In this document: positions 1-64,000 of the stretch, one piece after another | Position numbering within the stretch: position 1 is the first letter of the stretch | How the letters are laid out: each line of letters starts with the position of its first letter | Assembly (NCBI RefSeq): GCF_988242995.1 | Contig: NZ_OZ547043.1 | Strand: one strand, 5' to 3' | DNA: 64,000 bases | Notes under the pieces: generated by a model | Told to the model about the DNA's origin: nothing | The model's database searches: none | What the model saw: the letters and a program-made list of their open reading frames with translations, nothing else | Program-made: the position numbers and the translations under genes

Positions 1-60
1 AATCGCCATGAATGCTATAGGATAAATGATAAAAATAATGAATTATTACAAAGGGAACAT

Positions 61-89
61 AAGAGAATCAGGGCGAAAATCGCCCTGAT
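61..89 (-). terminator. Putative rho-independent terminator downstream of ugd
   Basis: Inverted repeat atcagggcg (67-75) / cgccctgat (81-89) with 5-nt loop, 10 bp past the ugd stop; followed on the minus strand by TCTCTT. Confidence 0.45.
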
Positions 90-98
90 AACAAGATG

Positions 99-1274
<1,176 letters not shown>

Positions 1275-1455
1275 TCAGAATTAACTTAACTGTGAATCAT
1301 GATGTTTTTAGCATCCTGATAAGAGTTAAAAGTTTTAACGCTACGTCGATAGCTGGTCAACGCAACGAAAAACAATTCAGATTTTCTTTATAAGAATAGC
1401 TGATATTTATTAAGTTAATATTAAGCAGTGAAATTTAGTCTATAAGATAATTGGC

Positions 1456-1487
1456 AAAAAAAAGCCCGATGCAATATACGCCGGGCT
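1456..1487 (-). terminator. Putative rho-independent terminator downstream of gnd
   Basis: Stem agcccg (1463-1468) / cgggct (1482-1487); the plus-strand A8 run at 1456-1463 is a U-tract on the minus strand after the hairpin, just past the gnd stop. Confidence 0.5.
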
Positions 1488-1513
1488 TCAATTTTATTGT
1501 TGGTTAAATCAGA

Positions 1514-2920
1514 TTAATCCAGCCATTCAGTATGGAACACACCTTCTTTATCAGTACGCTTATAGGTATGCGCACCAAAGTAGTCACGTTGAGCCTGGAT
1601 CAGGTTAGCCGGCAATACGGCTGCACGGTAGCTGTCGTAGTAGGCAACGGCAGCAGAGAAGGTCGGTACCGGGATGCCATTTTGAACCGCGTAAGCAACA
1701 ACATCACGTAACGCCTGCTGATACTCATCAGCGATATTCTTGAAGTACGGATCCAGCAGCAGGTTAGCAATACCCGCATTCTTCGCGTAGGCATCGGTGA
1801 TCTTCTGCAGGAACTGCGCACGAATAATGCAGCCGGCACGGAAAATCTTCGCGATCTCACCGTAATTCAGATCCCAGTGGTACTCGTCAGACGCTGCGCG
1901 CAACTGAGAGAAACCTTGTGCATAGGAAACAATTTTACCGAGATACAGCGCACGGCGTACTTTCTCAATAAACTCAACTTTGTCACCCGCAGGGTGCGCT
2001 TTCGGACCAGTCAGGACCTTAGAGGCAGCAACGCGCTGATCTTTCAGTGAGGAGATGTAACGCGCAAAGACCGATTCAGTAATCAGCGACAGCGGTTCAC
2101 CGAGATCCAAAGAGCTCTGGCTGGTCCACTTACCGGTACCTTTGTTAGCCGCTTCGTCCAGAATGACATCAACAAGGTATTTACCCTCTTCATCTTTTTT
2201 GGTGAAGATGTCTTTTGTGATGTCAATCAGGTAGCTGCTCAACTCACCGTTGTTCCACTCAGTAAAGGTACTGGCCAGCTCTTCATTAGAGAGGTTCAGG
2301 CCGCCTTTCAGCAGAGAATAGGCCTCAGCGATAAGTTGCATGTCACCATATTCAATACCGTTGTGAACCATCTTCACATAGTGGCCTGCACCATCCGCAC
2401 CGATGTAAGTCACGCAAGGCTCGCCATCTTCAGCAACTGCGGCGATCTTAGTCAAAATCGGCGCAACCAGCTCGTAGGCTTCTTTCTGACCGCCCGGCAT
2501 GATAGAAGGCCCTTTCAGCGCCCCCTCTTCACCACCGGAAACGCCGGTGCCAATGAAGTTGAAACCTTCAGCGGAAAGTTCGCGGTTACGACGAATGGTG
2601 TCCTGGAAGAAAGTATTGCCACCATCAATAATGATGTCGCCTTTATCCAGATACGGTTTCAGAGAATCAATGGCTGCATCGGTACCCGCGCCTGCTTTCA
2701 CCATTAACAGGATACGACGAGGCGTTTCGAGGGATTCAACGAACTCTTTCACCGTGTAGTAAGGCACCAGTTTCTTGCCCGGGTTCTCGGCAATCACTTC
2801 TTCGGTCTTTTCACGGGAGCGGTTGAACACGGAGACGGTATAACCACGGCTCTCGATGTTGAGCGCCAGGTTGCGCCCCATCACTGCCATGCCGACGACG
2901 CCGATCTGTTGCTTGGACAT
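1514..2920 (-). CDS. gnd: 6-phosphogluconate dehydrogenase, decarboxylating
   Basis: 468-aa ORF; [30 protein letters not shown] is the conserved Gnd N-terminus; correct length. Confidence 0.95.
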
Positions 2921-3100
2921 TACATACTCCTGTCAGGTGTGGTCACCGCGCGACGTATGCGCGGCTTGAATGTATAGCAAATGTTAACCTATGTCCGTTT
3001 GAAAAAAAACGAAAATCAATTTAACGAATGTCGGAAATAGGTAACCAGTTGCTGTTTCATAACATATGCTGCGCTCCGATAAATACTTATTCTCTGTTAT

Positions 3101-3967
3101 TCACTTTCCAATTAATTGAAATAAATATTGACCATACTGTGTTTTCTCCATAATCCTGGCCTCAGTCAGGACCTGCTCCGCAGTCAGCCATTTATTGCGC
3201 AAAGCTATTTCTTCTAAGCAAGCAACTTTATATCCTTGACGCTTTTCGATAGTATGAACAAATTGAGAAGCTTCAATAAGGCTATCATGTGTTCCCGTAT
3301 CCAACCAAGCGAACCCCCTTCCCAAGAGTTCTACATTAAGCATATCCCGCTCAAGATACATTTTATTTATTGAAGTGATTTCAAGCTCACCACGAGGAGA
3401 TGGTTTAACTTGCTTTGCAAAATCCACCACCTGATTATCATAGAAATAGAGTCCAGTTATGGCCCAATTAGATTTTGGTGTTTGTGGCTTCTCTTCGACA
3501 GAGAGCACCTTAAATGATTCGTCAAATTCTACAATGCCAAATCGTTCAGGATCCATAACCTGATAGCCAAAAACTGTAGCTCCTCTTTTTCTGGAAGCCA
3601 CCTGTTCCAGTTTGCGACCGAAACTTTGACCGAAGAAAATATTATCCCCTAAAACCAGGGCACATTCATCACCAGCGATGAACTCTTCACCAATAATAAA
3701 AGCCTGCGCCAACCCATCAGGACTTGGTTGAATAGCATATTGAAGGTTAATTCCAAACCGGGATCCGTCTCCTAGCAGGCGTTTATACGATGATAAGTCC
3801 TCGGGAGTAGAAATAAGAAGTATATCTTTTATCCCTGCCAGCATTAATACTGAAATAGGGTAATATACCATTGGCTTATCATAAATAGGTAGGAGCTGTT
3901 TTGATACCCCTCGAGTAATCGGATAAAGTCGGGTACCAGAACCTCCCGCTAATATAATTCCTTTCAT
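3101..3967 (-). CDS. rmlA: Glucose-1-phosphate thymidylyltransferase
   Basis: 288 aa; [46 protein letters not shown] is the RmlA/RfbA nucleotidyltransferase signature. Confidence 0.85.
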
Positions 3968-4111
3968 TGCTTACCTTCTCTATATAATCTTCAAATATTA
4001 TCGCATTAACTTTTAAGTAAATTTTAAAAATGCAGTGCAATAAACATTCAGTTTAAATAAGCTTGACATTAGAAATATCTCCAGCTTATTTACTTGTATT
4101 AAATGTCACAT

Positions 4112-4642
4112 TTAATCTAATTTTTTTAGGTATGTCGCTGGAGTGCCGCCTACTAATTCCTTTTCACCGACATCTTTTAGAACTACAGAATTTGCTGCAA
4201 CTATAGCTCCATTGTTAATAACAATAGGTCCCAAAATAACAGATCCAGTGGCCAATATAACATCGTTGCCAATAACAGGACGAAGTTCCTTGTTATATTT
4301 CATATCAAGTGTTTTTGCACCAATAGTGACATTTTGATATATAGTGCAGTTTTCACCTATACGCGCCGCACCGATAACTATGCCAAAGGTATGTGGTATG
4401 AAAAGTCCACCTTTAATCTCACATTCAGTTGCGATCTCAATGTTAAAAATGAGGACGTTTAAAAGTGAACAACATTTTGATATTCTTCTGAATCCTTTTT
4501 CTTTTAAAGAATAGGATGTCCTATATATTACATTGGGAATCAAACGAGGGCTAAAAATTCTAAAATAGTCTTTAAATTTAAAAGCAGATTCATTCCCAAT
4601 CAATTCTTTATATCTTTGAATATCTTGTTGTATATTTTTCAT
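4112..4642 (-). CDS. Hexapeptide-repeat O-acetyltransferase (CysE/LacA/WbbJ-like)
   Basis: 176 aa; left-handed beta-helix hexapeptide repeats (IGAARIGENCTIYQNVTIGAK, IGNDVILATGSVILGPIVINNGAIVAANSVV). Confidence 0.7.
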   Translation of the reverse strand: MKNIQQDIQRYKELIGNESAFKFKDYFRIFSPRLIPNVIYRTSYSLKEKGFRRISKCCSLLNVLIFNIEIATECEIKGGLFIPHTFGIVIGAARIGENCTIYQNVTIGAKTLDMKYNKELRPVIGNDVILATGSVILGPIVINNGAIVAANSVVLKDVGEKELVGGTPATYLKKLD

Positions 4643-5699
4643 TTTTTATTCCTGCGTATCCTGCTAAAAACACCAGATATAGCCAAAACATAGGGAAAAG
4701 GAAGGTTAGTTTAAGGCAGGGGAGCAGGCATAATAACATCAATCTAAGTGAGAATCGTGAATATTTTAGGAACAATACCAGCCATGATACACTAAGGATA
4801 CTGCCTAACCAAAAGCCAAAAACGATGAAATTACTTCCGAATAACGTCATATCAAAAAGAGACTGAAAATAGTCTGGTGCATTGTCATAATACCCAACCA
4901 TACCGTGGCCAATATTAAAAACAAGAGGGCTATCAAAGAATGATTTCATCAACTCAAGTTTATATGATGTGCTACCATCACTACCAGATGAAATATAAGA
5001 CATACGCCACATAATGTTTTGATATATTATCGGAGAAACCAGTACTAACGATATTAACCCGGTTGCGATCCACTTTAGTGTCAATCTACAGGTAAGAATA
5101 AAAAATAACATAACGCAGATAACAGAGAAAGTCGAACCGGATAACACCATACACATTAATGCTATATAACTTAGTAATGAGTTATTATTAGCTACAATAT
5201 ACCTCATCACTAATAATGTGACCATATGTATAGAGAAAATACTCGGTTCGGCAAATACTCCTGTTGCTCTGTAATCGAAACCGTCATAACTGCTACGGTG
5301 TGGAGGACCTAACAAGAACTTCCCATAATCGATATCCACATTAATGATTTTGAAAGCTAAATACTGCAACAGGAAAGTAAAAATGTGAAACTTGATGCAA
5401 AAATCGATCACCTTAAGCCAGTCACAGCTTTTAATTCTTTTTACACAATAGCTATAGATTGATGGTACTGTCAATGCATAAAAGCAGCATACCAAAGTAA
5501 AAATAAATATTTTATCCACTACGCCAAAGAATACATGAAAAATAAGCGATGTGAACGATACCAGAATAAATATCAACCCTTGCGATGAAACCTTACATTT
5601 ACCCTGTATAAACACCAGAAAAAAAACGCAAAACTGAATAATAAAAAAAACCGGACTAAAAATGAAAAGAGTACCAAAAAGAAAATATATATTAGCCAT
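4608..5699 (-). CDS. wzy: O-antigen polymerase
   Basis: 363-aa very hydrophobic, AT-rich, multi-spanning membrane protein with a large internal loop, located in an O-antigen cluster; no close sequence recognised, as is typical for Wzy. Confidence 0.55.
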   Translation of the reverse strand: MANIYFLFGTLFIFSPVFFIIQFCVFFLVFIQGKCKVSSQGLIFILVSFTSLIFHVFFGVVDKIFIFTLVCCFYALTVPSIYSYCVKRIKSCDWLKVIDFCIKFHIFTFLLQYLAFKIINVDIDYGKFLLGPPHRSSYDGFDYRATGVFAEPSIFSIHMVTLLVMRYIVANNNSLLSYIALMCMVLSGSTFSVICVMLFFILTCRLTLKWIATGLISLVLVSPIIYQNIMWRMSYISSGSDGSTSYKLELMKSFFDSPLVFNIGHGMVGYYDNAPDYFQSLFDMTLFGSNFIVFGFWLGSILSVSWLVLFLKYSRFSLRLMLLCLLPCLKLTFLFPMFWLYLVFLAGYAGIKNEKYTTRYSKI

Positions 5700-6669
5700 T
5701 TCTTTCCCTTTTTGAATAACCCTCTATATAATACATAGCCAAGACTAACTTGTAAAATATTGCTCTGATTTTAAATTTATTCCTATTGTCTAACTTATTA
5801 AGAACAACCCTTACAAATTTATTAAGTTTAATACTATTAGCGCAAGACAAAGCTACTCTAAGCACAGTTGACTTCATACTACCTTTCCGCTCAGCCTGGG
5901 GAAATAGCAATTTATCTACAATTTCAGGATGTTTCTTAACCAAAAGCGGTACTGAGTACCTTGCATAAGGAATCATTCTTTCACATGCCCTATCGAGGGT
6001 AGGGGTGTCGTTATCGTAGAGTAAAGCATCGCTACAAAAGAAAAACGGAACAGAGCTTAAACGAAGCCGCGCCCCAAATTCTTCATCCTCACAACCATAA
6101 TGCCGGAATGATTCATCGAACCCTTTCTGTGCTTCAAACTCGGATTTGCTAATCAGGAAAGCATCGCTTGCAAAGTAGCGATACTCAATTTTAACAGTTC
6201 CTTTATATCTATTCCCCAAATATCGGGAGTCAAAGTAGTGTAGGTAATTGCTGTCGCGGGTTAAATCTTGCCGACATCTGACATTAGCCCTTGCTACAAA
6301 AGGCTTCTCGCAGGACAAAATCATTGAATGCAGGCTATCAAGACAACCTTGCTGGAGCAAATTGTCTATGTCGACAAAAAATAACCATTCATTGCTTGCT
6401 GATTTCGCAGCTCTATTTCGAGAAAAGGCGCGACCTTCATTTATTTCATTACGTAAGAACACTAACCGCCATTCGCGCTCATTAAATTTTTCAGAAAAGG
6501 CAATAGTTGTGTCTTCCAAATTCACCTCAGAACCGTCATCGATGATGATAAGTTCAATATTCTTTAGTATATTCTTTTGTCCATGAGTATTAGCGAGCAG
6601 AGCTGAGATGAAAGTTTCTACTTTTGATGAGCTACCGAGAACAGGGCTAATAATGCTAATCATTTGCAC
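5692..6669 (-). CDS. Family 2 glycosyltransferase
   Basis: 325 aa; N-terminal ISIISPVLGSS...ELIIIDDGS matches the GT-A nucleotide-sugar binding and DxD region. Confidence 0.75.
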   Translation of the reverse strand: MQMISIISPVLGSSSKVETFISALLANTHGQKNILKNIELIIIDDGSEVNLEDTTIAFSEKFNEREWRLVFLRNEINEGRAFSRNRAAKSASNEWLFFVDIDNLLQQGCLDSLHSMILSCEKPFVARANVRCRQDLTRDSNYLHYFDSRYLGNRYKGTVKIEYRYFASDAFLISKSEFEAQKGFDESFRHYGCEDEEFGARLRLSSVPFFFCSDALLYDNDTPTLDRACERMIPYARYSVPLLVKKHPEIVDKLLFPQAERKGSMKSTVLRVALSCANSIKLNKFVRVVLNKLDNRNKFKIRAIFYKLVLAMYYIEGYSKRERNG

Positions 6670-7918
6670 GTTCCATTAAATATTTTTTAGTTACAGTTAA
6701 ATACCAATAGATTGAAACTAATATTGAAAAGAAAAGAGAAATATATAATGCAATAAAGATGCTTGGTATCGGCGCAGTAATAGCAGAGACTTTCAATGCG
6801 CTATAGATGCTCAGACATAATAAAAATACAAGACACCATTTAATGGTGTAATAGTAGTAACTCTTTGATGCAAGGTTAGCTGCGTTGATCAAATTATCGA
6901 CAGCAAAAAATGGCAACAAAAAGACCAGAATATTATAATAATTTGCCGATGTGACATAGTCATGGCCGAAAACAAATGTAAAGATATATGGTGTAAATGG
7001 CTTTAACGAAAATGAGAATAACGAAAAAGCAGTAAACATTATTATGGATAAGACAATAAGATTTCTGTTGAAAATTTTCCACTTCTTGTTTTTGTATAAA
7101 AGGATGGGGGCCAAAACCTGTATCAATATTAAGGTTACTGAAGCTGTATTCTCATTAATCTGTGATGCAGCACTATATATACCATAATCAACTGGTGAAA
7201 TGTTACCTTTCAGTAAGAATCTGTCAATTTTCATAAATAATGCATAGGCTACAACCCCTCCCCAGATGAAAAAACTGCGTTTTAACAGGAAGCCTATATC
7301 ATTTAGTCTAACAAGACTTATTCTGGGGAACTTACAAATTGAACAACAGTACATGACTATCGCAACAAAAATGCCCTCCAGTACCCATGGCAATGCAAGG
7401 AACTTGATATCGAAATTTATCACTATAAATAAGTAATATAGTGTTAGTATCCTGATAATGCAGCCAAAGATCTGGATGATACCTGAGAGGTATAATTTCC
7501 CTTCAGATTGCCATTTTGCAAAGCCTACCATCAATGGCTCTCGTGCCAAGAGAGTAACGGACGAAAATAGCAAGTAATACCTTACAATCTCACTTTCAGC
7601 TGTAATTGCGAGGATTACACTGACAGTAGCGACTAATGATGATACAGATAATCTTGCAAAAAAAATTGTATTACAATAAATCAATTTCTTGCGTAATGAA
7701 TAGCGCGATAACTGAGGGACAACTGATTCTGACCCGCACATCCAAGTTAGTGACATTAAAATATTTGAAAAAGTAAATGCATATTGCCAAATGCCAAACT
7801 GCTCAATTGGAAGCGCTTTTGAGATAAGATGGTTAGCATAAATAGCACTAATAATCTGTACAAATCGCTCAAACAACAGGACAAGCAATCCCGCAATAAT
7901 TGATTTATTCACGAACAC
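6656..7918 (-). CDS. wzx: O-antigen flippase
   Basis: 420-aa polytopic membrane protein (about 12 hydrophobic segments) of the polysaccharide-transporter type, located in the O-antigen cluster. Confidence 0.7.
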   Translation of the reverse strand: MFVNKSIIAGLLVLLFERFVQIISAIYANHLISKALPIEQFGIWQYAFTFSNILMSLTWMCGSESVVPQLSRYSLRKKLIYCNTIFFARLSVSSLVATVSVILAITAESEIVRYYLLFSSVTLLAREPLMVGFAKWQSEGKLYLSGIIQIFGCIIRILTLYYLFIVINFDIKFLALPWVLEGIFVAIVMYCCSICKFPRISLVRLNDIGFLLKRSFFIWGGVVAYALFMKIDRFLLKGNISPVDYGIYSAASQINENTASVTLILIQVLAPILLYKNKKWKIFNRNLIVLSIIMFTAFSLFSFSLKPFTPYIFTFVFGHDYVTSANYYNILVFLLPFFAVDNLINAANLASKSYYYYTIKWCLVFLLCLSIYSALKVSAITAPIPSIFIALYISLFFSILVSIYWYLTVTKKYLMERAND

Positions 7919-8903
7919 CTTCCGGTGAGATTATTTTTTTCACCCATTGCTGTAAAGAATATTGTTCTCTATTTTTGTAATTAACATTCGGTGCGTTAAT
8001 AAAATTCTCAGGTACTATGACCTGATGTCTTTTTACTACGCAGATCATATTAGGGTCATAAAAATCGTACTTTTTTATGTCTTCATTCGTGGTAATAATT
8101 TTTTTATTTAACCCGATGCATTCTATTGTTCGCATTGTCAGACCGCGCTGCCTTGGATGATGAATATCGATGATAATTTCAGAGCACTTCATCATTTCAA
8201 CAACTTCAGATTGTGATAATGGTTCAAATTCTACGTCTGTATTTATTTTTTTTCCGCTTAATAAATTCTTCAGTTTAAAAATAATTTCATTCTGAAAATA
8301 AAAGAATGTATAAGCATTAATGTCTTTAATATTTCTTACTTCAGCAGTAATGCAATTGACCAAATCAACGCGATCTGAATGAGCTGTACCGATAAAACAA
8401 AGATCGTATTTTAGCGAATGCTCATGCTTATTGTCAAAACGCGGCGAATAAAACAGCGGAAGAAATGTTACTCCCCATTTTTCAGCATCATCACGTTCAA
8501 AGGTGAAAACCGAATCAAACTGATTTATTATTCTTTTAACTTTGGGTTTGTTATTGACCGAATCCCACAAATACATAATGAATTTACAGTGTTCATTTTT
8601 TACTTTAACGGTTTTTTTTATGGCCTGTAAAATTTCATGATCAATTGCTTCAGGATTTAAAATAAATACATTATCGATTTTTTTGTTGACAATTTGCCGT
8701 AGTAATTTTTTATAATAACTTGAGTTATACTTTTTAATCAAAATACTACAACCTAACCTTAGCAATGATTTATAAATAGCATTATTGCTCGGCCGCTCAT
8801 CCCAATAGATAACGTCATTAGTTAATTCTAATTCTTTGACTATTTCTTTTTCATAATTAAAAAACTTGGGAGAAATAAACAATACTGTATTTTTGTACCC
8901 CAT
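7905..8903 (-). CDS. Hypothetical protein, candidate glycosyltransferase of unrecognised family
   Basis: 332-aa soluble ORF, AT-rich, overlaps wzx start by 14 nt (operonic). No motif I can assign; context suggests the second sugar transferase of the O-unit. Confidence 0.45.
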   Translation of the reverse strand: MGYKNTVLFISPKFFNYEKEIVKELELTNDVIYWDERPSNNAIYKSLLRLGCSILIKKYNSSYYKKLLRQIVNKKIDNVFILNPEAIDHEILQAIKKTVKVKNEHCKFIMYLWDSVNNKPKVKRIINQFDSVFTFERDDAEKWGVTFLPLFYSPRFDNKHEHSLKYDLCFIGTAHSDRVDLVNCITAEVRNIKDINAYTFFYFQNEIIFKLKNLLSGKKINTDVEFEPLSQSEVVEMMKCSEIIIDIHHPRQRGLTMRTIECIGLNKKIITTNEDIKKYDFYDPNMICVVKRHQVIVPENFINAPNVNYKNREQYSLQQWVKKIISPEGVRE

Positions 8904-8904
8904 T

Positions 8905-9720
8905 TTATCTTCCCTGAGATTTTTTGAATTCTTTTATCATATCCACTAAATCATTCAATACATTTTTATAATGATGTGGGACTATTGAGTTAGTTTTTTG
9001 CATCGTGATAACAGGAAATGTTTCGCATGTATCATTCTTGTGCCACTGTATATTACAACCTGTTTCAGATATTAAAATGTCAGCGATGGATTTTGCTGAA
9101 ACATTATATCCAGATGCAATGTTATAAATATCTCCGGGTGAAGTTATAGATTCTGCTAGCTTATACATGACGGCAACCACATCATCTACCGATACATAAT
9201 CCTTCTCGTAGTCAGAGCTAACATACATATCGACATGATTGTTATTGATTGCATTTTTTATTATTTGCGGAAGGAATAACGGGCTATTTAGTGCGAGTCC
9301 ATAAACATTTGATGGTCGGACGACCACAACGTTCTTTTTACTTCTTAGACATAACTCTTCAGCAACCAATTTTGTCAAATTGAAAAGCTTGCGACCATCA
9401 TTGTGACAAATTTTTAGATCTGAATTTTCTGCAGAATCTCTGGAGTTCAAATATACACGAGTGGAAGAAATGTAGACTAATTTCTGGAAATTAGCTTGTG
9501 TAAGTATTACTTTTAGCTTATTGACATTTGCATCCACAACATTATAGGCATCACTTTTGCAATCGCCATAGCCTGCGCAATAAAAGACGGTACCAAGGTC
9601 AATTTCTTTGTTATAAAGATAGTCTCTGTCAGGGCAGAAACATTCTTTATTCATTGATTCTAAAAATGTTACCATATGTGAACCAATGAAACCTGAACTA
9701 CCAACGACTGTATACTTCAT
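8905..9720 (-). CDS. NAD(P)-dependent sugar epimerase/reductase (SDR family), candidate dTDP-4-keto-6-deoxyhexose 4-reductase
   Basis: 271 aa; N-terminal Rossmann motif VVGSSGFIGSHMV; lies between the rmlC-like gene and the orphan ORF; does not resemble canonical RmlD. Confidence 0.55.
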   Translation of the reverse strand: MKYTVVGSSGFIGSHMVTFLESMNKECFCPDRDYLYNKEIDLGTVFYCAGYGDCKSDAYNVVDANVNKLKVILTQANFQKLVYISSTRVYLNSRDSAENSDLKICHNDGRKLFNLTKLVAEELCLRSKKNVVVVRPSNVYGLALNSPLFLPQIIKNAINNNHVDMYVSSDYEKDYVSVDDVVAVMYKLAESITSPGDIYNIASGYNVSAKSIADILISETGCNIQWHKNDTCETFPVITMQKTNSIVPHHYKNVLNDLVDMIKEFKKSQGR

Positions 9721-9782
9721 AATACTATAGCCTTTTGCTCTATGTATTAATAATGACAGGAAGCTAATTTAAACTGTTATGC

Positions 9783-10325
9783 TTATAAGCTAGCTTCTTT
9801 AAATTCTGAAAAACTAATTAACGCGTTGTCTTTAGATGACATAATTGGCATGTCTATCGGCCATTGTATATTCAGTTCTTTGTCATTCCAGATTATCCCC
9901 CCTTCATCGGTAGGATCATAGAAGTCTGTGCATTTGTAATGGAAATCCGCATACTCACTTAATACACAAAAACCATGTGCAAATCCAGGTGGGATATAGA
10001 TTTGATTATTTTTATCCCCAGAAAGTATAACACCTACATGCTTTCCAAAAGACGAAGATCCAGGTCTTAAATCAACAGCCACATCAAAAACTTCTCCACT
10101 GATGACACTTACTAATTTACCTTGAGGATTATTTTTTTGAAAATGTAAACCTCGAAGCACATTTCTTGCTGAGCGTGATCGATTATCTTGTACAAATGCC
10201 TCAGTTATTCCTATGTCGTGATATTTCTTCTGATGCCATGCTTCCAAAAAGAAACCACGAGAGTCACCAAAGACTTTTGGCTCAATGATTACACAACCAG
10301 CAAGTGGAGTCTCAATTACCTTCAT
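9783..10325 (-). CDS. rmlC: dTDP-4-dehydrorhamnose 3,5-epimerase family protein
   Basis: 180 aa; cupin-fold RmlC motifs EPKVFGDSRGFF, NVLRGLHFQ, GFAHGF. Confidence 0.8.
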   Translation of the reverse strand: MKVIETPLAGCVIIEPKVFGDSRGFFLEAWHQKKYHDIGITEAFVQDNRSRSARNVLRGLHFQKNNPQGKLVSVISGEVFDVAVDLRPGSSSFGKHVGVILSGDKNNQIYIPPGFAHGFCVLSEYADFHYKCTDFYDPTDEGGIIWNDKELNIQWPIDMPIMSSKDNALISFSEFKEASL

Positions 10326-10396
10326 AATTATAAACCTTGTATTATATTTTTTAAATTTGCTAATTTTTGATACAATTTAGCTACCTTTATCAGTTA

Positions 10397-11479
10397 CTAA
10401 CGCATCTTGTAGTTCTGCTCAATCCAGGTTTGGTACGCCCCACTTTTGATATTTTCAACCCATGAGGTGTTTGCCAGATACCATTCAACCGTTTTGCGAA
10501 TCCCACTTTCGAACGTCTCTTGCGGTTTCCAACCGAGCTCACGGCTGATTTTATCCGCATCGATCGCGTATCGACGGTCATGGCCTGGACGATCGGCAAC
10601 ATAGGTGATTTGTTCACGGTATGACACTGCTTTAGGTACGATCTCATCCAGCAGGTCGCAGATGGTATGTACAACATCGAGATTTTTCTTCTCGTTATGG
10701 CCACCGATGTTGTAGGTCTCACCAGGGATTCCTTTCGTCACCACGGTATATAACGCACGGGCATGGTCTTCAACATAGAGCCAGTCGCGAATCTGATCGC
10801 CTTTACCATAAATGGGTAACGATTTCCCTTCGAGAGCATTGAGAATAACCAAGGGAATCAACTTTTCAGGGAAATGGTATGGGCCATAGTTATTCGAACA
10901 GTTGGTCACCATTGTTGGAAGACCGTATGTACGCAGCCAGGCACGAACGAGATGGTCGCTGGAGGCTTTTGAAGCCGAATAAGGACTACTCGGCGCATAG
11001 GCGGTTTGTTCCGTGAAGAGAGGAAGAATACTCCCCTGCGCAACCTCATCCGGATGCGGTAAATCCCCATAAACTTCATCAGTAGAGATGTGATGGAAGC
11101 GGAATGTCGCCTTTCGCGCACTATCCAGTGAGGACCAGTATTGACGGGCTGTTTCTAAAAGAACATAAGTACCCACAATATTCGTTTCAATAAATGCAGC
11201 AGGGCCTGTAATTGAACGGTCAACATGGCTTTCAGCAGCCAGGTGCATCACTGCATCCGGCTGATGCTGAGAAAAAATTCGCGCCATTGCAGCAGCATCG
11301 CAAATATCCGCATGTTCAAAAACATAGCGTTCAGAATCAGAAACATCAGCAAGTGATTCCAGGTTTCCGGCGTACGTTAATTTATCGACATTAACAACAC
11401 TATCCTGCGTATTATTTATAATGTGACGAACTACAGCAGAACCAATAAATCCTGCGCCACCAGTAACAAGTATCTTCAC
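10397..11479 (-). CDS. rmlB: dTDP-glucose 4,6-dehydratase
   Basis: 360 aa; [43 protein letters not shown] matches RmlB/RfbB almost residue-for-residue. Confidence 0.92.
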
Positions 11480-11553
11480 TTATTTATTCCATATAACTTC
11501 AGAGCATGCTGTGAAATAAGCGGCTCTTAGGTTGATTAATAGAGGTGTTAATG

Positions 11554-11592
11554 CACGCTACCGCCCCTGGCTTTACAGCTACCAGAGCACTA
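11554..11592 (-). promoter_or_regulatory. JUMPstart element with ops site (RfaH-dependent antitermination) upstream of the O-antigen operon
   Basis: Minus-strand reading is cagtgctctggtagctgtaaagccaggggcGGCGGTAGCGTG; the ops core GGCGGTAGCGTG is the reverse complement of 11554-11565. Confidence 0.8.
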
Positions 11593-11850
11593 CATGCATG
11601 TCTACGATGTGACGAGCGTTACCCACTCGCGCTAAACCCGAAAAATTCAAACGCTAATTGTCTTACCAATCCGCTCTGGAAACAAGGAAAATCCTGGAAA
11701 ACTTTGACTAAAATCCTATTGCTAACTCGTTGTTATTCTGATTGTTTATATAAAACAACGGCAGGAATATTCGCAACAAATTACTTTCGCCACGAATCTT
11801 CACTGTCGTTATAATTTTCTTATCAACCGTTACATCCGGTCAGATTTTCA

Positions 11851-12744
11851 TTATTCGCTTAACAGCTTCTCAATCCCTTTACGGAACTTCGCCCCTTCTT
11901 TGAGGTTGCGTAGTCCATACTTCACAAATGCCTGCATATAACCCATTTTTTTACCGCAGTCGTAACTGTCCCCAGTCATCAGCATGGCATCAACGGACTG
12001 TTTTTTCGCCAGCTCGGCAATAGCATCAGTCAGCTGAATACGTCCCCATGCACCAGGCTGAGTACGTTCCAGTTCCGGCCAAATATCGGCAGAAAGCACA
12101 TAGCGACCAACGGCCATGATGTCTGAGTCCAGCGTCTGCGGCTGATCCGGTTTTTCGATAAATTCGACGATGCGGCTGACTTTACCTTCACGATCCAGTG
12201 GTTCTTTGGTCTGAATGACGGAGTATTCAGAGAGGTCACCCGGCATACGTTTTGCCAGCACCTGGCTGCGGCCCGTTTCATTGAAGCGCGCAATCATGGC
12301 AGCAAGGTTGTAGCGCAGCGGGTCGGCACTGGCGTCGTCGATCACAACGTCCGGCAATACCACAACAAATGGGTTGTCACCAATGGCGGGTCGTGCACAC
12401 AAAATGGAGTGGCCTAAACCTAAAGGTTCGCCCTGACGCACGTTCATAATGGTCACGCCCGGCGGACAGATGGACTGTACTTCCGCCAGCAGCTGACGCT
12501 TCACGCGCAGTTCAAGGAGAGATTCTAATTCATAAGAGGTGTCGAAGTGGTTTTCGACCGCGTTTTTGGACGCGTGAGTTACCAGGAGGATTTCTTTGAT
12601 CCCTGCAGCCACAATCTCGTCAACAATGTACTGAATCATTGGCTTGTCGACGATCGGTAGCATCTCTTTGGGAATCGCCTTAGTAGCAGGCAACATATGC
12701 ATCCCTAGACCCGCTACAGGAATAACTGCTTTTAAATTCGTCAT
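11851..12744 (-). CDS. galF: UTP-glucose-1-phosphate uridylyltransferase-like regulatory subunit
   Basis: ORF track gives 11851-12756; conserved GalF N-terminus [44 protein letters not shown] starts at the internal Met (12744). Confidence 0.9.
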
Positions 12745-12918
12745 TATTTCATCCACCTGTAAAATGGTTGCTGAATTATAGCTTGTTCGATTTTTTTCGC
12801 CAGCATCAATTACCCTGAATTGATTACTGAATTACTTGTGATGTTACGCCGCTTCGTTGTGGATTGCAGTAGCATTGTTCCTAAGTATGGCTCCATTTTT
12901 CCAGGAATGGTCGCAAAT

Positions 12919-14313
12919 CTACTCCCTCCGTTCCGGCAATCTAAAGTTAATCTTTTCCACATTAACAATATGGTGATTTATCCTGTCGATATCGACGGAG
13001 CTTTGCCCTCTTTCATTCACCGCATGAACATTTGCAAGAGATAGCAGTGTTTCTTTTTTCGCCATAAAGACGCCGCGAACGTCTTTGCGCATGTCAAAGT
13101 TCATGCTCAATGCTGGTCCAACAGAGGATTTCTGCATCACCTTGATATTACGCATAAAAAGGTGTTGCGGTTTATTGTGTAGCTCAAGCGAGGCACGCTT
13201 CATCTCAATGTTAGTCAGTGCCACAAAGGAGACAGCATTCCCGGCGGAGATTTGGATGCCGCGCAATTTATAAGCAAGGTGAGTGTTATCCAGTTGAATA
13301 TTATTCACTCGGAAATTTTGCGGTATCGAGAGATATTTGCCTTTAATTACCCCATAGCCAATTAACATCCCGGCGCTATTAATCATTTCAATATTATCAA
13401 TCACGAATTTGTCACAACCGTAAATAGCGACTGTGGCGTTATCAATGCCTGCTTTCTTACTGAAATCCGGCGTGATATTGCGGGCTTTGATATTACGAAT
13501 AACAAAATGTTTACCATTTTCAACATGTATCAACTGCCGACAATCCGATCCCGTGATATTCGCCACGACAAAGTTTTTCACTGCCTGATCTTCCGGGTAA
13601 TTATTATCGTAAGTGCTTCCCGCAAGGCCTATGCCAATGCCCCAGTTGATTTTGCCGTTAGTACAGTTGATGCGCTCGATGACATGGTCGGAGATCAAAA
13701 TATCACTGTCGTTAATTGCCACGTTCCATTCAATGGCGTCGCCCTGTAAGTCGCTGAACTTACAGTTGGTGATGTTGGCACCGATTATCTGGTTATGAAA
13801 TCCCTGGCGTAAGATGGCGTAATTAGCGTGGCTAACGGTCAGGTTATCGATGGTCAGGTTGCGCATGACCCGTTTGTTTTTGCCGCCGATATAAATCTGC
13901 GTTACCGGACCAAAGCCGCTCATCGCCAGCCCTTTGATGGTGCAGTCAGAGCCGCGCACATCCAGGGTGATGTTATGCATACTGCCGCCCTCCTCCCCTG
14001 TCACCTGGCTGCCGTCCTGTAAGATAAATCGCCCTCTGCCGTTGCCGCGCAGGCTTCCAAGGATGTGTAACGTTTTACCTGCAGGAATGAAGATGCCGGT
14101 GTTGATATTGTCGCAAACCAATCCGGCAGGCACGACGACCGTTTGCCCTTCGCTGAAGGCTTGTTTAAATGAGGCGATCCAGTCGTGAGGGTTGTAGTCG
14201 TTAATGTTAACGCTTTGTCGGGCGGGAAGTGCGCGAGCGAAAGGGGTATGGAGGAAGGCAAGGGCCGAGCTTGCCGTCAGGAAGGTGCGTCGGGAGAGTT
14301 TTTTAAATGGCAT
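12919..14313 (-). CDS. wcaM: Colanic acid biosynthesis protein WcaM
   Basis: 464 aa; [28 protein letters not shown] is an RR-type signal peptide; position and length fit WcaM. Confidence 0.9.
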
Positions 14314-14323
14314 ACGTTCTCCT

Positions 14324-15544
14324 CTATAAAGCCTGCAACAAGCTGGCGAGTTCTCGATTAATCACCTGCTGGTTAAAATCGTGTTCGACTTTTTCGCGAG
14401 CACGTTTGATAACCGGAGCCAGTTCGTTGGTGTCCAGTTGGCTAAATGCCGCCAGGCGTTGCGCCAGTGCGCGAGCATCGTTCTCAGGCACCAGCCAGCC
14501 GGATTTATCGGCCTCAACCAGTTCTGGTATTCCGCTATGCAGAGTTGAAACAACCGGAATGCCGACCGCCATTGCTTCCATTAGCGCCACCGGAATACCT
14601 TCCATATCACCATCCGCACCTGTAACCGATGGCAACAGGAAGACATCCGCGTCGTCGAGCATCGCTTTCACTTCATGGCTCGGTTTAAAGCCCGGCATCT
14701 CCACCACATCTTCCAGTTGATATTGTTCGATGAGGGTACGCAGGCGTCGTTCCCACGGGCCAATGCCGAGGATGCGATAGCGAAATGCCATGCCCTGCTC
14801 TTTCAACTGACGGCAGGCTTCGATCGCCACATGCAGGCCTTTTTTTTCAGTTAAGCGTGCGACGGAGATGATTTCCAGCGGCGTTGCGGGCGCTTTCACC
14901 GGACGCGGGCTAAAGCGCGTCATGTCCACGCCCATACGCGATACGGCGATTTTTTCTCTGGGGCAGCCCATTTTTTGCAGCCTTCCGGCCCACAAATCGC
15001 TTATCGGTAACATCAGGTCGCCACGGCGAAACAGTTGCTGATATTCGGGAGTGTAATGGTTGAGCACTTCCCGACTGGAAATATCAATGCCGTGGAAAAT
15101 AGTGGCAATTTTGCCGCGAATGACACCCAGTTCGCGTAGTTTTGCTGCGGTTACCCCCGCCGGGCCAAAATGAGCGATGAACACATCGGCGCGAAACGGT
15201 GTTGCGACCTGGCCGCAAATGGCAGACAAAATCAGGTTCCGCGACTCGGCACCATAGCGTTTGAGGTTGAGCGCCTGCCAGGTATTTTTACGATGAATGC
15301 CGCGCAAGGTCTGACTGGCGCGGTGGCGCAGCTTCGCCACTTTGCCCGTAGGTTCGTCCTGTAACCATCGGGTTCTGGCGGCAAGGTTGTATTTCGTCCA
15401 TGCCGCGTGGGTGTTTTGTGTGTCGCCTTTTTGCAGCGCGACAATCTCCACCTCAAAGCCCATATCAATAAACGCGGTAATTTGGTTGAGGACGAAGGTT
15501 TCCGACGACAGCGGAAATTTCAGTAAAAAGAAGCCAACCTTCAT
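14324..15544 (-). CDS. wcaL: Colanic acid glycosyltransferase WcaL (GT4)
   Basis: 406 aa; [22 protein letters not shown] start; stop overlaps the wcaK start. Confidence 0.9.
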
Positions 15545-16821
15545 TTCGCCTCCCCAATGCGTTCCAGTACGGACTGCACCATCTGCATTCCTGTCTGACG
15601 CTCACGACTGACGGCTTCGCTAAGTCGTGCGTTCAGCGCCGGAAGCTGGCCTAAGGTATCCGCAACCATCGCTTGCAGGCTGCCGTCCAGTAAATGACGG
15701 ATATCAATCGCCATCTCCGGTAGTCCCAACTGCTGCATAATCCCGGCGGATTTATGTTCATAGTTGATGGCAATCGCCGGAGTAGCAAAGTTCATTGAGA
15801 TAATGGCGGAGTGCAGGCGCGTACCGACGGTGAGTTCACAGGCCCCCAGAATTTTGCCCATTTCCAGATCGTTGAGTTCATCCATCACTACGTGATAACG
15901 GGCAGGATCGCTGATGTGCTGGCGTAGGTTGAGCGCCACCATTCGGTCGTCTTTGTTATAGCTGTCGATGCCCGTACAGGTGGATAGCGCAATCACCTGA
16001 TACCCTTCGTCGAGAATGCGATTGACCACCCCGGCAAAGGCTTTTTCATACGCTTGTTGAGTGGTGCCGAGACGTTTGTCGAACGGTGCCAGTTCGCGCA
16101 GGGTAATTGCCACCGTTTTCTGTTGTGCGGCAACGTCCAGCCAGTGTTGGACGGCATAGCTGGCGGTGAAATCTTCTGTGTGGTGATCGACCAGCCACGC
16201 GGTATCGACGCCATCTTCCACTTTTGCAGTGGTGATATTGCTGCGTTTCATCAGTTCGAGACTGACCGATTCGCGCAGGATCAGCGCGTTACAGTGACCA
16301 AAAACGTAGTTCGCCAGTTGGTTAAATTGCTCATCCTGGAAGGGACCGACGCTGTGACCAATCATAAACAGCGGCTTTTTCGCCATAAATGTGCAAAGCG
16401 CATGTTCAAACTGCGGCACGCCGTAGAGATCGACAAAAAACGATCCGCCGACCTGAATAATGGCGTCGTAACCTGACAGCAGGCGCACGAAGTCGGTGAA
16501 TCCCTGGGCGATGGCGATATTACGCAGCTTGCCAGTGTCAGTGACGCGTGAGAGCAATACCTGGTGTTGATAGCGGCGACGGAGGACTTTTTTAACGCGC
16601 CCGACAACGCCCGCCGCGCTGTTGTGTTGTTTCATTTGCAGGAACAGCGGATCGCCCATTACCGGGCGGTTGAGCAGCCAGGAAGAACTGACCGGATAGC
16701 GGCTCATCACGTCCACTTCGGCTTGTGGATTGAGGATGTTGATGGCATCAAGTAAGCCGCGCAAGATGGCGCTGTCGCCACGATTGCCGCAAGTGTGGTT
16801 GCCCAGAATAAGTAATTTCAT
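15541..16821 (-). CDS. wcaK: Colanic acid pyruvyl transferase WcaK
   Basis: 426 aa; MKLLILGNHTCGNRGDSAILRGLLDAI start; polysaccharide pyruvyl-transferase family. Confidence 0.9.
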   Translation of the reverse strand: MKLLILGNHTCGNRGDSAILRGLLDAINILNPQAEVDVMSRYPVSSSWLLNRPVMGDPLFLQMKQHNSAAGVVGRVKKVLRRRYQHQVLLSRVTDTGKLRNIAIAQGFTDFVRLLSGYDAIIQVGGSFFVDLYGVPQFEHALCTFMAKKPLFMIGHSVGPFQDEQFNQLANYVFGHCNALILRESVSLELMKRSNITTAKVEDGVDTAWLVDHHTEDFTASYAVQHWLDVAAQQKTVAITLRELAPFDKRLGTTQQAYEKAFAGVVNRILDEGYQVIALSTCTGIDSYNKDDRMVALNLRQHISDPARYHVVMDELNDLEMGKILGACELTVGTRLHSAIISMNFATPAIAINYEHKSAGIMQQLGLPEMAIDIRHLLDGSLQAMVADTLGQLPALNARLSEAVSRERQTGMQMVQSVLERIGEAK

Positions 16822-16882
16822 TTTTTCCTCATAAATTTGATGCCAGGTGAGGCTGCGTTTGTTTTGTTCGTTGCCGCTTTTT

Positions 16883-17069
16883 GCCTGATGCGACGCTGAC
16901 GCGTCTTATCAGGCCTACAAGACCCGAGCACAGAACCGTAGGCCGGATAAGGCGTTCACGCCGCATCCGGCATTCAGTGCCTGATGCGACGCTGACGCGT
17001 CTTATCAGGCCTACAGGTCCCGAGCACAGAACCGTAGGATGGATAAGGCGTTTTACGCCGCATCCGGCA
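16883..17069. repeat. BIME: four alternating REP palindromes
   Basis: gcctgatgcgacgctgacgcgtcttatcaggcctaca occurs twice, alternating with inverted gtaggccggataaggcgttcacgccgcatccggca-type copies, between wcaK and wzxC. Confidence 0.85.
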
Positions 17070-17096
17070 ACCGTTGTCGGAACCGAAAACAGCAAC

Positions 17097-18575
17097 TCAC
17101 CCCGCCCGTAAAAGCATTTTCATTTTTTCGCTGCGACAAAACTGACGCTTCACTTCCACCACCAGCGGATGGCGCGACAGCACAATCATCACCACAAACG
17201 CCAGCACGCCCGCGGCTATTTGCACCGCCAGCAGCATCCCCAGCGCCAGTTGCCCTTTCAGCACAATGCCCAGCGCATAACTAACCACCAGCGTCGGCAG
17301 CGAGAGGTAAAACGGCAGCCACAAACTCAGGATGTACTGGCGATAACTGGAACCAAGAACCGGTTTAATCATCACGAAGTAACTCAGAATGGTGTTGATA
17401 ATCTGCACCAGCAGGAAACCGAGCGTGACGCCGATTGCGCCCGCCATCTGCCCACCAATAACAATCGCCGGAATAAACAGAAAGGTTTTGAATACGTTGA
17501 ATTTAAAGCTGATGTCGACCCGCGCTTTCGCCATCAGCAGCGAACCAATCGGGTTACCCACGGAGCGCAGCAGACCCACAATACACAGCAATTGCAGCAC
17601 CGGAATAATGCTGTTCCACTTTTCGCCGAATACCAGCGGTACGAAGTTATTCGACACCACCATCAGCCCCAGCAGCGCCGGAAAGTTGATAATCCCCACC
17701 ACCGACAGCAGTTTGTAGAAGTTAATACGCAGCTTTTCGGTGTCGTCCTGAATTTTGGCAAACGCCGGAAACAACACACGGGTGATGATTGGGTTCAGCT
17801 TCATCGGTGGCACAACGGCCACGTTGTACGCCAGGTTGTACCCCCCTGCCACGCTCGCGCCGAGAATACGCGCCAGCACCAGCGTTGAAAGGTTGGTATT
17901 GAGATAGTTGATGATGCTGTCCGCCGTCAGCCAGGCACCAAAGCGTAAGTTCGGTGCCACCGACGCCAGCGAGAAATGCAGACCGGGGCGATAAATTTTG
18001 CGACCAAAGTAGCCAAACAGCAGCGTTCTTACCGCACTATTGACCAGATAACCGAGGATCGCGGTCATCGCCAGCGGCCAGAAATGGGCGCTAACCACCG
18101 TAAAAGTGAAGCCCGCCAGCACCGCGCTGGTTTCGATCATGCCGATTTTGTTGAACTCCAGTTCCTTCTGCATCAACGCGCGGAACTGCTGCCCGTGGGG
18201 GATCACCACAAACGCCAGCGACAATGTTTTAATCAACGGTGCCAGGTCCGGGTTGTTCAGCACGTCGCCGATGAGATCACTCAACAAAAACACCGCCACG
18301 CACACCACAAGCCCCAGCCCGACGTTCAGCCAGTACAACGTGGTGAGTTCAAGGTGGCTGATTTCTTTTCGCTGAATAATCGAGTTAGCGATACCAAAGT
18401 CAGAAAGCGTATCTGCCAGCGCGATGATCACCAGCGACACGGTAAGCAAACCGAACTGGTGGTTGTCGATAATCCGCGCCAGCACGGTCATCTGCACCAG
18501 CCCGAGGCCGATGATGATCACCGTGGCAATCGCCGACCACTTCGCGCCGCTGATGGTTTTTTCACGTAAGCTCAT
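17097..18575 (-). CDS. wzxC: Colanic acid repeat-unit flippase
   Basis: 492-aa polytopic membrane protein starting MSLREKTISGAKWSAIATVIIIGLGL. Confidence 0.9.
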   Translation of the reverse strand: MSLREKTISGAKWSAIATVIIIGLGLVQMTVLARIIDNHQFGLLTVSLVIIALADTLSDFGIANSIIQRKEISHLELTTLYWLNVGLGLVVCVAVFLLSDLIGDVLNNPDLAPLIKTLSLAFVVIPHGQQFRALMQKELEFNKIGMIETSAVLAGFTFTVVSAHFWPLAMTAILGYLVNSAVRTLLFGYFGRKIYRPGLHFSLASVAPNLRFGAWLTADSIINYLNTNLSTLVLARILGASVAGGYNLAYNVAVVPPMKLNPIITRVLFPAFAKIQDDTEKLRINFYKLLSVVGIINFPALLGLMVVSNNFVPLVFGEKWNSIIPVLQLLCIVGLLRSVGNPIGSLLMAKARVDISFKFNVFKTFLFIPAIVIGGQMAGAIGVTLGFLLVQIINTILSYFVMIKPVLGSSYRQYILSLWLPFYLSLPTLVVSYALGIVLKGQLALGMLLAVQIAAGVLAFVVMIVLSRHPLVVEVKRQFCRSEKMKMLLRAG

Positions 18576-18576
18576 A

Positions 18577-19971
18577 TCAATATGCCGCTTTGTTAACGAA
18601 GCCTTTGAATACCGTCAGGAAAACGATTTTGATATCGAACCAGACGCTCCATTCGCGGATGTACTCAAGGTCGAACTCGACGCGTTTTTCCATTTTCTCC
18701 AGCGTGTCGGTTTCGCCGCGCCAGCCATTAATCTGCGCCCAGCCGGTAATGCCCGGTTTCACCTTATGGCGCAGCATGTAGCCTTCAATGAGCTGGCGAT
18801 ACTGTTCGTTATGCGCCACCGCGTGCGGACGTGGACCCACAATCGACATCCCCCCGGTCAGCACATTGATAAACTGCGGCAGTTCATCCAGCGAGGTGCG
18901 GCGCAGAAAGTTCCCCACTTTGGTGACGCGCGGATCGTTCTGCGTCGCCTGAGTCACCACTTTGTCGTTCTCCATCACTTTCATAGAACGGAACTTCCAC
19001 ACTTTGATCGGCTTGCCATCCATGCCGTAGCGAGTCTGGCGGAAAATAACCGGCCCCGGTGAGCTCAGTTTCACCGCCAGCGCAATGCAGCACAGCACCG
19101 GGGAGATCAGCAGCAGGATAAGCGTCGCCAGCACAATGTCTTCTGCACGTTTTATCAGACGGTTAACCCCGGAAAGCGGCGTGTCATACAGCGGCACCAC
19201 CGGTACGCCGTTCATCTCTTCGATACGGGAATGGAGAATGTTGAAGGTAAAGACATCGGGGATCAGCAGCACCGAACAGGTGGTGTCCGCCAGTTGATGG
19301 ACCAGTTTTTTCACTCGCGCGCCGTCGCACATCTGCATCGCGATATAGACGTTATGAATCTTGCCCGCTTTCGCATCCTCGACCAGTTGTTGCAGATTGC
19401 CCGCCCAGTCGTTAGAAACGCCGCCCGGTTTTGGGTCGTGGTATACGCCCACCACTTCAAACCCTAACCACGGCTGATTACGGAAGCTCTCCATCAGCAT
19501 TTGTCCGGCGGCTAAATCCCCCGCCACCGCGACCATCCGCTTGTTATAGCCATGATTACGCAGCCAGCCCGCCCCAATGCGAATACATGAACGGCAAACC
19601 ACCAGTCCGATGCTGGTCAGCCCATACCACGCCAGCCAGATTTTCAGTTGCGTGTCGAAATCATTGTTGAACGCCACCAGTCCGGCGCTGAAAATCACGC
19701 TTAAGGTCCAGTTTTGTAGCAGCAGGGCAAATTCTGTCGCGGCCCGAACACCGCGCCATGAGCGATAAAAATCGGTGATGCCGCCCAGCATCTGGAACAC
19801 CACCAGCGTAATCAGCGCCACCAACAGGTGCATGTAGAGGAATGACAGTCCGCTGACTTCGCAAACCAGCCATAGCCCGGCAAACATGATGGTGATATCT
19901 GAAAAGCGTTGCACCATAGAGATTAACGATGCATTGGTTTTCGCTCGCTCGCGCTTTTTTAGATTTGTCAT
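18577..19971 (-). CDS. wcaJ: UDP-glucose:undecaprenyl-phosphate glucose-1-phosphate transferase
   Basis: 464 aa; N-terminal membrane domain and C-terminal sugar-transferase domain (PGITGWAQINGWRGETD). Confidence 0.9.
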   Translation of the reverse strand: MTNLKKRERAKTNASLISMVQRFSDITIMFAGLWLVCEVSGLSFLYMHLLVALITLVVFQMLGGITDFYRSWRGVRAATEFALLLQNWTLSVIFSAGLVAFNNDFDTQLKIWLAWYGLTSIGLVVCRSCIRIGAGWLRNHGYNKRMVAVAGDLAAGQMLMESFRNQPWLGFEVVGVYHDPKPGGVSNDWAGNLQQLVEDAKAGKIHNVYIAMQMCDGARVKKLVHQLADTTCSVLLIPDVFTFNILHSRIEEMNGVPVVPLYDTPLSGVNRLIKRAEDIVLATLILLLISPVLCCIALAVKLSSPGPVIFRQTRYGMDGKPIKVWKFRSMKVMENDKVVTQATQNDPRVTKVGNFLRRTSLDELPQFINVLTGGMSIVGPRPHAVAHNEQYRQLIEGYMLRHKVKPGITGWAQINGWRGETDTLEKMEKRVEFDLEYIREWSVWFDIKIVFLTVFKGFVNKAAY

Positions 19972-19991
19972 CGTTGTTCCTGTTATATTGT

Positions 19992-20095
19992 CGCCTCGCC
20001 CCTCACCCCGGCCCTCTCCCCAAAGGGGCGAGGGGGAGAAGAAAGTTCCGTGCTCACTTCTCTCCGCAGGCAGTAGAGCGTCAGGGTGAGGGGGA
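19992..20095. repeat. GC-rich imperfect palindromic element
   Basis: tcgcccctcaccccggccctctcccc aaa ggggcgagggggagaag ... cagggtgaggggg; nested complementary C-rich and G-rich blocks between wcaJ and cpsG. Confidence 0.4.
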
Positions 20096-20106
20096 AAGTA
20101 ATGACA

Positions 20107-21477
20107 TTACTCGTTCAGCAACGTCAGCAGAGTTCGCGTTCGCGCTTCCATCAGCGGCACATCACCGCGCGATTCCACATTCAGGCGCACCACCGGTTCG
20201 GTGTTGGAGGAGCGCAGGTTAAAGCGCCAGTCGGCAAAGGTCATGCTGATACCATCGGTGCGATCCACCGCCAGCGCCTCACGACTAAAATGCTGTTCGA
20301 CGCGATTAATCGCCTCAACGGGTTGCGCCAGTTTGCTGTTGATCTCACCGCTTGCCGGAAACGCCGCCATCCGGTCGCGCACCAGTTCGCCCAGCGTTTT
20401 TCCTTTCAGGCACACCAGTTCGGCTACCAGCAGCCACGGGATCATGCCGCTGTCGCAGTAAGCGAAATCACGGAAGTAATGGTGAGCGCTCATTTCGCCA
20501 CCGTAGATGGCGTCTTCCTTGCGCATCCGTTCTTTAATAAAGGCGTGTCCGGTTTTCGACATTACCGGGGTGCCGCCTGCGGCAGTCACCACATCAATAG
20601 TGTTCCAGGAGAGACGCGGATCATGGATGATCTTCGCGCCGGGATTTTTTTCGAGGAACGCTTCTGCCAGCAGGCCGACAATGTAGTAGCCCTCGATAAA
20701 CTGCCCTTTTTCGTCAAACAGAAAACAGCGGTCAAAATCGCCATCAAAGGCAATGCCCATATCCGCGCCGTGTTTGATGACCGCATTGCGGGTGTCGTCG
20801 CGGCATTCCGGCAGTAGCGGGTTAGGAATACCGTTGGGGAAATTGCCGTCCGGCGTGTTGTGCACTTTGATTAATTCCACGGGTGCGCCGAGGGCGTTAA
20901 AGCGGGCTTCGATAGCGTCCACCACCGGACCCGCCGCGCCGTTCCCGGAGTTGATCACCAGCTTGAGCGGCGTGAGGTTTTTGACATTGATATAACCGAA
21001 CAGGTGATCAACGTAAGCATCACGCAGATTGATTTGCTGATAGCGACCGCGTTTGGTTTCATCGACGGGAGGAAAGTCGTTGGCTTCAGCCAGACGCTGG
21101 ACGTCGCGCAGTCCGGTATCTCCGCTGATCGGGCGAGCCCCCTCGCGAACCAGCTTCATGCCGTTATAATCCATCGGATTATGGCTGGCGGTAACTTCAA
21201 TGCCGCCATCCACGCCGAGATGGAACGTGGCGAAATAGATCTCTTCGGTGCCGGACATACCAATATCCAGCACGTCAACGCCCGCATCCTGTAAACCTTT
21301 TGCCAGCGCCAGTTTTAAGGTTTCGCTGGTGAGACGGACATCACCGCCTAACACAATGGTTTTCGGTTTGAGAAATTCGCCATAAGCGCGACCAATGCGC
21401 CAGGCAATATCTTCATTCAATTCTTCGCCTAATTTCCCGCGAATATCATAGGCTTTAAAGCAGGTTAATTTTTTCAT
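20107..21477 (-). CDS. cpsG: Phosphomannomutase
   Basis: Conserved start [35 protein letters not shown] at the internal Met (ORF track begins 16 codons upstream at 21525); TASHNP active-site motif present. Confidence 0.9.
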
Positions 21478-21567
21478 ATCGTTACCCTTTTTCAGGCAAT
21501 AGTTGGTCCTGACCGAAGCGGCCAATTTTATTTTTGTCGTTATTTACACCGCGGTTTCGCATTCATT

Positions 21568-21668
<101 letters not shown>

Positions 21669-21669
21669 T

Positions 21670-23106
21670 TTACACCCGTCCGTAGCGATCCGCGAAGCGC
21701 ACCACATCATCCTCTTCGAGATAAGAGCCGGAGCGCACTTCAATTAAATCGAGCGGAATTTTCCCCGGGTTTTCCAGGCAGTGCGTCGCCCCCAGCGGAA
21801 TATAAATGGACTCGTTTTCACCAAGCAGTTTGATATCACCGTCAATGGTGACTTTTGCCGTTCCCGCAACCACCACCCAGTGTTCCGCGCGGTGATGGTG
21901 CATCTGTACCGACAAGCCCTCGCCCGGTTTCACGGTGATGCGTTTCACCTGGTAGCGGTCGCCCGCGTCGATAGAGTCATATTTGCCCCACGGACGATAC
22001 ACTTCGCGATGCACCCGATGCTCATGGCGACCATCGGCTTTGATCTGCTCGACCACTTTTTTCACATCCTGCACCGCGTTACGGTCGGCAATCAGCACCG
22101 CATCTTTGGTCTGCACCACTACCAGATCTTTCACCCCGACGGTGGTGACCAGGCCAGATTCGGCGTACACATAGCTGTTTTCAGTTTTGTGATTAATCAC
22201 ATCTCCGTGGCAAACGTTGCCCTCGGCGGTGTGGGCGCTAATTTCCCATAATGAGGACCAGGAGCCGACATCGCTCCAGCCCGCATCCATCGGTACCACA
22301 ACGGCATCTGCCGTACGTTCCATGACCGCGTAATCCACCGACTCTTCCGGGCAGGCGAGAAACGCTTCTTCATCCACACGAATAAAATCAAGATCCGGAT
22401 CGACGGAGCTCATCGCTTTTTCACAGGCATCAAGAATATCCGGGCGATATTTTTTCAGTTCTTCGAGATAGCGTCCGGCGCGGAACAGGAACATGCCGCT
22501 GTTCCAGTAATATTCGCCGCTTGCCACATAGGCCTGAGCGGTTTCAAGATTCGGTTTTTCGACAAACTGCGCCACTTCAAAGGCCACCGTATCCTGCTCA
22601 CCCGCAGACACTTCACCGCGACGAATATAGCCATAACCGGTTTCTGGTAGATCCGGCACAATGCCAAAGGTCACCAGCTTGCCCGCTTCGGCATATGGCA
22701 TGGCATTACGCACGGCGGCACGGAACGCGTCTTCATCGGCAATCACATGATCCGCCGCCAATACCAGCATTAACGGGTCGCTCTCCGGGCTATGACGTTT
22801 TGCCGCCAGCGCCGCCAACGCAATGGCAGGTGCAGTGTTACGCCCTGCAGGTTCGAGAATAATGTTCTCGGTGAGTTTGTTCAGTTGACGCAGCTGTTCC
22901 GCGACAATAAAGCGGTGCTGCTCATTGCAAATCACCACCGGGCTTTCGCACTCCACGCCGTTTAGGCGGCAGATGGTGGTTTGCAGCATGGTGAGATCGC
23001 CTTTCAGGCATAAAAACTGCTTGGGATAAAGTACGCGGGAAAGCGGCCATAAGCGGCTACCGGAGCCACCTGCCATCACAACTGGATAGAGTTTCGACTG
23101 CGCCAT
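21670..23106 (-). CDS. cpsB: Mannose-1-phosphate guanylyltransferase
   Basis: 478 aa; [32 protein letters not shown] nucleotidyltransferase N-terminus with C-terminal cupin domain. Confidence 0.92.
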
Positions 23107-23108
23107 AA

Positions 23109-24332
23109 TTATCCCCGAATATCATTTATAAATTGACGTAACACGTTCTCTTTATCGAGCGTGCGTTCGGCATATTCACGTGCCACCGTGTTGTGTTTGG
23201 GCAGCAGGAGCGCCTGACGGATCCCCGCCACCAGCGCCTCGACCGATTCCGGTTCTACGCAAACCGCAATGCCCGGAAAGGTTTCGCAAAGCTGCCCCAG
23301 TTCTGTGTGGGCTTCTGCGGTAATCACCGCGTTACCGCCTACCGCCAGAATATTGGTCAGTTTCGACGGCAATACGGCATCTGCCGCGCCGCGTTTTTGC
23401 ACCACCAGATGGCAATCGCCCATCTTCAGCAGTGCGGGTAAAGCGTCATACGATTGCAGCGGGAAAAATTGCATGTTGCGCAGTCCACGCTGCTGCGCCA
23501 TTTTTTCCAGCCGCGCTTTGCCGCCGCCTTGCCCGACAATGGCAAAAATCAGCGGTTCATCGCGCAGGCGATCGGCAGCTTCAATAACGTTTTCCAGCCC
23601 CTGCTTTTCACCAATATTGCCGGAGTAAAGAATGATTTTTTTGTTATCCGGCAGGCCAAGCTGGTTACGAAGGGCATCAACATCGGCATCTGCAACATGC
23701 TGAAAACGGGCAATTTCCGACCAGTTGGGGAAGAAAATGACGTTTTCCGCCGCCACGCCTTTTTCGATGGCTTTATTCATCATCGAACGCGAAATCGTGG
23801 AGACGTTATCGACGTTATGCAATCCGCTACGTTCGAACGCCGTTGCCAGCTGTGCCACTTTGCCGCCTTTGCCTTTTCCGGCAAGGCCCAGCCCCAGCAT
23901 GGCGTCCACTTCGTAATCCTGAATATGCAGCACGGTACGCGCACCAGAGAGTTTCGCCAGCAGGCGCATTCCCGGCGTGCAAAACAGCGTTGGCACCACG
24001 CCGATAATGCGATCCGGCTTCCAGCGACGTTGCGCCATCAGAGGAAAGAAACTGCTGACGGCAAAACTGCTGAGATGTAACAGGCGTTTCAGGGTGCTCG
24101 GCTGTTTTGGCACGTACAGCGGGCAGCGCCACACCGTGGCGGCCCCCTCTTCTCGTTTGTAGCGCCAGGCGGAATAGTTCTCGCCCACCTGCCACTGCGG
24201 GTAGTAAGGCGGTGCGGTAATAACCCGCACCTCATGACCTTGTGCCGCCAGCCATTCCACCATCTCGCCGGTGTATTTGCCGATACCGGTTAACTCCGGC
24301 GAGTAGTTAATGCCGTAGACCAGTATTTTCAT
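23109..24332 (-). CDS. wcaI: Colanic acid glycosyltransferase WcaI (GT4)
   Basis: 407 aa; [39 protein letters not shown]. Confidence 0.9.
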
Positions 24333-24808
24333 AATCCGGGTACTCCGGCACGCTTCTCAGCGAGAAAATAGGCGCGGCTGTTAGCGTGAACATCGTTACT
24401 GGCGAGCAGCGCGTCCGGCGTCAGCCAGCGGTAATCGTCATGCTGCTCATCCGGCAGTATCAGATCTTCTTCAGCGACTCTGAAGCGAAAACCGAGCACC
24501 ACATAGTGAGTGGTGAAATCCGTGCCGGAGAAGTTATCGTCATAAAAGTGCTGCCAGACACCGTAAAACTGGCCTGCTGTTATCGGCAGACGCAGCCCCA
24601 GTTCCGCCATCGTCAGCCGCTCGAATGCGGCTTCCAGCGTTTCGTCTTTCTGCACGCGCCCTCCCGGCACAAACCAGTAACCCTGCGCCGGGCGGTTGGT
24701 TCTTTTGCCAAGCAGAAACTCGCCGCGACTGTTCTCGACAATAAAGTCGAGAGAGACAAGCGGGGTGGAGCGCACTACCGTGGCAAAGTCTTCCTGACGT
24801 AAAAACAT
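24329..24808 (-). CDS. gmm: GDP-mannose mannosyl hydrolase (Nudix)
   Basis: 159-160 aa; [24 protein letters not shown] start; Nudix box region present; overlaps wcaI stop. Confidence 0.9.
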
Positions 24809-24810
24809 CA

Positions 24811-25776
24811 TTACCCCCGAAAGCGGTCTTGATTCTCAAGGAACCACTGGTAAGTGCTGGCAAGCCCCGCTTCCAGTGAGATTTCGTGATACCAGCCAAG
24901 CTGATGCAGGCGCGTCACATCCAGCAGTTTGCGCGGCGTACCATCCGGTTTGCTGGCATCAAAAACCACCCGACCTTTGTAACCCACCACTTTGGCGATG
25001 GTTTGCGCCAGCTCGCGGATAGTGCAGTCAACGCCCGTGCCGACGTTAATGTGCGACAGCATCGGCTGGGTGTTCTCCAGCCAGACTTCGTGCGCCAGCT
25101 CCATGACATGAATGCTCGCCGCCACCATATCATCGACGTGCAGGAATTCACGCATCGGTGTACCGCTGCCCCATACCACCACGTCCGGTGCATTCTGTGC
25201 CGTCGCCTCGTGGAAGCGACGCAGCAATGCAGGGATCACATGCGAATTACTCGGGTGGAAGTTGTCATGCGGGCCATACAGGTTGGTCGGCATGACTGAG
25301 CGGTAATCGCGTCCGTACTGGCGGTTGTATGATTCGCACAGTTTGATCCCGGCGATTTTGGCAATGGCGTAAGGCTCGTTGGTCGGCTCCAGCGTGCCCT
25401 GCAATAACTCGCTTTCTGCCATCGGCTGTTTTGCCAGTTTCGGGTAGATACAGGACGATCCAAGAAACAGCAGTTTGTTCACGTCGTTCTGATGCGCGGC
25501 GTGAATGATGTTGCTCTCAATCATCATGTTCTGGTAGATGAAATCCGCCGGATAGGTGTTGTTGGCAACAATGCCGCCCACTTTCGCCGCCGCCAGATAG
25601 ACCTGGTCAATGCGTTCGCTGGCAAAGAAATCATGCACCGCGCGGCTGTCCAGCAGGTTCAGCTCGTCGCGGGTGCGTAATACCAGTTCCACATCACCGC
25701 GCTGTTCGAGCTGCCGCCTGATGGCAGAACCGACCATCCCACGATGGCCAGCGATAAAAATGCGTTGTTTACTCAT
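24811..25776 (-). CDS. fcl: GDP-L-fucose synthase
   Basis: 321 aa; [33 protein letters not shown] Rossmann N-terminus. Confidence 0.92.
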
Positions 25777-25778
25777 GC

Positions 25779-26900
25779 TTATGACTCCAGCGCGATCGCC
25801 ACGTCGTAGCCGTGAGATTTCAGCAGAGAGTGTTTTTTCGCCGCTTCGAGGTCATTAGCCACCATTTCAGACACCATCTCTCTGAGGGTGATTTCCGGTT
25901 TCCAGCCCAGTTTTTCGTGCGCTTTGGTCGGGTCGCCGAGCAGCGTTTCAACTTCTGCCGGACGGAAGTAACGCGGGTCAACGGCGATAATCACATCGCC
26001 CGGTTTAACGCCCGGCGCGTCATGCCCGGTGACGGAAACCACAATGCCCTTCTCTTCAACGCCCGTGCCTTCAAAGCGCAGTTTGATGCCCAGCTGTGCT
26101 GCCGCCATTTCCACGAACTGACGCACGGAGTACTGAACGCCGGTCGCGATAACGAAATCTTCCGGCTGTTCCTGTTGCAGCATCATCCACTGCATTTTTA
26201 CGTAGTCTTTGGCATGGCCCCAGTCACGCAGGGAATCCATATTGCCGAGGTACAGGCACGACTCCAGCCCCTGGGCGATATTGGCGATTGCGCGGGTGAT
26301 TTTGCGGGTAACGAAGGTTTCGCCGCGGCGCGGGGATTCATGGTTGAAGAGAATACCGTTACAGGCGTACATGCCGTAGGATTCGCGGTAGTTAACGGTG
26401 ATCCAGTAGGCGTACAGTTTGGCGACAGCATACGGAGAGCGTGGGTAGAACGGCGTGGTTTCTTTCTGCGGAATTTCCTGCACCAGACCATACAGTTCAG
26501 AGGTGGAAGCCTGATAGAAACGGGTTTTCTTTTCCAGACCGAGGAAGCGGATCGCCTCGAGCAGGCGCAGCGTACCCATCGCATCGACGTCTGCGGTATA
26601 TTCCGGTGACTCAAAAGAAACCGCAACGTGGCTCATTGCGCCCAGGTTGTAAACTTCATCCGGCTGCACTTCACGCAAAATGCGTGTCAGGTTGGAGGTA
26701 TCACTCAGGTCGCCATAATGCAGATGGAATTTCGGGTTGCAGGTGTGCGGATCCTGATAAATGTGATCCACGCGCTCGGTGTTGAATGACGATGCACGAC
26801 GCTTAATACCATGCACCTCGTAACCTTTTTCCAGCAGAAACTCTGCCAGGTAAGAACCGTCTTGTCCGGTTACACCGGTGATGAGAGCGACTTTTGACAT
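25779..26900 (-). CDS. gmd: GDP-mannose 4,6-dehydratase
   Basis: 373 aa; [48 protein letters not shown]. Confidence 0.95.
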
Positions 26901-26926
26901 GTCTTATTCCTCTGTATTTTTTGAAT

Positions 26927-27475
26927 TTATTCAGTTTCAACGCGTTCGCGTATCACCACTGCGGGATTCCCCCGGCAAACCACATTTGCCGGAAGCGTTT
27001 TAAAAACACTGCTTCGTGCACCCACGACGGTGCCGTCGCCAATCGTGACGCCAGGGGCAACAAAAACATCGGTTGCCAGCCAGCATTTCTCGCCAATCAC
27101 AATAGGCGTAGCATTAATGGTGAAATGTTGACTTGCATGGTCGTGGCTACCGGTGCATAAATAACTTTTTTGCGATATCACCGAATGTGCGCCAATGGTT
27201 ATTTCACCGAGGGTATATAAATTGACGTCATCGCCGACCCACGCGTAATCACCTAAGGTTAATTTCCACGGATAGGTAATTTTTACTGACGGACGAATAA
27301 CTACGTTTTTTCCTATTTTTGCGCCGAATAAACGTAATAAAAATGCCCGCCAGCGATACAATACTTGTGGCGACCAGGCAAATATTGTTGCCTGTACTGC
27401 CCACCATAATTGCACTTTAATAGCGTTGCCGCCCCGGAACCCTTTCGGCACCGAGAAACCGCTTAAATCTTGCAT
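26927..27475 (-). CDS. wcaF: Colanic acid acetyltransferase WcaF (hexapeptide repeat)
   Basis: 182 aa; MQDLSGFSVPKGFRGGNAIKVQLWW start and hexapeptide repeats. Confidence 0.9.
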   Translation of the reverse strand: MQDLSGFSVPKGFRGGNAIKVQLWWAVQATIFAWSPQVLYRWRAFLLRLFGAKIGKNVVIRPSVKITYPWKLTLGDYAWVGDDVNLYTLGEITIGAHSVISQKSYLCTGSHDHASQHFTINATPIVIGEKCWLATDVFVAPGVTIGDGTVVGARSSVFKTLPANVVCRGNPAVVIRERVETE

Positions 27476-27490
27476 CGTTTTCCCTTATAT

Positions 27491-28237
27491 TCAGCTTTTG
27501 TTATATAAGGCTTTCGTCTTTGAGGTAGTACGTTGGCGTAAATGCCAGGATAATTCTGCCCAGAAGCCAGGCACATGTAATATTTGCCGTTGGACTTTTT
27601 TGGCGTCAGCACACAATTCCATATTATTGGTGGTTGATACCCCACCCATGGAAAATTCAGACACCAGGCCATTGAGTTTTTTAAATGCATAACCGGCTTT
27701 ATACATTTTAGCCGCCAGCGCGTAATCGGAAGATACTTTATATTCCAGGTCATAACGCCATTTTTTCAAGCCGGATACCGGGAAAAATATCGCCTGATGG
27801 CTGGCGGGCAGGCTGTGATAAATATACCAGCCCGGTTTGGCGCTACGTTTAATTTTATGCCCGTCGCCAAAATCCAGCAGCGCATCGCCGGTGATCATCA
27901 TGTTATCTTTTTGCATTTTTAACTTACGGACAAAATTTGCGGCATCCTGATGAAAAATATCGCCCGAATTGAGAAACAACGCGAACTTGCCTTGTGCCAT
28001 CGTAATGCCTTTGTTCATGGCGTCGTAGATACCGTTATCTGGCTCGCTGACAAAGCGTAGGTTATAGATACCATTGAGATTTTCCAGATACTCACGGGTG
28101 CCGTCATTGGAACCGCCATCGACAACAATCCATTCGAAGCTGATATCGTCCGCCTGCGCCAGATGCGCCAGCGAGGCATGTGTTTTGACTATCCCTTCGA
28201 GGTTACGAAACGCGACAGTGATTATGCTAAGCAACAT
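27491..28237 (-). CDS. wcaE: Colanic acid glycosyltransferase WcaE (GT2)
   Basis: 248 aa; [23 protein letters not shown] with the [12 protein letters not shown]2 motif. Confidence 0.9.
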
Positions 28238-28247
28238 GTTCTTATTC

Positions 28248-29465
28248 TTACCTCGTAATATTTAACGCTTTTCGCAAAATAAACGGACAGACGATTAAAA
28301 ATGCATATTCCGGGCTAAATATCGAACCGGTAAAAAACAGCGATACCGGAGTAAAAAGATATAATTGCACGCGAAAATTGCGGTTATCACCAAAAGCGTT
28401 GATCATCATTTTTATCACTTTCCCCATGTACCACAGCGATAAAAACACTGCGAACCAGGAAAAATAAATAATCAGCAGATACAAACCATTGTCTATGGTT
28501 TTTCCGACATCCGCACCGTTAAATATTCCGAATGATGCGACGTATTCATAAAGTGAGCCAAATCTGACTACACCGTCAATATGGGTCAAAGAATAACCGA
28601 CCATCACCAGCGGACCGACAATACGATAATACGATGACGATCCTTCCGTACCTAAATCGCCCAGACGGGTGGAAATATAAGGAAACGCGATTACCACACC
28701 AACCAGGAATACAGCCAGAGAAATCAATGCCAACGGTAACTTTTTCTTAATCGCCTCTTTATTCAGATATTGAAATGCCCACTCCAGCAAATAAAACAGG
28801 ATAAAGGTCATAACCCCTGAAAACGATCCGGATAATATTATCCCTGCGAGAATCATAGCATCGGTTTTAGGCGTTTTGATACCAAACTGTTTGATGCTGA
28901 GCCAAATTGAGATTAATGCCAGAGCGAAAAATGCCGGTTCGAAATAAAGTGCTGTCGTGCGCTTGCCGCCGAATTTAATGAAATTCAGTACATAGCTGTT
29001 GCTGTAAATCAGATATTTCGAAATCGACTCCATAATACTGCTGCCACCGGTGAGGATAATTTGCGCCATCTCCACCGCCGCCAGCGCCACCACCAGCCCG
29101 ACCACCAGATAAAAGAAACGTAATATCTTGCGATGGTTGTGTGGCGAAATCGTTTTAAAGCGAATACTCCACACCATGCCAATAATGATCACAATATAGA
29201 CAAACAGCATGGTTGATGTGACGTATTTACTGGCATCCAACGACTGACCAAACAGATAGTTGAACGCCGTGAGTCCCGCACCAATCCCTAAGGCAATCAT
29301 CAATTTTTTAACGCTGATGCGTTCTAAAAACAGCAGTAACAAGACAGGTAAAAAAGTGACGATAGTGATGGGGAAACTTTCACCAAGCTGGGCGATTTTG
29401 ACGTTAACCAGCAGGTAGATCAGCGGCAGCAGCAGGTAGCTACAGATTCTGATAGAAGTTGACAT
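28248..29465 (-). CDS. wcaD: Colanic acid polymerase
   Basis: Conserved start [31 protein letters not shown] at the internal Met (ORF track extends to 29537); polytopic membrane protein of about 405 aa. Confidence 0.85.
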
Positions 29466-30657
29466 ACTCCTCCAGCATCTGTTGTCCACTGTAGGCGGCG
29501 CGGCTGCGTTGGCTGAACTCAGCCAGCGTGGTACCAAATATCGCCTGCGCGATTTCCGGTTTGCTTAACTGGACCAGTTGCAGCACGTCTTCTTCGCTGA
29601 CAGTTTTACCTCCGGATTTTTGCAGCACTTCCCGCGCCGCATCGCTATGGGTGGCGATCACCGGCACACCAATCGATAGCGCCTCACACAAAATCAGCGG
29701 GTAGTTATCGACACGAGAACTGAACACCAGCGCATCCATCTGATTGAGCGCGCTCATCAACTTGCGCTTGTCAGTTTCAAAGCCGTGATTAACCACGTTG
29801 CCAGCGGTGAACGGCGAGAACTTACCAAAGGTATGCAGTTCGATTTTGTCGCCCAGCGCCATCATCTCACGCACCAGTTGCTGGTTAGTTTTGCCGTCGT
29901 AACGCAGGTCATGCGCCACCACCGCGATTTTCGGCTTGCCCTGGGTTTCGCGCACCGGAGGCAGATCCGCCAGAATCGCTTCGGTTGCCATATCAATGCC
30001 ATTATTGATAATCCGGCAACGCCCTGGACCGTACAGGCTATTGAAAGCATCAGCCACATGCTGGCTGGGGGAAATAAACTGACAGCCCAGCGCCAGCATC
30101 TCACGAAATAACTGGCGTTTGCCCGCCACCAGCTGGTGCGCGCGATCAATCTTCACCGGCGGATAGTTATTTAAGGTCGGGCATTTCTGGCAACCCGTTT
30201 TCCAGCCTTCGCAACCGTCGGTAAAGGCGCAGCGCCCGGTTACACTCCAGTGATCGTGCAGCGTCCAGACCACAGTGACGTCCGGTTTATGGTTTTTCAC
30301 TTTTTCGCAAAAGCGCACCACGCTCTTAAGATTTAGCCAGTAGCTGTGCAGCACATGAAAATGCAGGACCACCGGACCCGGTGTGCGAGTAATGGTGCGA
30401 TATAACTCATTGAAATTGCCAAACAGATCGCGATTAAACAGACGAAACAGTGCAATGTTCGCCATCGCGATCATCCGCGGCGTATGTTTGATTACCTGCG
30501 GATAGTTTTGATGGCTGACGCTCTCTTTGCCGCCTTTGCCGTAACCGTAGACAAAATGTGACGCCAGCCCCTGTTGCAGCGCACGCTGATGGAGATCTAA
30601 CGCCACACCTGCTGCCCCGCCTTCCGCCAGTCGCACATTAAATTGCAAAATATTCAT
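29440..30657 (-). CDS. wcaC: Colanic acid glycosyltransferase WcaC (GT4)
   Basis: 405 aa; MNILQFNVRLAEGGAAGVALDLHQRALQQG. Confidence 0.9.
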   Translation of the reverse strand: MNILQFNVRLAEGGAAGVALDLHQRALQQGLASHFVYGYGKGGKESVSHQNYPQVIKHTPRMIAMANIALFRLFNRDLFGNFNELYRTITRTPGPVVLHFHVLHSYWLNLKSVVRFCEKVKNHKPDVTVVWTLHDHWSVTGRCAFTDGCEGWKTGCQKCPTLNNYPPVKIDRAHQLVAGKRQLFREMLALGCQFISPSQHVADAFNSLYGPGRCRIINNGIDMATEAILADLPPVRETQGKPKIAVVAHDLRYDGKTNQQLVREMMALGDKIELHTFGKFSPFTAGNVVNHGFETDKRKLMSALNQMDALVFSSRVDNYPLILCEALSIGVPVIATHSDAAREVLQKSGGKTVSEEDVLQLVQLSKPEIAQAIFGTTLAEFSQRSRAAYSGQQMLEEYVNFYQNL

Positions 30658-31142
30658 TTAATTACCTTCACTCGCGCTTTTTCTCCCACCACCAGCGCGT
30701 TGTCCGGGACAGAGTCGAGCACCACGCTGCCCGCACCCACGGTGACGTTGTTACCAAGCGTGATATCACCAAGAATAATGACGTTGGCACCGAGTTCGAC
30801 GCCGTTGCCAATGTGTGGACATGCCATGTTATCGGCACCACGATTGCCGATAGTGACGCCGTGGCGAATGGTGAAATCATCCCCCGCCACCACGTTTTTA
30901 TTGATCACTACGGCGTAACCGTGATGGATAGTAAAGCGGCGGCCAATGGTCGCGGCGGCCTGGATTTCATAACCGAAAAAGCATTCGGTGATAATGCGAT
31001 ACAGCACCAGCAGCGGGGCCGCCCACAGATTGTTGAGGACGTTCTTTTTGCGCCACACCGAACAAAAATGAGCGACGCGATAGGCAAGTACCATGCAGCA
31101 CGGGCGTAAACTCCAGCTGTTGGCGCGCAGATCTTCCAGCAT
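30654..31142 (-). CDS. wcaB: Colanic acid acetyltransferase WcaB
   Basis: 162 aa; MLEDLRANSWSLRPCCMVLAYRVAHFCSVW with hexapeptide repeats. Confidence 0.9.
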   Translation of the reverse strand: MLEDLRANSWSLRPCCMVLAYRVAHFCSVWRKKNVLNNLWAAPLLVLYRIITECFFGYEIQAAATIGRRFTIHHGYAVVINKNVVAGDDFTIRHGVTIGNRGADNMACPHIGNGVELGANVIILGDITLGNNVTVGAGSVVLDSVPDNALVVGEKARVKVIK

Positions 31143-31144
31143 CT

Positions 31145-31984
31145 TTAGCGCCCCCGAATACCATCAGCCAGACGTTTGCCGTTACGCACCGACAGCAGCG
31201 TCAACAAGGTGCGCCAGGTCATACGTTTATTGCGGATCTGGTAGAGGGTAAACAGCTGATATTTTTTACTGGCGCGGTCGAATTTGTCTTTGTGCTTGCG
31301 GTAAAAGTGGAAGTACCCGGAGAATTTTTTCGGTGACGAGGTGATCTGCATTTCACCGTGATTGATATGCAGGATCTGCGTCGCCTCTTCCACTTTCCAC
31401 GGTTCGCCATACTCCACCACCATCCGCAGGAAGATGTCGTAATCCTGTGCCGCTTTCAGTTCGGTATCGAACAAACACTCTTTGAAACGCCACGCCCAGG
31501 TAAAGACCTGATTGCCAATGATATTGCGTTTATAGAACAGGCGGCGTGAATACGGCGATTTGGGATACAGCGGCAAACTTGCTGGTTGGGAATAGACTTC
31601 GCCCTGGCAAACGTAGTCGTTAGCGTACAAAAAGGCGTGAGTGACCAGTTGCTGTTTATGGGCGAGGAAGACGCTCAGACGGTTGGGTGTCCATTCATCA
31701 TCATCATCGATCCCGGTGATGTATTCCCCTTGCGCCAGCATAATCGCCTGGTTACGTACCGCGCACGCCCCGCTGTTAATATCGTTGTGAATGTAGGTAA
31801 TACGCGGATCGTTGAGGGCGGTGACGTACTGTTGCAGTTGTTCCCAGGAGGTGGAGCAATCATCCACGATGATCATCTCCCAGTTGCTGTAGTCCTGGCG
31901 CAGGACCGATTTTATCGCCCGAATCGCCAGTTGTTGGCGGTTCCAGGTTGGCATATAGATTGAGATCAGCGGATTATCTTTCAT
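31145..31984 (-). CDS. wcaA: Colanic acid glycosyltransferase WcaA (GT2)
   Basis: 279 aa; MKDNPLISIYMPTWNRQQLAIRAIKSVLRQDYSNWEMIIVDDCS. Confidence 0.9.
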   Translation of the reverse strand: MKDNPLISIYMPTWNRQQLAIRAIKSVLRQDYSNWEMIIVDDCSTSWEQLQQYVTALNDPRITYIHNDINSGACAVRNQAIMLAQGEYITGIDDDDEWTPNRLSVFLAHKQQLVTHAFLYANDYVCQGEVYSQPASLPLYPKSPYSRRLFYKRNIIGNQVFTWAWRFKECLFDTELKAAQDYDIFLRMVVEYGEPWKVEEATQILHINHGEMQITSSPKKFSGYFHFYRKHKDKFDRASKKYQLFTLYQIRNKRMTWRTLLTLLSVRNGKRLADGIRGR

Positions 31985-32046
31985 AGGTTGTTCTCCCGGA
32001 GTGTCGAGATGTTCTGCCGGTTTATAAGCTTGTTTACGGGTTCTGT

Positions 32047-32151
32047 TGCCGGATGCGGCGTGAGCGCCTTATCCGGCCTACGGAGCTGGTTTGCTTGCCG
32101 GATGCGGCGTGAAGGTAGGTCGGATAAGATGCGTCAGCATCGCATCCGACA
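32047..32151. repeat. REP/BIME palindromic repeats
   Basis: tgccggatgcggcgtgagcgccttatccggcctac and gccggatgcggcgtgaaggtaggtcggataagatgcgtcagcatcgcatccgaca between wcaA and wzc. Confidence 0.8.
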
Positions 32152-32161
32152 GCGGATGTCG

Positions 32162-34324
32162 TTATTTCGCATCCGACTTATATTCGTATTCGTAATAGCC
32201 ATAATCCTGATACGCGCTGGCGCGGCGGAAGATGGAGTTCAGAATCACCCCTTTCACCGGAATACCGTTTTGCTCAAAGCGGCTCAGACTGGTTTCCACT
32301 TCTTTCAAGGTGTTGACCGCATAACGCGCCACCATTAACGTGGTTCCGACATGACGACCAACAATTGCCGCATCGGTCACTGCCAGAATCGGCGGCGTAT
32401 CAATCAACACCAGGTCATAGTTTTTACTCGCCCAGTTCACCAGTTCGGCAAAGCGTTCGCTCATCAACAGTTCAGAAGGATTTGGCGGCACCTGACCGCG
32501 CGGGATCAGGTCAAATTTGGCAATAGAGGTCGGTTTAGCAGCGGTAGTAATATCGCCCTGACCAATCAGAATTTCCGACAGGCCATTAACGTTATTAGTG
32601 CCCAGCAGCTCGTGGGTGTAGCCTTTGCGCATATCGCAGTCGATCAACAACACCCGTTTATTGGTCTGGCTGATCACCGCCGCCAGGTTGGCGCAGACAA
32701 AGGTTTTACCGATTGACGGGCTAACCCCGGTCATCATCAACACATTGTTCTGTGCCTGCATCATCGCGAAGTGCAAACTGGTACGCAGACTGCGGATGGC
32801 TTCAATCGCCAGATCGGTTGGATTCCCCATCGCCAGTAGCTGGCTCTGTTTATAGCGTTTAATCCCTTTGATGGTTTTGACGCTATCGCGCGCTTTCTGC
32901 CATTCCGACAGCGGGATGCTGGCATAGACGCTGATACCGTGTTCTTCCAGCACCTGCGGGCTTTCGATGCCGCGATTAAACAACGAGCGCAGCAGCACAC
33001 CCACGATAGAAAGCATCAGGCCAAGGATAATCGCGCCGAGGATAATCAGCCCTTTCTTCGGTTTCAGCACGCCAGGCTGGGTGATTGCCGGGTCAACAAT
33101 GCGCACATCGCCGACGGTGCTGGCTTCGGTGATTTTCAGCTCCTGCTCTTTATTCAGCAGTTGCATATAGACCTGCTGACCAGACTCGACATCGCGGGTC
33201 AGGCGCACAATCTCCTGCTGGGTTTTCGGCATCGCCGTTACGCGACCGTTAAGTTTGGCTTTCTCTTCTTCCAGCGCCTGACGTTTCTCCAGCAGCGTGC
33301 GGTACGCCGGGTGAACTTTGGTGTACAGCTTGGAGATTTCCGCCTCTTTAAAGGTCAGTTCGTTCAACTGCGCGTCGATGTTCACCATCGAATCGAGCAC
33401 CGCTTTCGCTTCCAGCGGCAGATCAACAGAATCTTTATCCTGACGGAAGGCATTCAGTTTGTTTTCGGCAACATCGAGGCGGCTACGTACTTCCGGTAAC
33501 TGTTGCGCGAGGAAAGCGAGGCTTTTCGACGCTTCCGCCGATTTGCGCTCAATATTTTGTTCCTGATAGTTACGGGCGATGCTGTTAAGAATGTCGCGGA
33601 TCTGTTCGCGATCTTCACCGGTATAAGTCAGGCTCAGTACGCCTGCGTCTTTGCCGTTCTCCGTTACCGTCAGGCTGTTTTGCAGTTGGTTGATCATCCC
33701 CAACGTGGAGTATTTGGTGACGGCAAACTCACTGCCCGGGCGGGCGTGAATGGCTTCAACCATCAGCGTGACGCCTTCTTTTTTCAGCATCTGGCCCGCT
33801 TGCCCACGGGCGCTAAAGCCGCCATCACTGCTCAGGGTGTAGTTTTTATTGTCCAGCACATTAAGCGTAAACACCTGGTCCGCCATCTCTTTCGGGCGGT
33901 TAAAGGTGGTCACTTTCACCGTCTCGTTCTGACGTCCCATCAAACGATCCCAGCCCGCACCGAAAATCGGGAACGTGTTTTTGCTCACCGCAATATCGAG
34001 GTCGAGATCGTCCACCGTTTTACCAAGCACCAGGCGCGAACGAATCAACTGGATCTCGGCGTCCGATGCAGGCGGTTTGTTGGCTAATGCCGAACCAATG
34101 TCCTGCACTAACGAATTGCCGCTGTTTTGCTCGATTTGTACCAGTGCGTCGGCACTATAAATCGGCGTGGCGAAGAAGGTGTAAACCACGGCACAGAGGG
34201 CAAATACAGCGGTGATGCCAATCACCCACCAGCGCGCTTCAATGACGGTGCCGACCAGGCGACCAATATCGATTTCATCACTGCCCGTTACCGGAGCGGC
34301 ATGTTGTTTTACTTTTTCTGTCAT
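32162..34324 (-). CDS. wzc: Tyrosine autokinase / polysaccharide co-polymerase
   Basis: Conserved start MTEKVKQHAAPVTGSDEIDIGRLVGTV at the internal Met (ORF track starts 12 codons upstream); Walker A region VSPSIGKT; C-terminal Tyr-rich tail YQDYGYYEYEYKSDAK. Confidence 0.92.
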   Translation of the reverse strand: MTEKVKQHAAPVTGSDEIDIGRLVGTVIEARWWVIGITAVFALCAVVYTFFATPIYSADALVQIEQNSGNSLVQDIGSALANKPPASDAEIQLIRSRLVLGKTVDDLDLDIAVSKNTFPIFGAGWDRLMGRQNETVKVTTFNRPKEMADQVFTLNVLDNKNYTLSSDGGFSARGQAGQMLKKEGVTLMVEAIHARPGSEFAVTKYSTLGMINQLQNSLTVTENGKDAGVLSLTYTGEDREQIRDILNSIARNYQEQNIERKSAEASKSLAFLAQQLPEVRSRLDVAENKLNAFRQDKDSVDLPLEAKAVLDSMVNIDAQLNELTFKEAEISKLYTKVHPAYRTLLEKRQALEEEKAKLNGRVTAMPKTQQEIVRLTRDVESGQQVYMQLLNKEQELKITEASTVGDVRIVDPAITQPGVLKPKKGLIILGAIILGLMLSIVGVLLRSLFNRGIESPQVLEEHGISVYASIPLSEWQKARDSVKTIKGIKRYKQSQLLAMGNPTDLAIEAIRSLRTSLHFAMMQAQNNVLMMTGVSPSIGKTFVCANLAAVISQTNKRVLLIDCDMRKGYTHELLGTNNVNGLSEILIGQGDITTAAKPTSIAKFDLIPRGQVPPNPSELLMSERFAELVNWASKNYDLVLIDTPPILAVTDAAIVGRHVGTTLMVARYAVNTLKEVETSLSRFEQNGIPVKGVILNSIFRRASAYQDYGYYEYEYKSDAK

Positions 34325-34326
34325 TC

Positions 34327-34770
34327 TTATACCTGCTCTGCGTTCAATGCCTGCGCCCACTGGCGGGCAGACCGTTCAAGTAATGTGTACACCGCTGCAA
34401 ACGTTTCCCGGCTTTTGCGATACGGATCGGGGATTTCACATTCGTTATCCCAGTGACCAAACAGCATCACTTTGCCGCGCATCTCAGGTGCCATCTCGCA
34501 TAAGCGTTCGATATGGCGCTTTTCCATGGTCAAAATCAGGTCGTAGTTGCGACACAGACGGCGGCTGATTTGACGGGCACAGTGACCTTCCAGAGACAGT
34601 TGATGTTCTGCGGCGACGCTGATAGCGGTAGGATCAGCGCCCTTACCGACCAGCGCGCCGAGTCCAGCGGACTCCACTTTCAGCTCCGGGTGATAACGTT
34701 GCAGTAAGCGTTCCGCCGTCGGGGAACGGCAAATATTGCCGACACAGACAACTAAGATGTTGTTAAACAT
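34327..34770 (-). CDS. wzb: Low-molecular-weight protein-tyrosine phosphatase
   Basis: 147 aa; MFNNILVVCVGNICRSPTAERLL contains the CX5R P-loop (CVGNICRS). Confidence 0.92.
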   Translation of the reverse strand: MFNNILVVCVGNICRSPTAERLLQRYHPELKVESAGLGALVGKGADPTAISVAAEHQLSLEGHCARQISRRLCRNYDLILTMEKRHIERLCEMAPEMRGKVMLFGHWDNECEIPDPYRKSRETFAAVYTLLERSARQWAQALNAEQV

Positions 34771-34775
34771 GACGA

Positions 34776-35915
34776 TTACCAGTTATGAATGTCGCTGGCT
34801 GTATCCGTCATGTAACGGACACCGCTAATAGTTGGCAGCAACTGATTGATCAGACGGTTCCAGCGGGAAACCGGGGCGGTGGTGACATACACCACGTCAT
34901 AAGGTTGCAGGCGGAATTCTGTCGCCATCACCAGCGACGTGGCATCGGACATATCCAGCTGGTAGATATTGGCAATCTTGCCGTTACGCCCGCCCTCGCC
35001 TTTCAGCGGACGAATGACAAAGATGCCGCTGGCGTTGGAGGTGGTCATGTCGATGCCTTCAGCATTGCCCAGGGCTTCGGTCAGGGTCATGCCGCTAAAG
35101 TCCATTTTCAGGGTGCTCTGTTTCTTCACTTCACCCATCACAAATACTTTCAGATCATCATTACGTGGCACGTAGAGAATATCGCCGGGGTAAAGCAGGC
35201 GATTCTGGTTGAGGTCGCCGTTTTGCATCAGCGCCTGCAAAGAAATGCGTTCTTCACGACCATTGTGTGTTAACACCACGTTGCGCCAGTCAGCGGTGTC
35301 GGTCAGGCCACCTGCGGCGTTGATGGCGTCGAGAATAGTCAGTGGCACGTTGGTGATCGCCTGTTGACCGGATTTATTCACCTGACCGGAGATATAGGCC
35401 TTTTGTGAGCGGAAGGCGGCGATATTAACGTCCACCTGCGGGTCAGCGATGTACGTCGCTAAGCGCCCGGTAATATCACTGCGGATTTCAGCGAGCGTTT
35501 TCCCGACTACGTGAACCTTGCCGATATACGGGTAGAACATAGTGCCGTCAGGCTGTACCCAGTTGCCGGTGTCGCTGGAGCTGCGGTACTGACCAGCTGG
35601 CGTGGTGAGTTCCGGGTGATCCCAGACGGTGACATTAAGAACGTCGCCCGGCCCGACGCGATACTGGTAATTCGCGATCTCACTTTCCAGCGTCATATTG
35701 GGGCGCGCTACATTCGGGCGTGGGCGTAATTGGTCAATCAGGCGCGGGGTCAACGGATAAACATTCACCATTTTGTCGAGATCGAAATCAGCGTCCTGCT
35801 GTTTGATGACGTCTTTGCCCATCGTCGACATATTGCTGCCCGGAAGTACTGTGCAACCGCTTATCAAGGTTACTGACACCAATAATGGCATCAATTTCAT
35901 TTTGGATTTCATCAT
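34776..35915 (-). CDS. wza: Outer-membrane polysaccharide export lipoprotein
   Basis: 379 aa; [21 protein letters not shown] lipoprotein signal with lipobox LISGC. Confidence 0.92.
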
Positions 35916-36093
35916 TGTTTATTTATCACTTTGGCAGAGTAATTATCCTGTGCACTATTAATAGCAATGTCGCCATGCACATTTACCTTGCAGTTAATTG
36001 AATAAAAATTTAACTGGCATCAGTCCTAAAAAAATTGATTTCATCCGCAGGCTATTGACAGAATAATTCAGACTGGTCTTTCAGGCATCCAGA

Positions 36094-36132
36094 CACGCTA
36101 CCGCCCCTGGCTTTTTAGCTACCAATACACTG
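36094..36132 (-). promoter_or_regulatory. JUMPstart element with ops site in the colanic acid operon leader
   Basis: Minus-strand reading is cagtgtattggtagctaaaaagccaggggcGGCGGTAGCGTG; near-identical to the O-antigen JUMPstart at 11554-11592. Confidence 0.8.
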
Positions 36133-36572
36133 ATTTAGCTTAATTTTTCAAACCCTCTCTGCATACAATCGTTGATGAGAAAGGGTTATTGCGGAAATTA
36201 ACTTCCGAATATAAGGTGACATTATGGTAATTGAATATTGGCTCTCCAATAATGCAGGAGGAAGTGTTACAGCTAACGGAATAGCAGGCAAGGTAACAAT
36301 TCGGCAATTGGCTATTTTTAAGAATTATATTAAGTGTCATTCAATATGGTTTTTAGGAGTTTCTTTAGGTTGACAATATTTAATATTGCGTCTCCACATG
36401 CGATATTTCTTAAATATGTTTTATTATTACCACTTTTAATTCAGGGATAATGTGAGGTTATTACCCTCAAATAATATGAGATAAATAGTGCTGCAACATT
36501 GCATTTTTGCCCCGATTTATCCATGATCGAATTGTGACATTTGTCATACAACGAATAGGTTTTGTACTTACT

Positions 36573-38156
36573 ATGGAATGGATTGCCGATCCGTCTATCT
36601 GGGCCGGGTTAATCACGCTGATTGTGATCGAACTGGTCCTCGGCATTGATAACCTGGTCTTTATTGCCATCCTCGCCGAAAAACTACCGCCGAAGCAGCG
36701 CGACCGCGCACGGGTTACCGGGCTGTTGCTGGCGATGTTAATGCGCCTGTTACTGCTGGCGTCAATCTCCTGGCTGGTCACCCTGACGCAACCGCTGTTC
36801 AGCTTCCGCTCGTTTACCTTTAGCGCCCGCGACTTAATCATGCTGTTTGGTGGTTTCTTCCTGTTGTTCAAAGCCACGATGGAGCTGAACGAACGGCTGG
36901 AAGGGAAAGACAGCAATAATCCCACACAACGCAAAGGTGCGAAGTTCTGGGGGGTGGTGACACAAATTGTGGTACTGGACGCCATCTTCTCTCTCGACTC
37001 AGTGATTACCGCCGTCGGGATGGTCGACCATTTACTGGTCATGATGGCCGCCGTGGTTATCGCTATCAGCCTGATGTTGATGGCCAGCAAGCCGTTAACG
37101 CAATTTGTTAACAGTCACCCGACCATCGTTATTCTCTGCTTAAGCTTCCTGTTGATGATTGGCTTTAGCCTGGTGGCAGAAGGTTTCGGCTTCGTCATTC
37201 CGAAAGGCTACCTGTACGCTGCTATTGGTTTCTCGGTGATGATCGAGGCGCTCAATCAGTTGGCTATCTTTAACCGGCGACGTTTTCTTTCCGCTAACCA
37301 GACGCTGCGCCAGCGGACTACCGAAGCGGTAATGCGCCTGCTTAGCGGGCAAAAAGAAGATGCGGAACTGGACGCCGAAACCGCGTCCATGCTGGTGGAT
37401 CATGGTAACCAGCAGATCTTTAATCCGCAGGAACGGCGGATGATTGAGCGGGTACTTAATCTTAACCAGCGTACCGTCAGCAGCATTATGACGTCGCGCC
37501 ACGATATTGAGCATATCGATCTCAACGCGCCGGAAGAAGAAATCCGCCAGTTACTGGAGCGAAACCAGCATACGCGGCTGGTGGTTACCGACGGTGATGA
37601 CGCAGAAGATTTGCTCGGTGTTGTTCACGTTATCGACCTGCTACAACAGTCACTGCGCGGCGAACCGCTCAACCTGCGGGTGTTGATTCGCCAGCCGCTG
37701 GTGTTCCCGGAAACCTTGCCGTTGTTACCTGCCCTGGAGCAGTTCCGTAATGCCCGCACACACTTTGCTTTTGTGGTGGATGAGTTTGGCTCGGTGGAAG
37801 GGATTGTGACATTAAGTGACGTCACTGAAACCATTGCCGGTAACTTACCGAACGAAGTGGAAGAGATCGACGCCCGCCATGATATTCAGAAGAATGCGGA
37901 CGGTTCCTGGACGGCGAATGGTCATATGCCGCTGGAAGATCTGGTGCAATATGTGCCGTTGCCGCTGGATGAAAAACGTGAATATCACACCATTGCCGGG
38001 CTATTGATGGAATATTTGCAACGTATTCCAAAACCTGGCGAAGAAGTTCAGGTGGGGGATTATTTGCTTAAAACGTTGCAGGTGGAAAGCCATCGCGTGC
38101 AGAAGGTGCAGATTATTCCGCTGCGTAAGGATGGCGAGATGGAGTACGAGGTGTGA
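36573..38156 (+). CDS. yegH: TerC-family integral membrane protein with CBS/CorC domains
   Basis: Conserved start [39 protein letters not shown] at the internal Met (ORF track begins at 36507), giving 527 aa. Confidence 0.85.
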
Positions 38157-38162
38157 TGGCAT

Positions 38163-38205
38163 GTAGGCCTGATAAGACGCGTAAAGCGTCGCATCAGGCC
38201 TACAG
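38163..38205. repeat. REP palindrome
   Basis: tgtaggcctgataagacgcgtaaagcgtcgcatcaggcctaca, a perfect inverted repeat between the convergent yegH and asmA. Confidence 0.85.
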
Positions 38206-38223
38206 GACAGGTCACCTGGTAAC

Positions 38224-40077
38224 CTACATCTTCTCCAGCAACTTCTTCACATCTTTGCCATTGCGGGAATCTTTATTCCGCTCGGCCCAGTCGTTAAGAC
38301 GGCGTTTTGCTTCATCCTGTAGATGTTTACGCAGTAACTGATCCACTTGCAGGCTGTAATTAAGTTGCTGCCAGTTGCCATAAACCCGCAGCGGTACTGG
38401 CGTTTCTTTGAGGAAATCAATCAGTTTGCTTTCCCCGTTCCAGCCCCCCACGACCCGAATATCAAACTGGGTGTCACAGGTTTGATCTGCCAGATTCAAC
38501 ATGCCTTCCCCTGTCAGCACCAGCACAGGCGATTGACCTTGCATGTCGTTTAACGTCACGACGCCATCCTTCAACGTCAAATCGGTGGTAAAGCGGTCAA
38601 GACGCGTCACGTTATCGAAGTTTTCAGCGGCCTTCACATCACCACCATTACGTTCTACCGCTTGCTGAATCATCTGCTGGAAGTTCATCCCTTCCATGCG
38701 TGTATCAGTCATTTCGACATGTGCCTGCCCTTGCCAGTTGTGGCGGAATGCGTCGGCATCTATGTCAGCACCGGAGAAATCACCAGCCAGTGACATCTTT
38801 CCGGTCAACGAAATCGGATAGTTAAACGCCTTCAGAATGGTGCCAATCTCAACGTTTTCCAGCCGTGGCTGGAAGTTTATCCGCGGATTTATTGATGTCG
38901 CGTCCAACGTGCCCGGCAGTGAAACCTGTCCACCGTTAAGTTTGCCCTGCAGTTGAGTAATTTCCAGCAAACCCGACTTGTTGGTCATTTGCGTGGCAAC
39001 ATCTGTAAAATTCATTCCGCGCCAGCGCACGTTACTGGCCTGCAACAAAATATCAGCCGTAAAGCCTTGCAGTCCCTGATAGGCCGGTTCATCAATACGC
39101 GAAGAAATGACCGGGCGCGGCAACGTTGATTGGCTCTGCCCTTGCTGCGCGGCACCGTTCTCACCGTTCGCTGTTTCATTAAGGGGGATGAGGTTGTCAA
39201 GATTCAGTTGCGGGAATTGCAGTCTCAGCTGCCATTCCGGTTTCTCTGTCAACGTGACCTGTGCTTGCCCGCTCAGCGTACTGTCATTGGCGGTCAAACT
39301 AATTTGGTTAAATGAAAGGCGTTTATGTGACTCCTGCCACTGGACCTGGAAACTCCCCTGCCCCTGAATACCTTGTTTTGGTAAATCTGCACCCTGCAAC
39401 TGCCAGTTAACTTGTTCAATAGCCGCCGTTAAATCATGCGGATAATCAGAAGCATCTACCGTACCGTTAAGGGATATCGTGAGATCGCGCTGATCGCGAT
39501 TAACCCGCCCGGAGAACTCAAATGAACCACGATGTTGGGGATCTTGTTCCATTTGCAGGCGAATATTGCGGATTGTCACCTGCTCGTCATCTTCATGCTG
39601 GAACACCAGCACGCTGTCCGCCACCTTAAGACTGGATATATCAAACGACCATCCGCGATCGTCTGACAGATCCGGCAAGGTATTGTCGCGTGGTGCAACC
39701 GGGGCATCTTCACTGCGTACCGCTTCCGTCTGCGGCGTCAGTTGGATCACTGCCCCTTTTAGCATCACCTGCTTAACGCTCAGTTGATGACTCAGCAGTG
39801 GTAAAAGCGCCACGTCCAGACGCATGTTGTCTGCGCGAACCAGTGGCTGGCTCGCGCCCTGGGCAGTGAGAGACATTCGCCCGGAGAGGATACTAAGCTG
39901 CGGCCAGACGTGCCAACGCAGTGGCCCGTCGAGCTGCAATTGATAACCGCTACGTGCAGCAACTTGCTTGACCATATAGTCGCGGAAATCATTCGGATTC
40001 ACCAGCAACACTAACGCAGATAACCCGGCCACCAGCACGACCAGGAGTATCATCAGCGTCGTCAGAAATCGTCTCAT
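38224..40077 (-). CDS. asmA: Outer-membrane assembly protein AsmA
   Basis: 617 aa; MRRFLTTLMILLVVLVAGLSALVLLVNPNDFRDYMVKQV N-terminal anchor. Confidence 0.9.
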   Translation of the reverse strand: MRRFLTTLMILLVVLVAGLSALVLLVNPNDFRDYMVKQVAARSGYQLQLDGPLRWHVWPQLSILSGRMSLTAQGASQPLVRADNMRLDVALLPLLSHQLSVKQVMLKGAVIQLTPQTEAVRSEDAPVAPRDNTLPDLSDDRGWSFDISSLKVADSVLVFQHEDDEQVTIRNIRLQMEQDPQHRGSFEFSGRVNRDQRDLTISLNGTVDASDYPHDLTAAIEQVNWQLQGADLPKQGIQGQGSFQVQWQESHKRLSFNQISLTANDSTLSGQAQVTLTEKPEWQLRLQFPQLNLDNLIPLNETANGENGAAQQGQSQSTLPRPVISSRIDEPAYQGLQGFTADILLQASNVRWRGMNFTDVATQMTNKSGLLEITQLQGKLNGGQVSLPGTLDATSINPRINFQPRLENVEIGTILKAFNYPISLTGKMSLAGDFSGADIDADAFRHNWQGQAHVEMTDTRMEGMNFQQMIQQAVERNGGDVKAAENFDNVTRLDRFTTDLTLKDGVVTLNDMQGQSPVLVLTGEGMLNLADQTCDTQFDIRVVGGWNGESKLIDFLKETPVPLRVYGNWQQLNYSLQVDQLLRKHLQDEAKRRLNDWAERNKDSRNGKDVKKLLEKM

Positions 40078-40098
40078 GGTATCCTCAATGGGCCTGAA

Positions 40099-40680
40099 TT
40101 AGTCTTTATCGATTCGGCTGGCTACCGCGCCCTGCTGGTTGCGATATTTCGCATCTTCACGGCGGTTGTAAGGTCGCGCCGCCGGGCCGGAAAGCGGCTC
40201 AAAGCTCAGCGCACCAATTAACATGCCCGGACGCAGCGCCAGCGGCAGCTTACCGGAGTTGTAGAACTCCAGCACAATACAGCCAGACCAGCCCGGATCG
40301 ATACGGTGCGCGGTGACGTGCACCATCAGCCCCAGACGCGCCAGTGAGGAACGACCGTCCAGCCATCCCACCAGATCGGCTGGCAGCGTCACCGACTCCA
40401 GCGTCACCGCCAGCGCCAGCTCTCCTGGGTGAAGATAAAACGCCTCGCTTTCATCGAGTACGATCTCATCGCTCATCACGCGGTCAAGCGCGGCGCTCAC
40501 TTCATCTTTGGGACCGCTCAGATCGATAAACGCTGCCGTGTGACCACGGAAGGTACGAAATTTATTGCCCAGGCGCACATCCACCGTCGCGCCATTAATA
40601 CGCTCCACTGGCGGACGTGGGTTGATCGACAAACGGCCTTCATCAAGCCAGGCTTCAATATCTCGGTCACACAGACGCAT
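40099..40680 (-). CDS. dcd: dCTP deaminase
   Basis: 193 aa; [44 protein letters not shown]. Confidence 0.95.
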
Positions 40681-40771
40681 GGCATTTTCTCCTTTCGTGC
40701 ATCACTCCCTTAACGCCAATTACGTCAAGGGCATACCAGGTTATCACTGAACGGTACACAATTTATCAAGC

Positions 40772-41413
40772 TTATTCAAAGAACTGACTTATTTTCGCTT
40801 TCAATATATCGATGGCGATGCGGTTTTTCCCGCCGCGCGGCACGATAATGTCCGCATATTGTTTAGAAGGCTCAATGAATTGCAGGAACATCGGGCGCAC
40901 GGTTTTTTGATATTGCGCCATCACTGAATCCATTGAACGCCCACGCTCGTTAACGTCACGCTTGATGCGGCGCATCAGGCAGATATCCAGCGGGGTATCA
41001 ACGAAAATGGAGAAGTTAAGTTCGTCACGCAAACGCGCATCTGTCAGCAACAAAATGCCTTCGAGAATGATGACCTTCTTCGGCTCAACCGTCACCGTTT
41101 CTTTCATTCGCGTATGTTCAACATAGCTGTAAACCGGCAGGTCAATTGCCGAGCCGCGTTTCAACGCTTGTAAATGCTCAAGCAACAGGCTGTGATCCAT
41201 CGCGCTGGGATGGTCGTAGTTGGTCTTAACGCGTTCTTCCATCGACAGATGGCTTTGATCTTTGTAATAGCAGTCTTCGGGAATTACGCCGATGTGTTCA
41301 TCACCGACTTGCTCACGTAATTCACGATAAAGGGTACTGGCAATAAGACTCTTGCCGGAAGCCGATGCGCCAGCGATACCGATAATGACGCACTGATGAG
41401 ACTGATCAGTCAT
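40772..41413 (-). CDS. udk: Uridine/cytidine kinase
   Basis: Conserved start [26 protein letters not shown] (Walker A) at the internal Met (ORF track extends to 41476), giving 213 aa. Confidence 0.95.
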
Positions 41414-41730
41414 ATATTTAGCGACCTGATTAACCTGGATGTTAGGAAGGGGGCGACGAAGCGCCAAACGCGGCAATTATAGGGATTTCATCCGCCTGAT
41501 ACCAGTCGAATAGCGTTGCCGCGCGCTCAGAGTTAATTGTTGACGAAGAATTCCCGGTGGCAAATTACGTTGATCAGTTTTATACAAGGTAAAAATTGTT
41601 ATACGCAGTTGCGCAAATTATCCGCCTTTACGTCACTTTATGAGCAATTCGCATATAAAATGTAAAACTTTTGTACTAGCATAAACACAGAAACGAATAC
41701 TGGCGACCTGGTCTTGCGGATAAAGCGGTA

Positions 41731-44700
41731 ATGAGCAAACAATCACAGCATGTATTAATTGCCCTGCCCCACCCGCTGCTTCACCTGGTCAGTTTAGGTT
41801 TAGTCTCGTTTATCTTTACCCTTTTCTCGCTTGAGCTTTCGCAGTTTGGCACCCAACTCGCCCCACTGTGGTTCCCGACGTCCATCATGATGGTGGCGTT
41901 TTATCGCCATGCCGGGCGCATGTGGCCGGGGATTGCGCTGAGCTGCTCGCTGGGAAATATCGCCGCATCCATCCTGCTTTTTTCCACCAGCTCGCTGAAC
42001 ATGACCTGGACGACCATCAATATTGTTGAAGCCGTGGTCGGGGCAGTGCTACTACGTAAATTGCTGCCGTGGTATAACCCATTGCAAAATCTGGCTGACT
42101 GGCTGCGTCTGGCACTCGGCAGCGCCATTGTTCCACCTCTGTTGGGGGGTGTTCTGGTTATCCTGCTGACGCCCGGAGACGATCCTCTCAGGGCATTTTT
42201 GATATGGGTACTGTCAGAATCCATCGGCGCACTGGCACTGGTGCCGCTGGGATTGTTATTTAAACCACACTATCTGCTGCGCCATCGCAACCCACGGTTG
42301 CTTTTTGAGTCGCTGCTCACGTTAGCCATCACACTGACGTTAAGCTGGCTTTCGATGCTGTATCTGCCGTGGCCTTTTACTTTCATTATTGTGCTGTTGA
42401 TGTGGAGCGCCGTGCGCCTGCCACGAATGGAAGCCTTTTTGATCTTCCTTACCACGGTGATGATGGTGTCACTGATGATGGCCGCTGATCCCTCCCTGCT
42501 TGCTACGCCGCGTACATACCTGATGAGCCATATGCCGTGGCTACCGTTTTTGCTGATCCTGCTGCCCGCCAACATCATGACCATGGTGATGTATGCCTTT
42601 CGTGCGGAACGCAAACACATTTCCGAAAGCGAAACCCGTTTTCGTAATGCCATGGAATATTCCGCCATCGGCATGGCATTAGTGGGCACCGAGGGACAAT
42701 GGCTGCAATCCAACAAAGCGCTCTGCCAGTTTCTCGGTTACAGTCAGGAAGAACTGCGCGGACTCACCTTTCAGCAACTGACCTGGCCGGAGGATCTCAA
42801 TAAAGATCTGCAACAGGTTGAAAAGCTGATCAGCGGTGAAATAAACACCTATTCAATGGAAAAACGCTACTACAACCGCAATGGCGATGTTGTCTGGGCG
42901 TTGCTTGCCGTCTCACTGGTGCGCCACACGGATGGCACGCCGCTCTATTTTATCGCTCAGATTGAAGACATTAACGAGCTAAAACGCACCGAACAGGTGA
43001 ACCAGCAACTGATGGAGCGCATCACGCTGGCTAACGAAGCGGGCGGGATTGGCATCTGGGAGTGGGAGCTAAAGCCGAATATTTTTAGCTGGGATAAGCG
43101 GATGTTCGAGCTGTATGAAATTCCTCCGCATATCAAACCGAACTGGCAGGTGTGGTACGAGTGCGTGCTGCCGGAAGATCGCCAGCATGCCGAAAAAGTG
43201 ATTCGTGATTCGTTGCAATCACGCTCGCCCTTTAAGCTGGAATTTCGCATTGCCGTGAAAGATGGCATCCGCCATATCCGCGCCCTCGCCAACCGGGTAC
43301 TGAATAAAGAAGGCGAAGTCGAACGTCTGCTCGGCATTAATATGGATATGACCGAGGTTAAACAGCTTAACGAGGCATTGTTTCAGGAAAAAGAGCGCCT
43401 GCACATTACGCTGGATTCCATCGGCGAAGCCGTGGTTTGTATTGATATGGCAATGAAAATTACCTTTATGAATCCGGTGGCGGAGAAGATGAGCGGCTGG
43501 ACGCAGGAAGAAGCGTTAGGTGTTCCACTCCTGACGGTGTTGCATATTACTTTTGGCGACAACGGACCATTAATGGAGAACATTTACAGTGCCGACACCT
43601 CACGTTCCGCGATTGAACAAGATGTGGTGTTGCACTGCCGAAGCGGCGGCAGCTACGACGTGCATTACAGTATTACGCCGTTAAGTACTCTGGACGGCAG
43701 CAATATTGGTTCGGTTCTGGTGATTCAGGACGTCACCGAATCGCGCAAAATGCTGCGCCAGCTGAGCTACAGCGCCTCCCATGATGCACTGACGCATCTC
43801 GCCAATCGCGCCAGTTTTGAGAAGCAACTGCGTATCCTGCTGCAAACGGTAAATAGTACGCACCAGCGACATGCCCTGGTGTTTATCGATCTTGATCGCT
43901 TTAAAGCGGTGAATGACAGCGCCGGGCACGCCGCTGGCGACGCTTTACTGCGCGAACTGGCGTCATTGATGCTGAGTATGCTGCGCTCCAGCGACGTGCT
44001 GGCGCGACTCGGTGGCGATGAATTTGGTCTGCTGCTGCCAGATTGTAATGTCGAAAGTGCGCGTTTTATCGCTACACGCATTATCAGCGCCGTGAATGAC
44101 TATCACTTTATCTGGGAAGGACGTGTACATCGGGTAGGTGCCAGTGCCGGGATTACCTTGATTGATGACAACAATCATCAGGCGGCTGAAGTGATGTCGC
44201 AGGCTGATATCGCCTGTTATGCCTCCAAAAATGGTGGCCGGGGCCGGGTGACGATTTACGAACCGCAGCAAGCTGCCGCACATAGCGAACGGGCGGCGAT
44301 GTCGCTTGATGAACAGTGGCGGATGATTAAAGAGAATCAGTTGATGATGATCGCCCACGGTGTCGCTTCGCCGCGGATCCCGCAAGCGCGTAATTTGTGG
44401 CTGATTTCACTTAAGCTCTGGAGTTGCGAAGGCGAGATTATTGATGAACAAACATTTCGTCGTAGCTTCAGCGATCCGGCACTTAGCCATGCTCTTGACC
44501 GACGGGTATTCCACGATTTTTTCCAGCAGGCCGCCAAAGCGGTTGCCAGTAAAGGTATAAGCATCGCCCTCCCGCTTTCCGTTGCCGGTTTGAGTAGCGC
44601 CACGCTGGTGAATGAACTAATTGAGCAGCTGGAAAATAGCCCTCTACCACCACGGTTATTACATCTGATTATTCCGGCAGACGCGATTTTAGATCACGCA

Positions 44701-45048
44701 GAAAGCGTGCAAAAACTGCGGCTGGCGGGATGTCGGATCGTATTCAGTCAGGTGGGCCGCGATCTGCAAATCTTCAACTCGCTGAAAGCGAATATGGCAG
44801 ATTACCTGCTACTTGATGGTGAGTTATGCGCCAACGTGCAGGGAAATTTGATGGATGAGATGCTGATTACGATCATTCAGGGGCACGCTCAGCGGCTCGG
44901 GATGAAGACCATCGCCGGGCCAGTAGTTTTACCCCTGGTGATGGATACGCTTTCTGGCATCGGCGTCGATCTGATTTATGGCGATGTGATTGCCGATGCC
45001 CAACCGCTGGATTTGCTGGTGAATAGCAGTTATTTCGCGATTAACTGA
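41731..45048 (+). CDS. dgcE: Diguanylate cyclase DgcE: membrane sensor with PAS domains, GGDEF and a degenerate EAL domain
   Basis: 1105 aa; hydrophobic N-terminal domain, an intact GGDEF motif (ARLGGDEFGLLLPD), and no recognisable EAL motif in the C-terminal domain. Confidence 0.9.
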   Translation: MSKQSQHVLIALPHPLLHLVSLGLVSFIFTLFSLELSQFGTQLAPLWFPTSIMMVAFYRHAGRMWPGIALSCSLGNIAASILLFSTSSLNMTWTTINIVEAVVGAVLLRKLLPWYNPLQNLADWLRLALGSAIVPPLLGGVLVILLTPGDDPLRAFLIWVLSESIGALALVPLGLLFKPHYLLRHRNPRLLFESLLTLAITLTLSWLSMLYLPWPFTFIIVLLMWSAVRLPRMEAFLIFLTTVMMVSLMMAADPSLLATPRTYLMSHMPWLPFLLILLPANIMTMVMYAFRAERKHISESETRFRNAMEYSAIGMALVGTEGQWLQSNKALCQFLGYSQEELRGLTFQQLTWPEDLNKDLQQVEKLISGEINTYSMEKRYYNRNGDVVWALLAVSLVRHTDGTPLYFIAQIEDINELKRTEQVNQQLMERITLANEAGGIGIWEWELKPNIFSWDKRMFELYEIPPHIKPNWQVWYECVLPEDRQHAEKVIRDSLQSRSPFKLEFRIAVKDGIRHIRALANRVLNKEGEVERLLGINMDMTEVKQLNEALFQEKERLHITLDSIGEAVVCIDMAMKITFMNPVAEKMSGWTQEEALGVPLLTVLHITFGDNGPLMENIYSADTSRSAIEQDVVLHCRSGGSYDVHYSITPLSTLDGSNIGSVLVIQDVTESRKMLRQLSYSASHDALTHLANRASFEKQLRILLQTVNSTHQRHALVFIDLDRFKAVNDSAGHAAGDALLRELASLMLSMLRSSDVLARLGGDEFGLLLPDCNVESARFIATRIISAVNDYHFIWEGRVHRVGASAGITLIDDNNHQAAEVMSQADIACYASKNGGRGRVTIYEPQQAAAHSERAAMSLDEQWRMIKENQLMMIAHGVASPRIPQARNLWLISLKLWSCEGEIIDEQTFRRSFSDPALSHALDRRVFHDFFQQAAKAVASKGISIALPLSVAGLSSATLVNELIEQLENSPLPPRLLHLIIPADAILDHAESVQKLRLAGCRIVFSQVGRDLQIFNSLKANMADYLLLDGELCANVQGNLMDEMLITIIQGHAQRLGMKTIAGPVVLPLVMDTLSGIGVDLIYGDVIADAQPLDLLVNSSYFAIN

Positions 45049-45064
45049 GGCGTGCTTCCCCATC

Positions 45065-45090
45065 GCCTGATGCGGCGTATCAGGCCTACA
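45065..45090. repeat. REP palindrome
   Basis: gcctgatgcggcgtatcaggcctaca between dgcE and the alkA stop. Confidence 0.6.
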
Positions 45091-45943
45091 ATTCGTCCGT
45101 TCCGTCTGGTTGCCAGCCTTCCGTATACCAGATATGCAACAGCGCATAAGAACGCCAGGGCTTCCAGCGTTCGGCATAACGGCGGATTTGTGCCGGTGTC
45201 ATTCCCGGAAATCGCTGTTTAATCAGATAATCATCCGGCAGGAAAACATCTTTCGCCTGCCAGCCACGTAAGGCGAAATAATTCGCCGTCCAGCGCCCGA
45301 TACCCGGAAAAGTTTGCAGCGTTTTCATCGCTTGCTCTACGTCGCCCGGAATTGTCATTGGTAAGGTGCCCTCCAGCGCCGCATTTGCCAGATTAATCAG
45401 CGCCTCTGCCCGTTTCAACGGCATACCTAACGCTTTTAATGCCTGCGGGTCGGCTGCAGCCAGCCGCTGAGGCGTGGGGAAGCAGACATAATCCGGAAAA
45501 TCATCCAGCCGTTCGCCATAAAGCTGTGCCACTCTGGCGGTCAATTTTGCCGCCATCGCCACGCTCACCAGTTGGCCTAAAATCGCCCGCACGCCCTGCT
45601 CAAAAGCATCAACACTGCCGGGTAAACGCAATCCGGGCCGCGCCGCGCCTAACTTGCCCAACGCACCGTTAACAATCTGCGGGTTACATTGCAGATCAAA
45701 CAGGCGGCTCATTTTCGCCAGACACTCTGCGGCAACAGGTTCTAAACCTGCACTTAAATTTATGTGCAGAGTATGGCGGGCTATATCCGGAATAGCAGTC
45801 ACCACGCCGCGATATTCGCCCACCGCCAGACTACGGGCATAATAATCGTCAGCGACCGTTTCCACACCGTTCACCGCACGGGCGGCGAGAAATCCCAACA
45901 TCCACGACCAGTCATACGGCGGCTGCCAGTTCAGGGTATACAT
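45086..45943 (-). CDS. alkA: 3-methyladenine DNA glycosylase II
   Basis: 285 aa; MYTLNWQPPYDWSWMLGFLAARAV start. Confidence 0.9.
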   Translation of the reverse strand: MYTLNWQPPYDWSWMLGFLAARAVNGVETVADDYYARSLAVGEYRGVVTAIPDIARHTLHINLSAGLEPVAAECLAKMSRLFDLQCNPQIVNGALGKLGAARPGLRLPGSVDAFEQGVRAILGQLVSVAMAAKLTARVAQLYGERLDDFPDYVCFPTPQRLAAADPQALKALGMPLKRAEALINLANAALEGTLPMTIPGDVEQAMKTLQTFPGIGRWTANYFALRGWQAKDVFLPDDYLIKQRFPGMTPAQIRRYAERWKPWRSYALLHIWYTEGWQPDGTDEL

Positions 45944-45990
45944 CGCATCTCCTTGTTAATCCGCTTTCAGCATAAACGTTATTCAGACGT

Positions 45991-46005
45991 TACGCTTTGC
46001 TTTCA
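45991..46005 (-). promoter_or_regulatory. Candidate Ada box in the alkA promoter
   Basis: Minus-strand tgAAAgcAAAGCGta, about 50 bp upstream of the alkA start, resembles the Ada consensus AAAnnAAAGCGCA. Confidence 0.4.
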
Positions 46006-46076
46006 TATTCCGGTTGTCGCGACGGCAACATTTCGCTAAAGTCACGCCCCTTCTTCACCGGCATGGGGATTATTTC

Positions 46077-47429
46077 GTGTTTATTGGTTTTGATTACGGT
46101 ACAGCAAACTGTTCAGTGGCGGTCATGCGCGACGGTAAGCCGCAATTACTGAAAATGGAAAACGACAGCACGCTGCTGCCTTCAATGCTTTGCGCGCCAA
46201 CGCGTGAAGCGGTAAGCGAATGGCTGTACCGCCATCATGATGTTCCGGCAGACGACGATGAAACGCAGGCGCTGTTGCGTCGGGCGATTCGTTATAACCG
46301 CGAAGAAGATATCGATGTTACGGCGAAAAGCGTGCAGTTCGGTCTTTCCTCACTGGCACAGTACATTGATGATCCAGAAGAAGTGTGGTTTGTGAAATCA
46401 CCAAAATCGTTCCTCGGTGCCAGCGGCTTAAAACCGCAGCAGGTAGCGCTGTTTGAGGATCTGGTCTGCGCAATGATGTTGCACATTCGCCAGCAGGCGC
46501 AGGCACAGCTGCCAGAAGCGATTACTCAGGCGGTGATTGGTCGCCCTATCAACTTCCAGGGGCTTGGCGGCGATGAAGCAAACACCCAGGCGCAGGGGAT
46601 TCTGGAACGCGCGGCGAAGCGTGCCGGGTTTAAGGATGTGGTATTCCAGTACGAGCCGGTCGCGGCTGGGCTGGATTACGAAGCCACCTTGCAGGAAGAA
46701 AAACGGGTGCTGGTGGTGGATATCGGCGGTGGTACGACTGACTGTTCATTGCTGCTGATGGGGCCGCAGTGGCGTTCGCGTCTCGATCGTGAAGCCAGCC
46801 TGCTGGGTCACAGTGGTTGCCGTATTGGCGGTAACGATCTGGATATCGCGCTGGCGTTTAAAAACCTGATGCCGTTACTGGGCATGGGTGGCGAAACCGA
46901 AAAAGGCATCGCCCTGCCTATTCTGCCGTGGTGGAATGCGGTTGCCATCAACGACGTTCCTGCACAGAGTGATTTCTACAGTAGTGCCAACGGTCGTCTG
47001 CTTAACGACCTGGTACGCGATGCCCGCGAACCGGAAAAAGTGGCCCTGTTACAGAAAGTCTGGCGTCAGCGTTTAAGCTATCGCCTGGTACGTAGCGCAG
47101 AAGAGAGCAAAATTGCGCTTTCAAGCGTAGCGGAAACCCGCGCCTCACTGCCGTTTATCAGCGATGAACTGGCTACGCTGATTAGCCAGCAAGGGCTGGA
47201 AAGCGCCCTCAGCCAGCCACTGGCGCGGATTCTGGAACAGGTGCAACTGGCGCTGGATAACGCCCAGGAAAAACCGGATGTTATCTATCTGACCGGCGGT
47301 AGCGCCCGTTCACCGCTGATTAAAAAAGCGCTGACAGAACAGTTGCCGGGCATTCCGATTGCAGGTGGCGATGACTTTGGCTCCGTCACCGCCGGGCTCG
47401 CACGCTGGGCGGAAGTGGTGTTTCGTTAA
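46077..47429 (+). CDS. yegD: Hsp70/actin-fold ATPase YegD
   Basis: Conserved N-terminus FIGFDYGTANCSVAVMRDGKP begins at an in-frame GTG (46077), giving 450 aa; ORF track starts at 46014. Confidence 0.85.
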   Translation: MFIGFDYGTANCSVAVMRDGKPQLLKMENDSTLLPSMLCAPTREAVSEWLYRHHDVPADDDETQALLRRAIRYNREEDIDVTAKSVQFGLSSLAQYIDDPEEVWFVKSPKSFLGASGLKPQQVALFEDLVCAMMLHIRQQAQAQLPEAITQAVIGRPINFQGLGGDEANTQAQGILERAAKRAGFKDVVFQYEPVAAGLDYEATLQEEKRVLVVDIGGGTTDCSLLLMGPQWRSRLDREASLLGHSGCRIGGNDLDIALAFKNLMPLLGMGGETEKGIALPILPWWNAVAINDVPAQSDFYSSANGRLLNDLVRDAREPEKVALLQKVWRQRLSYRLVRSAEESKIALSSVAETRASLPFISDELATLISQQGLESALSQPLARILEQVQLALDNAQEKPDVIYLTGGSARSPLIKKALTEQLPGIPIAGGDDFGSVTAGLARWAEVVFR

Positions 47430-47441
47430 TTGAAAACTGGT

Positions 47442-49391
47442 TCAGCAACGGCTTAAATCAGCCTGCGCCTGAGCCAGTTTTTCTGCCGCCTGACGTAACG
47501 GTTCCATCAACGGCATGGTCCGTGCTGGAGCATGAAGGCGGAATCGCTGCAACTCTGTCGCACCGACAGTCAACGCCGATTCCAGCCGATGTCGTTTGGC
47601 GGCCATTTTTGCCATTACCGCTTGTCTGTCTGCAGGCGTTACCGCTTCGTTCGGCCTGAAAACAAAACGGCGTTCGCAACTCGCTTTCCAGTCGATAACC
47701 GCCTGGGTCAGATGATCACCAAAACCTTTCACTTGCTTAACGCTCCGTCGGGTAACGTCTGCCGCCGTTTCAATACCAAAGGACCGTAACGCAGCTTTAC
47801 GCGCAGGGCCAACGCCGGGAATAGAGGCAACATCAATAAAAAATCCCTCCAGAAACTTCTGCTTCTGCCGTTCCCTTGCGGTGTCCTGAAGTGCTGCCAG
47901 AGCGCGTTTCTCTTCTTCCGGTAACCCGAGCATTTCGTCCTTCATTTTTTCGAGCATCGTCCGTTTGGCGATAAAACCTTCCAGCCCGCCCAACCGTTGG
48001 ATCTGGCTGACTAAATGGTCATAGTCCATTTTCGCGCGATTAAACGCCTCACGGCGTTGCTGGATTTCTGCTTTGTACGCTTTGCTTGTCAGGCTGCCAA
48101 TAATCCAGATAGCCGCCAGCACAGGAACCAAAATAATATAACGCGGTTCTGCCTGAAGGCCGCAAAGCAACAGCGATAACGCTGACAGTGCGATCTCAAT
48201 CAGAATGATGTATTCGCGCCGTAACAGGCCTAAAGGAAGCGGCCTGCCAGTCAGTTGGAAATGATCGGGTAATGGCAGTTGCAATGCTGGCGGTGCTACT
48301 GACGCCATCACCATCGCCCAGACTTTCGCCAGCACAAAATCACCGCTGGTGGTAATGACCTCTTCGCCGAGATCAATAAAATAGATAACGCCTTGATTAT
48401 CCAGCGCACACCACGGGCAGTCAGTCAAATGACCGGGGTAAACATGCATTGCCGAAACGGTACATTTCTTTAACTGTTGGCGTAGTAAATCAAGTGCCGC
48501 AACCCACGCTTTTGCCGTCGGACGCCCGGTTGCCACGCCACTTTCCGTGAATGCCTGCTGAAACATGGTTTCAACATCGCCCGGTAACATCGACAGCGGA
48601 ATAGATCGTGGCGGCGGTTTTAAACCACGTCGCTGATTATCTGACGCGTAGGCATAACGGAAATGGGCAATATCCGTCTCCAGTGCATTACCCGCATCAG
48701 AGACAAGCGGTACACCGGAATAAGGATGCCGCCCACCAAACAAGACGTGAAAAATCAGCAACGCAAGGCCAAAATTATCGTGATTCGCGGTGCGTTCAAA
48801 GCCGACAAATGATGGCAAGGTTTGCAGCTCTGGCGGCGTAAAATGCGACACGCCGACTTCGCATAAATGCAGCGTGCCATTGGCGTTAATCTGAAAGGAG
48901 TCGCTATCAATCAACACCACTTTGCTGTCGCGACCTACCATAAAACTGTTCTGGTTTACGTCACCCACGACGTGCCCGTGCTCGTGAACCGTAGCAAAAG
49001 ATGAAGCAATATTGCGCGCAACATAGAGTAGAAAATCCCACGCACAATGAGGGTAACGTTGACGACGATGTGCCGGGCTATAGATCATATGAATCGGTTC
49101 TTTACCAGAAACTTTTGGCATCATAAAACCGATAACTTTTCCGCCTCGTCCACCGTGAAGCGTTGCCTGCGGCCAGGCGACATAATTCAACAATTGCGCG
49201 TCAGCTGTCGCAGCCATAAAGGCAAGTTTGTCCTGTTTTAAGGCGGGTGGCGGCGTGTGATAAATCTTGGCGACGCTATCGACAAACTCATTGATATCAT
49301 AAACCGCGCCTTCACCGCCTTTGCCCAGTTCACGGCCTGGCGTAACGCACTCACCAGTAGCAGTATATAAAGTGGGTTTCATGGTAACCAC
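47442..49391 (-). CDS. yegI: Eukaryotic-like Ser/Thr protein kinase with C-terminal membrane and coiled-coil regions
   Basis: 649 aa (or 646 from the Met at 49382); kinase-like N-terminal half (GKGGEGAVY glycine loop, HGHVVGDVNQNSF catalytic region), central hydrophobic segments; start overlaps the yegK stop. Confidence 0.85.
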   Translation of the reverse strand: MVTMKPTLYTATGECVTPGRELGKGGEGAVYDINEFVDSVAKIYHTPPPALKQDKLAFMAATADAQLLNYVAWPQATLHGGRGGKVIGFMMPKVSGKEPIHMIYSPAHRRQRYPHCAWDFLLYVARNIASSFATVHEHGHVVGDVNQNSFMVGRDSKVVLIDSDSFQINANGTLHLCEVGVSHFTPPELQTLPSFVGFERTANHDNFGLALLIFHVLFGGRHPYSGVPLVSDAGNALETDIAHFRYAYASDNQRRGLKPPPRSIPLSMLPGDVETMFQQAFTESGVATGRPTAKAWVAALDLLRQQLKKCTVSAMHVYPGHLTDCPWCALDNQGVIYFIDLGEEVITTSGDFVLAKVWAMVMASVAPPALQLPLPDHFQLTGRPLPLGLLRREYIILIEIALSALSLLLCGLQAEPRYIILVPVLAAIWIIGSLTSKAYKAEIQQRREAFNRAKMDYDHLVSQIQRLGGLEGFIAKRTMLEKMKDEMLGLPEEEKRALAALQDTARERQKQKFLEGFFIDVASIPGVGPARKAALRSFGIETAADVTRRSVKQVKGFGDHLTQAVIDWKASCERRFVFRPNEAVTPADRQAVMAKMAAKRHRLESALTVGATELQRFRLHAPARTMPLMEPLRQAAEKLAQAQADLSRC

Positions 49392-50140
49392 AGCGCCAGT
49401 GCCAACGTTTTATCATCATCCGTACGCTCGTTTACCGCCGGGCTGGACAAAAACTGCTTTAACAATTCAGGTAATAAATCGAGTTGTTCCTGCGTTGCTG
49501 ACGCCAGTCCATTGAAAAACGGGGTAAAGAAAGGTACATGAGGAGAATTATCCAGCATATTTAACGCCAGTCGCTGGATACCATCCGTAAATGCTGCAAC
49601 TTTGTGCGCACGCCCAGTGCTGGTGAAAGTTTCCAGTCTGGAAACGGCATCTTCGTCGGTAATGAAGTGCGTCATATTGGCATATTCACCCACCATCGGC
49701 GTGAGAGGCAATTGCAGACCGTGACCCAAATCTACCACCATGCCGCCATCGCCAATCTGCATAATCAAGGTGCCGTCAGGCGATGAAATCAGTCCCAGAA
49801 ATGTACAGGCAAAATCGCGAACCGCTAATTCTTTGGCTTCCGCCTCGGCAAAAAGTCGTTGACGAATGGTCAGCACAATATCCGTGGCGAGGACATCATT
49901 AAGCCCCAATTCCCCGCCCTGCACTTTTTGCGACATATAAGCCATCGCTTCATTGACGGCGAGCATCGCGCCTTCGCCACCCTGCGAGACACTGCCTGCG
50001 CCATCAGCGACAAATACCGACAATAATGGCTGCTGGTCATTTAACCAGGCAACCTGCATCTGGCAGGCATCCTGGCAAGGCAAGTCCGCGCTGATGTGCG
50101 ACGTTCCAACGGTTGATGCATAGACCAGACGCCAGCTCAC
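49379..50140 (-). CDS. pphC: PP2C-family Ser/Thr phosphatase
   Basis: 253 aa; [27 protein letters not shown] and [16 protein letters not shown] match the PP2C fold; also known as yegK. Confidence 0.85.
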
Positions 50141-50796
50141 ACTGACGTCCAGCCTTTTGGCGCTTCCAGCACAACTTCCGTTCCCGGCGTGGAGCGGGAA
50201 ACCGAACGCAGCGAACTGGATAACCAGCTAAACAGTTCACGGAATTGTAATCCCTGCAGTGGCAAAGGCTGACGAACGCTGATTTGTGCCAGCGTCTTCA
50301 TATCCGCCCCCTGTACACCAATGGTAAAGAAGGCAAACTTCTTATCTTCTTCCCCCTGAAACACTTTGTTGGCGGCAGCCTGCCACTCATCGGTTGGAGC
50401 GCCATCGGTGATCAGGAAAATCCACGGGCGATAATAGGAAATACCATTTGCACGATACTCACGTTTCCGCTCCTCTACCATATCCAGGGCTTTGGTAATG
50501 GCAGCGCCCATTGGTGTATCGCCCTGGGCAAACAGGATGGGCGGGAAAAAATTAGCGGCGCTGGTAAAGGGTTGTTCCACATGCACCGGGCCGAACGTCA
50601 CAATGCCGAGTTCCACTCTTTTTAAGGCTAGCGAATCGGCAAGCAGTTCATCGCGAAAGGTAACCAATCCGGCGTTAAGTTCATTAATAGGTCTACCACT
50701 CATCGAACCAGAAACATCCAACAGCAAAATGCAGGGGCAACGTGGTTCCGGGTTACTGGCAAAATCGCTGGTGGCAAACGTGATTTGTTCGCTCAT
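50137..50796 (-). CDS. yegL: von Willebrand factor A domain protein
   Basis: 219 aa; [22 protein letters not shown] contains the vWA MIDAS motif DxSxS; overlaps the yegK start by 4 nt. Confidence 0.85.
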
Positions 50797-50977
50797 AAGA
50801 AATCCTTTCTTAGAGAATTATCGAGGTCCGGTATCATACCGATTGCAATAATGAAATAAGAGCAAACGAAGAAACTTTCAGAATTAGGCCCGGCGGCGCA
50901 GAAAATTTTGCTATTCGCCTCGCAAGAACGGAGAGCCGTCGATTGACACTAAGGGCGGAGTGACATAATTTCAGGAG

Positions 50978-51125
50978 TGAGGGTTAGGGAGAGGTTTCCC
51001 CCTCCCCCTGGTGTTCTTAGTAAGCCTGGAAGCTAATCACTAAGAGTATCACCAGTATGATGACGTGCTTCATCATAACCCTTTCCTTATTAAAAGCCCT
51101 CTTCTCCGGGAGAGGGTTTCCCGTT
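50978..51125 (+). ncRNA. sibA: Sib antitoxin sRNA, unit 1 (SibA-like)
   Basis: Sigma70-like promoter TTGACA (50943-50948), 17-nt spacer, TAATTT (50966-50971); terminator stem ccctct (51097-51102) / agaggg (51111-51116) followed by TTTCCCGTTT; fully antisense to ibsA. Ends are approximate. Confidence 0.6.
51017..51076 (-). CDS. ibsA: Type I toxin Ibs, 19-aa hydrophobic peptide
   Basis: Minus-strand ORF atgatgaagcacgtcatcatactggtgatactcttagtgattagcttccaggcttactaa = MMKHVIILVILLVISFQAY; SD-like aaggaaaggg upstream; not in the ORF track (below 60 aa). Confidence 0.75.
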   Translation of the reverse strand: MMKHVIILVILLVISFQAY

Positions 51126-51312
51126 TCAGCGTCCCGCTGAAATCGTCGGCTTACCTCCTTTCGCCCTGAATGCAGTCTATCGCTAACGCGTGAACAAAAT
51201 AGTTTCCTCTGTGATTATTGCGTAACGACTCGCAAAGAATATTTGCTGGCAGGATCGCAGACTGCAAAGCCTGCGGATTGACAATCTTATCGTGAAGGCA
51301 TAATTTCAGGAG

Positions 51313-51454
51313 TGAGGGTAGAGCGGGGTTTCCCCCGCCCTGGTAGTCTTAGTAAGCGGGGAAGCTTATGACTAAGAGCACCACGATGATGAGTAGCTTC
51401 ATCATGACCCTTTCCTTATTTAAGGCCCCTTCCTCGGGAGGGGCTTTCCCGTTT
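51313..51454 (+). ncRNA. sibB: Sib antitoxin sRNA, unit 2 (SibB-like)
   Basis: TTGACA (51278-51283), 17-nt spacer, TAATTT (51301-51306); terminator stem gcccct (51425-51430) / aggggc (51439-51444) plus T-tract; antisense to ibsB. Ends are approximate. Confidence 0.6.
51349..51405 (-). CDS. ibsB: Type I toxin Ibs, 18-aa hydrophobic peptide
   Basis: Minus-strand ORF atgatgaagctactcatcatcgtggtgctcttagtcataagcttccccgcttactaa = MMKLLIIVVLLVISFPAY. Confidence 0.75.
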   Translation of the reverse strand: MMKLLIIVVLLVISFPAY

Positions 51455-51640
51455 CAGCGTCCCGCTGAAATCGTCGACTTACCTCCTTTCGCCCTGTATG
51501 CAGTCTATCGCTGACTTGCGGATAAAATAGTTTCCAGTGTGATTATTGCGTAACGTCTCGCAAAGAATATTTGCTGGCAGGATCGCAGACTGCAAAGCCT
51601 GCAGATTGACAATCTTATCGTGAAGGCATACTTTCAGGAG

Positions 51641-51782
51641 TGAGGGTAGAGCGGGGTTTCCCCCGCCCTGGTAGTCTTAGTATGCTGGGTAGCTAATCAC
51701 TAAGAGCACCACGATGATGATCCACTTCATCATGACCCTTTCCTTATTTAAGGCCCCTTCCTCGGGAGGGGCTTTCCCGTTT
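51641..51782 (+). ncRNA. Sib-family antitoxin sRNA, unit 3
   Basis: TTGACA (51606-51611), 17-nt spacer, TACTTT (51629-51634); terminator stem gcccct (51753-51758) / aggggc (51767-51772) plus T-tract; antisense to the third ibs ORF. Ends are approximate. Confidence 0.55.
51677..51733 (-). CDS. Ibs-family type I toxin, divergent third copy (18 aa)
   Basis: Minus-strand ORF atgatgaagtggatcatcatcgtggtgctcttagtgattagctacccagcatactaa = MMKWIIIVVLLVISYPAY; same ATGATGAAG start and SD context as units 1 and 2. Confidence 0.65.
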   Translation of the reverse strand: MMKWIIIVVLLVISYPAY

Positions 51783-51940
51783 CAGCGTCCCGCTGAAATC
51801 GTCGGCTTACCTCCTTTCGCCATGCAAGCAGTCTATCGCTAACGCGTAGATAAAATAGTTTCATGTGTTATTACTGGATGCGTGCTCGCAAATGTGCCCG
51901 TCATTCAGACGATTCCCGACAGTGTTTCATAATTCCTCCA

Positions 51941-51958
51941 TTTTTCTCCCTTATTGGC
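51941..51958 (+). promoter_or_regulatory. BaeR box in the mdtA promoter
   Basis: TTTTTCTCCCTTATTGGC matches the BaeR consensus TTTTTCTCCATDATTGGC at 16 of 18 positions, about 55 bp upstream of the mdtA start; preceded by a second TTCTCCA half-site. Confidence 0.6.
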
Positions 51959-52011
51959 TGGCTACACTAGTATCATTCCGCGAAACGTTTCAGGAAGAGA
52001 AACTCTTAACG

Positions 52012-53259
52012 ATGAAAGGCAGTTATAAATCCCGTTGGGTAATCGTAATCGTGGTGGTTATCGCCGCCATCGCCGCATTCTGGTTCTGGCAAGGCCGCAA
52101 TGACTCCCGGAGTGCAGCCCCAGGGGCGACGAAACAAGCGCAGCAATCGCCAGCGGGTGGTCGCCGTGGTATGCGTTCCGGCCCATTAGCCCCGGTTCAG
52201 GCGGCGACCGCCGTAGAACAGGCTGTTCCGCGTTACCTCACCGGGCTTGGCACCATTACCGCCGCTAATACTGTTACGGTGCGCAGCCGCGTGGACGGTC
52301 AACTGATGGCGTTACATTTCCAGGAAGGCCAGCAGGTCAAAGCAGGCGATTTACTGGCAGAAATTGACCCCAGCCAGTTCAAAGTTGCATTAGCACAAGC
52401 CCAGGGCCAACTGGCAAAAGATAAAGCCACGCTTGCCAACGCCCGCCGTGACCTGGCGCGTTATCAGCAACTGGCAAAAACCAATCTCGTATCTCGTCAG
52501 GAACTGGATGCCCAACAAGCGCTGGTCAGTGAAACCGAAGGCACCATTAAGGCTGATGAAGCAAGCGTCGCCAGCGCGCAGCTGCAACTCGACTGGAGCC
52601 GCATCACCGCACCAGTCGATGGTCGCGTTGGTCTCAAGCAGGTTGATGTTGGTAACCAAATCTCCAGTGGTGATACCACCGGGATTGTGGTGATCACCCA
52701 GACGCATCCTATCGATTTGCTCTTTACCCTGCCGGAAAGCGATATCGCTACCGTAGTACAGGCGCAAAAAGCCGGAAAACCGCTGGTTGTTGAAGCCTGG
52801 GATCGCACCAACTCGAAGAAATTAAGTGAAGGCACGCTGTTAAGTCTCGATAACCAAATCGATGCCACTACCGGTACGATTAAAGTGAAAGCACGCTTTA
52901 ATAATCAGGATGATGCGCTGTTTCCCAATCAGTTTGTTAACGCGCGTATGTTAGTCGACACCGAACAAAACGCCGTGGTGATCCCCACCGCCGCTCTGCA
53001 AATGGGCAACGAAGGCCATTTTGTCTGGGTGCTGAATAGCGAAAACAAGGTCAGCAAACATCTGGTGACGCCGGGCATTCAGGACAGTCAGAAAGTGGTG
53101 ATCCGCGCAGGTATTTCTGCGGGCGACCGCGTAGTGACAGACGGCATTGATCGCCTGACCGAAGGGGCGAAAGTGGAAGTAGTGGAAGCCCAGAGCGCCA
53201 CCACTCCGGAAGAGAAAGCCACCAGCCGCGAATACGCGAAAAAAGGAGCACGCTCCTGA
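52012..53259 (+). CDS. mdtA: Multidrug efflux RND membrane fusion protein
   Basis: Conserved start [28 protein letters not shown] at the internal Met (ORF track begins at 51865), giving 415 aa. Confidence 0.92.
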
Positions 53260-56200
53260 TGCAGGTGTTACCCCCGAGCAGCACAGGCGGCCCGTCGCGC
53301 CTGTTTATTATGCGTCCTGTCGCCACCACGCTGCTGATGGTGGCGATCTTACTCGCCGGGATTATCGGTTATCGCGCCCTGCCCGTTTCGGCGCTGCCGG
53401 AAGTGGACTATCCGACCATTCAGGTAGTCACGCTCTACCCAGGTGCGAGCCCGGATGTCATGACCTCTGCCGTTACCGCGCCGCTTGAACGCCAGTTTGG
53501 GCAGATGTCTGGCCTGAAACAGATGTCGTCGCAAAGTTCCGGCGGTGCGTCAGTTATCACCTTACAGTTCCAGCTAACATTACCGCTCGATGTCGCCGAG
53601 CAGGAAGTGCAGGCCGCGATTAACGCTGCGACCAACTTGTTGCCGAGCGATCTGCCTAACCCGCCGGTTTACAGCAAAGTGAACCCGGCAGATCCACCAA
53701 TCATGACGCTCGCCGTCACCTCAACCGCCATGCCAATGACGCAAGTGGAAGATATGGTGGAAACCCGCGTCGCGCAGAAAATCTCGCAGATTTCCGGTGT
53801 CGGCCTGGTGACGCTTTCCGGCGGCCAGCGTCCGGCTGTTCGCGTCAAACTTAACGCTCAGGCGATTGCCGCCCTCGGCCTGACCAGCGAAACCGTACGC
53901 ACCGCTATTACCGGCGCTAACGTTAACTCGGCAAAAGGTAGCCTCGACGGCCCTTCCCGTGCGGTCACACTTTCCGCGAACGACCAGATGCAATCCGCCG
54001 AAGAGTATCGCCAGCTGATCATCGCCTACCAGAACGGCGCGCCGATTCGTCTGGGCGATGTCGCAACCGTAGAGCAAGGTGCAGAAAACAGCTGGCTCGG
54101 CGCATGGGCGAATAAAGAACAGGCCATTGTGATGAATGTTCAGCGCCAGCCCGGTGCTAACATTATCTCCACCGCCGACAGCATCCGGCAGATGCTGCCA
54201 CAGCTCACCGAGAGTCTGCCGAAATCGGTGAAGGTGACGGTACTTTCTGACCGTACCACCAATATCCGCGCATCCGTCGATGATACCCAGTTTGAACTGA
54301 TGATGGCTATCGCGCTGGTAGTCATGATTATCTACCTGTTTTTGCGCAATATTCCGGCGACCATCATTCCTGGCGTCGCAGTGCCGCTGTCGTTAATTGG
54401 CACCTTTGCGGTTATGGTGTTTCTCGATTTTTCAATCAATAACCTGACGCTGATGGCGTTAACTATCGCCACCGGATTCGTGGTCGATGACGCCATCGTG
54501 GTGATCGAGAACATTTCGCGCTATATCGAAAAAGGCGAAAAACCGCTGGCGGCGGCGCTCAAAGGCGCAGGTGAAATCGGCTTTACCATTATCTCGCTGA
54601 CCTTCTCACTGATTGCAGTGTTGATCCCACTGCTATTTATGGGCGATATCGTCGGGCGACTGTTCCGCGAATTTGCAATTACTCTGGCAGTCGCGATTTT
54701 GATCTCAGCCGTGGTGTCGCTGACCCTGACACCGATGATGTGTGCGCGGATGCTCAGCCAGGAGTCGCTGCGTAAACAGAACCGCTTCTCCCGTGCCTCG
54801 GAAAAAATGTTCGACAGGATAATCGCCGCCTATGGTCAGGGACTTGCGAAAGTGCTGAATCATCCGTGGCTGACCTTAAGCGTGGCGCTCAGCACGCTGC
54901 TGCTTAGCGTGCTGTTGTGGGTGTTCATTCCGAAAGGTTTCTTCCCGGTACAGGACAACGGCATTATTCAGGGCACTTTGCAGGCACCGCAATCCAGCTC
55001 CTTTACCAATATGGCCCAGCGGCAACGCCAGGTCGCGGATGTGATTTTGCAAGATCCGGCGGTGCAAAGTCTGACCTCATTTGTTGGCGTTGATGGCACT
55101 AACCCGTCGCTGAACAGTGCGCGTTTGCAGATCAACCTCAAACCGTTGGATGAACGTGATGATCGGGTGCAAAAAGTCATCGCCCGTCTGCAAACGGCGG
55201 TGGATAAAGTGCCGGGCGTCGATCTCTTCCTGCAACCAACGCAGGACCTGACCATCGATACTCAGGTCAGCCGCACCCAGTACCAGTTTACCTTGCAGGC
55301 CACGTCACTGGATGCGCTCAGTACCTGGGTGCCACAGTTGATGGAAAAACTCCAGCAACTGCCACAGCTTTCTGATGTCTCCAGCGACTGGCAGGACAAA
55401 GGGCTGGTGGCGTATGTCAATGTTGATCGCGACAGCGCCAGCCGTCTGGGGATCAGCATGGCGGACGTCGATAACGCCCTGTACAACGCGTTTGGTCAGC
55501 GACTGATTTCCACTATTTATACTCAGGCCAACCAGTATCGCGTGGTGCTGGAGCACAACACCGAAAATACTCCTGGGCTTGCGGCGCTGGATACTATTCG
55601 CCTGACCAGCAGCGACGGCGGCGTGGTGCCGCTAAGCTCAATTGCCAAAATTGAGCAGCGTTTTGCGCCGCTTTCCATCAACCATCTGGATCAGTTCCCG
55701 GTAACGACCATCTCCTTTAACGTGCCGGATAACTATTCGCTGGGCGATGCGGTGCAGGCGATTATGGACACCGAAAAGACGCTGAATCTGCCGGTGGATA
55801 TCACCACGCAGTTCCAGGGCAGCACCCTCGCCTTCCAGTCGGCGTTGGGCAGCACTGTCTGGCTGATTGTCGCGGCGGTGGTGGCGATGTATATCGTGCT
55901 CGGCATTCTGTACGAGAGCTTTATTCACCCGATCACCATTCTCTCGACGCTACCCACCGCAGGGGTCGGCGCACTGCTGGCGTTACTGATTGCCGGTAGC
56001 GAGCTGGATGTGATTGCGATTATCGGCATTATTTTGCTGATCGGTATCGTGAAGAAGAACGCCATCATGATGATCGACTTCGCGCTGGCTGCTGAGCGCG
56101 AGCAAGGCATGTCGCCGCGCGAGGCAATCTACCAGGCTTGTCTGTTACGTTTTCGTCCGATCCTGATGACCACTCTGGCGGCTCTGCTTGGCGCGCTGCC

Positions 56201-56381
56201 GCTGATGTTGAGTACCGGGGTCGGCGCGGAACTGCGTCGTCCGTTAGGTATCGGCATGGTCGGCGGTCTGATTGTCAGCCAGGTGCTGACGCTGTTCACC
56301 ACGCCGGTGATTTATCTGCTGTTCGACCGCCTGGCATTGTGGACCAAAAGTCGCTTTGCTCGCCATGAAGAGGAGGCGTAA
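53259..56381 (+). CDS. mdtB: Multidrug efflux RND permease subunit
   Basis: 1040 aa; [34 protein letters not shown]; AcrB-type 12-TM transporter; start overlaps the mdtA stop. Confidence 0.95.
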
Positions 56382-59300
56382 GTGAAGTTTTTTGCCCTCT
56401 TCATTTACCGCCCGGTGGCGACGATTTTACTGTCGGTCGCCATTACCCTGTGCGGCATACTGGGCTTCCGTATGCTGCCGGTCGCCCCACTGCCGCAGGT
56501 CGATTTTCCGGTGATTATGGTCAGCGCCTCGCTGCCCGGTGCGTCACCAGAAACAATGGCGTCTTCCGTTGCCACGCCGCTGGAACGTTCGCTTGGGCGC
56601 ATTGCCGGGGTTAGTGAAATGACCTCCAGCAGTTCGCTCGGCAGCACGCGCATTATTTTGCAGTTTGATTTTGACCGCGATATCAACGGCGCAGCGCGCG
56701 ATGTGCAAGCGGCGATCAACGCCGCGCAAAGTTTGCTGCCCAGCGGGATGCCAAGCCGTCCGACCTATCGCAAAGCGAACCCGTCGGATGCGCCAATAAT
56801 GATCCTGACGCTGACGTCCGATACTTATTCGCAGGGTGAACTGTACGATTTCGCCTCGACGCAGTTGGCTCCGACGATTTCGCAAATCGACGGTGTCGGT
56901 GATGTCGATGTTGGCGGCAGCTCGCTGCCCGCCGTACGCGTCGGGCTGAATCCGCAGGCGCTGTTTAATCAGGGCGTGTCGCTGGACGATGTGCGCAGCG
57001 CCATCAGCAATGCCAACGTGCGTAAACCGCAGGGGGCGCTGGAAGATAGCACTCACCGCTGGCAGATCCAGACCAACGATGAGCTAAAAACCGCCGCTGA
57101 ATATCAGCCGTTGATTATTCATTACAACAACGGCGGCGCGGTTCGTCTGGGCGATGTGGCGACGGTGACCGACTCGGTGCAGGATGTGCGCAACGCCGGG
57201 ATGACCAACGCCAAACCGGCTATTTTGCTGATGATCCGCAAGCTGCCGGAAGCCAATATTATCCAGACGGTTGACAGCATCCGGGCAAAATTACCGGAGT
57301 TGCAGGAGACCATTCCGGCGGCGATTGATCTGCAAATTGCCCAGGATCGCTCCCCCACTATTCGCGCCTCGCTGGAGGAAGTAGAGCAAACGCTGATTAT
57401 CTCGGTGGCGCTGGTCATTCTGGTGGTCTTTTTATTCCTGCGCTCGGGTCGCGCCACTATTATTCCCGCCGTTGCGGTGCCGGTTTCGCTGATTGGTACG
57501 TTTGCGGCGATGTACCTGTGCGGTTTCAGTCTCAATAACCTGTCGTTAATGGCGCTCACTATTGCTACTGGTTTCGTGGTGGATGACGCCATCGTGGTGC
57601 TGGAAAACATTGCCCGTCACCTGGAAGCGGGGATGAAACCACTACAGGCCGCACTGCAAGGTACTCGCGAAGTCGGTTTTACGGTGCTGTCGATGAGTCT
57701 GTCACTAGTGGCGGTGTTCCTGCCGCTGCTGTTGATGGGCGGATTGCCGGGCCGACTGTTACGCGAATTTGCCGTGACGCTTTCTGTTGCCATTGGGATT
57801 TCGTTGCTGGTTTCCCTGACGCTAACGCCGATGATGTGCGGCTGGATGCTAAAAGCCAGCAAGCCGCGCGAGCAAAAGCGACTGCGTGGTTTTGGTCGCA
57901 TGTTGGTAGCCCTGCAACAAGGCTATGGCAAGTCGCTGAAATGGGTGCTCAATCATACCCGTCTGGTGGGCGTGGTGCTGCTTGGCACCATTGCGCTGAA
58001 TATCTGGCTATATATCTCGATCCCGAAAACCTTCTTCCCGGAGCAGGACACCGGCGTGTTGATGGGCGGGATACAGGCGGATCAGAGTATTTCGTTTCAG
58101 GCGATGCGCGGTAAGTTGCAGGATTTTATGAAAATTATCCGTGACGATCCGGCGGTGGATAATGTCACCGGCTTTACCGGCGGTTCGCGGGTGAACAGTG
58201 GGATGATGTTTATCACCCTCAAGCCACGCGACGAACGCAGCGAAACGGCGCAGCAAATTATCGACCGTCTGCGCGTAAAACTGGCGAAAGAACCGGGGGC
58301 GAATCTGTTCCTGATGGCGGTACAGGATATTCGCGTTGGCGGACGTCAGTCGAACGCCAGTTACCAGTACACGTTGTTATCCGACGACCTGGCGGCACTG
58401 CGCGAATGGGAGCCGAAAATCCGCAAAAAACTGGCAACGTTGCCGGAACTGGCGGACGTGAACTCCGATCAGCAGGATAACGGCGCGGAGATGAATCTGG
58501 TTTACGACCGCGACACCATGGCGCGGCTGGGAATCGACGTGCAGGCCGCCAACAGCCTGTTAAATAACGCCTTCGGTCAGCGGCAAATCTCGACCATTTA
58601 CCAGCCGATGAACCAGTACAAAGTGGTGATGGAAGTGGATCCGCGCTATACCCAGGACATCAGCGCGCTGGAAAAAATGTTCGTTATCAATAACGAAGGA
58701 AAAGCGATCCCGCTGTCGTATTTCGCTAAATGGCAACCGGCGAATGCTCCGCTGTCGGTGAATCATCAGGGATTATCGGCGGCCTCGACCATTTCGTTTA
58801 ACCTGCCGACCGGGAAATCGCTCTCGGACGCCAGTGCGGCGATCGATCGCGCAATGACCCAGCTTGGTGTGCCTTCGACGGTGCGCGGTAGTTTTGCCGG
58901 CACGGCGCAGGTGTTCCAGGAGACGATGAACTCGCAGGTGATCCTGATTATCGCCGCCATCGCCACGGTGTATATCGTGCTGGGTATCCTTTACGAGAGT
59001 TACGTACATCCGCTGACGATTCTCTCCACCCTGCCCTCGGCGGGCGTTGGAGCGCTGTTGGCGCTGGAGCTGTTCAATGCCCCGTTCAGCCTAATCGCCC
59101 TGATAGGGATCATGCTATTAATCGGCATCGTGAAGAAAAACGCCATTATGATGGTCGATTTTGCGCTTGAAGCCCAACGGCACGGTAACCTGACGCCGCA
59201 GGAAGCTATTTTCCAGGCCTGTCTGCTGCGTTTTCGCCCGATTATGATGACTACCCTGGCGGCGCTGTTTGGTGCGCTGCCGCTGGTATTGTCGGGCGGT

Positions 59301-59459
59301 GACGGCTCGGAGTTGCGGCAACCATTGGGGATCACCATTGTCGGCGGTCTGGTCATGAGCCAGCTTCTGACGCTGTATACCACGCCGGTGGTGTATCTCT
59401 TTTTCGACCGTCTGCGGCTGCGTTTTTCGCGTAAACCTAAACAAGCGGTAACCGAGTAA
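56382..59459 (+). CDS. mdtC: Multidrug efflux RND permease subunit
   Basis: 1025 aa; GTG start preceded by gaggagg; [29 protein letters not shown]. Confidence 0.95.
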
Positions 59460-60875
59460 ATGACAGATCTTCCCGACAGCACCCGCTGGCAATTGTGGAT
59501 TGTGGCTTTCGGCTTCTTTATGCAGTCGCTGGACACCACCATCGTTAACACCGCGCTTCCCTCAATGGCGCAAAGCCTCGGGGAAAGTCCGTTGCATATG
59601 CACATGGTCATTGTCTCTTATGTACTGACCGTGGCGGTGATGTTGCCTGCCAGCGGCTGGCTGGCGGACAAAGTCGGCGTACGCAATATTTTCTTTACCG
59701 CCATCGTGCTGTTTACTCTCGGTTCACTGTTTTGCGCGCTTTCCGGCACGCTGAACGAACTGTTGCTGGCACGCGCGTTACAGGGCGTTGGCGGTGCGAT
59801 GATGGTGCCGGTCGGCAGATTGACGGTGATGAAAATCGTACCGCGCGAGCAATATATGGCGGCGATGACCTTTGTCACACTGCCCGGTCAGGTCGGTCCG
59901 CTGCTGGGTCCGGCGCTCGGCGGTCTGCTGGTGGAGTACGCATCGTGGCACTGGATCTTTTTGATCAACATTCCGGTGGGGATTATCGGTGCGATCGCAA
60001 CACTAATGTTGATGCCGAACTACACCATGCAGACGCGGCGCTTCGATCTCTCCGGCTTTTTATTGCTGGCGGTTGGTATGGCGGTATTAACCCTGGCGCT
60101 GGACGGCAGTAAAGGTACAGGTTTATCGCCGCTGGCGATTGCTGGCCTGGTCGCAGTTGGCGTGGTAGCACTGGTGCTTTATTTGCTGCACGCCAGAAAT
60201 AACAACCGCGCCCTGTTCAGTCTGAAACTGTTCCGCACTCGTACCTTTTCGCTGGGCCTGGCGGGGAGTTTTGCCGGACGTATCGGTAGCGGCATGTTGC
60301 CCTTTATGACGCCGGTTTTCCTGCAAATTGGCCTTGGCTTCTCACCGTTTCATGCCGGACTGATGATGATCCCGATGGTGCTTGGCAGCATGGGGATGAA
60401 GCGAATTGTTGTACAGGTGGTGAATCGCTTTGGTTATCGTCGGGTGCTGGTGGCGACCACGCTGGGTCTGTCGCTGGTCACCCTGTTGTTTATGACCACC
60501 GCGCTGCTGGGCTGGTACTACGTTTTACCGTTCGTCCTGTTTTTACAAGGAATGGTCAACTCAACGCGTTTCTCCTCCATGAACACCCTGACGCTGAAAG
60601 ATCTCCCGGACAATCTGGCGAGCAGCGGAAACAGCCTGCTGTCGATGATTATGCAATTGTCGATGAGTATCGGCGTCACCATCGCCGGGCTGTTGCTGGG
60701 GCTTTTTGGTTCGCAGCATGTCAGCGTCGACAGCGGCACCACACAAACCGTCTTTATGTACACCTGGCTTAGCATGGCGTTTATCATCGCCCTTCCGGCG
60801 TTCATCTTTGCCAGAGTGCCGAACGATACGCATCAAAATGTAGCTATTTCGCGGCGAAAAAGGAGCGCGCAATGA
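59460..60875 (+). CDS. mdtD: MFS-family efflux transporter
   Basis: 471 aa; [41 protein letters not shown] (14-TM MFS). Confidence 0.92.
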
Positions 60876-62275
60876 AGTTCTGGCGACCCGGTATTACCGG
60901 CAAACTGTTTCTGGCGATTTTCGCCACCTGCATTGTCTTGCTGATCAGTATGCACTGGGCGGTGCGTATCAGTTTTGAGCGTGGCTTTATTGATTACATC
61001 AAGCATGGTAATGAACAGCGATTACAACTGTTAAGTGATGCGCTTGGCGAGCAGTATGCGCAGCATGGCAACTGGCGCTTCCTGCGCAACAATGATCGCT
61101 TTGTCTTTCAGATCCTGCGTTCATTTGAACACGAAAATTCGGAAGATAAACCCGGCCCGGGTATGCCGCCGCACGGCTGGCGTACCCAGTTCTGGGTGGT
61201 TGATCAAAACAACAAAGTGCTGGTTGGTCCGCGAGCGCCGATTCCACCTGACGGTACACGGCGACCCATTCTGGTCAACGGTGCGGAAGTGGGTGCGGTG
61301 ATTGCCTCCCCTGTTGAGCGACTGACCCGCAATACTGATATCAATTTCGATAAACAACAGCGGCAAACCAGCTGGCTGATTGTCGCCCTGGCTACGTTAC
61401 TCGCGGCACTCGCCACCTTTCTGCTGGCGCGTGGTCTGTTGGCCCCGGTCAAACGGCTGGTGGACGGCACGCACAAACTGGCGGCGGGCGATTTCACTAC
61501 CCGCGTGACACCCACCAGTGAAGATGAACTGGGCAAACTGGCGCAAGACTTCAACCAGCTTGCCAGCACGCTGGAGAAAAACCAGCAAATGCGGCGCGAT
61601 TTTATGGCCGATATTTCTCACGAACTGCGTACGCCATTAGCGGTGCTGCGCGGTGAACTGGAAGCCATTCAGGATGGCGTGCGTAAATTCACGCCGGAGA
61701 CGGTGGCGTCTTTACAGGCGGAGGTCGGTACACTGACCAAACTGGTTGACGATCTCCATCAGTTGTCGATGTCTGATGAAGGCGCTCTCGCCTATCAAAA
61801 AGCACCGGTAGATTTGATCCCACTGCTGGAAGTAGCGGGCGGCGCATTTCGCGAACGATTCGCCAGCCGTGGCCTGAAACTGCAATTTTCCCTGCCAGAC
61901 AGTATTACCGTATTTGGCGATCGCGACCGTTTAATGCAGTTATTCAATAACTTACTGGAAAACAGCCTGCGCTACACTGACAGCGGCGGTAGCCTGAAAA
62001 TCTCTGCCGAGCAGCACGACAAAACGGTGCGACTGACCTTTGCCGACAGCGCGCCGGGCGTCAGTGACGATCAGCTACAAAAATTGTTTGAACGTTTTTA
62101 TCGCACCGAAGGTTCCCGCAACCGAGCCAGCGGCGGTTCCGGGCTGGGGCTGGCGATTTGCCTGAACATTGTTGAAGCACATAATGGTCGCATTATTGCT
62201 GCCCATTCGCCTTTTGGCGGGGTAAGCATTACAGTAGAGTTACCGCTGGAACGGGATTTACAGAGAGAAGTATGA
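60872..62275 (+). CDS. baeS: Envelope-stress sensor histidine kinase
   Basis: 467 aa; two TM segments, HAMP region, H-box ISHELRTPL, ATPase G-box GGSGLGLAI; overlaps the mdtD stop by 4 nt. Confidence 0.92.
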
Positions 62276-62994
62276 CCGAGTTACCAATCGACGAGAACAC
62301 ACCGCGTATTTTGATCGTGGAAGATGAACCAAAGCTGGGGCAGTTGCTCATTGATTATCTGCGTGCTGCGAGCTATGCGCCGACGCTTATCAGCCACGGC
62401 GATCAGGTACTGCCGTATGTGCGCCAGACACCACCGGATCTGATCCTGCTGGATCTGATGCTCCCTGGCACCGATGGCCTGACGCTGTGCCGGGAAATTC
62501 GTCGTTTTTCTGACATTCCGATCGTGATGGTGACAGCAAAAATCGAAGAGATCGACCGCCTGCTGGGGCTGGAAATTGGCGCTGATGACTACATCTGCAA
62601 ACCGTACAGCCCACGGGAAGTGGTAGCGCGCGTCAAAACCATTTTGCGCCGTTGCAAACCGCAGCGTGAGTTGCAGCAACAGGATGCTGAAAGCCCGTTG
62701 ATTATCGACGAAGGTCGTTTTCAGGCTTCCTGGCGCGGAAAAATGCTTGACCTGACGCCTGCGGAATTTCGTCTGTTGAAAACGCTCTCTCATGAACCAG
62801 GAAAAGTGTTCTCCCGCGAGCAATTGCTCAATCATCTTTATGACGACTACCGCGTAGTAACCGACCGCACCATCGACAGCCACATTAAAAACCTGCGTCG
62901 CAAGCTGGAATCTCTCGACGCCGAACAGTCCTTTATCCGTGCCGTTTACGGCGTCGGTTACCGCTGGGAAGCCGACGCCTGCCGCATCGTTTAA
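62272..62994 (+). CDS. baeR: OmpR-family response regulator
   Basis: 240 aa; receiver domain ([14 protein letters not shown]...[14 protein letters not shown]) with winged-helix C-terminus; overlaps the baeS stop by 4 nt. Confidence 0.95.
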
Positions 62995-63004
62995 CATTTT
63001 TACC

Positions 63005-63038
63005 TGCCGGAGAAGGCATTCACGCCGCATCCGGCAAC
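63005..63038. repeat. REP-like palindrome downstream of baeR
   Basis: gccggagaaggcattcacgccgcatccggcaa. Confidence 0.55.
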
Positions 63039-63173
63039 ATTATCCCGCGCATGGTCAGCAAACTGACATTATCTCTCCGCCCTGGCAACCGCCTGAAAAT
63101 CGCTCATACTTTAATCGGTAAACAGTTCTTTTAGATGCTGTTTTCGATACGCAATTTCAATCAAGGAGTCATT

Positions 63174-63506
63174 ATGGCTGGTTGGTTTGAACTCAGTAAG
63201 AGCAGTGATAATCAGTTCCGGTTTGTGCTAAAAGCGGGCAATGGTGAGACTATCCTCACCAGCGAGCTATATACCTCAAAAGCCTCTGCGGAAAAGGGTA
63301 TCGCGTCGGTGCGTAGCAACAGCCCGCAAGAAGAACGCTATGAGAAAAAAACGGCAAGCAACGGCAAATTCTATTTCAATCTGAAAGCCGCCAATCATCA
63401 AATTATCGGCTCCAGCCAGATGTACGCCACCGCGCAATCTCGTGAAACCGGAATTGCCTCCGTTAAAGCCAATGGCACAAGCCAGACGGTGAAAGACAAT
63501 ACGTAA
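63174..63506 (+). CDS. yegP: Small conserved protein with two tandem DUF1508-type repeats
   Basis: Conserved start MAGWFELSKSSDNQFRFVLKAGNGE at the internal Met with SD aaggag (ORF track begins at 63135), giving 110 aa; two ~50-aa halves share F.L.A.N...I..S..Y.....E.GIASV. Confidence 0.85.
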   Translation: MAGWFELSKSSDNQFRFVLKAGNGETILTSELYTSKASAEKGIASVRSNSPQEERYEKKTASNGKFYFNLKAANHQIIGSSQMYATAQSRETGIASVKANGTSQTVKDNT

Positions 63507-63653
63507 TTACGATGCCGGGCGTGGGTTGTTGGCGTCCGGCGCTTTACCAGCTCCCCCCTACAGCGCTACAATGCCCGCCCTTAAAGTGGGGGCACTCCCC
63601 TGGCCGCTTCATCAGGTGAAGCGGATCTGACCTGTCATCAGAACGAGAGAATT

Positions 63654-64000
63654 ATGTTTAAACCGGAACTCCTTTCCCCGGCGGGAACGCTGAAAAATAT
63701 GCGTTACGCTTTCGCTTATGGCGCAGATGCTGTTTATGCGGGCCAGCCGCGTTACTCCCTGCGTGTGCGCAACAACGAATTTAACCACGAAAATCTTCAG
63801 CTCGGCATCAATGAAGCCCACGCGCTGGGGAAAAAGTTTTATGTCGTGGTCAACATTGCACCGCACAACGCCAAGCTGAAAACCTTTATCCGTGACCTGA
63901 AACCGGTGGTGGAAATGGGGCCGGATGCGCTGATTATGTCTGATCCAGGGCTGATTATGCTGGTGCGCGAGCACTTCCCTGAAATGCCGATCCATCTCTC
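63654..64000 (+). CDS. yegQ: U32-family peptidase/tRNA hydroxylation protein, 5' partial (runs off the window)
   Basis: Open frame from ATG 63654 with SD gagag: MFKPELLSPAGTLKNMRYAFAYGADAVYAGQPRYSLRVRNNEF...; no stop before the window end, so absent from the ORF track. Confidence 0.8.
   Translation, partial: MFKPELLSPAGTLKNMRYAFAYGADAVYAGQPRYSLRVRNNEFNHENLQLGINEAHALGKKFYVVVNIAPHNAKLKTFIRDLKPVVEMGPDALIMSDPGLIMLVREHFPEMPIHL

Follow-up and report, generated by a model that had tools for sequence, protein, structure and literature searches.

BoxC was described as a 56-bp repeat of E. coli with about 32 copies (PMC2267715), and was later redescribed as the PIT elements and as the intrastrand triplex motif 'TMECO' (PMC4666352). 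Descriptions of the family date from 1992-2015 (Bergler 1992; Bachellier 1999; Hoyne & Maher 2000, 2002; Holder et al. 2015), and our search found no later literature on TMECO. The TMECO pattern reads 5'-CCCTCNCCC N3-6 GGGNGAGGG N3 GGGNGAGGG-3', where a second loop of TTA defines type A and one of CCG type B, and at five K-12 loci two motifs are found in inverted configuration, each time as one type A and one type B (PMC4666352). The isolated G-rich strand, studied as type B mm oligonucleotides by CD, NMR and melting, forms a stable intrastrand purine-motif triplex in vitro, and in vivo DMS footprinting of a K-12 site with the same sequence as the motif treated here detected no stable triplex (PMC4666352). 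It should be noted that purine-motif triplexes do not form in RNA (PMC4666352), and therefore only hairpins matter on the transcript. Holder et al. catalogued 62 TMECO loci in 56 strains, where the loci vary more than control spacers do, and described the motifs as deletion-prone and length-polymorphic with a 'palindrome effect' (PMC4666352). According to the summary of Hoyne & Maher 2002 in PMC4666352, PIT elements have neither promoter nor terminator activity and do not impede RNA polymerase.

REP/BIME sequences are a second group of GC-rich intergenic palindromes that are polymorphic between strains and can sit between genes of one operon. Within operons, as in malE-malF, REP hairpins protect the upstream mRNA from 3' exonucleases. 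In the present study we compare these systems with a GC-rich palindromic element located between cpsG and wcaJ in the colanic acid cluster of E. coli.

The repeat in the cpsG-wcaJ spacer

The window, by which we mean the whole 64 kb stretch of DNA that was analysed, contains the colanic acid cluster. Gene annotation was taken from the RefSeq genome of strain 90-9280, which was found to be 100% identical to the window over 19800-20300, and RefSeq has no annotated feature on the element in the spacer. The coordinates of all features are given in Table 1.

Table 1. Features at the cpsG-wcaJ junction, in positions of the window
Feature	Positions	Strand	Description and basis
wcaJ	18577-19971	minus	Downstream gene at the junction; RefSeq annotation of strain 90-9280
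cpsG	20107-21477	minus	Upstream gene at the junction; RefSeq annotation of strain 90-9280
cpsG-wcaJ intercistronic spacer	19972-20106	minus	135 nt here, 54 nt in K-12 and the majority of E. coli; RefSeq annotations and alignments
wcaJ Shine-Dalgarno AGGAA	19977-19981	minus	Followed, after 5 nt, by the ATG (19971-19969)
Long-allele-specific segment	19987-20102		116 bp; at this place the short allele has a 35-bp segment with a hairpin, TAGCCCCTTACCCGCAGTGGGGTAAGGGAAGATCC; alignments
56-bp BoxC unit	19998-20053	minus	Triplex motif and a ~20-nt 'head', GAGCACGGAACTTTCTTCTCC; head compared with other copies
Intact BoxC/TMECO type B motif	19999-20034	minus	Exact pattern match; equals TMECO no. 3 of PMC4666352, Table 1
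Type B motif, C-stem	20034-20026	minus	
Type B motif, loop after C-stem	20025-20021	minus	
Type B motif, G-stem 1	20020-20012	minus	
Type B motif, loop CCG	20011-20009	minus	
Type B motif, G-stem 2	20008-20000	minus	
Type B motif, final G	19999	minus	
Decayed inverted partner	20058-20093	plus	TTCTCTCCGCAGGCAGTAGAGCGTCAGGGTGAGGGG; type-A-like, loop TCA instead of TTA
Outer inverted pair	19999-20017 / 20075-20093		19 nt, 84% complementary; arms CCCCTCACCCC... / ...GGGTGAGGGG
Inner inverted pair	19994-20003 / 20024-20033		10 nt, 100% complementary; CCTCGCCCCT / AGGGGCGAGG
Second inner inverted pair	19999-20009 / 20025-20035		11 nt, 91% complementary
Further inverted pair	20033-20041 / 20057-20065		9 nt

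There is hardly any doubt that the element is a BoxC repeat (PIT element, TMECO triplex motif) arranged as an inverted pair. Read on the minus strand from 20034 to 19999 it gives CCCTCGCCCCTTTGGGGAGAGGGCCGGGGTGAGGGG, which is letter for letter the K-12 motif TMECO no. 3, labelled 'B mm' in Table 1 of PMC4666352, and the CCG in its second loop makes it type B. The window has a single exact match to the TMECO pattern (minus strand, 20034-20000), and 100 shuffles gave no match. The surrounding unit gave a 56-nt blastn alignment with 91% identity to the K-12 copy at yagE-ISEc19, the partner half is 6 substitutions away from the pattern, and the layout of the pair, with the third strands outermost, matches the K-12 pair 17+18 at lldD-trmL.

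The copy number was determined by blastn in 5426 complete E. coli genomes. The 56-bp unit was found at 28,077 places in 4610 of these genomes (median 6, maximum 15 per genome), of which 15 were on plasmids, and the core was also present upstream of fabI (envM), the site where BoxC was first named. The right half together with the spacer is single-copy and confined to the cpsG-wcaJ locus. The element shares with the described family its pattern, the sequence of K-12 copy no. 3 with its type B loop, the 56-bp unit, the intergenic position (here between the CDSs of cpsG and wcaJ), the dispersed low-copy distribution, the arrangement as an inverted pair (here type B with a decayed type-A-like half) and the variation in length and presence between strains. 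It differs in that the partner half is decayed and locus-specific, that the copy lies inside an operon between co-transcribed genes, and that K-12 has no copy at this locus; in the supplement of PMC4666352, which carries no gene names, wcaJ, cpsG, manB and colanic do not appear. The element belongs to an already described family and is therefore not new, and it is hardly an attenuator. We suggest that it should be annotated as a BoxC/TMECO repeat pair, in preference to labels such as ORF, terminator or novel RNA.

In the BoxC pairs that we compared (K-12, from Table 1 of PMC4666352, and loci L015, L021, L023, L032 and L037) the type A half, with TTA, always faces a type B half, with CCG. When the two halves are paired as one long hairpin these loops form a 3x3 mismatch, hence the pair is never a perfect palindrome, and this mismatch might shield BoxC pairs from the cleavage of long perfect palindromes.

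Membership in the REP family was rejected. With 3 mismatches allowed, the REP consensus GCCGGATGCGGCG...CTTATCCGGCCTAC matched the window only at 17034-17068 and nowhere in the element, which is built of three homopurine/homopyrimidine blocks and not as the simple imperfect palindrome of REP. The copy at 17034-17068 (minus strand, downstream of wzxC) reads GCCGGATGCGGCGTAAAACGCCTTATCCATCCTAC, and shows that REP is present elsewhere in the window in a form unlike the element.

Two plus-strand ORFs, 19886-20089 and 19929-20222, run across the element with Pro/Ser/Arg/Gly-rich translations. Since they overlap with the beginning of wcaJ, which is encoded on the other strand, they are regarded as spurious, and the element is non-coding.

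A preliminary description of this DNA had reported a nested GC-rich palindrome between wcaJ and cpsG, distinct from REP and giving rise to spurious Pro/Gly/Arg-rich ORFs, and had proposed another small repeat family as one possible origin, with a search for further genomic copies as a check. The palindrome is confirmed by inverted repeats located at 19994-20095 and by folds that beat those of shuffled sequences. Also the distinction from REP stands, with REP copies at 17034-17068 and in the cpsB-cpsG spacer, and so does the judgement on the ORFs. The family proves to be BoxC / PIT / TMECO, by an exact match to the pattern, and the copy search finds the left 56 bp dispersed and the full-length element single. 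Compared with the position given, 19992-20095, the allele-specific segment is slightly wider.

Predicted folds of the spacer and its transcript

The sense (minus) strand RNA of the 135-nt spacer was predicted to fold with -59.0 kcal/mol (z = -3.84), and none of 200 shuffles was as good. The plus-strand RNA gave -56.6 kcal/mol (z = -2.45), and the DNA folds had z about -3 on both strands. The predicted sense-strand fold is a three-way junction with the outer inverted pair as its outer helix; it stops 17 nt ahead of the wcaJ ATG, and the wcaJ Shine-Dalgarno, part of a block AACAGGAACAACG conserved in nearly all orthologous cpsG-wcaJ spacers, is unpaired. According to this model the two halves would pair in the polycistronic wca transcript as a junction of about -59 kcal/mol, leaving the Shine-Dalgarno free. 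An Rfam covariance-model search of the element returned chance-level matches only, with E of at least 0.6 and scores far under the gathering scores.

A structure of this stability directly after the cpsG stop codon resembles a Rho-independent terminator or attenuator, and could be read as an intra-operon attenuator, pause site or terminator that lowers the expression of wcaJ and the later genes. A further point for this reading is that colanic acid assembly begins with WcaJ, a membrane protein of which an excess could plausibly be harmful. However, there is no U-run after the structure on the sense strand, which goes on as CGAGGCGACAAUAUAACAGG (tail CGAGGCGACAAUAUAAC), and a promoter and terminator scan found nothing promoter-like or terminator-like inside 19987-20102 and predicted no promoter in the gap between the genes. 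The genes downstream serve the same pathway in the same operon, and the reporter tests of PIT elements, as summarised in PMC4666352, showed no terminator activity and an unimpeded RNA polymerase. We therefore consider regulation of this kind very unlikely. The preliminary description had suggested a transcriptional pause or attenuator next to a structured spacer; the former is not borne out, while the minus-strand RNA folding which it had proposed as a check did give a stable structure.

Further, the sense strand contains four G-runs with short loops, GGGGAGAGGGCCGGGGTGAGGGG, about 27 nt upstream of the Shine-Dalgarno, and these might be thought to form an RNA G-quadruplex tuning the translation of wcaJ. 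We give this a next to negligible probability, as the adjacent complementary C-rich stem should win the pairing, as NMR of the DNA oligonucleotide gave a triplex and not a quadruplex (PMC4666352), and as the short allele of E. coli and many relatives have no four G-runs.

On the DNA level the G-rich strand, when single-stranded, can fold as an intrastrand purine-motif triplex or as a hairpin, and sites of this kind are hot spots of small deletions and replacements. The minus strand, which carries the intact G-rich motif, should be the lagging-strand template, as judged from the map position in K-12 and the negative GC skew of the plus strand, and folding could promote slippage there. Such folding and instability would explain the 116-bp versus 35-bp dimorphism in E. 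coli as well as the full, fused, decayed and reduced forms seen in related genera.

Allelic variation in E. coli

The 116-bp long allele is present in about 10% of the complete E. coli genomes (508-514 of 5426). The full-length element was detected by blastn in 514 genomes, once in each, and the long allele in 508 of the 4839 genomes where the cpsG-wcaJ junction was located. The majority of E. coli, among them K-12, O157:H7 and ST131, carry a short allele, in which the spacer is 53-55 nt and a 35-bp segment stands in place of 19987-20102. The short allele contains a 9-bp hairpin, CCCTTACCC-loop-GGGTAAGGG, with a stem that is kept and a loop that differs among strains.

Alignments of the two alleles show a replacement rather than a clean insertion, with no target-site duplication. 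None of the SNPs within about 180 nt of the junction is linked to the allele state, the flanks of the window, which carries the long allele, are closest to those of K-12, a short-allele strain, and identical WcaJ proteins are found beside both alleles. Because of these three observations we read the alleles as an old dimorphism which recombination appears to have reshuffled against its flanks, in agreement with the mosaic, recombining history of this region beside the O-antigen cluster (PMC3158064). At the level of the population, the locus is a clean illustration of the length variation that Holder et al. linked to these motifs, with two alleles, both read as old, in about 10% and 90% of the genomes.

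It could be argued that the long allele is a recent MITE-like mobile insertion, or that recombination brought it in from another genus, since it is found only in about 10% of the genomes, full pairs are common at this junction in the Enterobacter clade in both orientations, and recombination is frequent beside the O-antigen cluster (PMC3158064). We regard this as quite unlikely. A MITE or recent insertion was rejected on the grounds that the right half and spacer are single-copy in every genome and that the alleles differ by a replacement without duplication; unlike a MITE, the full-length element occurs once per genome at one locus. Also the decayed partner speaks against a recent copy, and BoxC is almost absent from plasmids. 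Foreign import was rejected since the flanking SNPs are unlinked to the allele and the flanks nearest to those of a short-allele strain; a very short conversion tract may be involved.

One variant of the long allele was seen in E. coli E69, where 8 nt are missing at the 3' outer arm (GGGGTGAGG joined to CGAC, versus GGGGTGAGGGGCGAGGCGAC) and the 5' arm shows an A-to-C change. The outer stem is weakened by these changes, with z = -1.9.

The K-12 BoxC pair at lldD-trmL was followed in the same genome collection, and at least 5 length alleles were found. In O157:H7 a slip deletion has removed 12 nt between the two G-stems, and what remains of the triplex motif is a plain hairpin. One strain retains the last G-stem only, and E2348/69 has none of the pair left. 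In E. coli M6 the centre of the pair is replaced by a foreign 35-nt palindrome with perfect arms, CTGTCTCTTGATCAGATCTCCTGATCAAGAGACAG, which we take to resemble two IS50 inside ends placed back to back. In an independent data set, these alleles reproduce both the tendency to deletion and the 'palindrome effect' found by Holder et al.

The same junction in other Enterobacteriaceae

Outgroup loci were retrieved by a degenerate pattern of the WcaJ N-terminus, followed by location of the cpsG stop. This gave 29 loci, and the spacers of 28 of them (all but L031) were read; of the closest Escherichia species the set includes E. whittamii, but not E. albertii, E. fergusonii and E. marmotae. Each of the 28 spacers contains either a BoxC pair or a hairpin rich in GC, both orientations being represented, and the wcaJ ribosome-binding site is left free. 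The suggestion of a structured spacer in the preliminary description is in accordance with this, as every readable orthologous spacer folds into a GC-rich hairpin or junction. When these 28 spacers and the two E. coli alleles were folded, the median z was -3.3 and 25 of the 30 were below -2, the structure ending 1-21 nt upstream of the wcaJ ATG. The short hairpin of K-12 alone is marginal over shuffles (z = -1.66 / -1.86).

The sequences that fill this position fall into several forms. A CCCTTACCC hairpin in a spacer of 53-54 nt is found in E. whittamii, Salmonella enterica arizonae and three Citrobacter species, from which we infer that this form is probably the older one among Escherichia, Salmonella and Citrobacter. 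A CCCTCTCCC/GGGAGAGGG hairpin, corresponding to the Watson-Crick part of the BoxC motif, is found in Leclercia, Silvania, Lelliottia nimipressuralis and Pseudescherichia. BoxC pairs, intact or decayed, are present in an Enterobacter MAG, RIT714, Enterobacter kpr-6, Pseudenterobacter, Lelliottia V86_10 and WAP21, Huaxiibacter and Leclercia UBA7405; they stand in both orientations relative to the operon, and orthologous pairs in other genera are clean A+B. In RIT714 (Enterobacteriaceae) three tandem partial copies of the inner unit lie between the halves and the spacer reaches 247 nt, and in Enterobacter kpr-6 the pair is fused into a single hairpin bearing both outer third strands. Siccibacter, Kosakonia and one MAG (bran_bin.7) have hairpins of unrelated sequence.

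An unsupervised run of MAFFT and RNAalifold detected 0 compensatory pairs, as the 3' arm was misaligned in two Citrobacter sequences. In a register-anchored comparison, where the register was picked to fit the stem, compensated changes were found at stem positions 2, 5 and 7, one of which is the only pair in which the short hairpin and the outer stem of the BoxC pairs differ. We take this as weak support for a selected stem.

The BoxC pair of the long allele sits where every enterobacterial relative examined keeps a GC-rich stem-loop. It seems that a stem-loop is needed at the junction, or is at least tolerated there and retained, and that the BoxC pair may fill this role, a role suggested by conservation only. 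Whether this hairpin slot is under selection for a stem-loop is in our judgement about an even matter. If it is, the BoxC pair would take over the job of the ancestral 9-bp hairpin, and by analogy with REP the most likely function would be to hold up 3'-to-5' exonucleases or to delimit segments of the mRNA, and not to terminate transcription; to this specific function we give less than an even chance.

A serious competitor, with a probability somewhat below one half, is that the BoxC pair is a neutral passenger, selfish or accidental and with no role in the operon, and that the hairpins of the relatives are decaying remnants of an old pair. Most of the short hairpins use BoxC arms exactly, either CCCTCTCCC/GGGAGAGGG or CCCTTACCC/GGGTAAGGG, and the latter is one compensatory pair away from CCCTCACCC/GGGTGAGGG; many of them could be inherited BoxC remnants and not selected structures. 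Further, the right half at 20058-20093 is decayed, the complete loss of a pair is tolerated at lldD-trmL, and the functional tests of the family, as summarised in PMC4666352, were negative. On the other hand, the hairpins at this junction in Siccibacter, Kosakonia, the MAG bran_bin.7 and two Citrobacter strains are unrelated or compensated, none of the 30 spacers is without structure, and among E. coli strains the stem is kept while the loops vary.

Taken as a whole we find it likely that the locus is explained by a BoxC pair that fills a hairpin slot and consists of indel-prone triplex-motif DNA. The presence of the slot across genera and the alternation of hairpins and BoxC pairs in it are the only parts that go beyond the literature we found, and they do so modestly. 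With a stem-loop at the junction in every genus sampled, the locus offers a simple case for asking whether BoxC-type structures affect segmental mRNA stability at all, in the setting of a long polysaccharide operon.

We further speculate that the junction could be a conserved slot in which, across Enterobacteriaceae, simple stem-loops give way to BoxC pairs and the reverse. In that case BoxC halves would either give rise to functional stem-loops of the intercistronic mRNA or derive from them. As another possibility, gene conversion might copy BoxC pairs preferentially into hairpins of similar sequence that already exist. We know of no dedicated transposase (RAYT) for BoxC, and such copying, if true, would be a first hint of how a repeat without a transposase spreads. 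Both of these broader ideas are advanced as unlikely ones.

Two minor observations were made next to the element. A weak terminator-like match over the cpsG stop codon (minus strand, 20126-20102; 10 pairs, 3 GC; tail TTACTTTCCC) is probably due to chance. In the spacer between cpsB and cpsG (21478-21669) an 88-nt REP/BIME insertion at 21568-21655, missing from K-12, consists of GTCGGATGCGGCGTGAACGCCTTATCCGACCTAC on the minus strand and an inverted partner and is bounded by a repeated CGTCGCATCAGGC; REP polymorphism in the wca spacers has already been published (PMC3158064).

Follow-up and report, generated by a model that had tools for sequence, protein, structure and literature searches.

Which sequences between wza and the divergent gene yegH does the Rcs system use to control the colanic-acid operon, and is the RcsAB-box-like site that a preliminary description placed there one of them? 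In E. coli and related bacteria, colanic acid is the main envelope-stress output under Rcs control; the Rcs phosphorelay is classically read out with cps-lac fusions. The RcsAB box consensus, TaAGaatatTCctA, was reportedly described by Wehland and Bernhard in 2000 for enterobacterial exopolysaccharide promoters, including that of E. coli wza. The cps operon is activated by RcsA-RcsB via an RcsAB box upstream of wza (PMC2478693, PMC5829831). The wza–yegH region is thus an already well-studied cps control region, and its general biology is known. None of the papers covered by our literature search placed the wza box or its +1, and a full-text search with the box sequences themselves gave nothing relevant. 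The transcription start site of wza is entered as NA in a study of RfaH and H-NS (PMC9765446).

We analysed a window of 64,000 nucleotides, i.e., the whole stretch of DNA, and focused on the region upstream of wza. A 901-nt query around the site was matched in 4838 of 5426 complete E. coli genomes, the best match being O157:H7 (99.9%). These matches are annotated with wza and yegH; some records add a small hypothetical protein. The wza–yegH region of K-12 MG1655 is 99% identical to the one studied here, and all the elements discussed below are identical in it. RefSeq places the start of yegH at the ATG at 36573 (K-12 and O157), hence the intergenic region spans 657 bp. The gap of about 590 bp given previously must be enlarged accordingly; it ended at 36506, just before the TTG at 36507 that starts the longest ORF. 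The other traits attributed to the spacer were found as described: yegH is on the plus strand, divergent from wza, and the spacer is AT-rich, with a GC content of 34.9% vs 50.4% in the window and values as low as 28.5% in segments of 200 nt. The locus is delimited as follows:

34776..35915, minus strand: wza coding sequence, first gene of the colanic-acid (cps) operon; 379-aa ORF, annotated wza in O157 and K-12.
35916..36572, no strand: wza–yegH intergenic region, 657 bp, AT-rich.

Two observations concern the yegH side of the spacer. Strain 14EC017 (NZ_CP024134.1) has an IS1A inserted at approximately 36490-36500 of the window, adjoining yegH and upstream of every conserved block of the cps promoter. 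A conserved CRP-like palindrome (TGTGACATTTGTCATA, 36533-36548, plus strand) precedes the annotated ATG of yegH (36573) by only about 25-40 nt. This is too near the ATG for a standard activating position, so that the palindrome could be an operator or a part of the yegH 5' UTR.

The general picture drawn before, i.e., an AT-rich cps promoter and leader with a JUMPstart and Rcs control, is correct and belongs to the textbook. The JUMPstart is readily recognised: it matches Rfam RF01707 with 57.3 bits (gathering score 35, E = 2.8e-12) and includes an exact ops. The leader contains the following features:

36094..36132, minus strand: JUMPstart, full-length RF01707 match, 90% conserved in 60 sequences.
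36094..36105, minus strand: ops (GGCGGTAGCGTG), the RfaH loading site; exact, in the leader on the wza strand, 190 nt upstream of wza.
36005..36031, minus strand: leader block E (TTTTTAGGACTGATGCCAGTTAAATTT), between ops and the wza ATG, near-invariant across genera.
36176-36206, minus strand: sigmaE-like GGAAGTT-N17-..TCTCA in the leader, with 8-25% identity outside Escherichia.

RfaH is detected by ChIP at the wza ops (190 nt upstream of the gene) in CFT073 delta-hns delta-stpA, and the AT-rich cps region of CFT073 is bound and silenced by H-NS (PMC9765446). Block E contains a further TAGGA / TCCTAAAA; we looked for RNA-hairpin covariation in the variation of this block and saw none. RegulonDB lists two promoters for the operon, sigma70 and sigmaE, as cited in PMC9764084, and the GGAAGTT...TCTCA at 36206-36176 is probably the sigmaE promoter in question. 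We did not retain this sigmaE-like site or the likewise promoter-like TTGGAG-N17-CATAAT (36249-36221) of E. coli: both are unconserved across genera (8-46% identity). The “pwza” fragment of the LsrR paper starts inside the JUMPstart and says nothing about the start site.

The flagged site, taagaattatattaag, is located at 36319..36334, i.e., 2 nt away from the coordinates initially given for it (36321-36336). It had been called a weak match, and it is one: it agrees with TaAGaatatTCctA at 10 of 14 positions and at four of the five core positions. The most conserved positions of the RcsAB box are T1, A3, G4, T10 and C11 (PMC4325325). The 14-mer at 36319-36332 misses one of them, which reads as C11 to A on the plus strand or G4 to T on the minus strand. 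The RcsB half-sites have been defined in PMC7913699 and PMC4325325, and RcsB binding was lost in all the cases tested when the central base of a half-site was substituted (PMC7913699). The site does not fit the RcsB-box pattern TN(G/A)GAN4TC(T/C)NA, and no site anywhere in the region matches TaAGaatatTCctA with three mismatches or fewer. Three 14-mers of the region match at 10 of 14 positions or more. The chance expectation, obtained by simulating the AT-rich region with a first-order Markov model, is 1.4 +/- 1.3 such sites, and 18% of the simulations reached three. Since a score of 10/14 and three such sites in the region are unexceptional in the simulations, the consensus match of the flagged site is at chance level.

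Conservation gives a different view of the region. We collected 80 Wza loci, one genome per species, of which 59 had ops at the orthologous distance and were aligned with the window (n = 60). The aligned genera include Citrobacter, Salmonella, Enterobacter, Lelliottia, Kosakonia, Atlantibacter, Trabulsiella, Cedecea and Buttiauxella. Upstream of the JUMPstart, the 60 sequences show four sharp blocks (A to D), and the spacers between them have a mean identity of 0.26-0.44. The 120 nt stretch from D to the JUMPstart has a mean identity of 0.35. The blocks, and a gene call that overlaps three of them, are:

36399..36413, minus strand: block A (TTAAGAAATATCGCA), mean identity 0.76 (for the 14-mer 36412..36399).
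36351..36376, minus strand: block B (TTGTCAACCTAAAGAAACTCCTAAAA), mean identity 0.81.
36316..36335, minus strand: block C (CTTAATATAATTCTTAAAAA), mean identity 0.85.
36255..36293, minus strand: block D (CCTTGCCTGCTATTCCGTTAGCTGTAACACTTCCTCCT at 36256..36293, followed by the predicted +1), mean identity 0.80.
36224-36373, plus strand: RefSeq hypothetical protein WP_162829205.1, 49 aa, in many E. coli genomes; overlaps blocks B-D.

We did not retain WP_162829205.1 as a real gene; the call is probably spurious, because the orthologous segment is open in only four of the 59 sequences from other genera.

The TCTTA of block C is 31-32 bp away from the -35 of block D in all 53 sequences scored, blocks B and C are separated by 34-35 bp in 51 of the 53, and the distance from GTCAA to TCCTA inside block B is 16 bp in 53/53. 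Between D and ops there are 172 to 209 bp, depending on the sequence. Spacing is thus rigid upstream and loose downstream, as expected of DNA-level operators followed by a core promoter in block D and then by a transcribed leader. Relative to the predicted start in block D, and taking the 14-mers, the centres of the blocks are at about -69.5 (C), -104.5 (B) and -149.5 (A). On K-12 NC_000913.3, where position 35915 of the window is 2137243 and the other positions follow at the same offset, this start is at 2137583 and the 14-mers are at 2137647-60 (C), 2137682-95 (B) and 2137727-40 (A).

Block D is the sole position of the region that is consistently promoter-like. When all 60 aligned sequences were scanned for sigma70 promoters with a simple PWM, it obtained a mean of 10.0 bits and was the top hit in 46 of them. 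It consists of the following parts:

36291..36286, minus strand: -35 hexamer TTGCCT, followed by a spacer of 17 nt.
36271..36270, minus strand: TG of the extended -10.
36268..36263, minus strand: -10 hexamer AACACT.

The extended -10 of E. coli is TGtAACACT, and the -10 is AACAAT in most genera. The spacer is fixed at 17 bp. The TTG of the -35 is found in 60/60 sequences and its last three positions drift, at times towards TTGACA. The -11A and the -7T are both conserved in 59 of the 60 sequences, and G 36255, the predicted +1, in 56. Hence, judging from the sequence, block D is most likely a conserved sigma70-type core promoter (P2) with a predicted +1 at about 36255. Its conservation (CCTTGCCTG, TTAGCTG) goes further than a promoter requires and, given this excess, the block may have another role. 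An RNA hairpin was considered and rejected: the GCTA...TAGC pairing of E. coli is without covariation.

Block C is the flagged site read on the wza strand: the site forms the core of the 20-bp block, and its 14-mer (36319-36332) is 86% conserved across the alignment. The block is a functional element, above chance, because it shows 85% identity over 20 bp vs 26-44% in its flanks. Its invariant part is not a -10 hexamer, it is TCTTAAAA, an RcsB-type half-site with an A-tract, each position of which is conserved in 58-60 of the 60 sequences. Block C thus has one perfect half-site, TCTTA/TAAGA, and a second half, on the left, that is degenerate and AT-rich (TAATA). The TC[C/T]TAAAA motif of block C is also found at the end of block B and of the yjbE box; the end of the rcsA box reads TCCGAAAA. 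Three of the five occurrences of TCYTAAAA in the 64-kb window fall inside the 657 bp. What holds of the initial RcsAB-box-like site is therefore a conserved element; its likeness to the consensus is at chance level, lacks a core position, and is surpassed by the candidates in blocks A and B.

Block A has the best strict match to the RcsAB/RcsB box in the region. Its 14-mer (TAAGAAATATCGCA, 36399..36412, minus strand) is the sole one with a complete core: it matches 9 of 14 positions, including 5/5 of the core, as well as A14, with the geometry GGA/AGA-N4-TCG. This sequence is TTAGGAAATATCGCA in most genera and TGAGGATATTCCTA in Atlantibacter, and a few genera have lost it. Of the 60 sequences, 59 have block B. 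In E. coli its 14-mer (TAAAGAAACTCCTA, 36354..36367, minus strand) matches 10 of 14 positions and 4/5 of the core (G4 to A), and in Atlantibacter, Siccibacter and Kosakonia it is canonical, with a 5/5 core (TGAGGCTAATCCTA, TCAGGTTAATCCTA and TACGGTTAGTCTTA). The right half of block B, TCCTAAAA, and the upstream TGTCAA are nearly invariant. The latter (TTGACA on the plus strand, 36370-36375) forms the upstream edge of the block, and is found in 59-60 of the 60 sequences, a higher conservation than in the left half of the adjoining RcsAB-type 14-mer; it may be an extended RcsA contact. As a yegH promoter, the TTGACA of the plus strand was rejected, as it comes without a conserved -10. We regard block B as a candidate operator of the RcsAB-box type. 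Of the two better candidates, A fits the strict consensus, and B is the most widely conserved and resembles the boxes of rcsA and yjbE. Block C is the least likely of the three to be the published wza box.

What, then, is block C? It resembles a part of the upstream region of rcsA. The top ungapped match of 25 nt between the upstream regions of wza and rcsA pairs block C with TAGTGAATTGCCATTAATATAATTC at 20 of 25 positions, a value that none of 300 simulations reached. The match includes an exact run of 12 nt (TTAATATAATTC) with the rcsA “box1” region, which alone has p ~0.02. Block B matches TGTTATCCTAAGGATTATCCGAAAA upstream of rcsA (box TAAGGATTATCCGA) at 18 of 25 positions, and blocks B and C thus give the two best 25-mer matches. 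PMC11879457, citing Wehland and Bernhard, describes two boxes to which RcsA-RcsB binds, located some 170 bp upstream of the rcsA transcription start, and names box1 as the place “where RcsA/B binds”. The region TAGTGAATTGCCATTAATATAATTC overlaps this box1, and the same paper reports binding of H-NS and of the prophage factor YdaT to the matching region. To obtain the rcsA promoters of other genera we searched with the RcsA protein, but the proteins returned were all near-identical ones from E. coli.

Block B also aligns with the yjbE box TGAGGTTAATCCTA, and shares the form of the TGAGGTTAATCCTAAAA found upstream of that gene. In K-12, the retrieved sequence upstream of the RcsA-dependent yjbEFGH operon has TGAGGTTAATCCTAAAA and a second element, TTATCCTAAAA, at its positions 643-660 and 782-795, respectively. 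The second element is 54 nt before a -10-like hexamer (TATACT), and in wza the TCTTA of block C is at nearly the same distance, 55 nt, from the -10 of block D.

On the strength of these sequence comparisons, we favour the reading in which block C serves as an auxiliary Rcs site, of the “box1” type, rather than as the main RcsAB box, a reading that we consider about as likely to be right as wrong. We propose more tentatively that wza, rcsA and perhaps yjbE share a composite operator, made of a full box and a separate, equally conserved “half-box”, TAATAT(T/A)A(A/T)TCTTAAAA. The half-box of wza would be block C, at a fixed 31-32 bp from the -35, and blocks A, B, C and D may form one rigid nucleoprotein module. 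If this were true, the flagged site would represent a second, so far little-described type of operator.

A competing explanation makes block C the core promoter itself (P1), with a -10 TAATAT/TATAAT at 36332-36324, a start at about 36319 (about 2137647 in K-12) and no -35. The 14-mer of the flagged site, which is at -64 to -77 of the predicted start in block D (36255), would then be at -13 to +1. RcsAB would bind block B, at about -41.5, and act as a class II activator; block A would be at about -86. The box likeness of block C would be incidental, and block D would be a conserved 5' UTR element or a downstream operator. The geometry suits this explanation: the centre of block B is 41.5 bp away from 36319, as in classical class II promoters, the near-fixed distance of 34-35 bp between B and C is what a class II activator requires, and RcsAB boxes are described within about 100 bp upstream of EPS promoters. 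The hexamers speak both ways. E. coli has a perfect TATAAT at 36329-36324, but it is Escherichia-specific: most genera have TATTAA, and -7 is A in 39 of the 60 sequences. The TAATAT at 36332-36327 is conserved (53-60 of the 60 sequences per position), yet in this register -11 is C in six sequences, and the cross-genus PWM score is below 2 bits. Moreover, the invariant TCTTAAAA would have to serve as the discriminator and the +1 region, where promoters are normally least constrained, whereas it is the same half-site motif as in block B, yjbE and rcsA. The strict spacing of 31-32 bp between C and D, beside the loose one between D and ops, would also be hard to explain if D were transcribed. We thus find it doubtful that block C is the core promoter.

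Block C could also be the site of another protein and be unrelated to RcsAB, e.g., an H-NS nucleation site or the site of another nucleoid protein, of a different RcsB partner or of a different transcription factor. In favour of this, the DNA is AT-rich, H-NS binds and silences the region in CFT073 (PMC9765446), the matching region of rcsA is bound by H-NS and YdaT (PMC11879457), and block C fails the strict definitions of both the RcsAB and the RcsB boxes. Yet, TCTTAAAA is the RcsB half-site of block B and of the yjbE box, the end of the rcsA box (TCCGAAAA) is related to it, and the spacing of block C to both B and D is fixed. H-NS sites, furthermore, would usually be without single-base conservation across genera. 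An unrelated binder is therefore unlikely. That the flagged match is pure chance in AT-rich DNA, and its bases functionless, agrees with the chance-level match to the consensus but is highly improbable in view of the 85% identity over 20 bp in 60 sequences from many genera, with flanks at 26-44%.

Returning to block C as an auxiliary Rcs site, we infer the transcription start, the binders at each site and the mechanism from the observed sequence features, their conservation and spacing, and the similarity to rcsA and yjbE. H-NS would silence the AT-rich DNA. Activation would come from phosphorylated RcsB (RcsB~P) and RcsA, bound to an array of three candidate sites (A, B and C) upstream of block D, with block C helping the complex at B (and at A) to reach the RNA polymerase. 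Transcription would start at block D, with a +1 at about 36255, and produce a leader of about 340 nt. RfaH would load at the JUMPstart/ops of this leader and render the RNA polymerase processive through the 20-kb operon.

If block C were a genuine third Rcs contact, this would refine the account of how RcsA-RcsB activates an H-NS-silenced promoter, and it would explain why 20 bp close to the promoter are more conserved than the textbook box. As an Rcs site, block C would refine a well-understood system modestly and would not be a new kind of element.

The elements of this region can be compared with four known systems. The wza leader is a standard member of the long polysaccharide operons controlled by JUMPstart/ops and RfaH, with no notable difference. 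Blocks A and B fit the family of RcsAB boxes (TaAGaatatTCctA), with which they share the locus, the regulatory system and the general position, whereas block C differs by having one good half-site and missing a core position. The RcsB homodimer box TN(G/A)GAN4TC(T/C)NA, known from flhDC and rprA (PMC7913699, PMC5829831), has a half-site, TC(T/C)TA / TA(G/A)GA, that is found in A, B and C, although none of the three is an exact match. Block A shares its N4 geometry, while block B differs by an AGA-N3-TCC arrangement, like the rcsA box, and block C is one half-site. The fourth system is the pair of rcsA boxes: wza and rcsA have in common the AT-rich DNA, the silencing by H-NS and the dependence on RcsA, but the order of the elements relative to the gene is reversed between the two, and their distances to the promoter differ.

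Follow-up and report, generated by a model that had tools for sequence, protein, structure and literature searches.

Two JUMPstart/ops elements in the O-antigen and colanic-acid leaders of an Escherichia coli his-linked polysaccharide region as likely RfaH loading sites

The leaders of the O-antigen and colanic-acid operons each contain a JUMPstart element ending in an ops core; these are considered, with a probability of roughly 0.93, to be the pair of chromosomal JUMPstart/ops sites that belong to the his-linked polysaccharide region of E. coli, acting as loading sites for RfaH. The window analyzed is a 64,000 nt stretch of contig NZ_OZ547043.1 (assembly GCF_988242995.1) that comprises ugd, gnd, the O-antigen operon, galF, wza-wcaM, and yegH. 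Both copies display every sequence-level feature of the JUMPstart family and of leader ops sites; they are already known elements, and an ordinary, almost universally conserved feature of this locus. Their predicted action, namely pausing of RNA polymerase (RNAP), binding of RfaH, and an effect on distal genes, is drawn for these two operons from the literature on orthologous loci.

When the whole window was scanned against Rfam, two full-length matches to the JUMPstart model RF01707 (gathering score 35) were obtained, each spanning model positions 1-38 of 38. The match in the colanic-acid (wza-wcaM) leader lies at 36094-36132 on the minus strand and scores 57.3 bits (E=1.6e-10); the match in the O-antigen (rfbB-rfbA) leader lies at 11554-11592, also on the minus strand, and scores 56.8 bits (E=2.2e-10). 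The initial annotation had placed a 39-bp JUMPstart at exactly these coordinates, and its assignment of both copies to the minus strand is borne out by the Rfam matches and by a pattern search; both operons are likewise on the minus strand. The ops core GGCGGTAGCGTG, which had been claimed for both leaders, was found by that pattern search as exact matches at 11554-11565 and 36094-36105, both on the minus strand, with no other mismatch-free site in the 64-kb window. In both copies ops forms the last 12 nt (G1-G12) of JUMPstart; the predicted RNAP pause at U11 corresponds to position 36095 in the colanic-acid leader and to 11555 in the O-antigen leader. Positions G4, G5, T6, A7, G8, T11, and G12 of GGCGGTAGnnTG, whose importance has been demonstrated by mutagenesis (PMC5995543), are all intact in both leaders.

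The two 39-mers have 33 of 39 bases (85%) in common, and the six differences all fall in the 5' part; the 3' 21 nt, AAAGCCAGGGGCGGTAGCGTG, are identical. Their earlier description as near-identical is therefore accurate for the ops half, but slightly generous for the 5' half. In-register identity outside JUMPstart is at background level (2-7 of 13 positions per block) and the flanks are unrelated; as the similarity drops immediately outside JUMPstart, the element appears as a discrete conserved unit rather than as part of a duplicated segment. The looser published form of ops, GGCGGTAGNNTG, has three matches in the window against 0.12 expected, and none of 100 shuffles reaches three; a chance origin of the two elements is excluded. 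The third match to the ops consensus, GGCGGTAGCCTG at 61985-61996 on the plus strand, is located on the non-template strand inside baeS (identified as BaeS by NCBIfam); in strain CFT073, the 34 intragenic ops-like sites bind no RfaH (PMC9765446).

Both ops sites are intergenic, precede the first start codon, and belong to the non-template (coding) strand of their leftward operons; conserved promoter-like blocks lie further upstream. The attribution of the elements to the O-antigen and colanic-acid leaders was confirmed: the former is in the galF-rfbB gap, 74 nt before the GTG start, and the latter in the yegH-wza gap, 178 nt before the ATG start. They had also been put forward as fixed landmarks for the operon 5' ends; they appear to mark the 5' untranslated leaders, but not the 5' ends themselves, as the candidate promoters are further upstream. 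The minus strand carries ugd (99-1265), gnd (1514-2920), galF (11851-12744), and wcaM (12919-14313), all placed from the S88 annotation and the ORF list; yegH is found on the plus strand beyond wza. The O-antigen operon, of the S88-variant O45 type, occupies 3101-11479 on the minus strand and contains nine genes over approximately 8.4 kb (S88 annotation and ORFs), in the order rfbB, rfbC, an epimerase/dehydratase, a glycosyltransferase, wzx, a GT2 glycosyltransferase, wzy, an acetyltransferase, and rfbA. The first of these, rfbB (10397-11479, minus strand), has a GTG start, and the last, rfbA, is located at 3101-3967 on the minus strand; both were identified by NCBIfam matches. The colanic-acid operon (wza-wzb-wzc-wcaA...wcaM) occupies 12919-35915 on the minus strand, approximately 23 kb, and contains 20 intact ORFs when compared with the S88 annotation; its first gene, wza (34776-35915, minus strand, NCBIfam match), has an ATG start.

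The GC content of the O-antigen operon is 36.5% and that of the wza-yegH intergenic region 34.7%, against 51-54% in neighboring genes; judged from base composition, the AT-richness of the O-antigen operon and of the wza promoter region would fit that of H-NS-bound targets. The rml genes of the O-antigen operon are split: rfbB and rfbC stand at its 5' end, and rfbA comes last, 8.4 kb from ops; polarity would therefore directly affect nucleotide-sugar supply. The operon does not contain rfbD, and a 271-aa NAD-dependent epimerase/dehydratase is encoded there instead.

Bases 2900-12900 of the window are 100% identical to E. coli S88 and to 35 other complete genomes, in which wzx is annotated as an 'S88 variant O45 family O-antigen flippase'. 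The identity to S88 is 100% from base 1 to approximately 13.9 kb, a part that holds ugd and gnd, the O-antigen operon of the O45 variant together with its JUMPstart, galF, and the 3' part of wcaM; beyond this it is 95-99% (1-5% diverged), and the best complete-genome match for 12901-37900 reaches only 98.9%. The identity breakpoint at approximately 13.9 kb, together with the divergence beyond it, indicates that the O-antigen module moved between backbones; the recombination junction is at approximately 13,900, inside wcaM (12919-14313). It could be argued from this horizontal replacement, in which an O-antigen block including JUMPstart matches S88 perfectly while the colanic-acid region has diverged, that the elements are chiefly conserved recombination landmarks flanking exchangeable polysaccharide modules and not transcription signals; this is extremely unlikely, as the breakpoint is at neither JUMPstart, the O-antigen copy travelled within the exchanged block, and a role in transcription is indicated by the strand-specific leader position and by how well the ops core is conserved. 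With the breakpoint inside wcaM, JUMPstart was ruled out as a boundary of the exchanged O-antigen block.

The reading of the elements as RfaH loading sites is consistent with their distribution. Of 5426 complete E. coli genomes, 5425 contain a JUMPstart-like sequence, at a median of three places per genome, and the wza (cps) leader is present in 4818 complete E. coli genomes; rfaH, which itself lies outside the window, is found at the species level in 5425 of the 5426. Because JUMPstart, the wza leader, and rfaH are so widespread in E. coli, two JUMPstarts approximately 24.5 kb apart are the normal state of the locus. Through tblastn the order yegH-JUMPstart-wza was found in five other genomes (Citrobacter werkmanii, two Enterobacter spp., Superficieibacter electus, and one further Enterobacter sp.), and the order galF-JUMPstart-first O-antigen gene in seven (E. 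albertii, E. cloacae, Rahnella, Superficieibacter, and others); both positions are occupied in three of the sampled genomes, as in the window. The wza-leader JUMPstart also appears at the yegH-wza position in metagenomic relatives. In cross-genus alignments no island of either intergenic region is conserved as sharply as JUMPstart, which is also the only universally conserved island in the galF-to-first-gene intergenic regions of eight genomes; ops is unchanged in each of 19 distinct wza leader sequences taken from genomes and metagenome contigs.

A wider scan with the 14-mer GGGGCGGTAGCGTG, using one genome per species, gave at least 120 stretches, which are a sample and not a census. About two thirds of the stretches listed are chance matches in GC-rich genomes that lack JUMPstart features; the gammaproteobacterial stretches among those listed show JUMPstart clearly. 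Outside Enterobacterales, different hairpin-forming sequences precede GGGGCGGTAGCGTG at the same place (in sets of seven, three, and six stretches); the form AGGAA...TCCT is seen in Pseudomonas, Stutzerimonas, and Marinobacterium, and Marinobacter and Halomonas have their own versions. Signatures specific to either locus were sought in the two copies and found to be weak, with 16-23 of 26-27 positions agreeing either way; the one consistent locus trait is that the sampled wza-leader copies close the stem with U-G rather than C-G.

The mechanism proposed for both operons follows that described for orthologous loci. RNAP would start at a promoter upstream of each leader, the wza promoter being expected to be Rcs-activated and H-NS-silenced and the O-antigen promoter, downstream of galF, to be constitutive. 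On transcribing the 12-nt ops, RNAP would pause at U11, and the paused complex's non-template DNA strand would form a small hairpin (G2:C9, C3:G8, G4:A7), T6 being flipped out; autoinhibited RfaH would recognize this DNA hairpin and bind RNAP in place of NusG, upon which its KOW domain would refold. RfaH is then predicted to stay on RNAP for the rest of the operon, where it would reduce pausing and backtracking, prevent NusG-assisted Rho termination, and couple RNAP to the ribosome; the modified RNAP could pass H-NS/StpA filaments as well as internal structures, including the REP cluster that follows wzc, and the expected outcome is that distal genes are expressed (8.4 kb away in the case of rfbA, 23 kb in that of wcaM).

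Several of these steps have been described in the literature. The ops element halts RNAP at U11 and matches the consensus pause; substitutions at G4, G5, A7, and G8 abolish RfaH recruitment, while T11 and G12 govern the pause (PMC5995543; PMC11001881). In wild-type CFT073, RfaH is detected by ChIP from the leader ops of the O-antigen (wzx) unit onward, and a signal at wza-wcaM is seen only in a delta-hns delta-stpA background; the colanic-acid ops is unoccupied in the wild type in rich medium because its promoter is silenced (PMC9765446). RfaH is also reported to be needed for colanic-acid genes downstream of wzc (PMC3673037). The RfaH-dependent antitermination through both operons that was predicted by the initial annotation is supported by analogy, as it agrees with these published data for orthologous loci; use of the colanic-acid ops would be conditional on Rcs activation or relief from H-NS.

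It has to be considered whether the colanic-acid copy is a conserved but idle relic, with expression decided wholly at initiation by RcsAB, H-NS, and DsrA. This would account for the absence of an RfaH signal at wza in wild-type CFT073 in rich medium, and one review-type statement goes no further than 'presumably cps'; it is nevertheless very unlikely, since ops and its hairpin are invariant or nearly so in the wza leaders of at least six genera (19 distinct sequences) while the surrounding leader varies, and since RfaH loads at wza-wcaM once the promoter is de-silenced and is reported as required downstream of wzc.

Upstream of ops, both copies are able to form the conserved JUMPstart stem-loop of the Rfam consensus structure, which has the stem cUGGu/gCCAg and a 9-nt loop; its 3' end is 2 nt before G1 of ops, just upstream of the GGGCGGUAGCGUG tail. 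The 5-bp hairpin of the colanic-acid copy spans 36107-36125 on the minus strand, with arms at 36125-36121 (UUGGU) and 36111-36107 (GCCAG); that of the O-antigen copy spans 11567-11585 on the minus strand, with arms at 11585-11581 (CUGGU) and 11571-11567 (GCCAG). In an alignment of 23 JUMPstarts from several genera the stem pairing is kept in 92.7% of cells, compared to 23-65% for slid-partner controls, and compensatory (double-sided) changes are present at two of the five stem pairs (U-A to A-U; U-G to A-U, G-C, or C-G). G-U pairs are common, with UG in 15 rows at the inner pair and in nine at the outer, and RNAalifold applied to the wza leaders recovers the stem independently. Thermodynamic support is absent: the hairpins are predicted at -2.7 kcal/mol (colanic-acid) and -5.6 kcal/mol (O-antigen), with z from 0.08 to -1.6 against shuffled sequences, and the full 39-mers fold differently from the JUMPstart hairpin. 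The case for the putative hairpin is a comparative one only; the same stem-loop was reported for JUMPstart by Weinberg et al. (PMC2864571).

These observations raise the possibility that JUMPstart acts also, or mainly, as RNA, with the 5' hairpin being a functional part and not a passive spacer; this is held tentatively, as something that may be so but probably is not. At the U11 pause the stem would be at approximately -13, at the mouth of the RNA exit channel, where it could limit backtracking, tune the pause, or help to load RfaH or the ribosome. The conserved pairing, its compensatory changes, and its excess over the slid controls argue for such a role, as do the frequent G-U pairs (which suit RNA better than DNA), the unprompted recovery by RNAalifold, the published stem-loop (PMC2864571), and the different hairpins that precede ops at the same place outside Enterobacterales; however, the hairpin is weak and no better than shuffled sequence, the 23 aligned sequences are related, so that shared ancestry accounts for part of the signal, ops occurs without the 5' half in bona fide RfaH targets such as T6SS-type leaders (PMC9765446), and templates with ops alone suffice for RfaH recruitment in vitro (PMC5995543). 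An RNA-level role of the hairpin is compatible with the RfaH model and not opposed to it.

Further upstream, a candidate O-antigen promoter was recognized at 11657-11685 on the minus strand, with TTGTTT, a 17 nt spacer, and GACAAT; the columns CTTGT ... A.AAT appear partly conserved across genera. For wza, a promoter-like block, CCTTGCCTGCTATTCCGTTAGCTGTAACACTTCC, at 36260-36293 on the minus strand is conserved across six genera and is the candidate core promoter; upstream of it the block CTTAATATAATTCTTAAAA at 36316-36334, also on the minus strand, is near-invariant across six genera and is a candidate RcsAB-box-like sequence. The tentative assignment of this last block as an RcsAB box is based on the consensus TaAGaatatTCctA, with which it agrees at 10 of 14 positions by eye. 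The conserved footprint of the wza promoter and leader covers 35910-36376 on the minus strand, with further conserved blocks at 36376-36351, at 36071-36040 directly after JUMPstart, and at 35953-35910; the last is a near-invariant 44 nt block that reaches the wza ATG and has no obvious Shine-Dalgarno (SD) sequence. Generic scans of both operons for sigma-70 promoters and intrinsic terminators gave counts within the expectation from shuffling and were uninformative. Run on 16 wza leaders, RNAalifold gave no structure beyond the JUMPstart stem, a small stem at ops, and two mini-stems of invariant sequence; the compensatory pairs numbered zero, and covariation supported no RNA structure other than the JUMPstart stem. 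A 49-aa 'hypothetical protein' is annotated in S88 and in other RefSeq records on the plus strand, where it spans the wza promoter region (L001, the S88 stretch, 36167-36316); this ORF call is probably spurious.

The wza leader also contains a mini-ORF of eight codons, MPVKFLFN*, with its ATG at 36020 and its stop ending at 35994 on the minus strand, 73 nt downstream of ops. A conserved block, TTTTTTAGGAcTGATGCCAGTT (36034-36013), holds an SD-like TAGGA and the mini-ORF ATG, and the mini-ORF begins with ATGCCAGTT. The positions of start and stop are kept in 15 of 19 distinct wza leaders from several genera; the internal codons vary, partly synonymously (TTT TTA, TTT CTT, TTC TTA), and the stop is TAA or TAG. 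In three lineages the mini-ORF is longer or the ATGCCAGT start motif is altered. A fixed spacing from ops to the start codon (74 nt for rfbB, 73 nt for the mini-ORF) was rejected as coincidence, the distance being 23-309 nt across 22 other ops sites for which a downstream ORF was called. No description of the mini-ORF was found in the literature searched, and it is a lead rather than a result. It is conceivable, if rather unlikely, that the leaders hold more than the DNA ops, with the hairpin belonging to a pause/loading device (for example as a backtracking barrier) and the mini-ORF loading the first ribosome on RfaH-bound RNAP, so that coupling would be set before the SD-poor wza start.

The closest known system is the JUMPstart (RF01707) found in rfb and cps leaders of E. 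coli and Salmonella; it is the same 39-bp element at the same two loci, with the stem-loop and a 3'-terminal ops. JUMPstart was reportedly defined in these very loci by Hobbs and Reeves in 1994. Relative to the RF01707 consensus there is no difference of substance: the O-antigen copy of the window begins with T where the consensus has C, and the stem of the cps copy is closed by U-G in place of C-G. The ops/RfaH systems of waaQ (rfa), hlyCABD, kps region 3, and F tra have the identical 12-nt ops on the non-template strand in the leader of a long operon for envelope or secreted components, and in the genome sample waaQ-type and kpsM-type leaders show the same JUMPstart form as the window; their loci and promoters differ, and the colanic-acid unit is expected to be additionally gated by Rcs and H-NS at initiation. 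T6SS-type RfaH targets (tssH, c4518, and c1882 in CFT073) have an ops core in the 5' leader in common with the window, but in three enterobacterial leaders of this type the 5' half of JUMPstart, including its hairpin and GGTAGC repeat, is missing; JUMPstart and ops are thus not synonymous, the former being the polysaccharide-type context of the latter.

In the group 1 capsule leader of E. coli K30 and Klebsiella (galF-JUMPstart-wzi), JUMPstart is downstream of galF, as it is in the window; in those strains the capsule locus replaces colanic acid, whereas the window has the colanic-acid arrangement, with wcaM and without wzi. RfaH-dependent read-through of the group 1 capsule operon past a structure after wzc is said to have been described by Rahn and Whitfield in 2003. 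That this read-through is needed in K30/Klebsiella is also documented elsewhere (PMC6128206). More distant systems, comprising specialized NusG paralogs and processive antitermination signals (Bacteroides UpxY, LoaP, the Bacillus EAR/epsC RNA, and lambda nut/put), likewise use an operon-specific leader signal to make RNAP resistant to termination in long operons for polysaccharides or secondary metabolites; their signals and factors are different, EAR and put being RNA elements with a direct action on RNAP, whereas RfaH reads ops as non-template DNA.

For annotation the two elements are useful but routine, in that they fix both leaders and the strand, together with the likely dependence on RfaH of the O-antigen and colanic-acid operons; they would explain how the distal ends of a 23-kb operon and of an AT-rich, H-NS-prone 8.4-kb operon are expressed. 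RfaH is a virulence determinant in extraintestinal E. coli and the O-antigen cluster is the S88-type O45 of a neonatal-meningitis clone; the O-antigen ops is therefore considered part of a known virulence circuit. Current understanding is unchanged by the two elements.

Other features of the region were noted alongside the leaders. The wzc-wcaA intergenic region contains a REP/BIME structure at 31985-32161 on the minus strand, with a predicted fold of -62.7 kcal/mol (z = -5.05) and 0 of 200 shuffles as stable; from this modeled fold, the REP cluster may plausibly be an internal barrier that RfaH-modified RNAP would have to pass. The REP/BIME content of the colanic-acid operon gaps (31985-32161, 19972-20106, and 28238-28247) is unlike that of S88, and gap lengths differ from those in S88, the wzc-wcaA gap being approximately 49 bp longer, the wcaJ-cpsG gap approximately 81 bp longer, and the wcaE-wcaD gap approximately 70 bp shorter. 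A RelE/ParE-type toxin-antitoxin pair is found between yegH and asmA in S88 (L001, 38175-38793) and is absent from the window (38157-38223). Within the colanic-acid operon, an algC RNA motif (RF02929, 72.8 bits) is located at 21482-21531 on the minus strand in the cpsB-cpsG gap, just 5' of the phosphomannomutase gene, and a naRNA4/REP-type match (RF02564, 79.7 bits) at 16941-17011 on the plus strand in the wcaK-wzxC gap. Three tandem copies of SIB RNA (Sib antitoxin, RF00113), each scoring 139-150 bits, are present 5' of mdtA at 50943-51091, 51278-51420, and 51606-51748 on the plus strand.

Follow-up and report, generated by a model that had tools for sequence, protein, structure and literature searches.

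We have found that the protein encoded by dgcE in this 64,000-nucleotide stretch of DNA (the window) is very probably an active diguanylate cyclase in which a catalytically dead EAL domain serves as a built-in negative regulatory module. A degenerate and inhibitory EAL domain is already known from published work on the DgcE protein of Escherichia coli K-12 (PMC6510439). The earlier note on the window, made from the sequence alone, had proposed a cyclase with a degenerate and probably regulatory EAL domain, and this proposal is supported by the retention of the fold, by purifying selection, and by the published K-12 genetics. The features of the gene are collected in Table 1.

Table 1. Features of dgcE and its product, in positions of the window
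Feature	Residues	Coordinates	Strand	Basis
dgcE (yegE) coding sequence, ATG start	1105 aa + stop	41731..45048	+	ORF; NCBIfam equivalog; annotation in matching E. coli genomes
MASE1 membrane domain	19-294	41785..42612	+	Pfam PF05231, E 1e-35, profile 2-298 of 299
Three PAS domains	about 299-672	42625..43746	+	NCBIfam TIGR00229 sensory_box, 3 stretches
GGDEF diguanylate cyclase domain	682-838	43774..44244	+	Pfam PF00990, E 1.1e-45, profile 1-160 of 161
RxxD inhibitory-site (I-site) motif RSSD	752-755	43984..43995	+	sequence reading
GGDEF active-site (A-site) motif	761-765	44011..44025	+	sequence reading
Degenerate EAL domain	about 859-1104	44305..45042	+	Pfam PF00563; AlphaFold2 model; Foldseek
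ISLKL in place of EALxR	I892 for metal-binding Glu, L896 for Arg	44404..44418	+	vs PdeL E141/R145, PdeH E48, PdeR E440/R444
Pro in place of metal-binding Asn	P948 (PdeL N200)	44572..44574	+	IGINVS aligned to IALPLS
IIPA in place of ExTE	I980/A983 (PdeL E232-L-T-E235)	44668..44679	+	alignment
SQVG in place of DDFG	(PdeL D262-D263-F-G)	44746..44757	+	alignment
Leu in place of catalytic Lys	L1027 (PdeL K283)	44809..44811	+	alignment
GPVV in place of EGVE	G1063, V1066 (PdeL E319-G-V-E322)	44917..44928	+	alignment
Tyr in place of conserved Gln	Y1083 (PdeL Q339)	44977..44979	+	alignment

The open reading frame is that of DgcE (YegE, b2067), a well-studied diguanylate cyclase that triggers biofilm formation in E. 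coli. The protein matches NCBIfam equivalog NF007298 (PRK09776) with a score of 2067.6 bits, relative to a cut-off of 1135, and residues 1-1105 align with profile positions 1-1111. This score and the dgcE annotation of the E. coli genomes that were matched confirm the gene name given previously, and the ATG-started frame has exactly the length, position, and strand that had been assigned to it. The gene order udk-dgcE-alkA is shared by 5417 of the 5426 complete genomes of E. coli. With positions 41400-45400 as the megablast query, at least 80% of the query was covered in 5399 genomes, this order lies under the match in the genomes listed, and the annotation tables agree with the placement of dgcE between udk and alkA. 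The K-12 protein (NP_416571.1) is also 1105 residues long with an equal domain order, and 1091 of the 1105 residues (98.7%) are identical. The 14 substitutions are conservative; nine are found in residues 851-1105 and none in a motif, and the GGDEF motif, RSSD, and all of the degenerate EAL positions are the same in both alleles. The neighbors are shared with K-12, with udk upstream and divergent and alkA downstream and convergent, whereas the dgcE-alkA spacer here is without the 62 bp REP-like sequence that is present in K-12. A scan of positions 41400-45200 for promoters and terminators gave matches that were no more frequent than in shuffled sequence.

The architecture of the DgcE group was found to be present, with MASE1, three PAS, GGDEF, and degenerate EAL domains that were all identified above the Pfam gathering scores or with TIGR00229. 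The domain search that the earlier note had suggested, for MASE1, PAS, GGDEF, and EAL, thus returned all four, and the hydrophobic N-terminal region described there was identified as the MASE1 domain. The PAS region was also matched by Pfam PAS, PAS_3, PAS_4, PAS_9, and PAS_8. An identical architecture has been given for the K-12 protein, in which MASE1 is the docking site for the GTPase RdcA (PMC6510439).

The GGDEF motif had been read as intact, and the sequence LGGDEFGLL is indeed present inside a full-length match to PF00990. R752-S-S-D755 precedes the GGDEF A-site by five residues, V-L-A-R-L, and is taken here to be the I-site on the basis of what is established for GGDEF domains. The allosteric RxxD I-site is an optional feature of active GGDEF cyclases. 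The match to RbdA/PA0861 (5xgb) scored 155 bits in its GGDEF domain, PleD, WspR, and DgcZ were matched as well, and the matches to solved active cyclases were strong. In K-12, mutation of GGDEF to GGAAF (D763A/E764A) phenocopies the deletion of dgcE (PMC6510439), and a dgcE knockout is described in the K-12 literature as lowering cellular c-di-GMP. With its motifs intact here, and with K-12 publications as the source for the activity, the GGDEF domain of DgcE is predicted to make c-di-GMP.

The C-terminal domain had been described as a region in which no EAL signature could be found. This description is correct, with ISL at the position of the motif, and PF00563 still recognizes an EAL domain (residues 898-1088, E 4e-20, 72.6 bits relative to a cut-off of 31.3). 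The match begins only at profile position 39, and we take the portion of the profile upstream of this position to be the one that carries the EAL motif. The catalytic positions were judged by a MAFFT alignment with the active E. coli K-12 phosphodiesterases PdeL, PdeH, and PdeR. I892-S893-L894 was found to align with EAL, EVL, and ELL of PdeR, PdeL, and PdeH, and S1006-Q1007-V-G-R-D with D262-D263-F-G-T-G of PdeL, the DDFG(T/A)GYSS loop-6 motif. The column of the EAL motif was read from an alignment of the domains only. When orthologue fragments with GGDEF tails were included, MAFFT wrongly set the tails against the N-terminal 40-50 residues of the three phosphodiesterases; the L-x-R-W register was the same in both alignments. 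The tripeptide EAL does occur at residues 548-550 and 594-596, both of which are in the PAS region and unrelated to the EAL domain, and these occurrences are ascribed to chance.

The comparison with active phosphodiesterases that the earlier note had recommended has now been made, and the canonical EAL catalytic motif set is absent: non-equivalent residues stand at all of the conserved catalytic, metal-binding, and substrate-binding positions of PdeL, PdeH, and PdeR. DgcE shares the fold (TM 0.75-0.82) and the Pfam EAL match with active EAL phosphodiesterases (PdeL/YahA, PdeH/YhjH, PdeR/YciR, TBD1265, RocR, and RbdA), and it has kept G1009 of DDFG, D1029 of KxD, and G1084 of QG. Unlike these enzymes, DgcE has ISL for EAL, and other residues stand in for the Arg, the Asn, both Glu residues of ExTE, the DD pair, the Lys, both Glu residues of EGVE, and the Gln. 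By definition, the protein is therefore not an active EAL enzyme. With none of the residues left that are needed to bind the substrate, the catalytic water, and the pair of metal ions, the degenerate EAL domain is predicted from its sequence to be incapable of c-di-GMP hydrolysis.

An AlphaFold2 model of the degenerate EAL domain was obtained from a shallow alignment of 14 sequences, with a pLDDT of 87.9 and a pTM of 0.86. The best 50 Foldseek matches to this model were all EAL domains, and the TM scores to the EAL structures of FimX, RbdA, TBD1265, LapD, and RocR were determined to be 0.75-0.82. The C-terminal domain is predicted on the basis of this model to keep the TIM-barrel-like fold of EAL domains.

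The same catalytic losses were found in orthologues, including Salmonella, that differ from DgcE in the degenerate EAL domain to the extent of being only 48-64% identical. In 11 DgcE-type sequences, the most distant at 48-50% identity, the core positions never hold a residue of the catalytic type. The position of the motif Glu is occupied by I, L, or V (as ISL, VSL, or LSL) and that of the Arg by L or F, loop 6 reads SQVG, SHVG, or THSG, and GP and Y are found at the positions of EG and Q, with G1063 and Y1083 invariant. The enterobacterial YegE orthologues (for example P0012 from S. enterica and P0037 from an asmA-dcd-udk-dgcE locus) share the synteny and the C-terminal sequence SYFAIN. Across the orthologues, 67 of the 255 residues of the degenerate EAL domain are invariant, and the blocks SPLPxRLLHL, IQGHAQRL, MDTLSGIG, and IYG and the C-terminal YFAI are conserved across genera. 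The homologues found with this domain were mostly gene fragments and so give no clean census of full-length orthologues. At a more distant syntenic locus (L008), dgcE is split by a frameshift into pieces of 764 and 363 residues, and dcd is split too, which probably reflects the quality of the assembly. The two pieces of dgcE were analyzed separately, and dS is saturated at such a distance.

For the degenerate EAL domain, dN/dS was determined to be 0.128 between E. coli sequences and 0.138 between E. coli and Salmonella; the comparison with Salmonella covered residues 751-1105, because both of its contigs end inside the gene. This domain is the fastest-evolving part of DgcE, with a dN/dS of 0.13 relative to 0.01-0.03 for the other domains (4-10 times), and it is therefore under weaker constraint. 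These ratios nevertheless point to purifying selection, which fits a retained non-catalytic role. Since the EAL fold is kept in the model and the domain is under purifying selection, a role that is regulatory rather than catalytic is reasonable.

It may be asked whether the domain is more than a steric brake and has acquired a new and specific binding function, with its target either a protein partner in the PdeR/DgcM hub or a small molecule that is not c-di-GMP. We regard this as possible but rather unlikely. The suggestion is made because the blocks that are restricted to the DgcE lineage (SPLPxRLLHL, NLMDEM...IQGHAQRL, MDTLSGIG...IYG, and YFAI) would mark a new function. At what was once the active site, G1063-P1064 and Y1083 are constant across genera and are not freely drifting.

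There are precedents for the reuse of a dead EAL domain. Degenerate, non-catalytic EAL domains function as receptors or regulators in CsrD, BluF, and RflP of E. coli, and in FimX and LapD, as in DgcE, a dead EAL fold is put to regulatory use. Both FimX and LapD carry the annotation of c-di-GMP binding proteins, have been crystallized with c-di-GMP bound, and are among the nearest solved structures to the DgcE domain. The latter could thus be a c-di-GMP receptor of the FimX/LapD type that senses the product for feedback on the cyclase. The best PDB matches do include c-di-GMP-binding FimX and LapD (E 1e-6 to 1e-5; Foldseek ranks 1, 3, 4, and 12), and a product sensor could explain the inhibition by the EAL domain in vivo. 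However, the Glu and Arg of EALxR contact the ligand in receptor-type EAL domains. Both residues are retained in FimX (E-V-L-L-R), whereas the aligned sequence in DgcE is I-S-L-K-L, and the DD, K, EGVE, and Q positions are gone as well. In addition, the intact RxxD I-site of the GGDEF domain would already provide a site for product inhibition. It is very unlikely that the domain is such a receptor. DgcE also differs from FimX and LapD in that its EAL domain works in cis, on the active GGDEF domain of its own protein, by counteracting oligomerization (PMC6510439).

The chance that the C-terminal domain is a functionless relic in the course of drifting is smaller still. The high rate of change relative to the other domains and the location of nine of the 14 K-12 differences within it could be taken in this way, but the dN/dS is still about 0.13, the full length is kept, and 67 invariant residues and new conserved blocks are found across genera at 48-64% identity. 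The predicted fold is compact and confident, and deletion of the EAL domain gives a strong phenotype in K-12 (PMC6510439). Least probable of all, to the point of being negligible, is a weak or conditional phosphodiesterase activity that would make DgcE bifunctional; the EAL fold is bona fide and RbdA, an active PAS-GGDEF-EAL phosphodiesterase, is the nearest in sequence among solved relatives, but in all of the orthologues examined other residues, for the most part hydrophobic or small, have taken the place of the metal ligands (E, N, E, D, and D), the Lys, the Glu residues of EGVE, and the Gln, and the in vivo phenotypes of dgcE in the K-12 literature are cyclase phenotypes.

The preferred reading is that of an active cyclase restrained by its own inactive EAL domain. 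Pfiffer et al. (2019) described the EAL domain of K-12 DgcE as degenerate and demonstrated by genetics that it inhibits DgcE and counteracts its oligomerization, and that deletion of this domain hyperactivates matrix production (PMC6510439). Steric interference through self-dimerization of the EAL domain is, in the authors' own words, a hypothesis (PMC6510439). In the mechanism proposed here, the GGDEF domain would synthesize c-di-GMP and the degenerate EAL domain would function as a negative regulatory module that carries out no hydrolysis and may act sterically. Activation would be independent of the EAL domain, with MASE1 binding RdcA, a dynamin-like GTPase in its nucleotide-free state, along with RdcB upon the drop in GTP in stationary phase. 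The c-di-GMP from DgcE would then operate the PdeR-DgcM-MlrA switch, by which csgD, curli, and pEtN-cellulose are turned on. Inhibition by the EAL domain, its influence on oligomers, and the input through RdcA/RdcB are drawn from publications on K-12 DgcE, from which the allele in the window differs at 14 of 1105 residues.

For annotation, DgcE should be counted as a cyclase, and not as a bifunctional enzyme or a phosphodiesterase, in the c-di-GMP network of this strain. Two points are added here to what has been published for K-12. Loss of the catalytic residues is already seen in orthologues at 48-64% identity, that of Salmonella among them, and the degenerate EAL domain has been kept since then under purifying selection, with conserved blocks of its own.

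The 1105-residue protein named DgcE in the earlier note was found to be encoded by an open reading frame with exactly the extent proposed there, and no rival long open reading frame was found on the opposite strand of this region. The protein matches NF007298 (PRK09776, "diguanylate cyclase"; NCBIfam equivalog) from end to end, and its score of 2067.6 bits exceeds the cut-off of 1135. Using nucleotides 41400-45400 as a megablast query, the region was detected in 5417 of 5426 complete E. coli genomes with a top identity of 99.2%, and the gene order annotated under the match is udk-dgcE-alkA. The annotation tables of the closest genome and of K-12 MG1655 share the neighborhood wza-yegH-asmA-dcd-udk, dgcE, alkA-yegD-yegI-pphC-yegL-ibs/sib-mdtABCD-baeSR. 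The protein differs from K-12 DgcE (b2067) at 14 of 1105 residues (98.7% identity), always conservatively, and nine of these substitutions fall within residues 851-1105. Because of the synteny, the genome matches, and the few differences from K-12, the window is a segment of the E. coli chromosome, and the gene is dgcE (yegE), encoding DgcE itself and not a variant.

Features of dgcE and of the surrounding window
Feature	Position	Strand	Remarks
dgcE	41731-45048	+	ATG start, 1105 codons
MASE1	aa 19-294		Pfam, E 1e-35
PAS, several models	aa about 303-672		Pfam
GGDEF	aa 682-838		Pfam, complete profile, E 1.1e-45
GGDEF motif	aa 761-765 (nt 44011-44025)
EAL	aa 898-1088		Pfam, E 4e-20, 72.6 bits (cut-off 31.3)
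ugd	99-1265	-
gnd	1514-2920	-
O-antigen-type cluster	3101-11479	-	nine ORFs
JUMPstart	11554-11592	-
galF	11851-12756	-
naRNA4	16941-17011	+	REP-derived nucleoid-associated RNA
algC RNA motif	21482-21531	-	upstream of cpsG
second JUMPstart	36094-36132	-	upstream of wza
yegH-asmA gap	38157-38223		67 bp; K-12, 272 bp
dgcE-alkA spacer	45049-45085		37 bp; K-12, 108 bp (11585-11692 of its dgcE-alkA locus, L002)
yegI, pphC	47442-50140		directly overlapping
SIB_RNA, three tandem copies	50943-51091, 51278-51420, 51606-51748	+	Rfam RF00113, 139-150 bits each

The window departs from K-12 at several neighboring sites. The dgcE-alkA spacer is without 11 + 51 bp present in K-12, a REP-like palindrome among them (GCCGGATAAGGCG...CATCCGGC), and consequently the alkA reading frame ends differently (285 versus 282 residues in K-12). 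The yegJ gene (DUF2314), located between yegI and pphC in K-12, is absent, as in the closest complete genome, NZ_CP098201.1. Between yegL and mdtA, the three copies of the Sib antitoxin/Ibs toxin (type I) compare with two in K-12 (sibA/ibsA and sibB/ibsB) and three ibs genes in the closest genome. The yegH-asmA gap is a variable insertion point, occupied in NZ_CP098201.1 by a RelE/ParE toxin and HTH antitoxin pair. The O-antigen-type cluster, within the stretch 99-12756, contains rmlB-, rmlC-, and rmlA-like genes, an epimerase, a GT2 glycosyltransferase, and a hexapeptide acetyltransferase; three further ORFs had no Pfam match and are probably wzx, wzy, or glycosyltransferase genes. The naRNA4, algC, and second JUMPstart elements of the colanic-acid region are at Rfam gathering level.

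Six kinds of Pfam domain were identified in DgcE, all above gathering scores, and the NCBIfam sensory_box model matches three distinct stretches. The hydrophobic N-terminal sensor region of the earlier note corresponds to MASE1, and its intact GGDEF motif lies within a complete domain. Five residues N-terminal of this motif is R752-S-S-D755, an RxxD at the canonical position of the allosteric I-site. The GGDEF domain aligns over its full length with that of RbdA/PA0861 (155 bits), and also with solved active cyclases, among them TpbB, WspR, PleD, DgcZ, and DosC. Changing D763/E764 of K-12 DgcE, numbered identically here, to alanine (GGAAF) gave the phenotype of a dgcE deletion (PMC6510439).

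Pfam's EAL profile is matched only from position 39 onward. Residues 851-1105 of the window and K-12 proteins were aligned with the EAL domains of the active K-12 MG1655 phosphodiesterases PdeL/YahA, PdeH/YhjH, and PdeR/YciR. The positions compared are those that structural studies of RocR, TBD1265, and YahA established for EAL enzymes, and Pfiffer et al. say the same, citing references 52 and 53 of their paper (PMC6510439). A canonical EAL motif set, which would have refuted the proposal of the earlier note, was not found in this alignment; only G1009, D1029, and G1084 survive among the conserved positions, and none is directly catalytic.

Residues at conserved EAL positions
Position	PdeL	PdeH	PdeR	DgcE	11 DgcE-type sequences
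EAL motif	EVL (E141)	ELL (E48)	EAL (E440)	I892-S-L	Glu: I, L, or V
Arg of EALxR	R145	V52	R444	L896
Metal-binding Asn	N200			P948	P, A, or L
ExTE	E232, E235	E133, E136	E530, E533	I980, A983
DDFG	D262-D263-F-G	D158-D159-F-G	D560-D561-F-G	S1006-Q1007-V-G	DD: S/T followed by Q/H
Catalytic Lys	K283	K179	K581	L1027	L, M, or I
EGVE	E319-G-V-E322	E215-G-V-E218	E617-G-V-E620	G1063-P-V-V1066	first Glu: G, invariant
Gln of QG	Q339	Q235	Q637	Y1083	Y, invariant

An AlphaFold2 model of residues 851-1105, built on a 14-sequence alignment, has alternating strands and helices (mean pLDDT 87.9, pTM 0.86). The top 50 Foldseek matches in the PDB are all EAL domains, either active (RbdA 5xge; TBD1265 3n3t, TM 0.82; MorA, MucR, and RocR, TM 0.81-0.82) or degenerate (FimX and LapD). 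A PDB sequence search agrees, with RbdA and FimX as best matches (E 5e-7 to 1e-5). On this model, the EAL fold is predicted to be kept.

Relatives of the domain were found at 48-80% identity, including that of Salmonella enterica (P0012) and a more distant orthologue (P0037) with a syntenic locus, asmA-dcd-udk-dgcE. The catalytic positions are non-catalytic in 11 of 11 DgcE-type sequences, and catalysis was lost before the orthologues examined (48-64% identical, Salmonella included) diverged. Across orthologues, 67 of 255 residues are invariant, and the blocks SPLPxRLLHL, IQGHAQRL, TLSGIGxDxIYG, and the YFAI C-terminus are lineage-specific and highly conserved. The Nei-Gojobori dN/dS values against K-12 were 0.033 (MASE1), 0.019 (PAS), 0.012 (GGDEF), and 0.128 (degenerate EAL); against Salmonella (partial gene), they were 0.098 (GGDEF) and 0.138 (degenerate EAL). 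From these ratios, the degenerate EAL domain is under looser constraint than the rest of DgcE, yet clearly under purifying selection; this pattern, like the anatomy of the protein, is observed directly.

The dS values against K-12 are uneven (MASE1, 0.045; PAS, 0.18; GGDEF, 0.21; degenerate EAL, 0.12), which suggests an intragenic recombination mosaic. All four amino acid differences from the closest genome lie within residues 850-992, a stretch with no synonymous changes. Truncated dgcE alleles exist in public data: of the database proteins P0001 and P0002, one (747 member sequences) is a C-terminal fragment of 296 residues with a Shigella sonnei annotation, and the other is a 427-residue chimera with an N-terminal DDE transposase fragment (PF13737) fused at residue 792 or thereabouts, a sign that an IS element has inserted into dgcE in some strains.

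A role as a c-di-GMP receptor of the FimX/LapD kind is unlikely, since the Glu and Arg of EALxR and other pocket residues are absent. Residual phosphodiesterase activity is very unlikely because all metal ligands and the catalytic Lys are lost. Three observations contradict the view that the domain is a functionless relic: its dN/dS of about 0.13, its conservation across genera, and the phenotype that its deletion has in K-12.

The best-supported explanation is the mechanism published for K-12 DgcE, which is transferred here from K-12 genetics on the 98.7% identity. DgcE would be an active cyclase heading the csgD/curli/pEtN-cellulose switch; the dynamin-like GTPase RdcA, in its nucleotide-free form, and RdcB would bind MASE1 and promote PAS3/GGDEF dimerization; and the degenerate EAL domain would inhibit DgcE. 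K-12 dgcE without the EAL domain resembles a matrix-overproducing pdeR mutant, and the authors of that study hypothesized that the domain dimerizes and sterically interferes (PMC6510439). DgcE also takes part, along with PdeR and DgcM, in a hub of physical interactions (PMC5635695). The proposal of a cyclase with a degenerate, probably regulatory EAL domain fits the intact GGDEF, the lost catalytic positions, the kept fold, the purifying selection, and the K-12 genetics (PMC6510439). The finding of degeneracy is correct and already known, from the 2019 PLoS Genetics abstract (PMC6510439) and reviews. The lineage-specific blocks and the invariant G1063-P1064 and Y1083 may mark a new binding function beyond a steric brake.

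Follow-up and report, generated by a model that had tools for sequence, protein, structure and literature searches.

The Ada-box-like sequence between alkA and yegD in an Escherichia coli genome is very probably the known Ada operator of the alkA promoter

The window, a stretch of 64,000 nucleotides from an Escherichia coli chromosome, contains the divergent genes alkA and yegD, which are separated by an intergenic gap of 133 nt. Gene names and coordinates were taken from the annotation of the record of E. coli O158:H23 strain CFIAFB20140388, which is 100% identical to the window over the 2.5 kb around the site; in this annotated genome, dgcE and yegI are the outer neighbours beyond alkA and yegD. 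The same 2.5 kb was matched in 5417 of 5426 complete E. coli genomes. The AlkA encoded here is 97% identical to that of K-12. Its gene has 285 codons (858 nt) here and in many other genomes, versus 282 codons (849 nt) in K-12 and some others; the C-terminal tail of AlkA is polymorphic in both length and sequence, and the proteins of the window and K-12 align over residues 1-280 only (window 45086..45094). The intergenic gap houses the 15-mer tgaaagcaaagcgta, which was read directly as the reverse complement of the window and is listed with the other features of the locus in Table 1. A preliminary description had pointed to this 15-mer as an Ada-box-like site on the minus strand of the alkA/yegD divergent region; the sequence is found there exactly, and the identity of both genes was confirmed by annotation and Pfam. 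No direct or inverted repeats were found in the alkA/yegD intergenic region, and an Rfam scan of 45850..46200 (E <= 1) returned no match.

Table 1. Features of the alkA/yegD region, in window coordinates.
Feature	Position	Strand	Basis or remark
alkA CDS, 3-methyladenine DNA glycosylase II, 285 aa	45086..45943	-	Annotation; Pfam AlkA_N and HhH-GPD
Shine-Dalgarno sequence of alkA, AAGGAG	45949..45954	-	Read directly; GGAG before the ATG kept across genera
Predicted alkA transcription start zone	45961..45965	-	5-9 nt after the putative -10
-10-like hexamer, TATGCT	45969..45974	-	TATGCT in 53/61, TAT-- in 60/61; putative -10
SNP, A here, G in K-12	45990	-	Spacer after the -35 slot
SNP, T here, C in K-12	45992	-	3' edge of the motif of the preliminary description; -35 slot
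15-mer of the preliminary description, tgaaagcaaagcgta	45991..46005	-	Shares the 3' nine core bases; reaches into the -35 slot
Putative -35 slot, AAGCGT	45992..45997	-	From geometry, assuming a 17-bp spacer; overlaps the B box at its final base
Phylogenetic footprint enclosing the Ada core, GGAATATGAAAGCAAAGCG	45993..46011	-	Mostly 1.5-2.0 bits per column
B box, GCAA	45997..46000	-	G, C and A each 56/56; last A 54/56
Ada recognition core, AATATGAAAGCAA (AAT-N6-GCAA)	45997..46009	-	Perfect pattern match; equals K-12
A box, AAT	46007..46009	-	Outside the interval of the preliminary description; 56/56 unique sequences
Probable yegD promoter, TTGTCG (46014..46019), 17 nt, TAAAGT (46037..46042)	46014..46042	+	From conserved hexamers at a fixed spacing
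yegD CDS, HSP70	46077..47429	+	Annotation; Pfam HSP70

The resemblance of this 15-mer to an Ada consensus holds for the old 13-mer AAAnnAAAGCGCA, which dates from the 1980s and has since been superseded (PMC6505713). Written as AAANNAAAGCGCA, this consensus is matched at 12 of 13 positions by AAAGCAAAGCGTA at 45991..46003 on the minus strand, and the GCGTA end of the match is polymorphic. According to reviews of the N-Ada/DNA structure (He et al. 2005), the Ada box was redefined as an A box, AAT, followed by 6 nt and a B box, GCAA; in these accounts, the A box is contacted by Ada residues R45 and R71, and the B box by F114, H115 and R118 (PMC4437013, PMC3788762). The ada, alkA and aidB promoters all carry a site of this kind (PMC4437013, PMC3788762). 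The literature entry for the Ada box of alkA is AATATGAAAGCAA, at a distance of 53 nt from the start of alkA (PMC6505713 Table 7); in the A box/B box register the site is 46009..45997. Here too, 53 nt lie between the last A of the B box (45997) and the alkA ATG (45943), and the core ends 54 nt upstream. Because the superseded consensus was used, the interval first proposed misses the A box and takes in bases that are not part of the recognition sequence: it covers the B box and shares 9 of the 13 core bases (45997..46005), and it overruns the core by 6 nt into the -35 region. With the ada promoter sequence AAATTAAAGCGCAA as the common reference, the old register is shifted downstream by 7 bp relative to the A box/B box register.

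The bare Ada motif, in its old or new consensus form, occurs in the window at chance frequency and proves nothing alone. With one mismatch allowed, AAANNAAAGCGCA has 2 matches in the 64 kb, versus 2.67 expected from shuffles, and AAT-N6-GCAA has 17, versus 18.4 expected on the same basis. The exact 11-mer AAAGCAAAGCG is rare in the window, with 1 match versus 0.11 expected. As both forms of the motif are at chance frequency, a claim of function must rest on context. Booth et al. reported that AAT-N6-GCAA is equally frequent upstream of non-induced genes (PMC6505713), which indicates that further determinants must exist. It is position, conservation and identity with the characterised site of K-12, rather than the motif match, that make the alkA site significant.

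In the 134 nt that precede the alkA ATG, the window differs from MG1655 at 4 positions, none of them in the Ada core, and the segment 46022..45993 (the core with 13 nt upstream and its 3' flank) is identical to that of MG1655. Two differences are the SNPs at 45992 and 45990; the other two, at 45958 and 45955, are near the Shine-Dalgarno sequence. The K-12 site has the gene, the orientation and the 53 nt to the ATG in common with the site described here, and its 19-nt footprint and -10-like TATGCT are also identical. The earlier statement that the site is consistent with Ada control of alkA is thus well founded, since the K-12 site of the literature is the same in core sequence and in distance to the alkA start. 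Haplotypes at 45992/45990 were counted as exact matches over 73 nt among complete E. coli genomes: T/G was found in 2174 records (40% of 5413), the K-12 haplotype C/G in 1504 (28%), and the T/A of the window in 965 (18%). These two positions are the sole common variants near the site in the sampled E. coli sequences. Of the 5411 E. coli genomes with the region, 5357 (99%) have an exact copy of the 30-mer 45993..46022, which contains the core. At the sequence level, the segment aligned to GCGCA is polymorphic in E. coli, while the A box/B box core is fixed. Both SNPs are common natural alleles located outside the recognition core and are therefore predicted to be without functional consequence and without effect on Ada binding.

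One E. coli strain, 23CRST001 (L068, NZ_AP045758.1), carries an IS4-family element, ISVsa5 (IS10-like), in its alkA promoter. The element is inserted 10 nt after the Ada B box, at the equivalent of window position ~45986/45987. Because it parts the Ada site from the -10 and alkA, it should uncouple alkA from Ada induction in this strain.

A scan of species-representative genomes with the AlkA protein yielded 61 loci (63-97% protein identity) from Escherichia, Citrobacter, Enterobacter, Klebsiella, Raoultella, Kosakonia, Phytobacter, Lelliottia, Pseudocitrobacter, Yokenella and others. In 56 of the 60 usable loci, representing >15 enterobacterial genera, AAT-N6-GCAA precedes the alkA ATG by 64-68 nt, whereas the form in the preliminary description, AAA..AAAGCG, was found in just 11 of the 60. 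Columns were counted over 56 unique sequences anchored on AAT-N6-GCAA. GGAAT, the A-run of the spacer and GCAA are each kept in 54-56 of the 56 sequences, and the 15 nt that follow the footprint fall to 0.04-0.9 bits per column, versus mostly 1.5-2.0 within it. In two loci (L024 and L046), the B box is GCAG instead of GCAA.

These counts bear on the possibility that the old register is the functional one, that is, that Ada reads AAA-nn-AAAGCG(C/T)A at 46003..45991, with the AAT further upstream present by coincidence. K-12 reads AAAGCAAAGCGCA and matches the old consensus at 13 of 13 positions, versus 12 of 13 in the window, and some conservation is seen at 45995 (G in 56/56), 45994 (C in 51/56) and 45991 (A in 42/56). 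Since the old consensus was presumably derived in part from the alkA promoter itself, however, a perfect match of K-12 to it would be circular. The positions that the old register alone explains are weak across genera: 45996 is A in 12 of 56 sequences and G in 44, which breaks AAAGCG; G is present at 45993 in 39 of them; and 45992 has C in 32 and T in 14, T also being the base there in at least 58% of complete E. coli genomes. The AAT at 46009..46007, which the A box/B box model alone explains, is present in 56 of 56. Older literature gives Ada-interacting fragments as AAAGCGCA for ada and AAAGCAA for alkA (PMC3788762), but the alkA element stops at the B box rather than at GCGCA. Judged from the alignment, the positions specific to the A box/B box register are perfectly conserved and those specific to the old register are not, and function in the old register is very unlikely. 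The A box/B box model gives no account of the fairly conserved bases 3' of the B box, 45995..45993 (GC(G/A)); their conservation may reflect contacts with sigma region 4 or extra Ada contacts.

The A box/B box core is also held at a fixed distance from a putative alkA promoter. GCAA is followed by a TATGCT-type hexamer after exactly 22 nt in 61 of 61 sequences, and the hexamer AAGCGT in the putative -35 slot bears a poor likeness to TTGACA. A sigma-70 consensus scan of both strands over 45800..46250 found no promoter, which is uninformative because an activator-dependent promoter is expected to escape such a scan. From this arrangement, we infer the -10 element, the transcription start and hence the position of the Ada core relative to it: if transcription starts ~7 nt after the hexamer (~45962), the core would extend from ~-47 to -35 with its centre near -41, which is probably the geometry of a class II activator. 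RNA polymerase and Ada have been reported to act at alkA in a way that differs from their action at ada and aidB; polymerase binds alkA weakly, and binding of its alpha subunit there requires Ada (PMC4437013). Two papers, Landini et al. 1997 and Landini & Busby 1999, have titles in agreement with this geometry, and that of the latter supports a distinct sigma-70 contact at alkA. A literature search for the exact sequence AAAGCAAA, or for a class II/41.5 placement at alkA, returned nothing pertinent. In two loci, the -10-like hexamer is separated from the alkA start codon by extra sequence, ~14 nt in L045 (Enterobacter sp. JUb54) and ~62 nt in L053 (Citrobacter amalonaticus S646); both retain the Ada core and the 22-nt spacing.

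On the other side of the core, the two hexamers of the probable yegD promoter agree with the consensus at 8 of 12 positions, which is under the threshold of the sigma-70 scan; both are conserved, and the distance between them is the same in 61 of 61 sequences. The linker between the Ada core and this yegD module measures 2 nt in most sequences (57), 3 nt in three others and 18 nt in Yokenella. Because the spacing from the Ada core to the alkA -10 is constant and the linker to yegD is variable, the Ada core belongs to the alkA promoter module. The core is 4 bp from the putative yegD -35, TTGTCG, and polymerase footprints at promoters placed back to back would overlap, so the conserved block might instead serve yegD as an upstream element or activator site, or Ada might modulate yegD through a shared site. 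This is highly improbable given that the 16-nt insertion in Yokenella splits the Ada core from the yegD block and leaves the alkA module undisturbed, that the MNNG tiling-array supplement and the main text of the MMS transcriptome paper make no mention of yegD, and that the literature assigns the site to alkA (PMC3788762, PMC4437013, PMC6505713). A functionless chance match has a negligible probability and is effectively refuted by the conservation data: although the window has no more matches to either consensus form than shuffles predict, the core is near-invariant in >15 genera beside a freely varying spacer, stands at a rigid distance from the -10, is 99% exact in E. coli, and is identical to the characterised K-12 site.

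The yegD leader has features of its own. A block of ~40 nt at 46030..46069, just upstream of the yegD GTG, is near-invariant in >15 genera (minus strand TCCCCATGCCgGTGAAGAAGGGGcGtGACTTTAGCGAAATG). Its conservation exceeds what a plain promoter would need; it holds the plausible -10 TAAAGT and a Shine-Dalgarno sequence, GGGGA, and is flanked by CCCC...GGGG. The predicted RNA fold of the leader 46046..46100 has a free energy of -9.9 kcal/mol (z = 0.41) and is no better than that of shuffled sequences. Modulation of the Hsp70-like YegD by Ada binding and polymerase recruitment at alkA, for which promoter occlusion would be the likeliest route, is unlikely; as a separate matter, it is also unlikely that 46030..46069 is an undescribed regulatory element. 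In the list of open reading frames, yegD starts 21 codons earlier, with a TTG at 46014. The annotated GTG at 46077 is preferable, since the 63 nt upstream of it show conservation of a non-coding type, with indels in other genera. A minus-strand open reading frame at 45990..46064 (MPVKKGRDFSEMLPSRQPEYESKA) crosses the yegD leader and the Ada site; it has 24 codons here and 35 in K-12, and the TAA stop that closes it at 45992..45990 is created by the two SNPs of the window. It is probably non-coding, because a 1-nt deletion breaks the frame in Enterobacter, Lelliottia and other genera; its conservation also has no codon periodicity.

The regulator itself is found in the genome identical to the window, where ada-alkB is located ~167 kb from the site. 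The Ada protein of this genome is identical to that of K-12 at 350 of 354 residues, has the expected Pfam domains, and retains its methyl-acceptor residues and those that contact DNA, C38, R45, C69, R71, F114, H115, R118 and C321; the ada promoter carries AATTAAAGCGCAA. With an intact ada that has its own Ada box, the system is complete in this strain. The literature on K-12 describes the induction of alkA by MNNG or MMS, with its dependence on Ada established via ada mutants and variants. The site in the window is therefore very probably the known Ada operator of the alkA promoter, and it probably works as a class II-type activator site near -41. In the mechanism that we propose, a change in Ada, a methylation-sensing protein, would remove a charge clash with the DNA backbone, and the N-terminal domain would then bind DNA sequence-specifically, recognising AAT (46009..46007) and GCAA (46000..45997) on the alkA-sense strand. 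The bound site would end at the -35 slot, 22 nt upstream of TATGCT. As the alkA promoter has no usable -35, bound Ada may take its place, as class II activators do, and would recruit RNA polymerase by contacting sigma-70 and the alpha C-terminal domain, two partners whose involvement is taken from the literature.

The same A box, 6-nt spacer, B box and regulator are found at the E. coli ada promoter, with AATTAAAGCGCAA as the Ada box. The Ada site of that promoter presumably lies further upstream (about -60 to -48) and acts by an alpha-CTD/UP-like mechanism. The base before GCAA is C at ada and A at alkA, a difference that has been linked to a ~10-fold lower affinity of Ada at alkA; both methylated and unmethylated Ada are able to stimulate alkA (PMC4437013). 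In Pseudomonas putida, alkA is likewise Ada-dependent and methylation-inducible and has an Ada box with an A/T-rich A box, ATT-N6-GCAA (PMC3788762), but the A box sequence and the distance to the -35/-10 differ from those in E. coli.

In sum, Ada control of alkA is already known, and nothing at the site is new. The site may serve as a calibration case, in that the motif is statistically unremarkable in 64 kb and yet very probably marks a real operator. Phylogenetic footprinting of the alkA promoter in enterobacteria brings out the A box/B box register defined by the structure rather than the older consensus, and the allele that gives K-12 its perfect match to the old 13-mer is in the minority in E. 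coli.

Follow-up and report, generated by a model that had tools for sequence, protein, structure and literature searches.

The yegL-pphC-yegI kinase-phosphatase cassette of Escherichia coli: junction with and without yegJ, domain anatomy and likeness to TerY-P triads

Which arrangement of the genes encoding the kinase YegI and the phosphatase PphC (YegK) is the original one in Escherichia coli, and what might these proteins do together with their partner YegL? A sequence-only reading of the 64 kb stretch of DNA analysed here (the window) had described three minus-strand genes overlapping at their junctions and encoding a vWA protein, a PP2C phosphatase and a eukaryotic-like kinase, without the opposite-strand gene yegJ that it placed between yegI and yegK in K-12. 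Pfam domains, the kinase fold and RefSeq names agreed on these gene identities, and the genes were located as follows:

50137-50796, minus strand: yegL, first gene of the triad, encoding a 219-aa vWA-domain protein (ORF list and RefSeq yegL).
49379-50140, minus strand: pphC (yegK), with a GTG start, encoding a 253-aa PP2C-family Ser/Thr phosphatase (ORF list and Pfam PP2C_2).
47442-49382, minus strand: yegI, encoding a 646-aa inner-membrane Ser/Thr kinase (ORF list and RefSeq start).

All three reading frames are intact, as the ORF list, the RefSeq annotation of E. coli O158:H23 and direct reading of the junctions agree. The GTGA at 50137-50140 is common to the yegL stop and the pphC start, and the ATGA at 49379-49382 is common to the pphC stop and the yegI start, a 4-nt overlap in each case. 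Both overlaps were thus as described, except that the first had been given in the wrong direction: the stop codon in this overlap belongs to yegL and the start codon to yegK. For yegI, the mechanical ORF start is an in-frame GTG at 49391; homologues favour the ATG start. Stop/start overlaps of 4 nt, usually tied to translational coupling, imply that the three genes would be co-transcribed. Consensus scans of positions 47000-52000 gave 5 promoter-like sites (4.6 expected from shuffles) and 7 terminator-like sites (6.0 expected), neither number standing out from the shuffled sequences, so that the scans carry no information on co-transcription.

The closest complete genome was that of E. coli O158:H23 (99.6% identity across 5.3 kb), and the locus was 95-97% identical to most of 5,423 genomes (megablast). 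In the matching E. coli genomes RefSeq names these genes yegI, pphC and yegL at the syntenic site between yegD and sib/ibs-mdtA, and the window proteins are 94-100% identical to the E. coli alleles; the cassette is therefore the known, orthologous yegL-pphC-yegI locus. This locus was previously described in REL606 and O157:H7 (Rajagopalan, Nagle & Dworkin, J Bacteriol 2018, 10.1101/303594; Rajagopalan & Dworkin, FEBS Lett 2020, 10.1101/819920), with the same genes, order, pphC/yegI ATGA overlap and polymorphism with respect to K-12. The window, whose allele is nearest to that of O158:H23, shows no difference of substance from it. Since the ATGA overlap and the polymorphism involving yegJ had already appeared in print (10.1101/303594, 10.1101/819920; PMC13232886, RNA Biol 2026), as are the genes and the enzyme activities, the original observation adds nothing as it was stated.

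The pphC-yegI junction and the K-12 form

Alignment to K-12 confirmed the difference given in the sequence-only reading: in K-12, yegI and pphC are kept apart by the opposite-strand gene yegJ, with 785 bp of AT-rich DNA standing in place of 50 bp at the junction of the window (blastn). The distance of about 1 kb attributed to K-12 was an overestimate, the two coding sequences being 725 bp apart. Neither tblastn nor blastn found a yegJ-like sequence in the whole 64 kb window, a wider absence than the one claimed between yegI and yegK. The exchanged segment is:

49338-49387, minus strand: the 50 bp swapped out in K-12-type genomes (blastn of the window against K-12; termini differ).

This segment comprises the final 3 sense codons and the stop codon of pphC, plus the opening 15 codons of yegI, which are rewritten by the K-12 insert (37% GC versus about 52%). 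Consequently, the C-terminus of PphC is ...WAE in K-12-type genomes and ...WLP in the window, and the K-12-type N-terminus of YegI, MKTNIKVFTSTGELTTLG, differs from that of the window. K-12-type genomes also carry a DUF2314 gene, yegJ, that the window lacks, their yegI has its own AT-rich upstream region, and the pphC/yegI stop/start overlap is gone. In contrast, yegL, pphC and most of yegI are the same genes in both forms (96-98% amino-acid identity), at the same chromosomal site. The arrangement yegI-yegJ-pphC is that of MG1655 and W3110, and it was also found in ST69 and in about a third of complete genomes.

The direct pphC/yegI junction was present in 3,471 of the 5,426 complete E. coli genomes (about 64%) and yegJ in 1,934, while sequence from the junction region was kept in at least 98% of them. 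The direct junction is also the form seen in E. marmotae, E. whittamii and other Escherichia species, where yegJ never occurs. Likewise, in distant relatives with 30-63% kinase identity (Klebsiella, Burkholderiales and others) the three genes are adjacent, again never with yegJ. Because both the sister species and the distant relatives keep the genes together in this way, we read the direct, overlapping junction as the ancestral as well as the majority form and K-12 as the derived exception; in the K-12 form, a secondary insertion has parted yegI from pphC-yegL and given yegI a new 5' end and upstream region.

The adjacency of yegD and yegJ in Superficieibacter raised the idea that yegJ is the older resident of the locus. 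This idea was rejected, as Salmonella, Citrobacter and Kluyvera lack both yegJ and the triad, DNA homology between K-12 and Superficieibacter is restricted to the yegJ coding sequence, and the relatives of the triad all have the direct junction. A claim made in 2026, that yegJ is limited to K strains, is too narrow in view of the 1,934 complete E. coli genomes that carry it. The window thus represents the normal case, and a B-type, O157-type or B2-type locus is the one to choose for studies of this kinase system, given that the K-12 locus is derived.

Anatomy and conservation of the three proteins

YegL matched Pfam VWA (E=2.8e-10), and the MIDAS motif noticed in the sequence proved complete: its five residues (D27-x-S29-x-S31, T94 and D131) are invariant in 18 homologues, as is a Ser-rich C-terminal tail. 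PphC matched Pfam PP2C_2 (E=3.2e-52); it is an active PP2C that dephosphorylates YegI (10.1101/303594) and is itself phosphorylated by YegI (10.1101/303594, 10.1101/819920). The authors who studied these genes reported that pphC expression was undetectable and that yegI was expressed at very low levels, only in stationary phase.

In YegI we distinguished four parts:

48483-49382, minus strand: kinase domain, about aa 1-300 (alignment invariants, AlphaFold2 model and Foldseek).
48378-48470, minus strand: Cys/His motif C307, H313, H318 and C322-P-W-C325, directly after the kinase domain.
48075-48218, minus strand: transmembrane hairpin, about aa 389-436 (hydropathy, predicted helices and published PhoA/LacZ mapping).
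47445-48074, minus strand: cytoplasmic C-terminal module, aa 437-646, made of a coiled-coil stalk and a putative apical helix-hairpin-helix (HhH) region.

Foldseek matched YegI to 188 protein-kinase structures of the PDB at E<=0.001, with a TM score of about 0.55 on the target. In the alignment K39 and D141 never vary; these are the residues mutated in published work, which showed YegI to be an active, autophosphorylating kinase (10.1101/819920). YegI gave no match to Pfam Pkinase at E<=0.01 and its catalytic-loop region was modelled by AlphaFold2 with low confidence, both in keeping with its portrayal in the literature as an atypical kinase. By its fold, its catalytic Lys and Asp and its published activity, YegI is a Hanks-type Ser/Thr kinase.

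Within the Cys/His motif, C307, H313, C322, W324 and C325 do not vary among 46 homologues, nor does H318 in a set of 19 sequences, and the model places one short strand at 304-306 and another at 314-316. The motif looks zinc-ribbon-like and may bind zinc. No family model or fold match called a zinc ribbon in this region; an OB fold was not found either. The following hairpin is known from PhoA/LacZ topology mapping as a two-helix inner-membrane anchor with both ends cytoplasmic (10.1101/819920), and it coincides with hydrophobic peaks near aa 400 and 424 and with predicted helices at 389-408 and from 413. The stalk helices span about 437-511 and 583-644, antiparallel according to fold matches, and enclose the HhH region at about aa 512-582 (GVGPARK...GIETAADV and GFG), in which the hairpin glycines are invariant. 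This region scored 21.7 bits with Pfam HHH_5, below the cut-off of 27; a PDB profile search yielded only weak matches to the HhH of Pol IV and L32e (E about 0.1-0.2), and fold searches returned only generic coiled-coil matches. The membrane and coiled-coil character first ascribed to the C-terminal half of YegI is accordingly that of a transmembrane hairpin and a coiled-coil stalk, on the model and on hydropathy. Together, the Cys/His motif, the hairpin, the stalk and its putative HhH tip offer concrete experimental handles.

All three genes are under purifying selection, with dN/dS values across E. coli and its sister species of 0.11-0.16 for yegI, 0.12-0.30 for pphC and 0.01-0.08 for yegL. 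Positive selection as the reason for the high divergence of PphC and YegI noted in the literature was rejected, as values of 0.11-0.30 denote relaxed but purifying selection. The dS values are uneven and point instead to recombination between alleles.

Origin and relatives of the cassette

Comparison with related genera delimited an island next to a toxin-antitoxin array:

47430-50959, no strand assigned: Escherichia-specific island (blastn of the Salmonella, Citrobacter and Kluyvera loci against the window, plus gene maps).
50943-51748, plus strand: three SibRNA/ibs type I toxin-antitoxin modules (Rfam SIB_RNA, three matches of 139-150 bits).

Homology to Salmonella, Citrobacter and Kluyvera stops at the yegD stop (47429), or within 6 nt of it, and restarts at the first Sib/Ibs module, at about 50960-50973. 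Because Salmonella and Citrobacter have yegD-sib/ibs-mdtA with nothing in between, the triad is best read as a horizontally acquired island of roughly 3.5 kb, inserted in a yegD/sib hotspot. The array, which the sequence-only reading had rightly placed beside the triad, repeats directly with a period of 328 nt, and its ibs coding sequences are annotated in the closest complete genome; it is context and lies outside the triad. Insertions of IS1 and IS150 occur in pphC and beside ibsA in some strains, and the protein database contains truncated YegI proteins. No YegI homologue was found at 63-91% identity, which weakly suggests that the triad may be absent from E. albertii or E. fergusonii.

A survey of the co-occurrence of the three genes, proposed along with the original observation, was carried out on a genome collection with one genome per species and two peptide patterns, a design that missed known carriers, among them the main representatives of E. 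coli and E. marmotae. The order YegL-PphC-YegI was found in 22 of 25 loci, and none of these 22 had yegJ. In 21 of these 22 the genes were directly adjacent (yegL and pphC abutting, pphC and yegI separated by 0 to about 40 nt) and the remaining one was split by inserted DNA; with this single exception, order and adjacency were kept in every relative whose locus included upstream DNA, even where the kinases were only 30% identical. The triad also occurs in Klebsiella spallanzanii, Piscinibacter, Chromobacterium and the Pseudomonas megaplasmid pQBR103. In phage genomes there was no relative of YegI except for one partial match of 27% identity. About half of the non-Escherichia contexts examined had defence genes within 10 kb, namely type I RM and GmrSD, Wadjet, BrxR/WYL, AbiH and KAP NTPase. 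The triad belongs to a mobile three-gene family, present in Burkholderiales and on megaplasmids and found beside restriction and Wadjet systems, and this ties an "orphan" E. coli kinase/phosphatase pair to the TerY-P class, which has members with proven anti-phage activity.

TerY-P systems combine a vWA protein, a PP2C and a kinase, and anti-phage activity has been reported for them (PMC11090510, PMC7699616, PMC10889362). The window cassette has this architecture, with adjacent genes for a vWA protein, a PP2C and a Ser/Thr kinase, and the MIDAS of its vWA protein is intact. Like the triads described by Anantharaman, Iyer & Aravind (2012) and those embedded in CoCoNuT systems (PMC11090510), it joins a TerY-like vWA/MIDAS gene to PP2C and kinase genes, and its family is mobile and often located beside restriction or other conflict systems. 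Kinases of TerY-P triads carry a small nucleic-acid-binding element, a zinc ribbon or an OB fold, fused to their C-terminus; in YegI, the Cys-rich, possibly zinc-ribbon-like motif that follows the catalytic domain is a candidate for such an element. Unlike those triads, YegI adds the transmembrane hairpin and the coiled-coil stalk with its putative HhH tip, and the triad of E. coli, fixed throughout the species, stands alone, with neither McrBC nor a helicase or nuclease as partner. The TerY-P of Gao et al. 2020 and its P. aeruginosa variant (Costa et al. 2024, PMC10889362) have the same three-domain composition; these are stand-alone three-gene cassettes with reported protection against T7-like phages (Autographiviridae), and with the P. 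aeruginosa variant most cells survive infection (PMC10889362). The kinase of Gao et al. ends, however, in an OB fold, where YegI has hairpin, stalk and HhH, and no phage phenotype is known for yegLKI. The PADLOC models for TerY-P, searched with E up to 10, gave no real match (YegL to 'TerY' at E=0.013 and 13 bits, PphC none), and YegI gave only weak generic kinase matches, to PD-T4-6 and MkoA. Membership in the family modelled by PADLOC (Gao et al. 2020) was therefore rejected, since its profile HMMs fail on the E. coli proteins.

Possible function of the cassette

We consider it probable, at roughly 60%, that the region forms an autonomous phosphorylation cassette of the TerY-P type, obtained by horizontal transfer, which senses conflict or stress and, like other TerY-P triads, most likely serves in defence against phages. 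PphC would keep YegI off until a signal shifts the balance towards the kinase. With its intact MIDAS and invariant Ser-rich tail, YegL would be the metal-dependent partner in this switch and probably its substrate, and the stalk-mounted HhH module of YegI might touch nucleic acid close to the membrane. A genome-wide screen classed YegL and YegI among the proteins that damage DNA when overproduced (10.1101/354589). Several observations speak against a defence role of the triad in E. coli, which is suggested by likeness to its relatives: the literature searched reports no phage-defence phenotype for yegLKI; unlike most defence systems, the cassette is nearly universal in the species and sits at a fixed site; it encodes no obvious effector such as a nuclease or a pore-former; the PADLOC models for TerY-P fail to recognise its proteins; about half of the non-Escherichia neighbourhoods consist of ordinary housekeeping genes; and expression of pphC and yegI is very low or undetected. 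Moreover, the coupled form is intact in E. coli B strains, and these have long served as permissive hosts of T7 and further T phages.

A bolder version, to which we give only tentative credence, is that the triad is an immune or DNA-surveillance module of the TerY-P class, acquired and then fixed by Escherichia, in which the YegI stalk and HhH would recognise nucleic acid at the inner membrane, such as the DNA of a phage or plasmid on its way into the cell, with PphC restraining the kinase and YegL as a MIDAS-dependent partner or substrate. In that case K-12, the standard host of phage genetics, would through the yegJ insertion have lost the coupling between the kinase and its partners, and this could partly explain why the function went unnoticed. 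Should a defence or DNA-sensing role prove true, it would account for a kinase system that nearly all E. coli carry and that has long gone without characterisation.

YegI and PphC might instead be an ordinary eukaryotic-like couple regulating a host process (such as envelope, growth-phase or stationary-phase physiology) through phosphorylation of cellular proteins, with YegL as an accessory substrate or scaffold and no role towards phage or foreign DNA; a housekeeping framing of this kind is the one adopted in the papers that characterised the proteins. The near universality of the cassette at one locus, its purifying selection, the recurrence of yegI mutations in the long-term evolution experiment (which suggests fitness effects independent of phages) and the very low stationary-phase expression reported all agree with such a role. 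Nevertheless, its recent horizontal acquisition (the syntenic site is empty in Salmonella, Citrobacter and Kluyvera), the scattered distribution of its nearest relatives (K. spallanzanii, Burkholderiales, megaplasmids), the location of several of them among restriction, Wadjet and Abi genes, and the constant company of the same three genes, typical of an autonomous module and not of a host-wired regulator, make a purely housekeeping pair rather unlikely. We hold it to be improbable that the cassette is a metal or xenobiotic stress sensor, as first conceived in the Ter/TerY literature, in which the YegL MIDAS senses a divalent metal or a tellurite-like stress, relayed by kinase and phosphatase and linked by the HhH to DNA repair. 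TerY-P was first described in tellurite-resistance contexts and proposed to form metal-sensing phosphorylation switches, as cited in passages of PMC11090510 and PMC4978471, the MIDAS motif is perfectly conserved, and the DNA-damaging score of YegL and YegI overproduction would fit. Yet neither E. coli nor any of the relatives examined has ter or metal-resistance genes beside the cassette, MIDAS sites are generic sites of protein-protein adhesion, and none of the data of this analysis contained a metal response. It is very unlikely, finally, that the cassette is a transcriptionally silent, slowly decaying leftover of an old transfer, in which the overlap or yegJ would have no functional consequence. 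The expression data, the IS insertions, the truncated YegI proteins and the tolerance of K-12 for the yegJ insertion could be read in this way, but the dN/dS values of 0.01-0.30, the intact frames here, in E. marmotae and in E. whittamii, the persistence of the junction-region sequence in at least 98% of complete genomes and the catalytic activity of both enzymes speak against decay.

For the bolder reading as an immune or DNA-surveillance module, the relatives offer a further detail: in some Burkholderiales an SNase gene lies immediately upstream of the triad, a hint of a nuclease effector that may be missing from the E. coli cassette or may be recruited from elsewhere.

Organization of the locus and its junction forms

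In the window the genes run dgcE-alkA-yegD-yegI-pphC-yegL-sib/ibs-mdtAB; the nearest complete genome is that of an O158:H23 strain (99.6% over 5.3 kb), most others being at 95-97%. The three genes of the triad have intact reading frames:

50137-50796, minus strand: yegL, 219 aa, Pfam VWA
49379-50140, minus strand: pphC (formerly yegK), 253 aa, Pfam PP2C_2 (E=3e-52)
47442-49382, minus strand: yegI, 646 aa from an ATG start

This ATG is the yegI start in RefSeq and in the homologues, an in-frame GTG 9 bases upstream being a mechanical ORF start only. Both junctions were read directly in the sequence: yegL ends and pphC begins (with GTG) within a shared GTGA, and pphC ends and yegI begins (with ATG) within a shared ATGA, each giving a 4-nt overlap. 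The sequence-only reading had described overlaps at these junctions, which are present as claimed; at yegL/yegK, however, the 4 nt are real but the direction was reversed, as it is the yegL stop that overlaps the yegK start. Its vWA and PP2C assignments agree with the Pfam matches, and the absence of yegJ between yegK and yegI was borne out, no yegJ-like sequence being found at the protein or DNA level in the 64-kb window. The toxin-antitoxin array that it placed beside the triad consists of three tandem SibRNA/ibs type I modules (50943-51748; period 328 nt). There are also three modules in an ST69 strain, two in K-12 and one each in Salmonella and Citrobacter, implying that copy number varies by tandem duplication. 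Elsewhere in the window, Rfam identified two JUMPstart elements, at 11554-11592 and 36094-36132 (minus), of a kind expected to precede the colanic-acid and O-antigen clusters, as well as a naRNA4 element and an algC RNA motif (16941-17011; 21482-21531).

Alignment to K-12 located yegJ on the opposite strand between yegI and yegK, as the sequence-only reading had stated, whereas the distance between the two coding sequences, given there as ~1 kb, measured 725 bp. In K-12, 50 bp of the window (49338-49387) are replaced by 785 bp with a GC content of 37%, versus ~52% in the flanking genes. This insert carries yegJ (153 aa, DUF2314) on the opposite strand, with an inverted repeat between yegJ and pphC and an AT-rich stretch of 199 bp (29% GC) separating the starts of yegJ and yegI. 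Through this exchange PphC ends in WAE instead of WLP, a change in its two C-terminal residues, and the N-terminus of K-12 YegI, MKTNIKVFTSTGELTTLG, differs from that of the window, yet the homology is still recognisable.

The direct junction and the K-12 difference are already known from print. Rajagopalan and Dworkin (10.1101/303594 and 10.1101/819920; published in J Bacteriol 2018 and FEBS Lett 2020) described the ATGA overlap in REL606 and O157:H7 and yegJ between yegI and pphC in K strains, a placement that, according to the authors, may disturb coordinated expression; a 2026 RNA Biology paper (PMC13232886) restates the difference and studies YegJ itself. Beyond the cited papers, our analysis provides the population count and polarity of the junction change, delimits the triad as an acquired 3.5 kb island within a hotspot, and adds the distribution and contexts of the family and the anatomy of the kinase C-terminus.

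The direct junction, scored when at least 80% of a 151-nt probe spanning it matched, was found in 3,471 of 5,426 complete E. coli genomes, and the K-12 insert in 1,934; since the latter count includes many laboratory K-12 assemblies, the natural frequency of yegJ is probably lower. The presence of yegJ, with identical boundaries, in an ST69 clinical isolate (94.5% identity), and its presence in pig, dog and calf isolates, imply that the restriction of yegJ to K strains stated in PMC13232886 is too narrow. Across the 5,426 genomes, alleles of the K-12 yegJ segment (L001:5890-6614) extend down to ~90% identity. The direct junction also occurs in E. marmotae, E. whittamii, two unnamed Escherichia species and one divergent E. 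coli lineage, and in distant relatives (30-63% kinase identity) the three genes are adjacent and yegJ is present in none, which together indicate that the direct junction is ancestral. The yegJ-less state is the ordinary one, and on these comparisons the yegJ form is a secondary insertion, kept long enough for 5-10% divergence.

Acquisition and maintenance of the triad

Salmonella enterica and Citrobacter freundii show the order dgcE-alkA-yegD-ibs-mdtA, with nothing between yegD and a single Sib/Ibs module, and a Kluyvera locus reads yegD-mdtA. Nucleotide homology to Salmonella and Citrobacter ends at 47429, where yegD stops (for Kluyvera, at 47423), and homology to these outgroup loci resumes at ~50960-50973; these breaks delimit an insertion of ~3.5 kb comprising the triad and ~160 bp upstream. 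The same gap holds, in Superficieibacter electus, yegJ and genes with T6SS effector/immunity-type domains (Tle3_C, Tli3, SUKH, Imm52). As the gap is empty in the three outgroups, occupied by the triad in Escherichia and by other cargo in Superficieibacter electus, the interval from yegD to sib/ibs-mdtA behaves as an insertion hotspot. In one E. marmotae genome, the place of mdtA beyond ibs is taken by genes for the type III effectors Cif and NleG.

A search of 5.8 billion proteins returned no YegI homologue at 63-91% identity; the YegI family comprises roughly 1,600 members. The closest relatives outside Escherichia are in Klebsiella spallanzanii and K. aerogenes, followed mostly by Betaproteobacteria; megaplasmids of Pseudomonas, Cupriavidus and Ralstonia carry full-length relatives at 40-50% identity, pQBR103 has a complete triad, and many plasmids of Rhizobiaceae give weaker matches. 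In the phage genomes searched, no YegI relative was found apart from one partial match at 27% identity. We treat the horizontal origin of the triad as established.

The sequence-only reading had proposed a survey of co-occurrence. When one genome per species was scanned, 25 loci emerged; 22 of them include upstream DNA and a recognisable triad, and in every one of these the order is YegL, PphC, YegI. In 21 of these, yegL and pphC abut and the pphC-yegI gap is 0 to ~40 nt; in the remaining one, inserted DNA interrupts the triad. Of the three proteins, YegL is the best conserved (70-85% identity in Klebsiella and Burkholderiales versus 50-66% for PphC and YegI), and its MIDAS residues, a motif already recognised in the earlier reading, and C-terminal tail are invariant or nearly so. 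Within Escherichia, dN/dS was 0.11-0.16 for yegI, 0.12-0.30 for pphC and 0.01-0.08 for yegL, the comparison genes yegD and mdtA giving 0.01-0.08; such values show that the triad genes are maintained by selection. Positive selection behind the published high divergence of PphC and YegI was rejected on the dN/dS values in favour of weaker constraint plus allele recombination.

In E. coli strain E69, pphC has a dS of 0.79 and 82% protein identity to the window, the surrounding yegI, yegL and mdtA having a dS of ~0.25; it looks like a divergent allele imported by recombination. The mosaic is reversed between the window and K-12 (dS 0.035 in pphC versus 0.15 in yegI and yegL). Strain 510016, in which two IS1 copies interrupt pphC, the yegJ segment is mostly gone and IS150 lies beside ibsA, illustrates decay of the locus within one lineage.

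Anatomy of the YegI kinase

A Pfam domain scan of YegI gave only a weak helix-hairpin-helix match. Its anatomy was derived from an alignment of 46 homologues and two AlphaFold2 models (full-length, pLDDT 78; residues 436-646, pLDDT 93):

~aa 1-300: kinase domain, from alignment and model
C307/H313/H318/C322-P-W-C325: conserved Cys/His motif with two short strands, after the kinase domain and followed by a linker
~aa 389-436: transmembrane hairpin, in agreement with published topology mapping
~aa 437-511 and 583-644: long coiled-coil stalk, its antiparallel arrangement read from fold matches
~aa 512-582: stalk tip, with invariant GVGPARK...GIETAADV and GFG, putative helix-hairpin-helix (HhH) elements

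The model matched 188 solved protein kinases at E<=0.001 in a Foldseek comparison. These matches, the modelled layout and the published topology (a two-pass inner-membrane protein with both termini cytoplasmic; 10.1101/303594, 10.1101/819920) uphold the initial description of a kinase with a membrane/coiled-coil C-terminal half. Confidence fell below 50 at residues 143-161, 176-186 and 222-253 (window ~48624-48956), which form the catalytic loop and activation segment and are among the most conserved of the family; the low confidence there is consistent with YegI having been described in print as an atypical kinase without the standard Mg-binding residues. Distant homologues (~34% identity) reach 900-1,030 aa (L032:6367-9456, Microvirga massiliensis; L031:10001-12739), and that of Microvirga has a peptidoglycan-binding domain C-terminal to the HhH region, suggesting that some family members reach into the periplasm.

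Possible functions of the cassette

By composition, a TerY-like vWA protein with a PP2C and a Ser/Thr kinase, the cassette is most likely a TerY-P triad. This class was defined in 2012 by Anantharaman, Iyer and Aravind and proposed as a phosphorylation switch tied to DNA-processing and restriction systems, as cited in PMC11090510 and PMC4978471. Protection against T7-like phages is reported for two members of the class, the system of Gao et al. 2020 and a Pseudomonas aeruginosa variant with which most cells survive infection (PMC10889362). The kinase of the Gao system ends in an OB fold, whereas E. coli YegI ends in a stalk with an HhH tip. Both enzymes were found active in published work: the PP2C PphC removes phosphate from YegI, and the kinase YegI phosphorylates itself as well as PphC (10.1101/303594, 10.1101/819920). 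We treat the kinase/phosphatase/vWA switch as established.

Having weighed the evidence on both sides, we give a defence or DNA-surveillance function a probability of roughly 0.4. In its favour, the cassette is an autonomous, mobile unit; restriction, GmrSD, Wadjet, BrxR/WYL, AbiH or KAP-NTPase genes lie within 10 kb in about half of the non-Escherichia contexts; a staphylococcal-nuclease (SNase) gene is directly upstream of the triad in three Burkholderiales loci; and YegL and YegI, each overproduced, scored as DNA-damaging in a published screen (10.1101/354589). Against it, expression is barely detectable, that of pphC being undetectable and that of yegI only very low, in stationary phase (10.1101/303594, 10.1101/819920). 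The PADLOC TerY-P models do not recognise the E. coli proteins, the literature yielded no phage phenotype for the triad, and the cassette encodes no obvious effector. Also counting against defence, E. coli B strains, with the cassette in its intact form, are classical permissive hosts of T-phages, and the cassette is near-universal and fixed in position in E. coli. Among the rival readings, a housekeeping signalling pair is unlikely, a sensor of metal stress is less probable still, and a silent relic is very improbable. A further reading, of the triad as an immune or DNA-sensing module that has lost its coupling in K-12, is about as unlikely as the housekeeping pair.

In two Piscinibacter genomes and one Burkholderiales MAG (L016:7932-8471, L030:7929-8468, L017:8155-8478), the SNase gene shares the strand of the vWA gene and lies ~100 bp upstream of it; E. 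coli is without an equivalent. This nuclease could be an effector partner of the triad.
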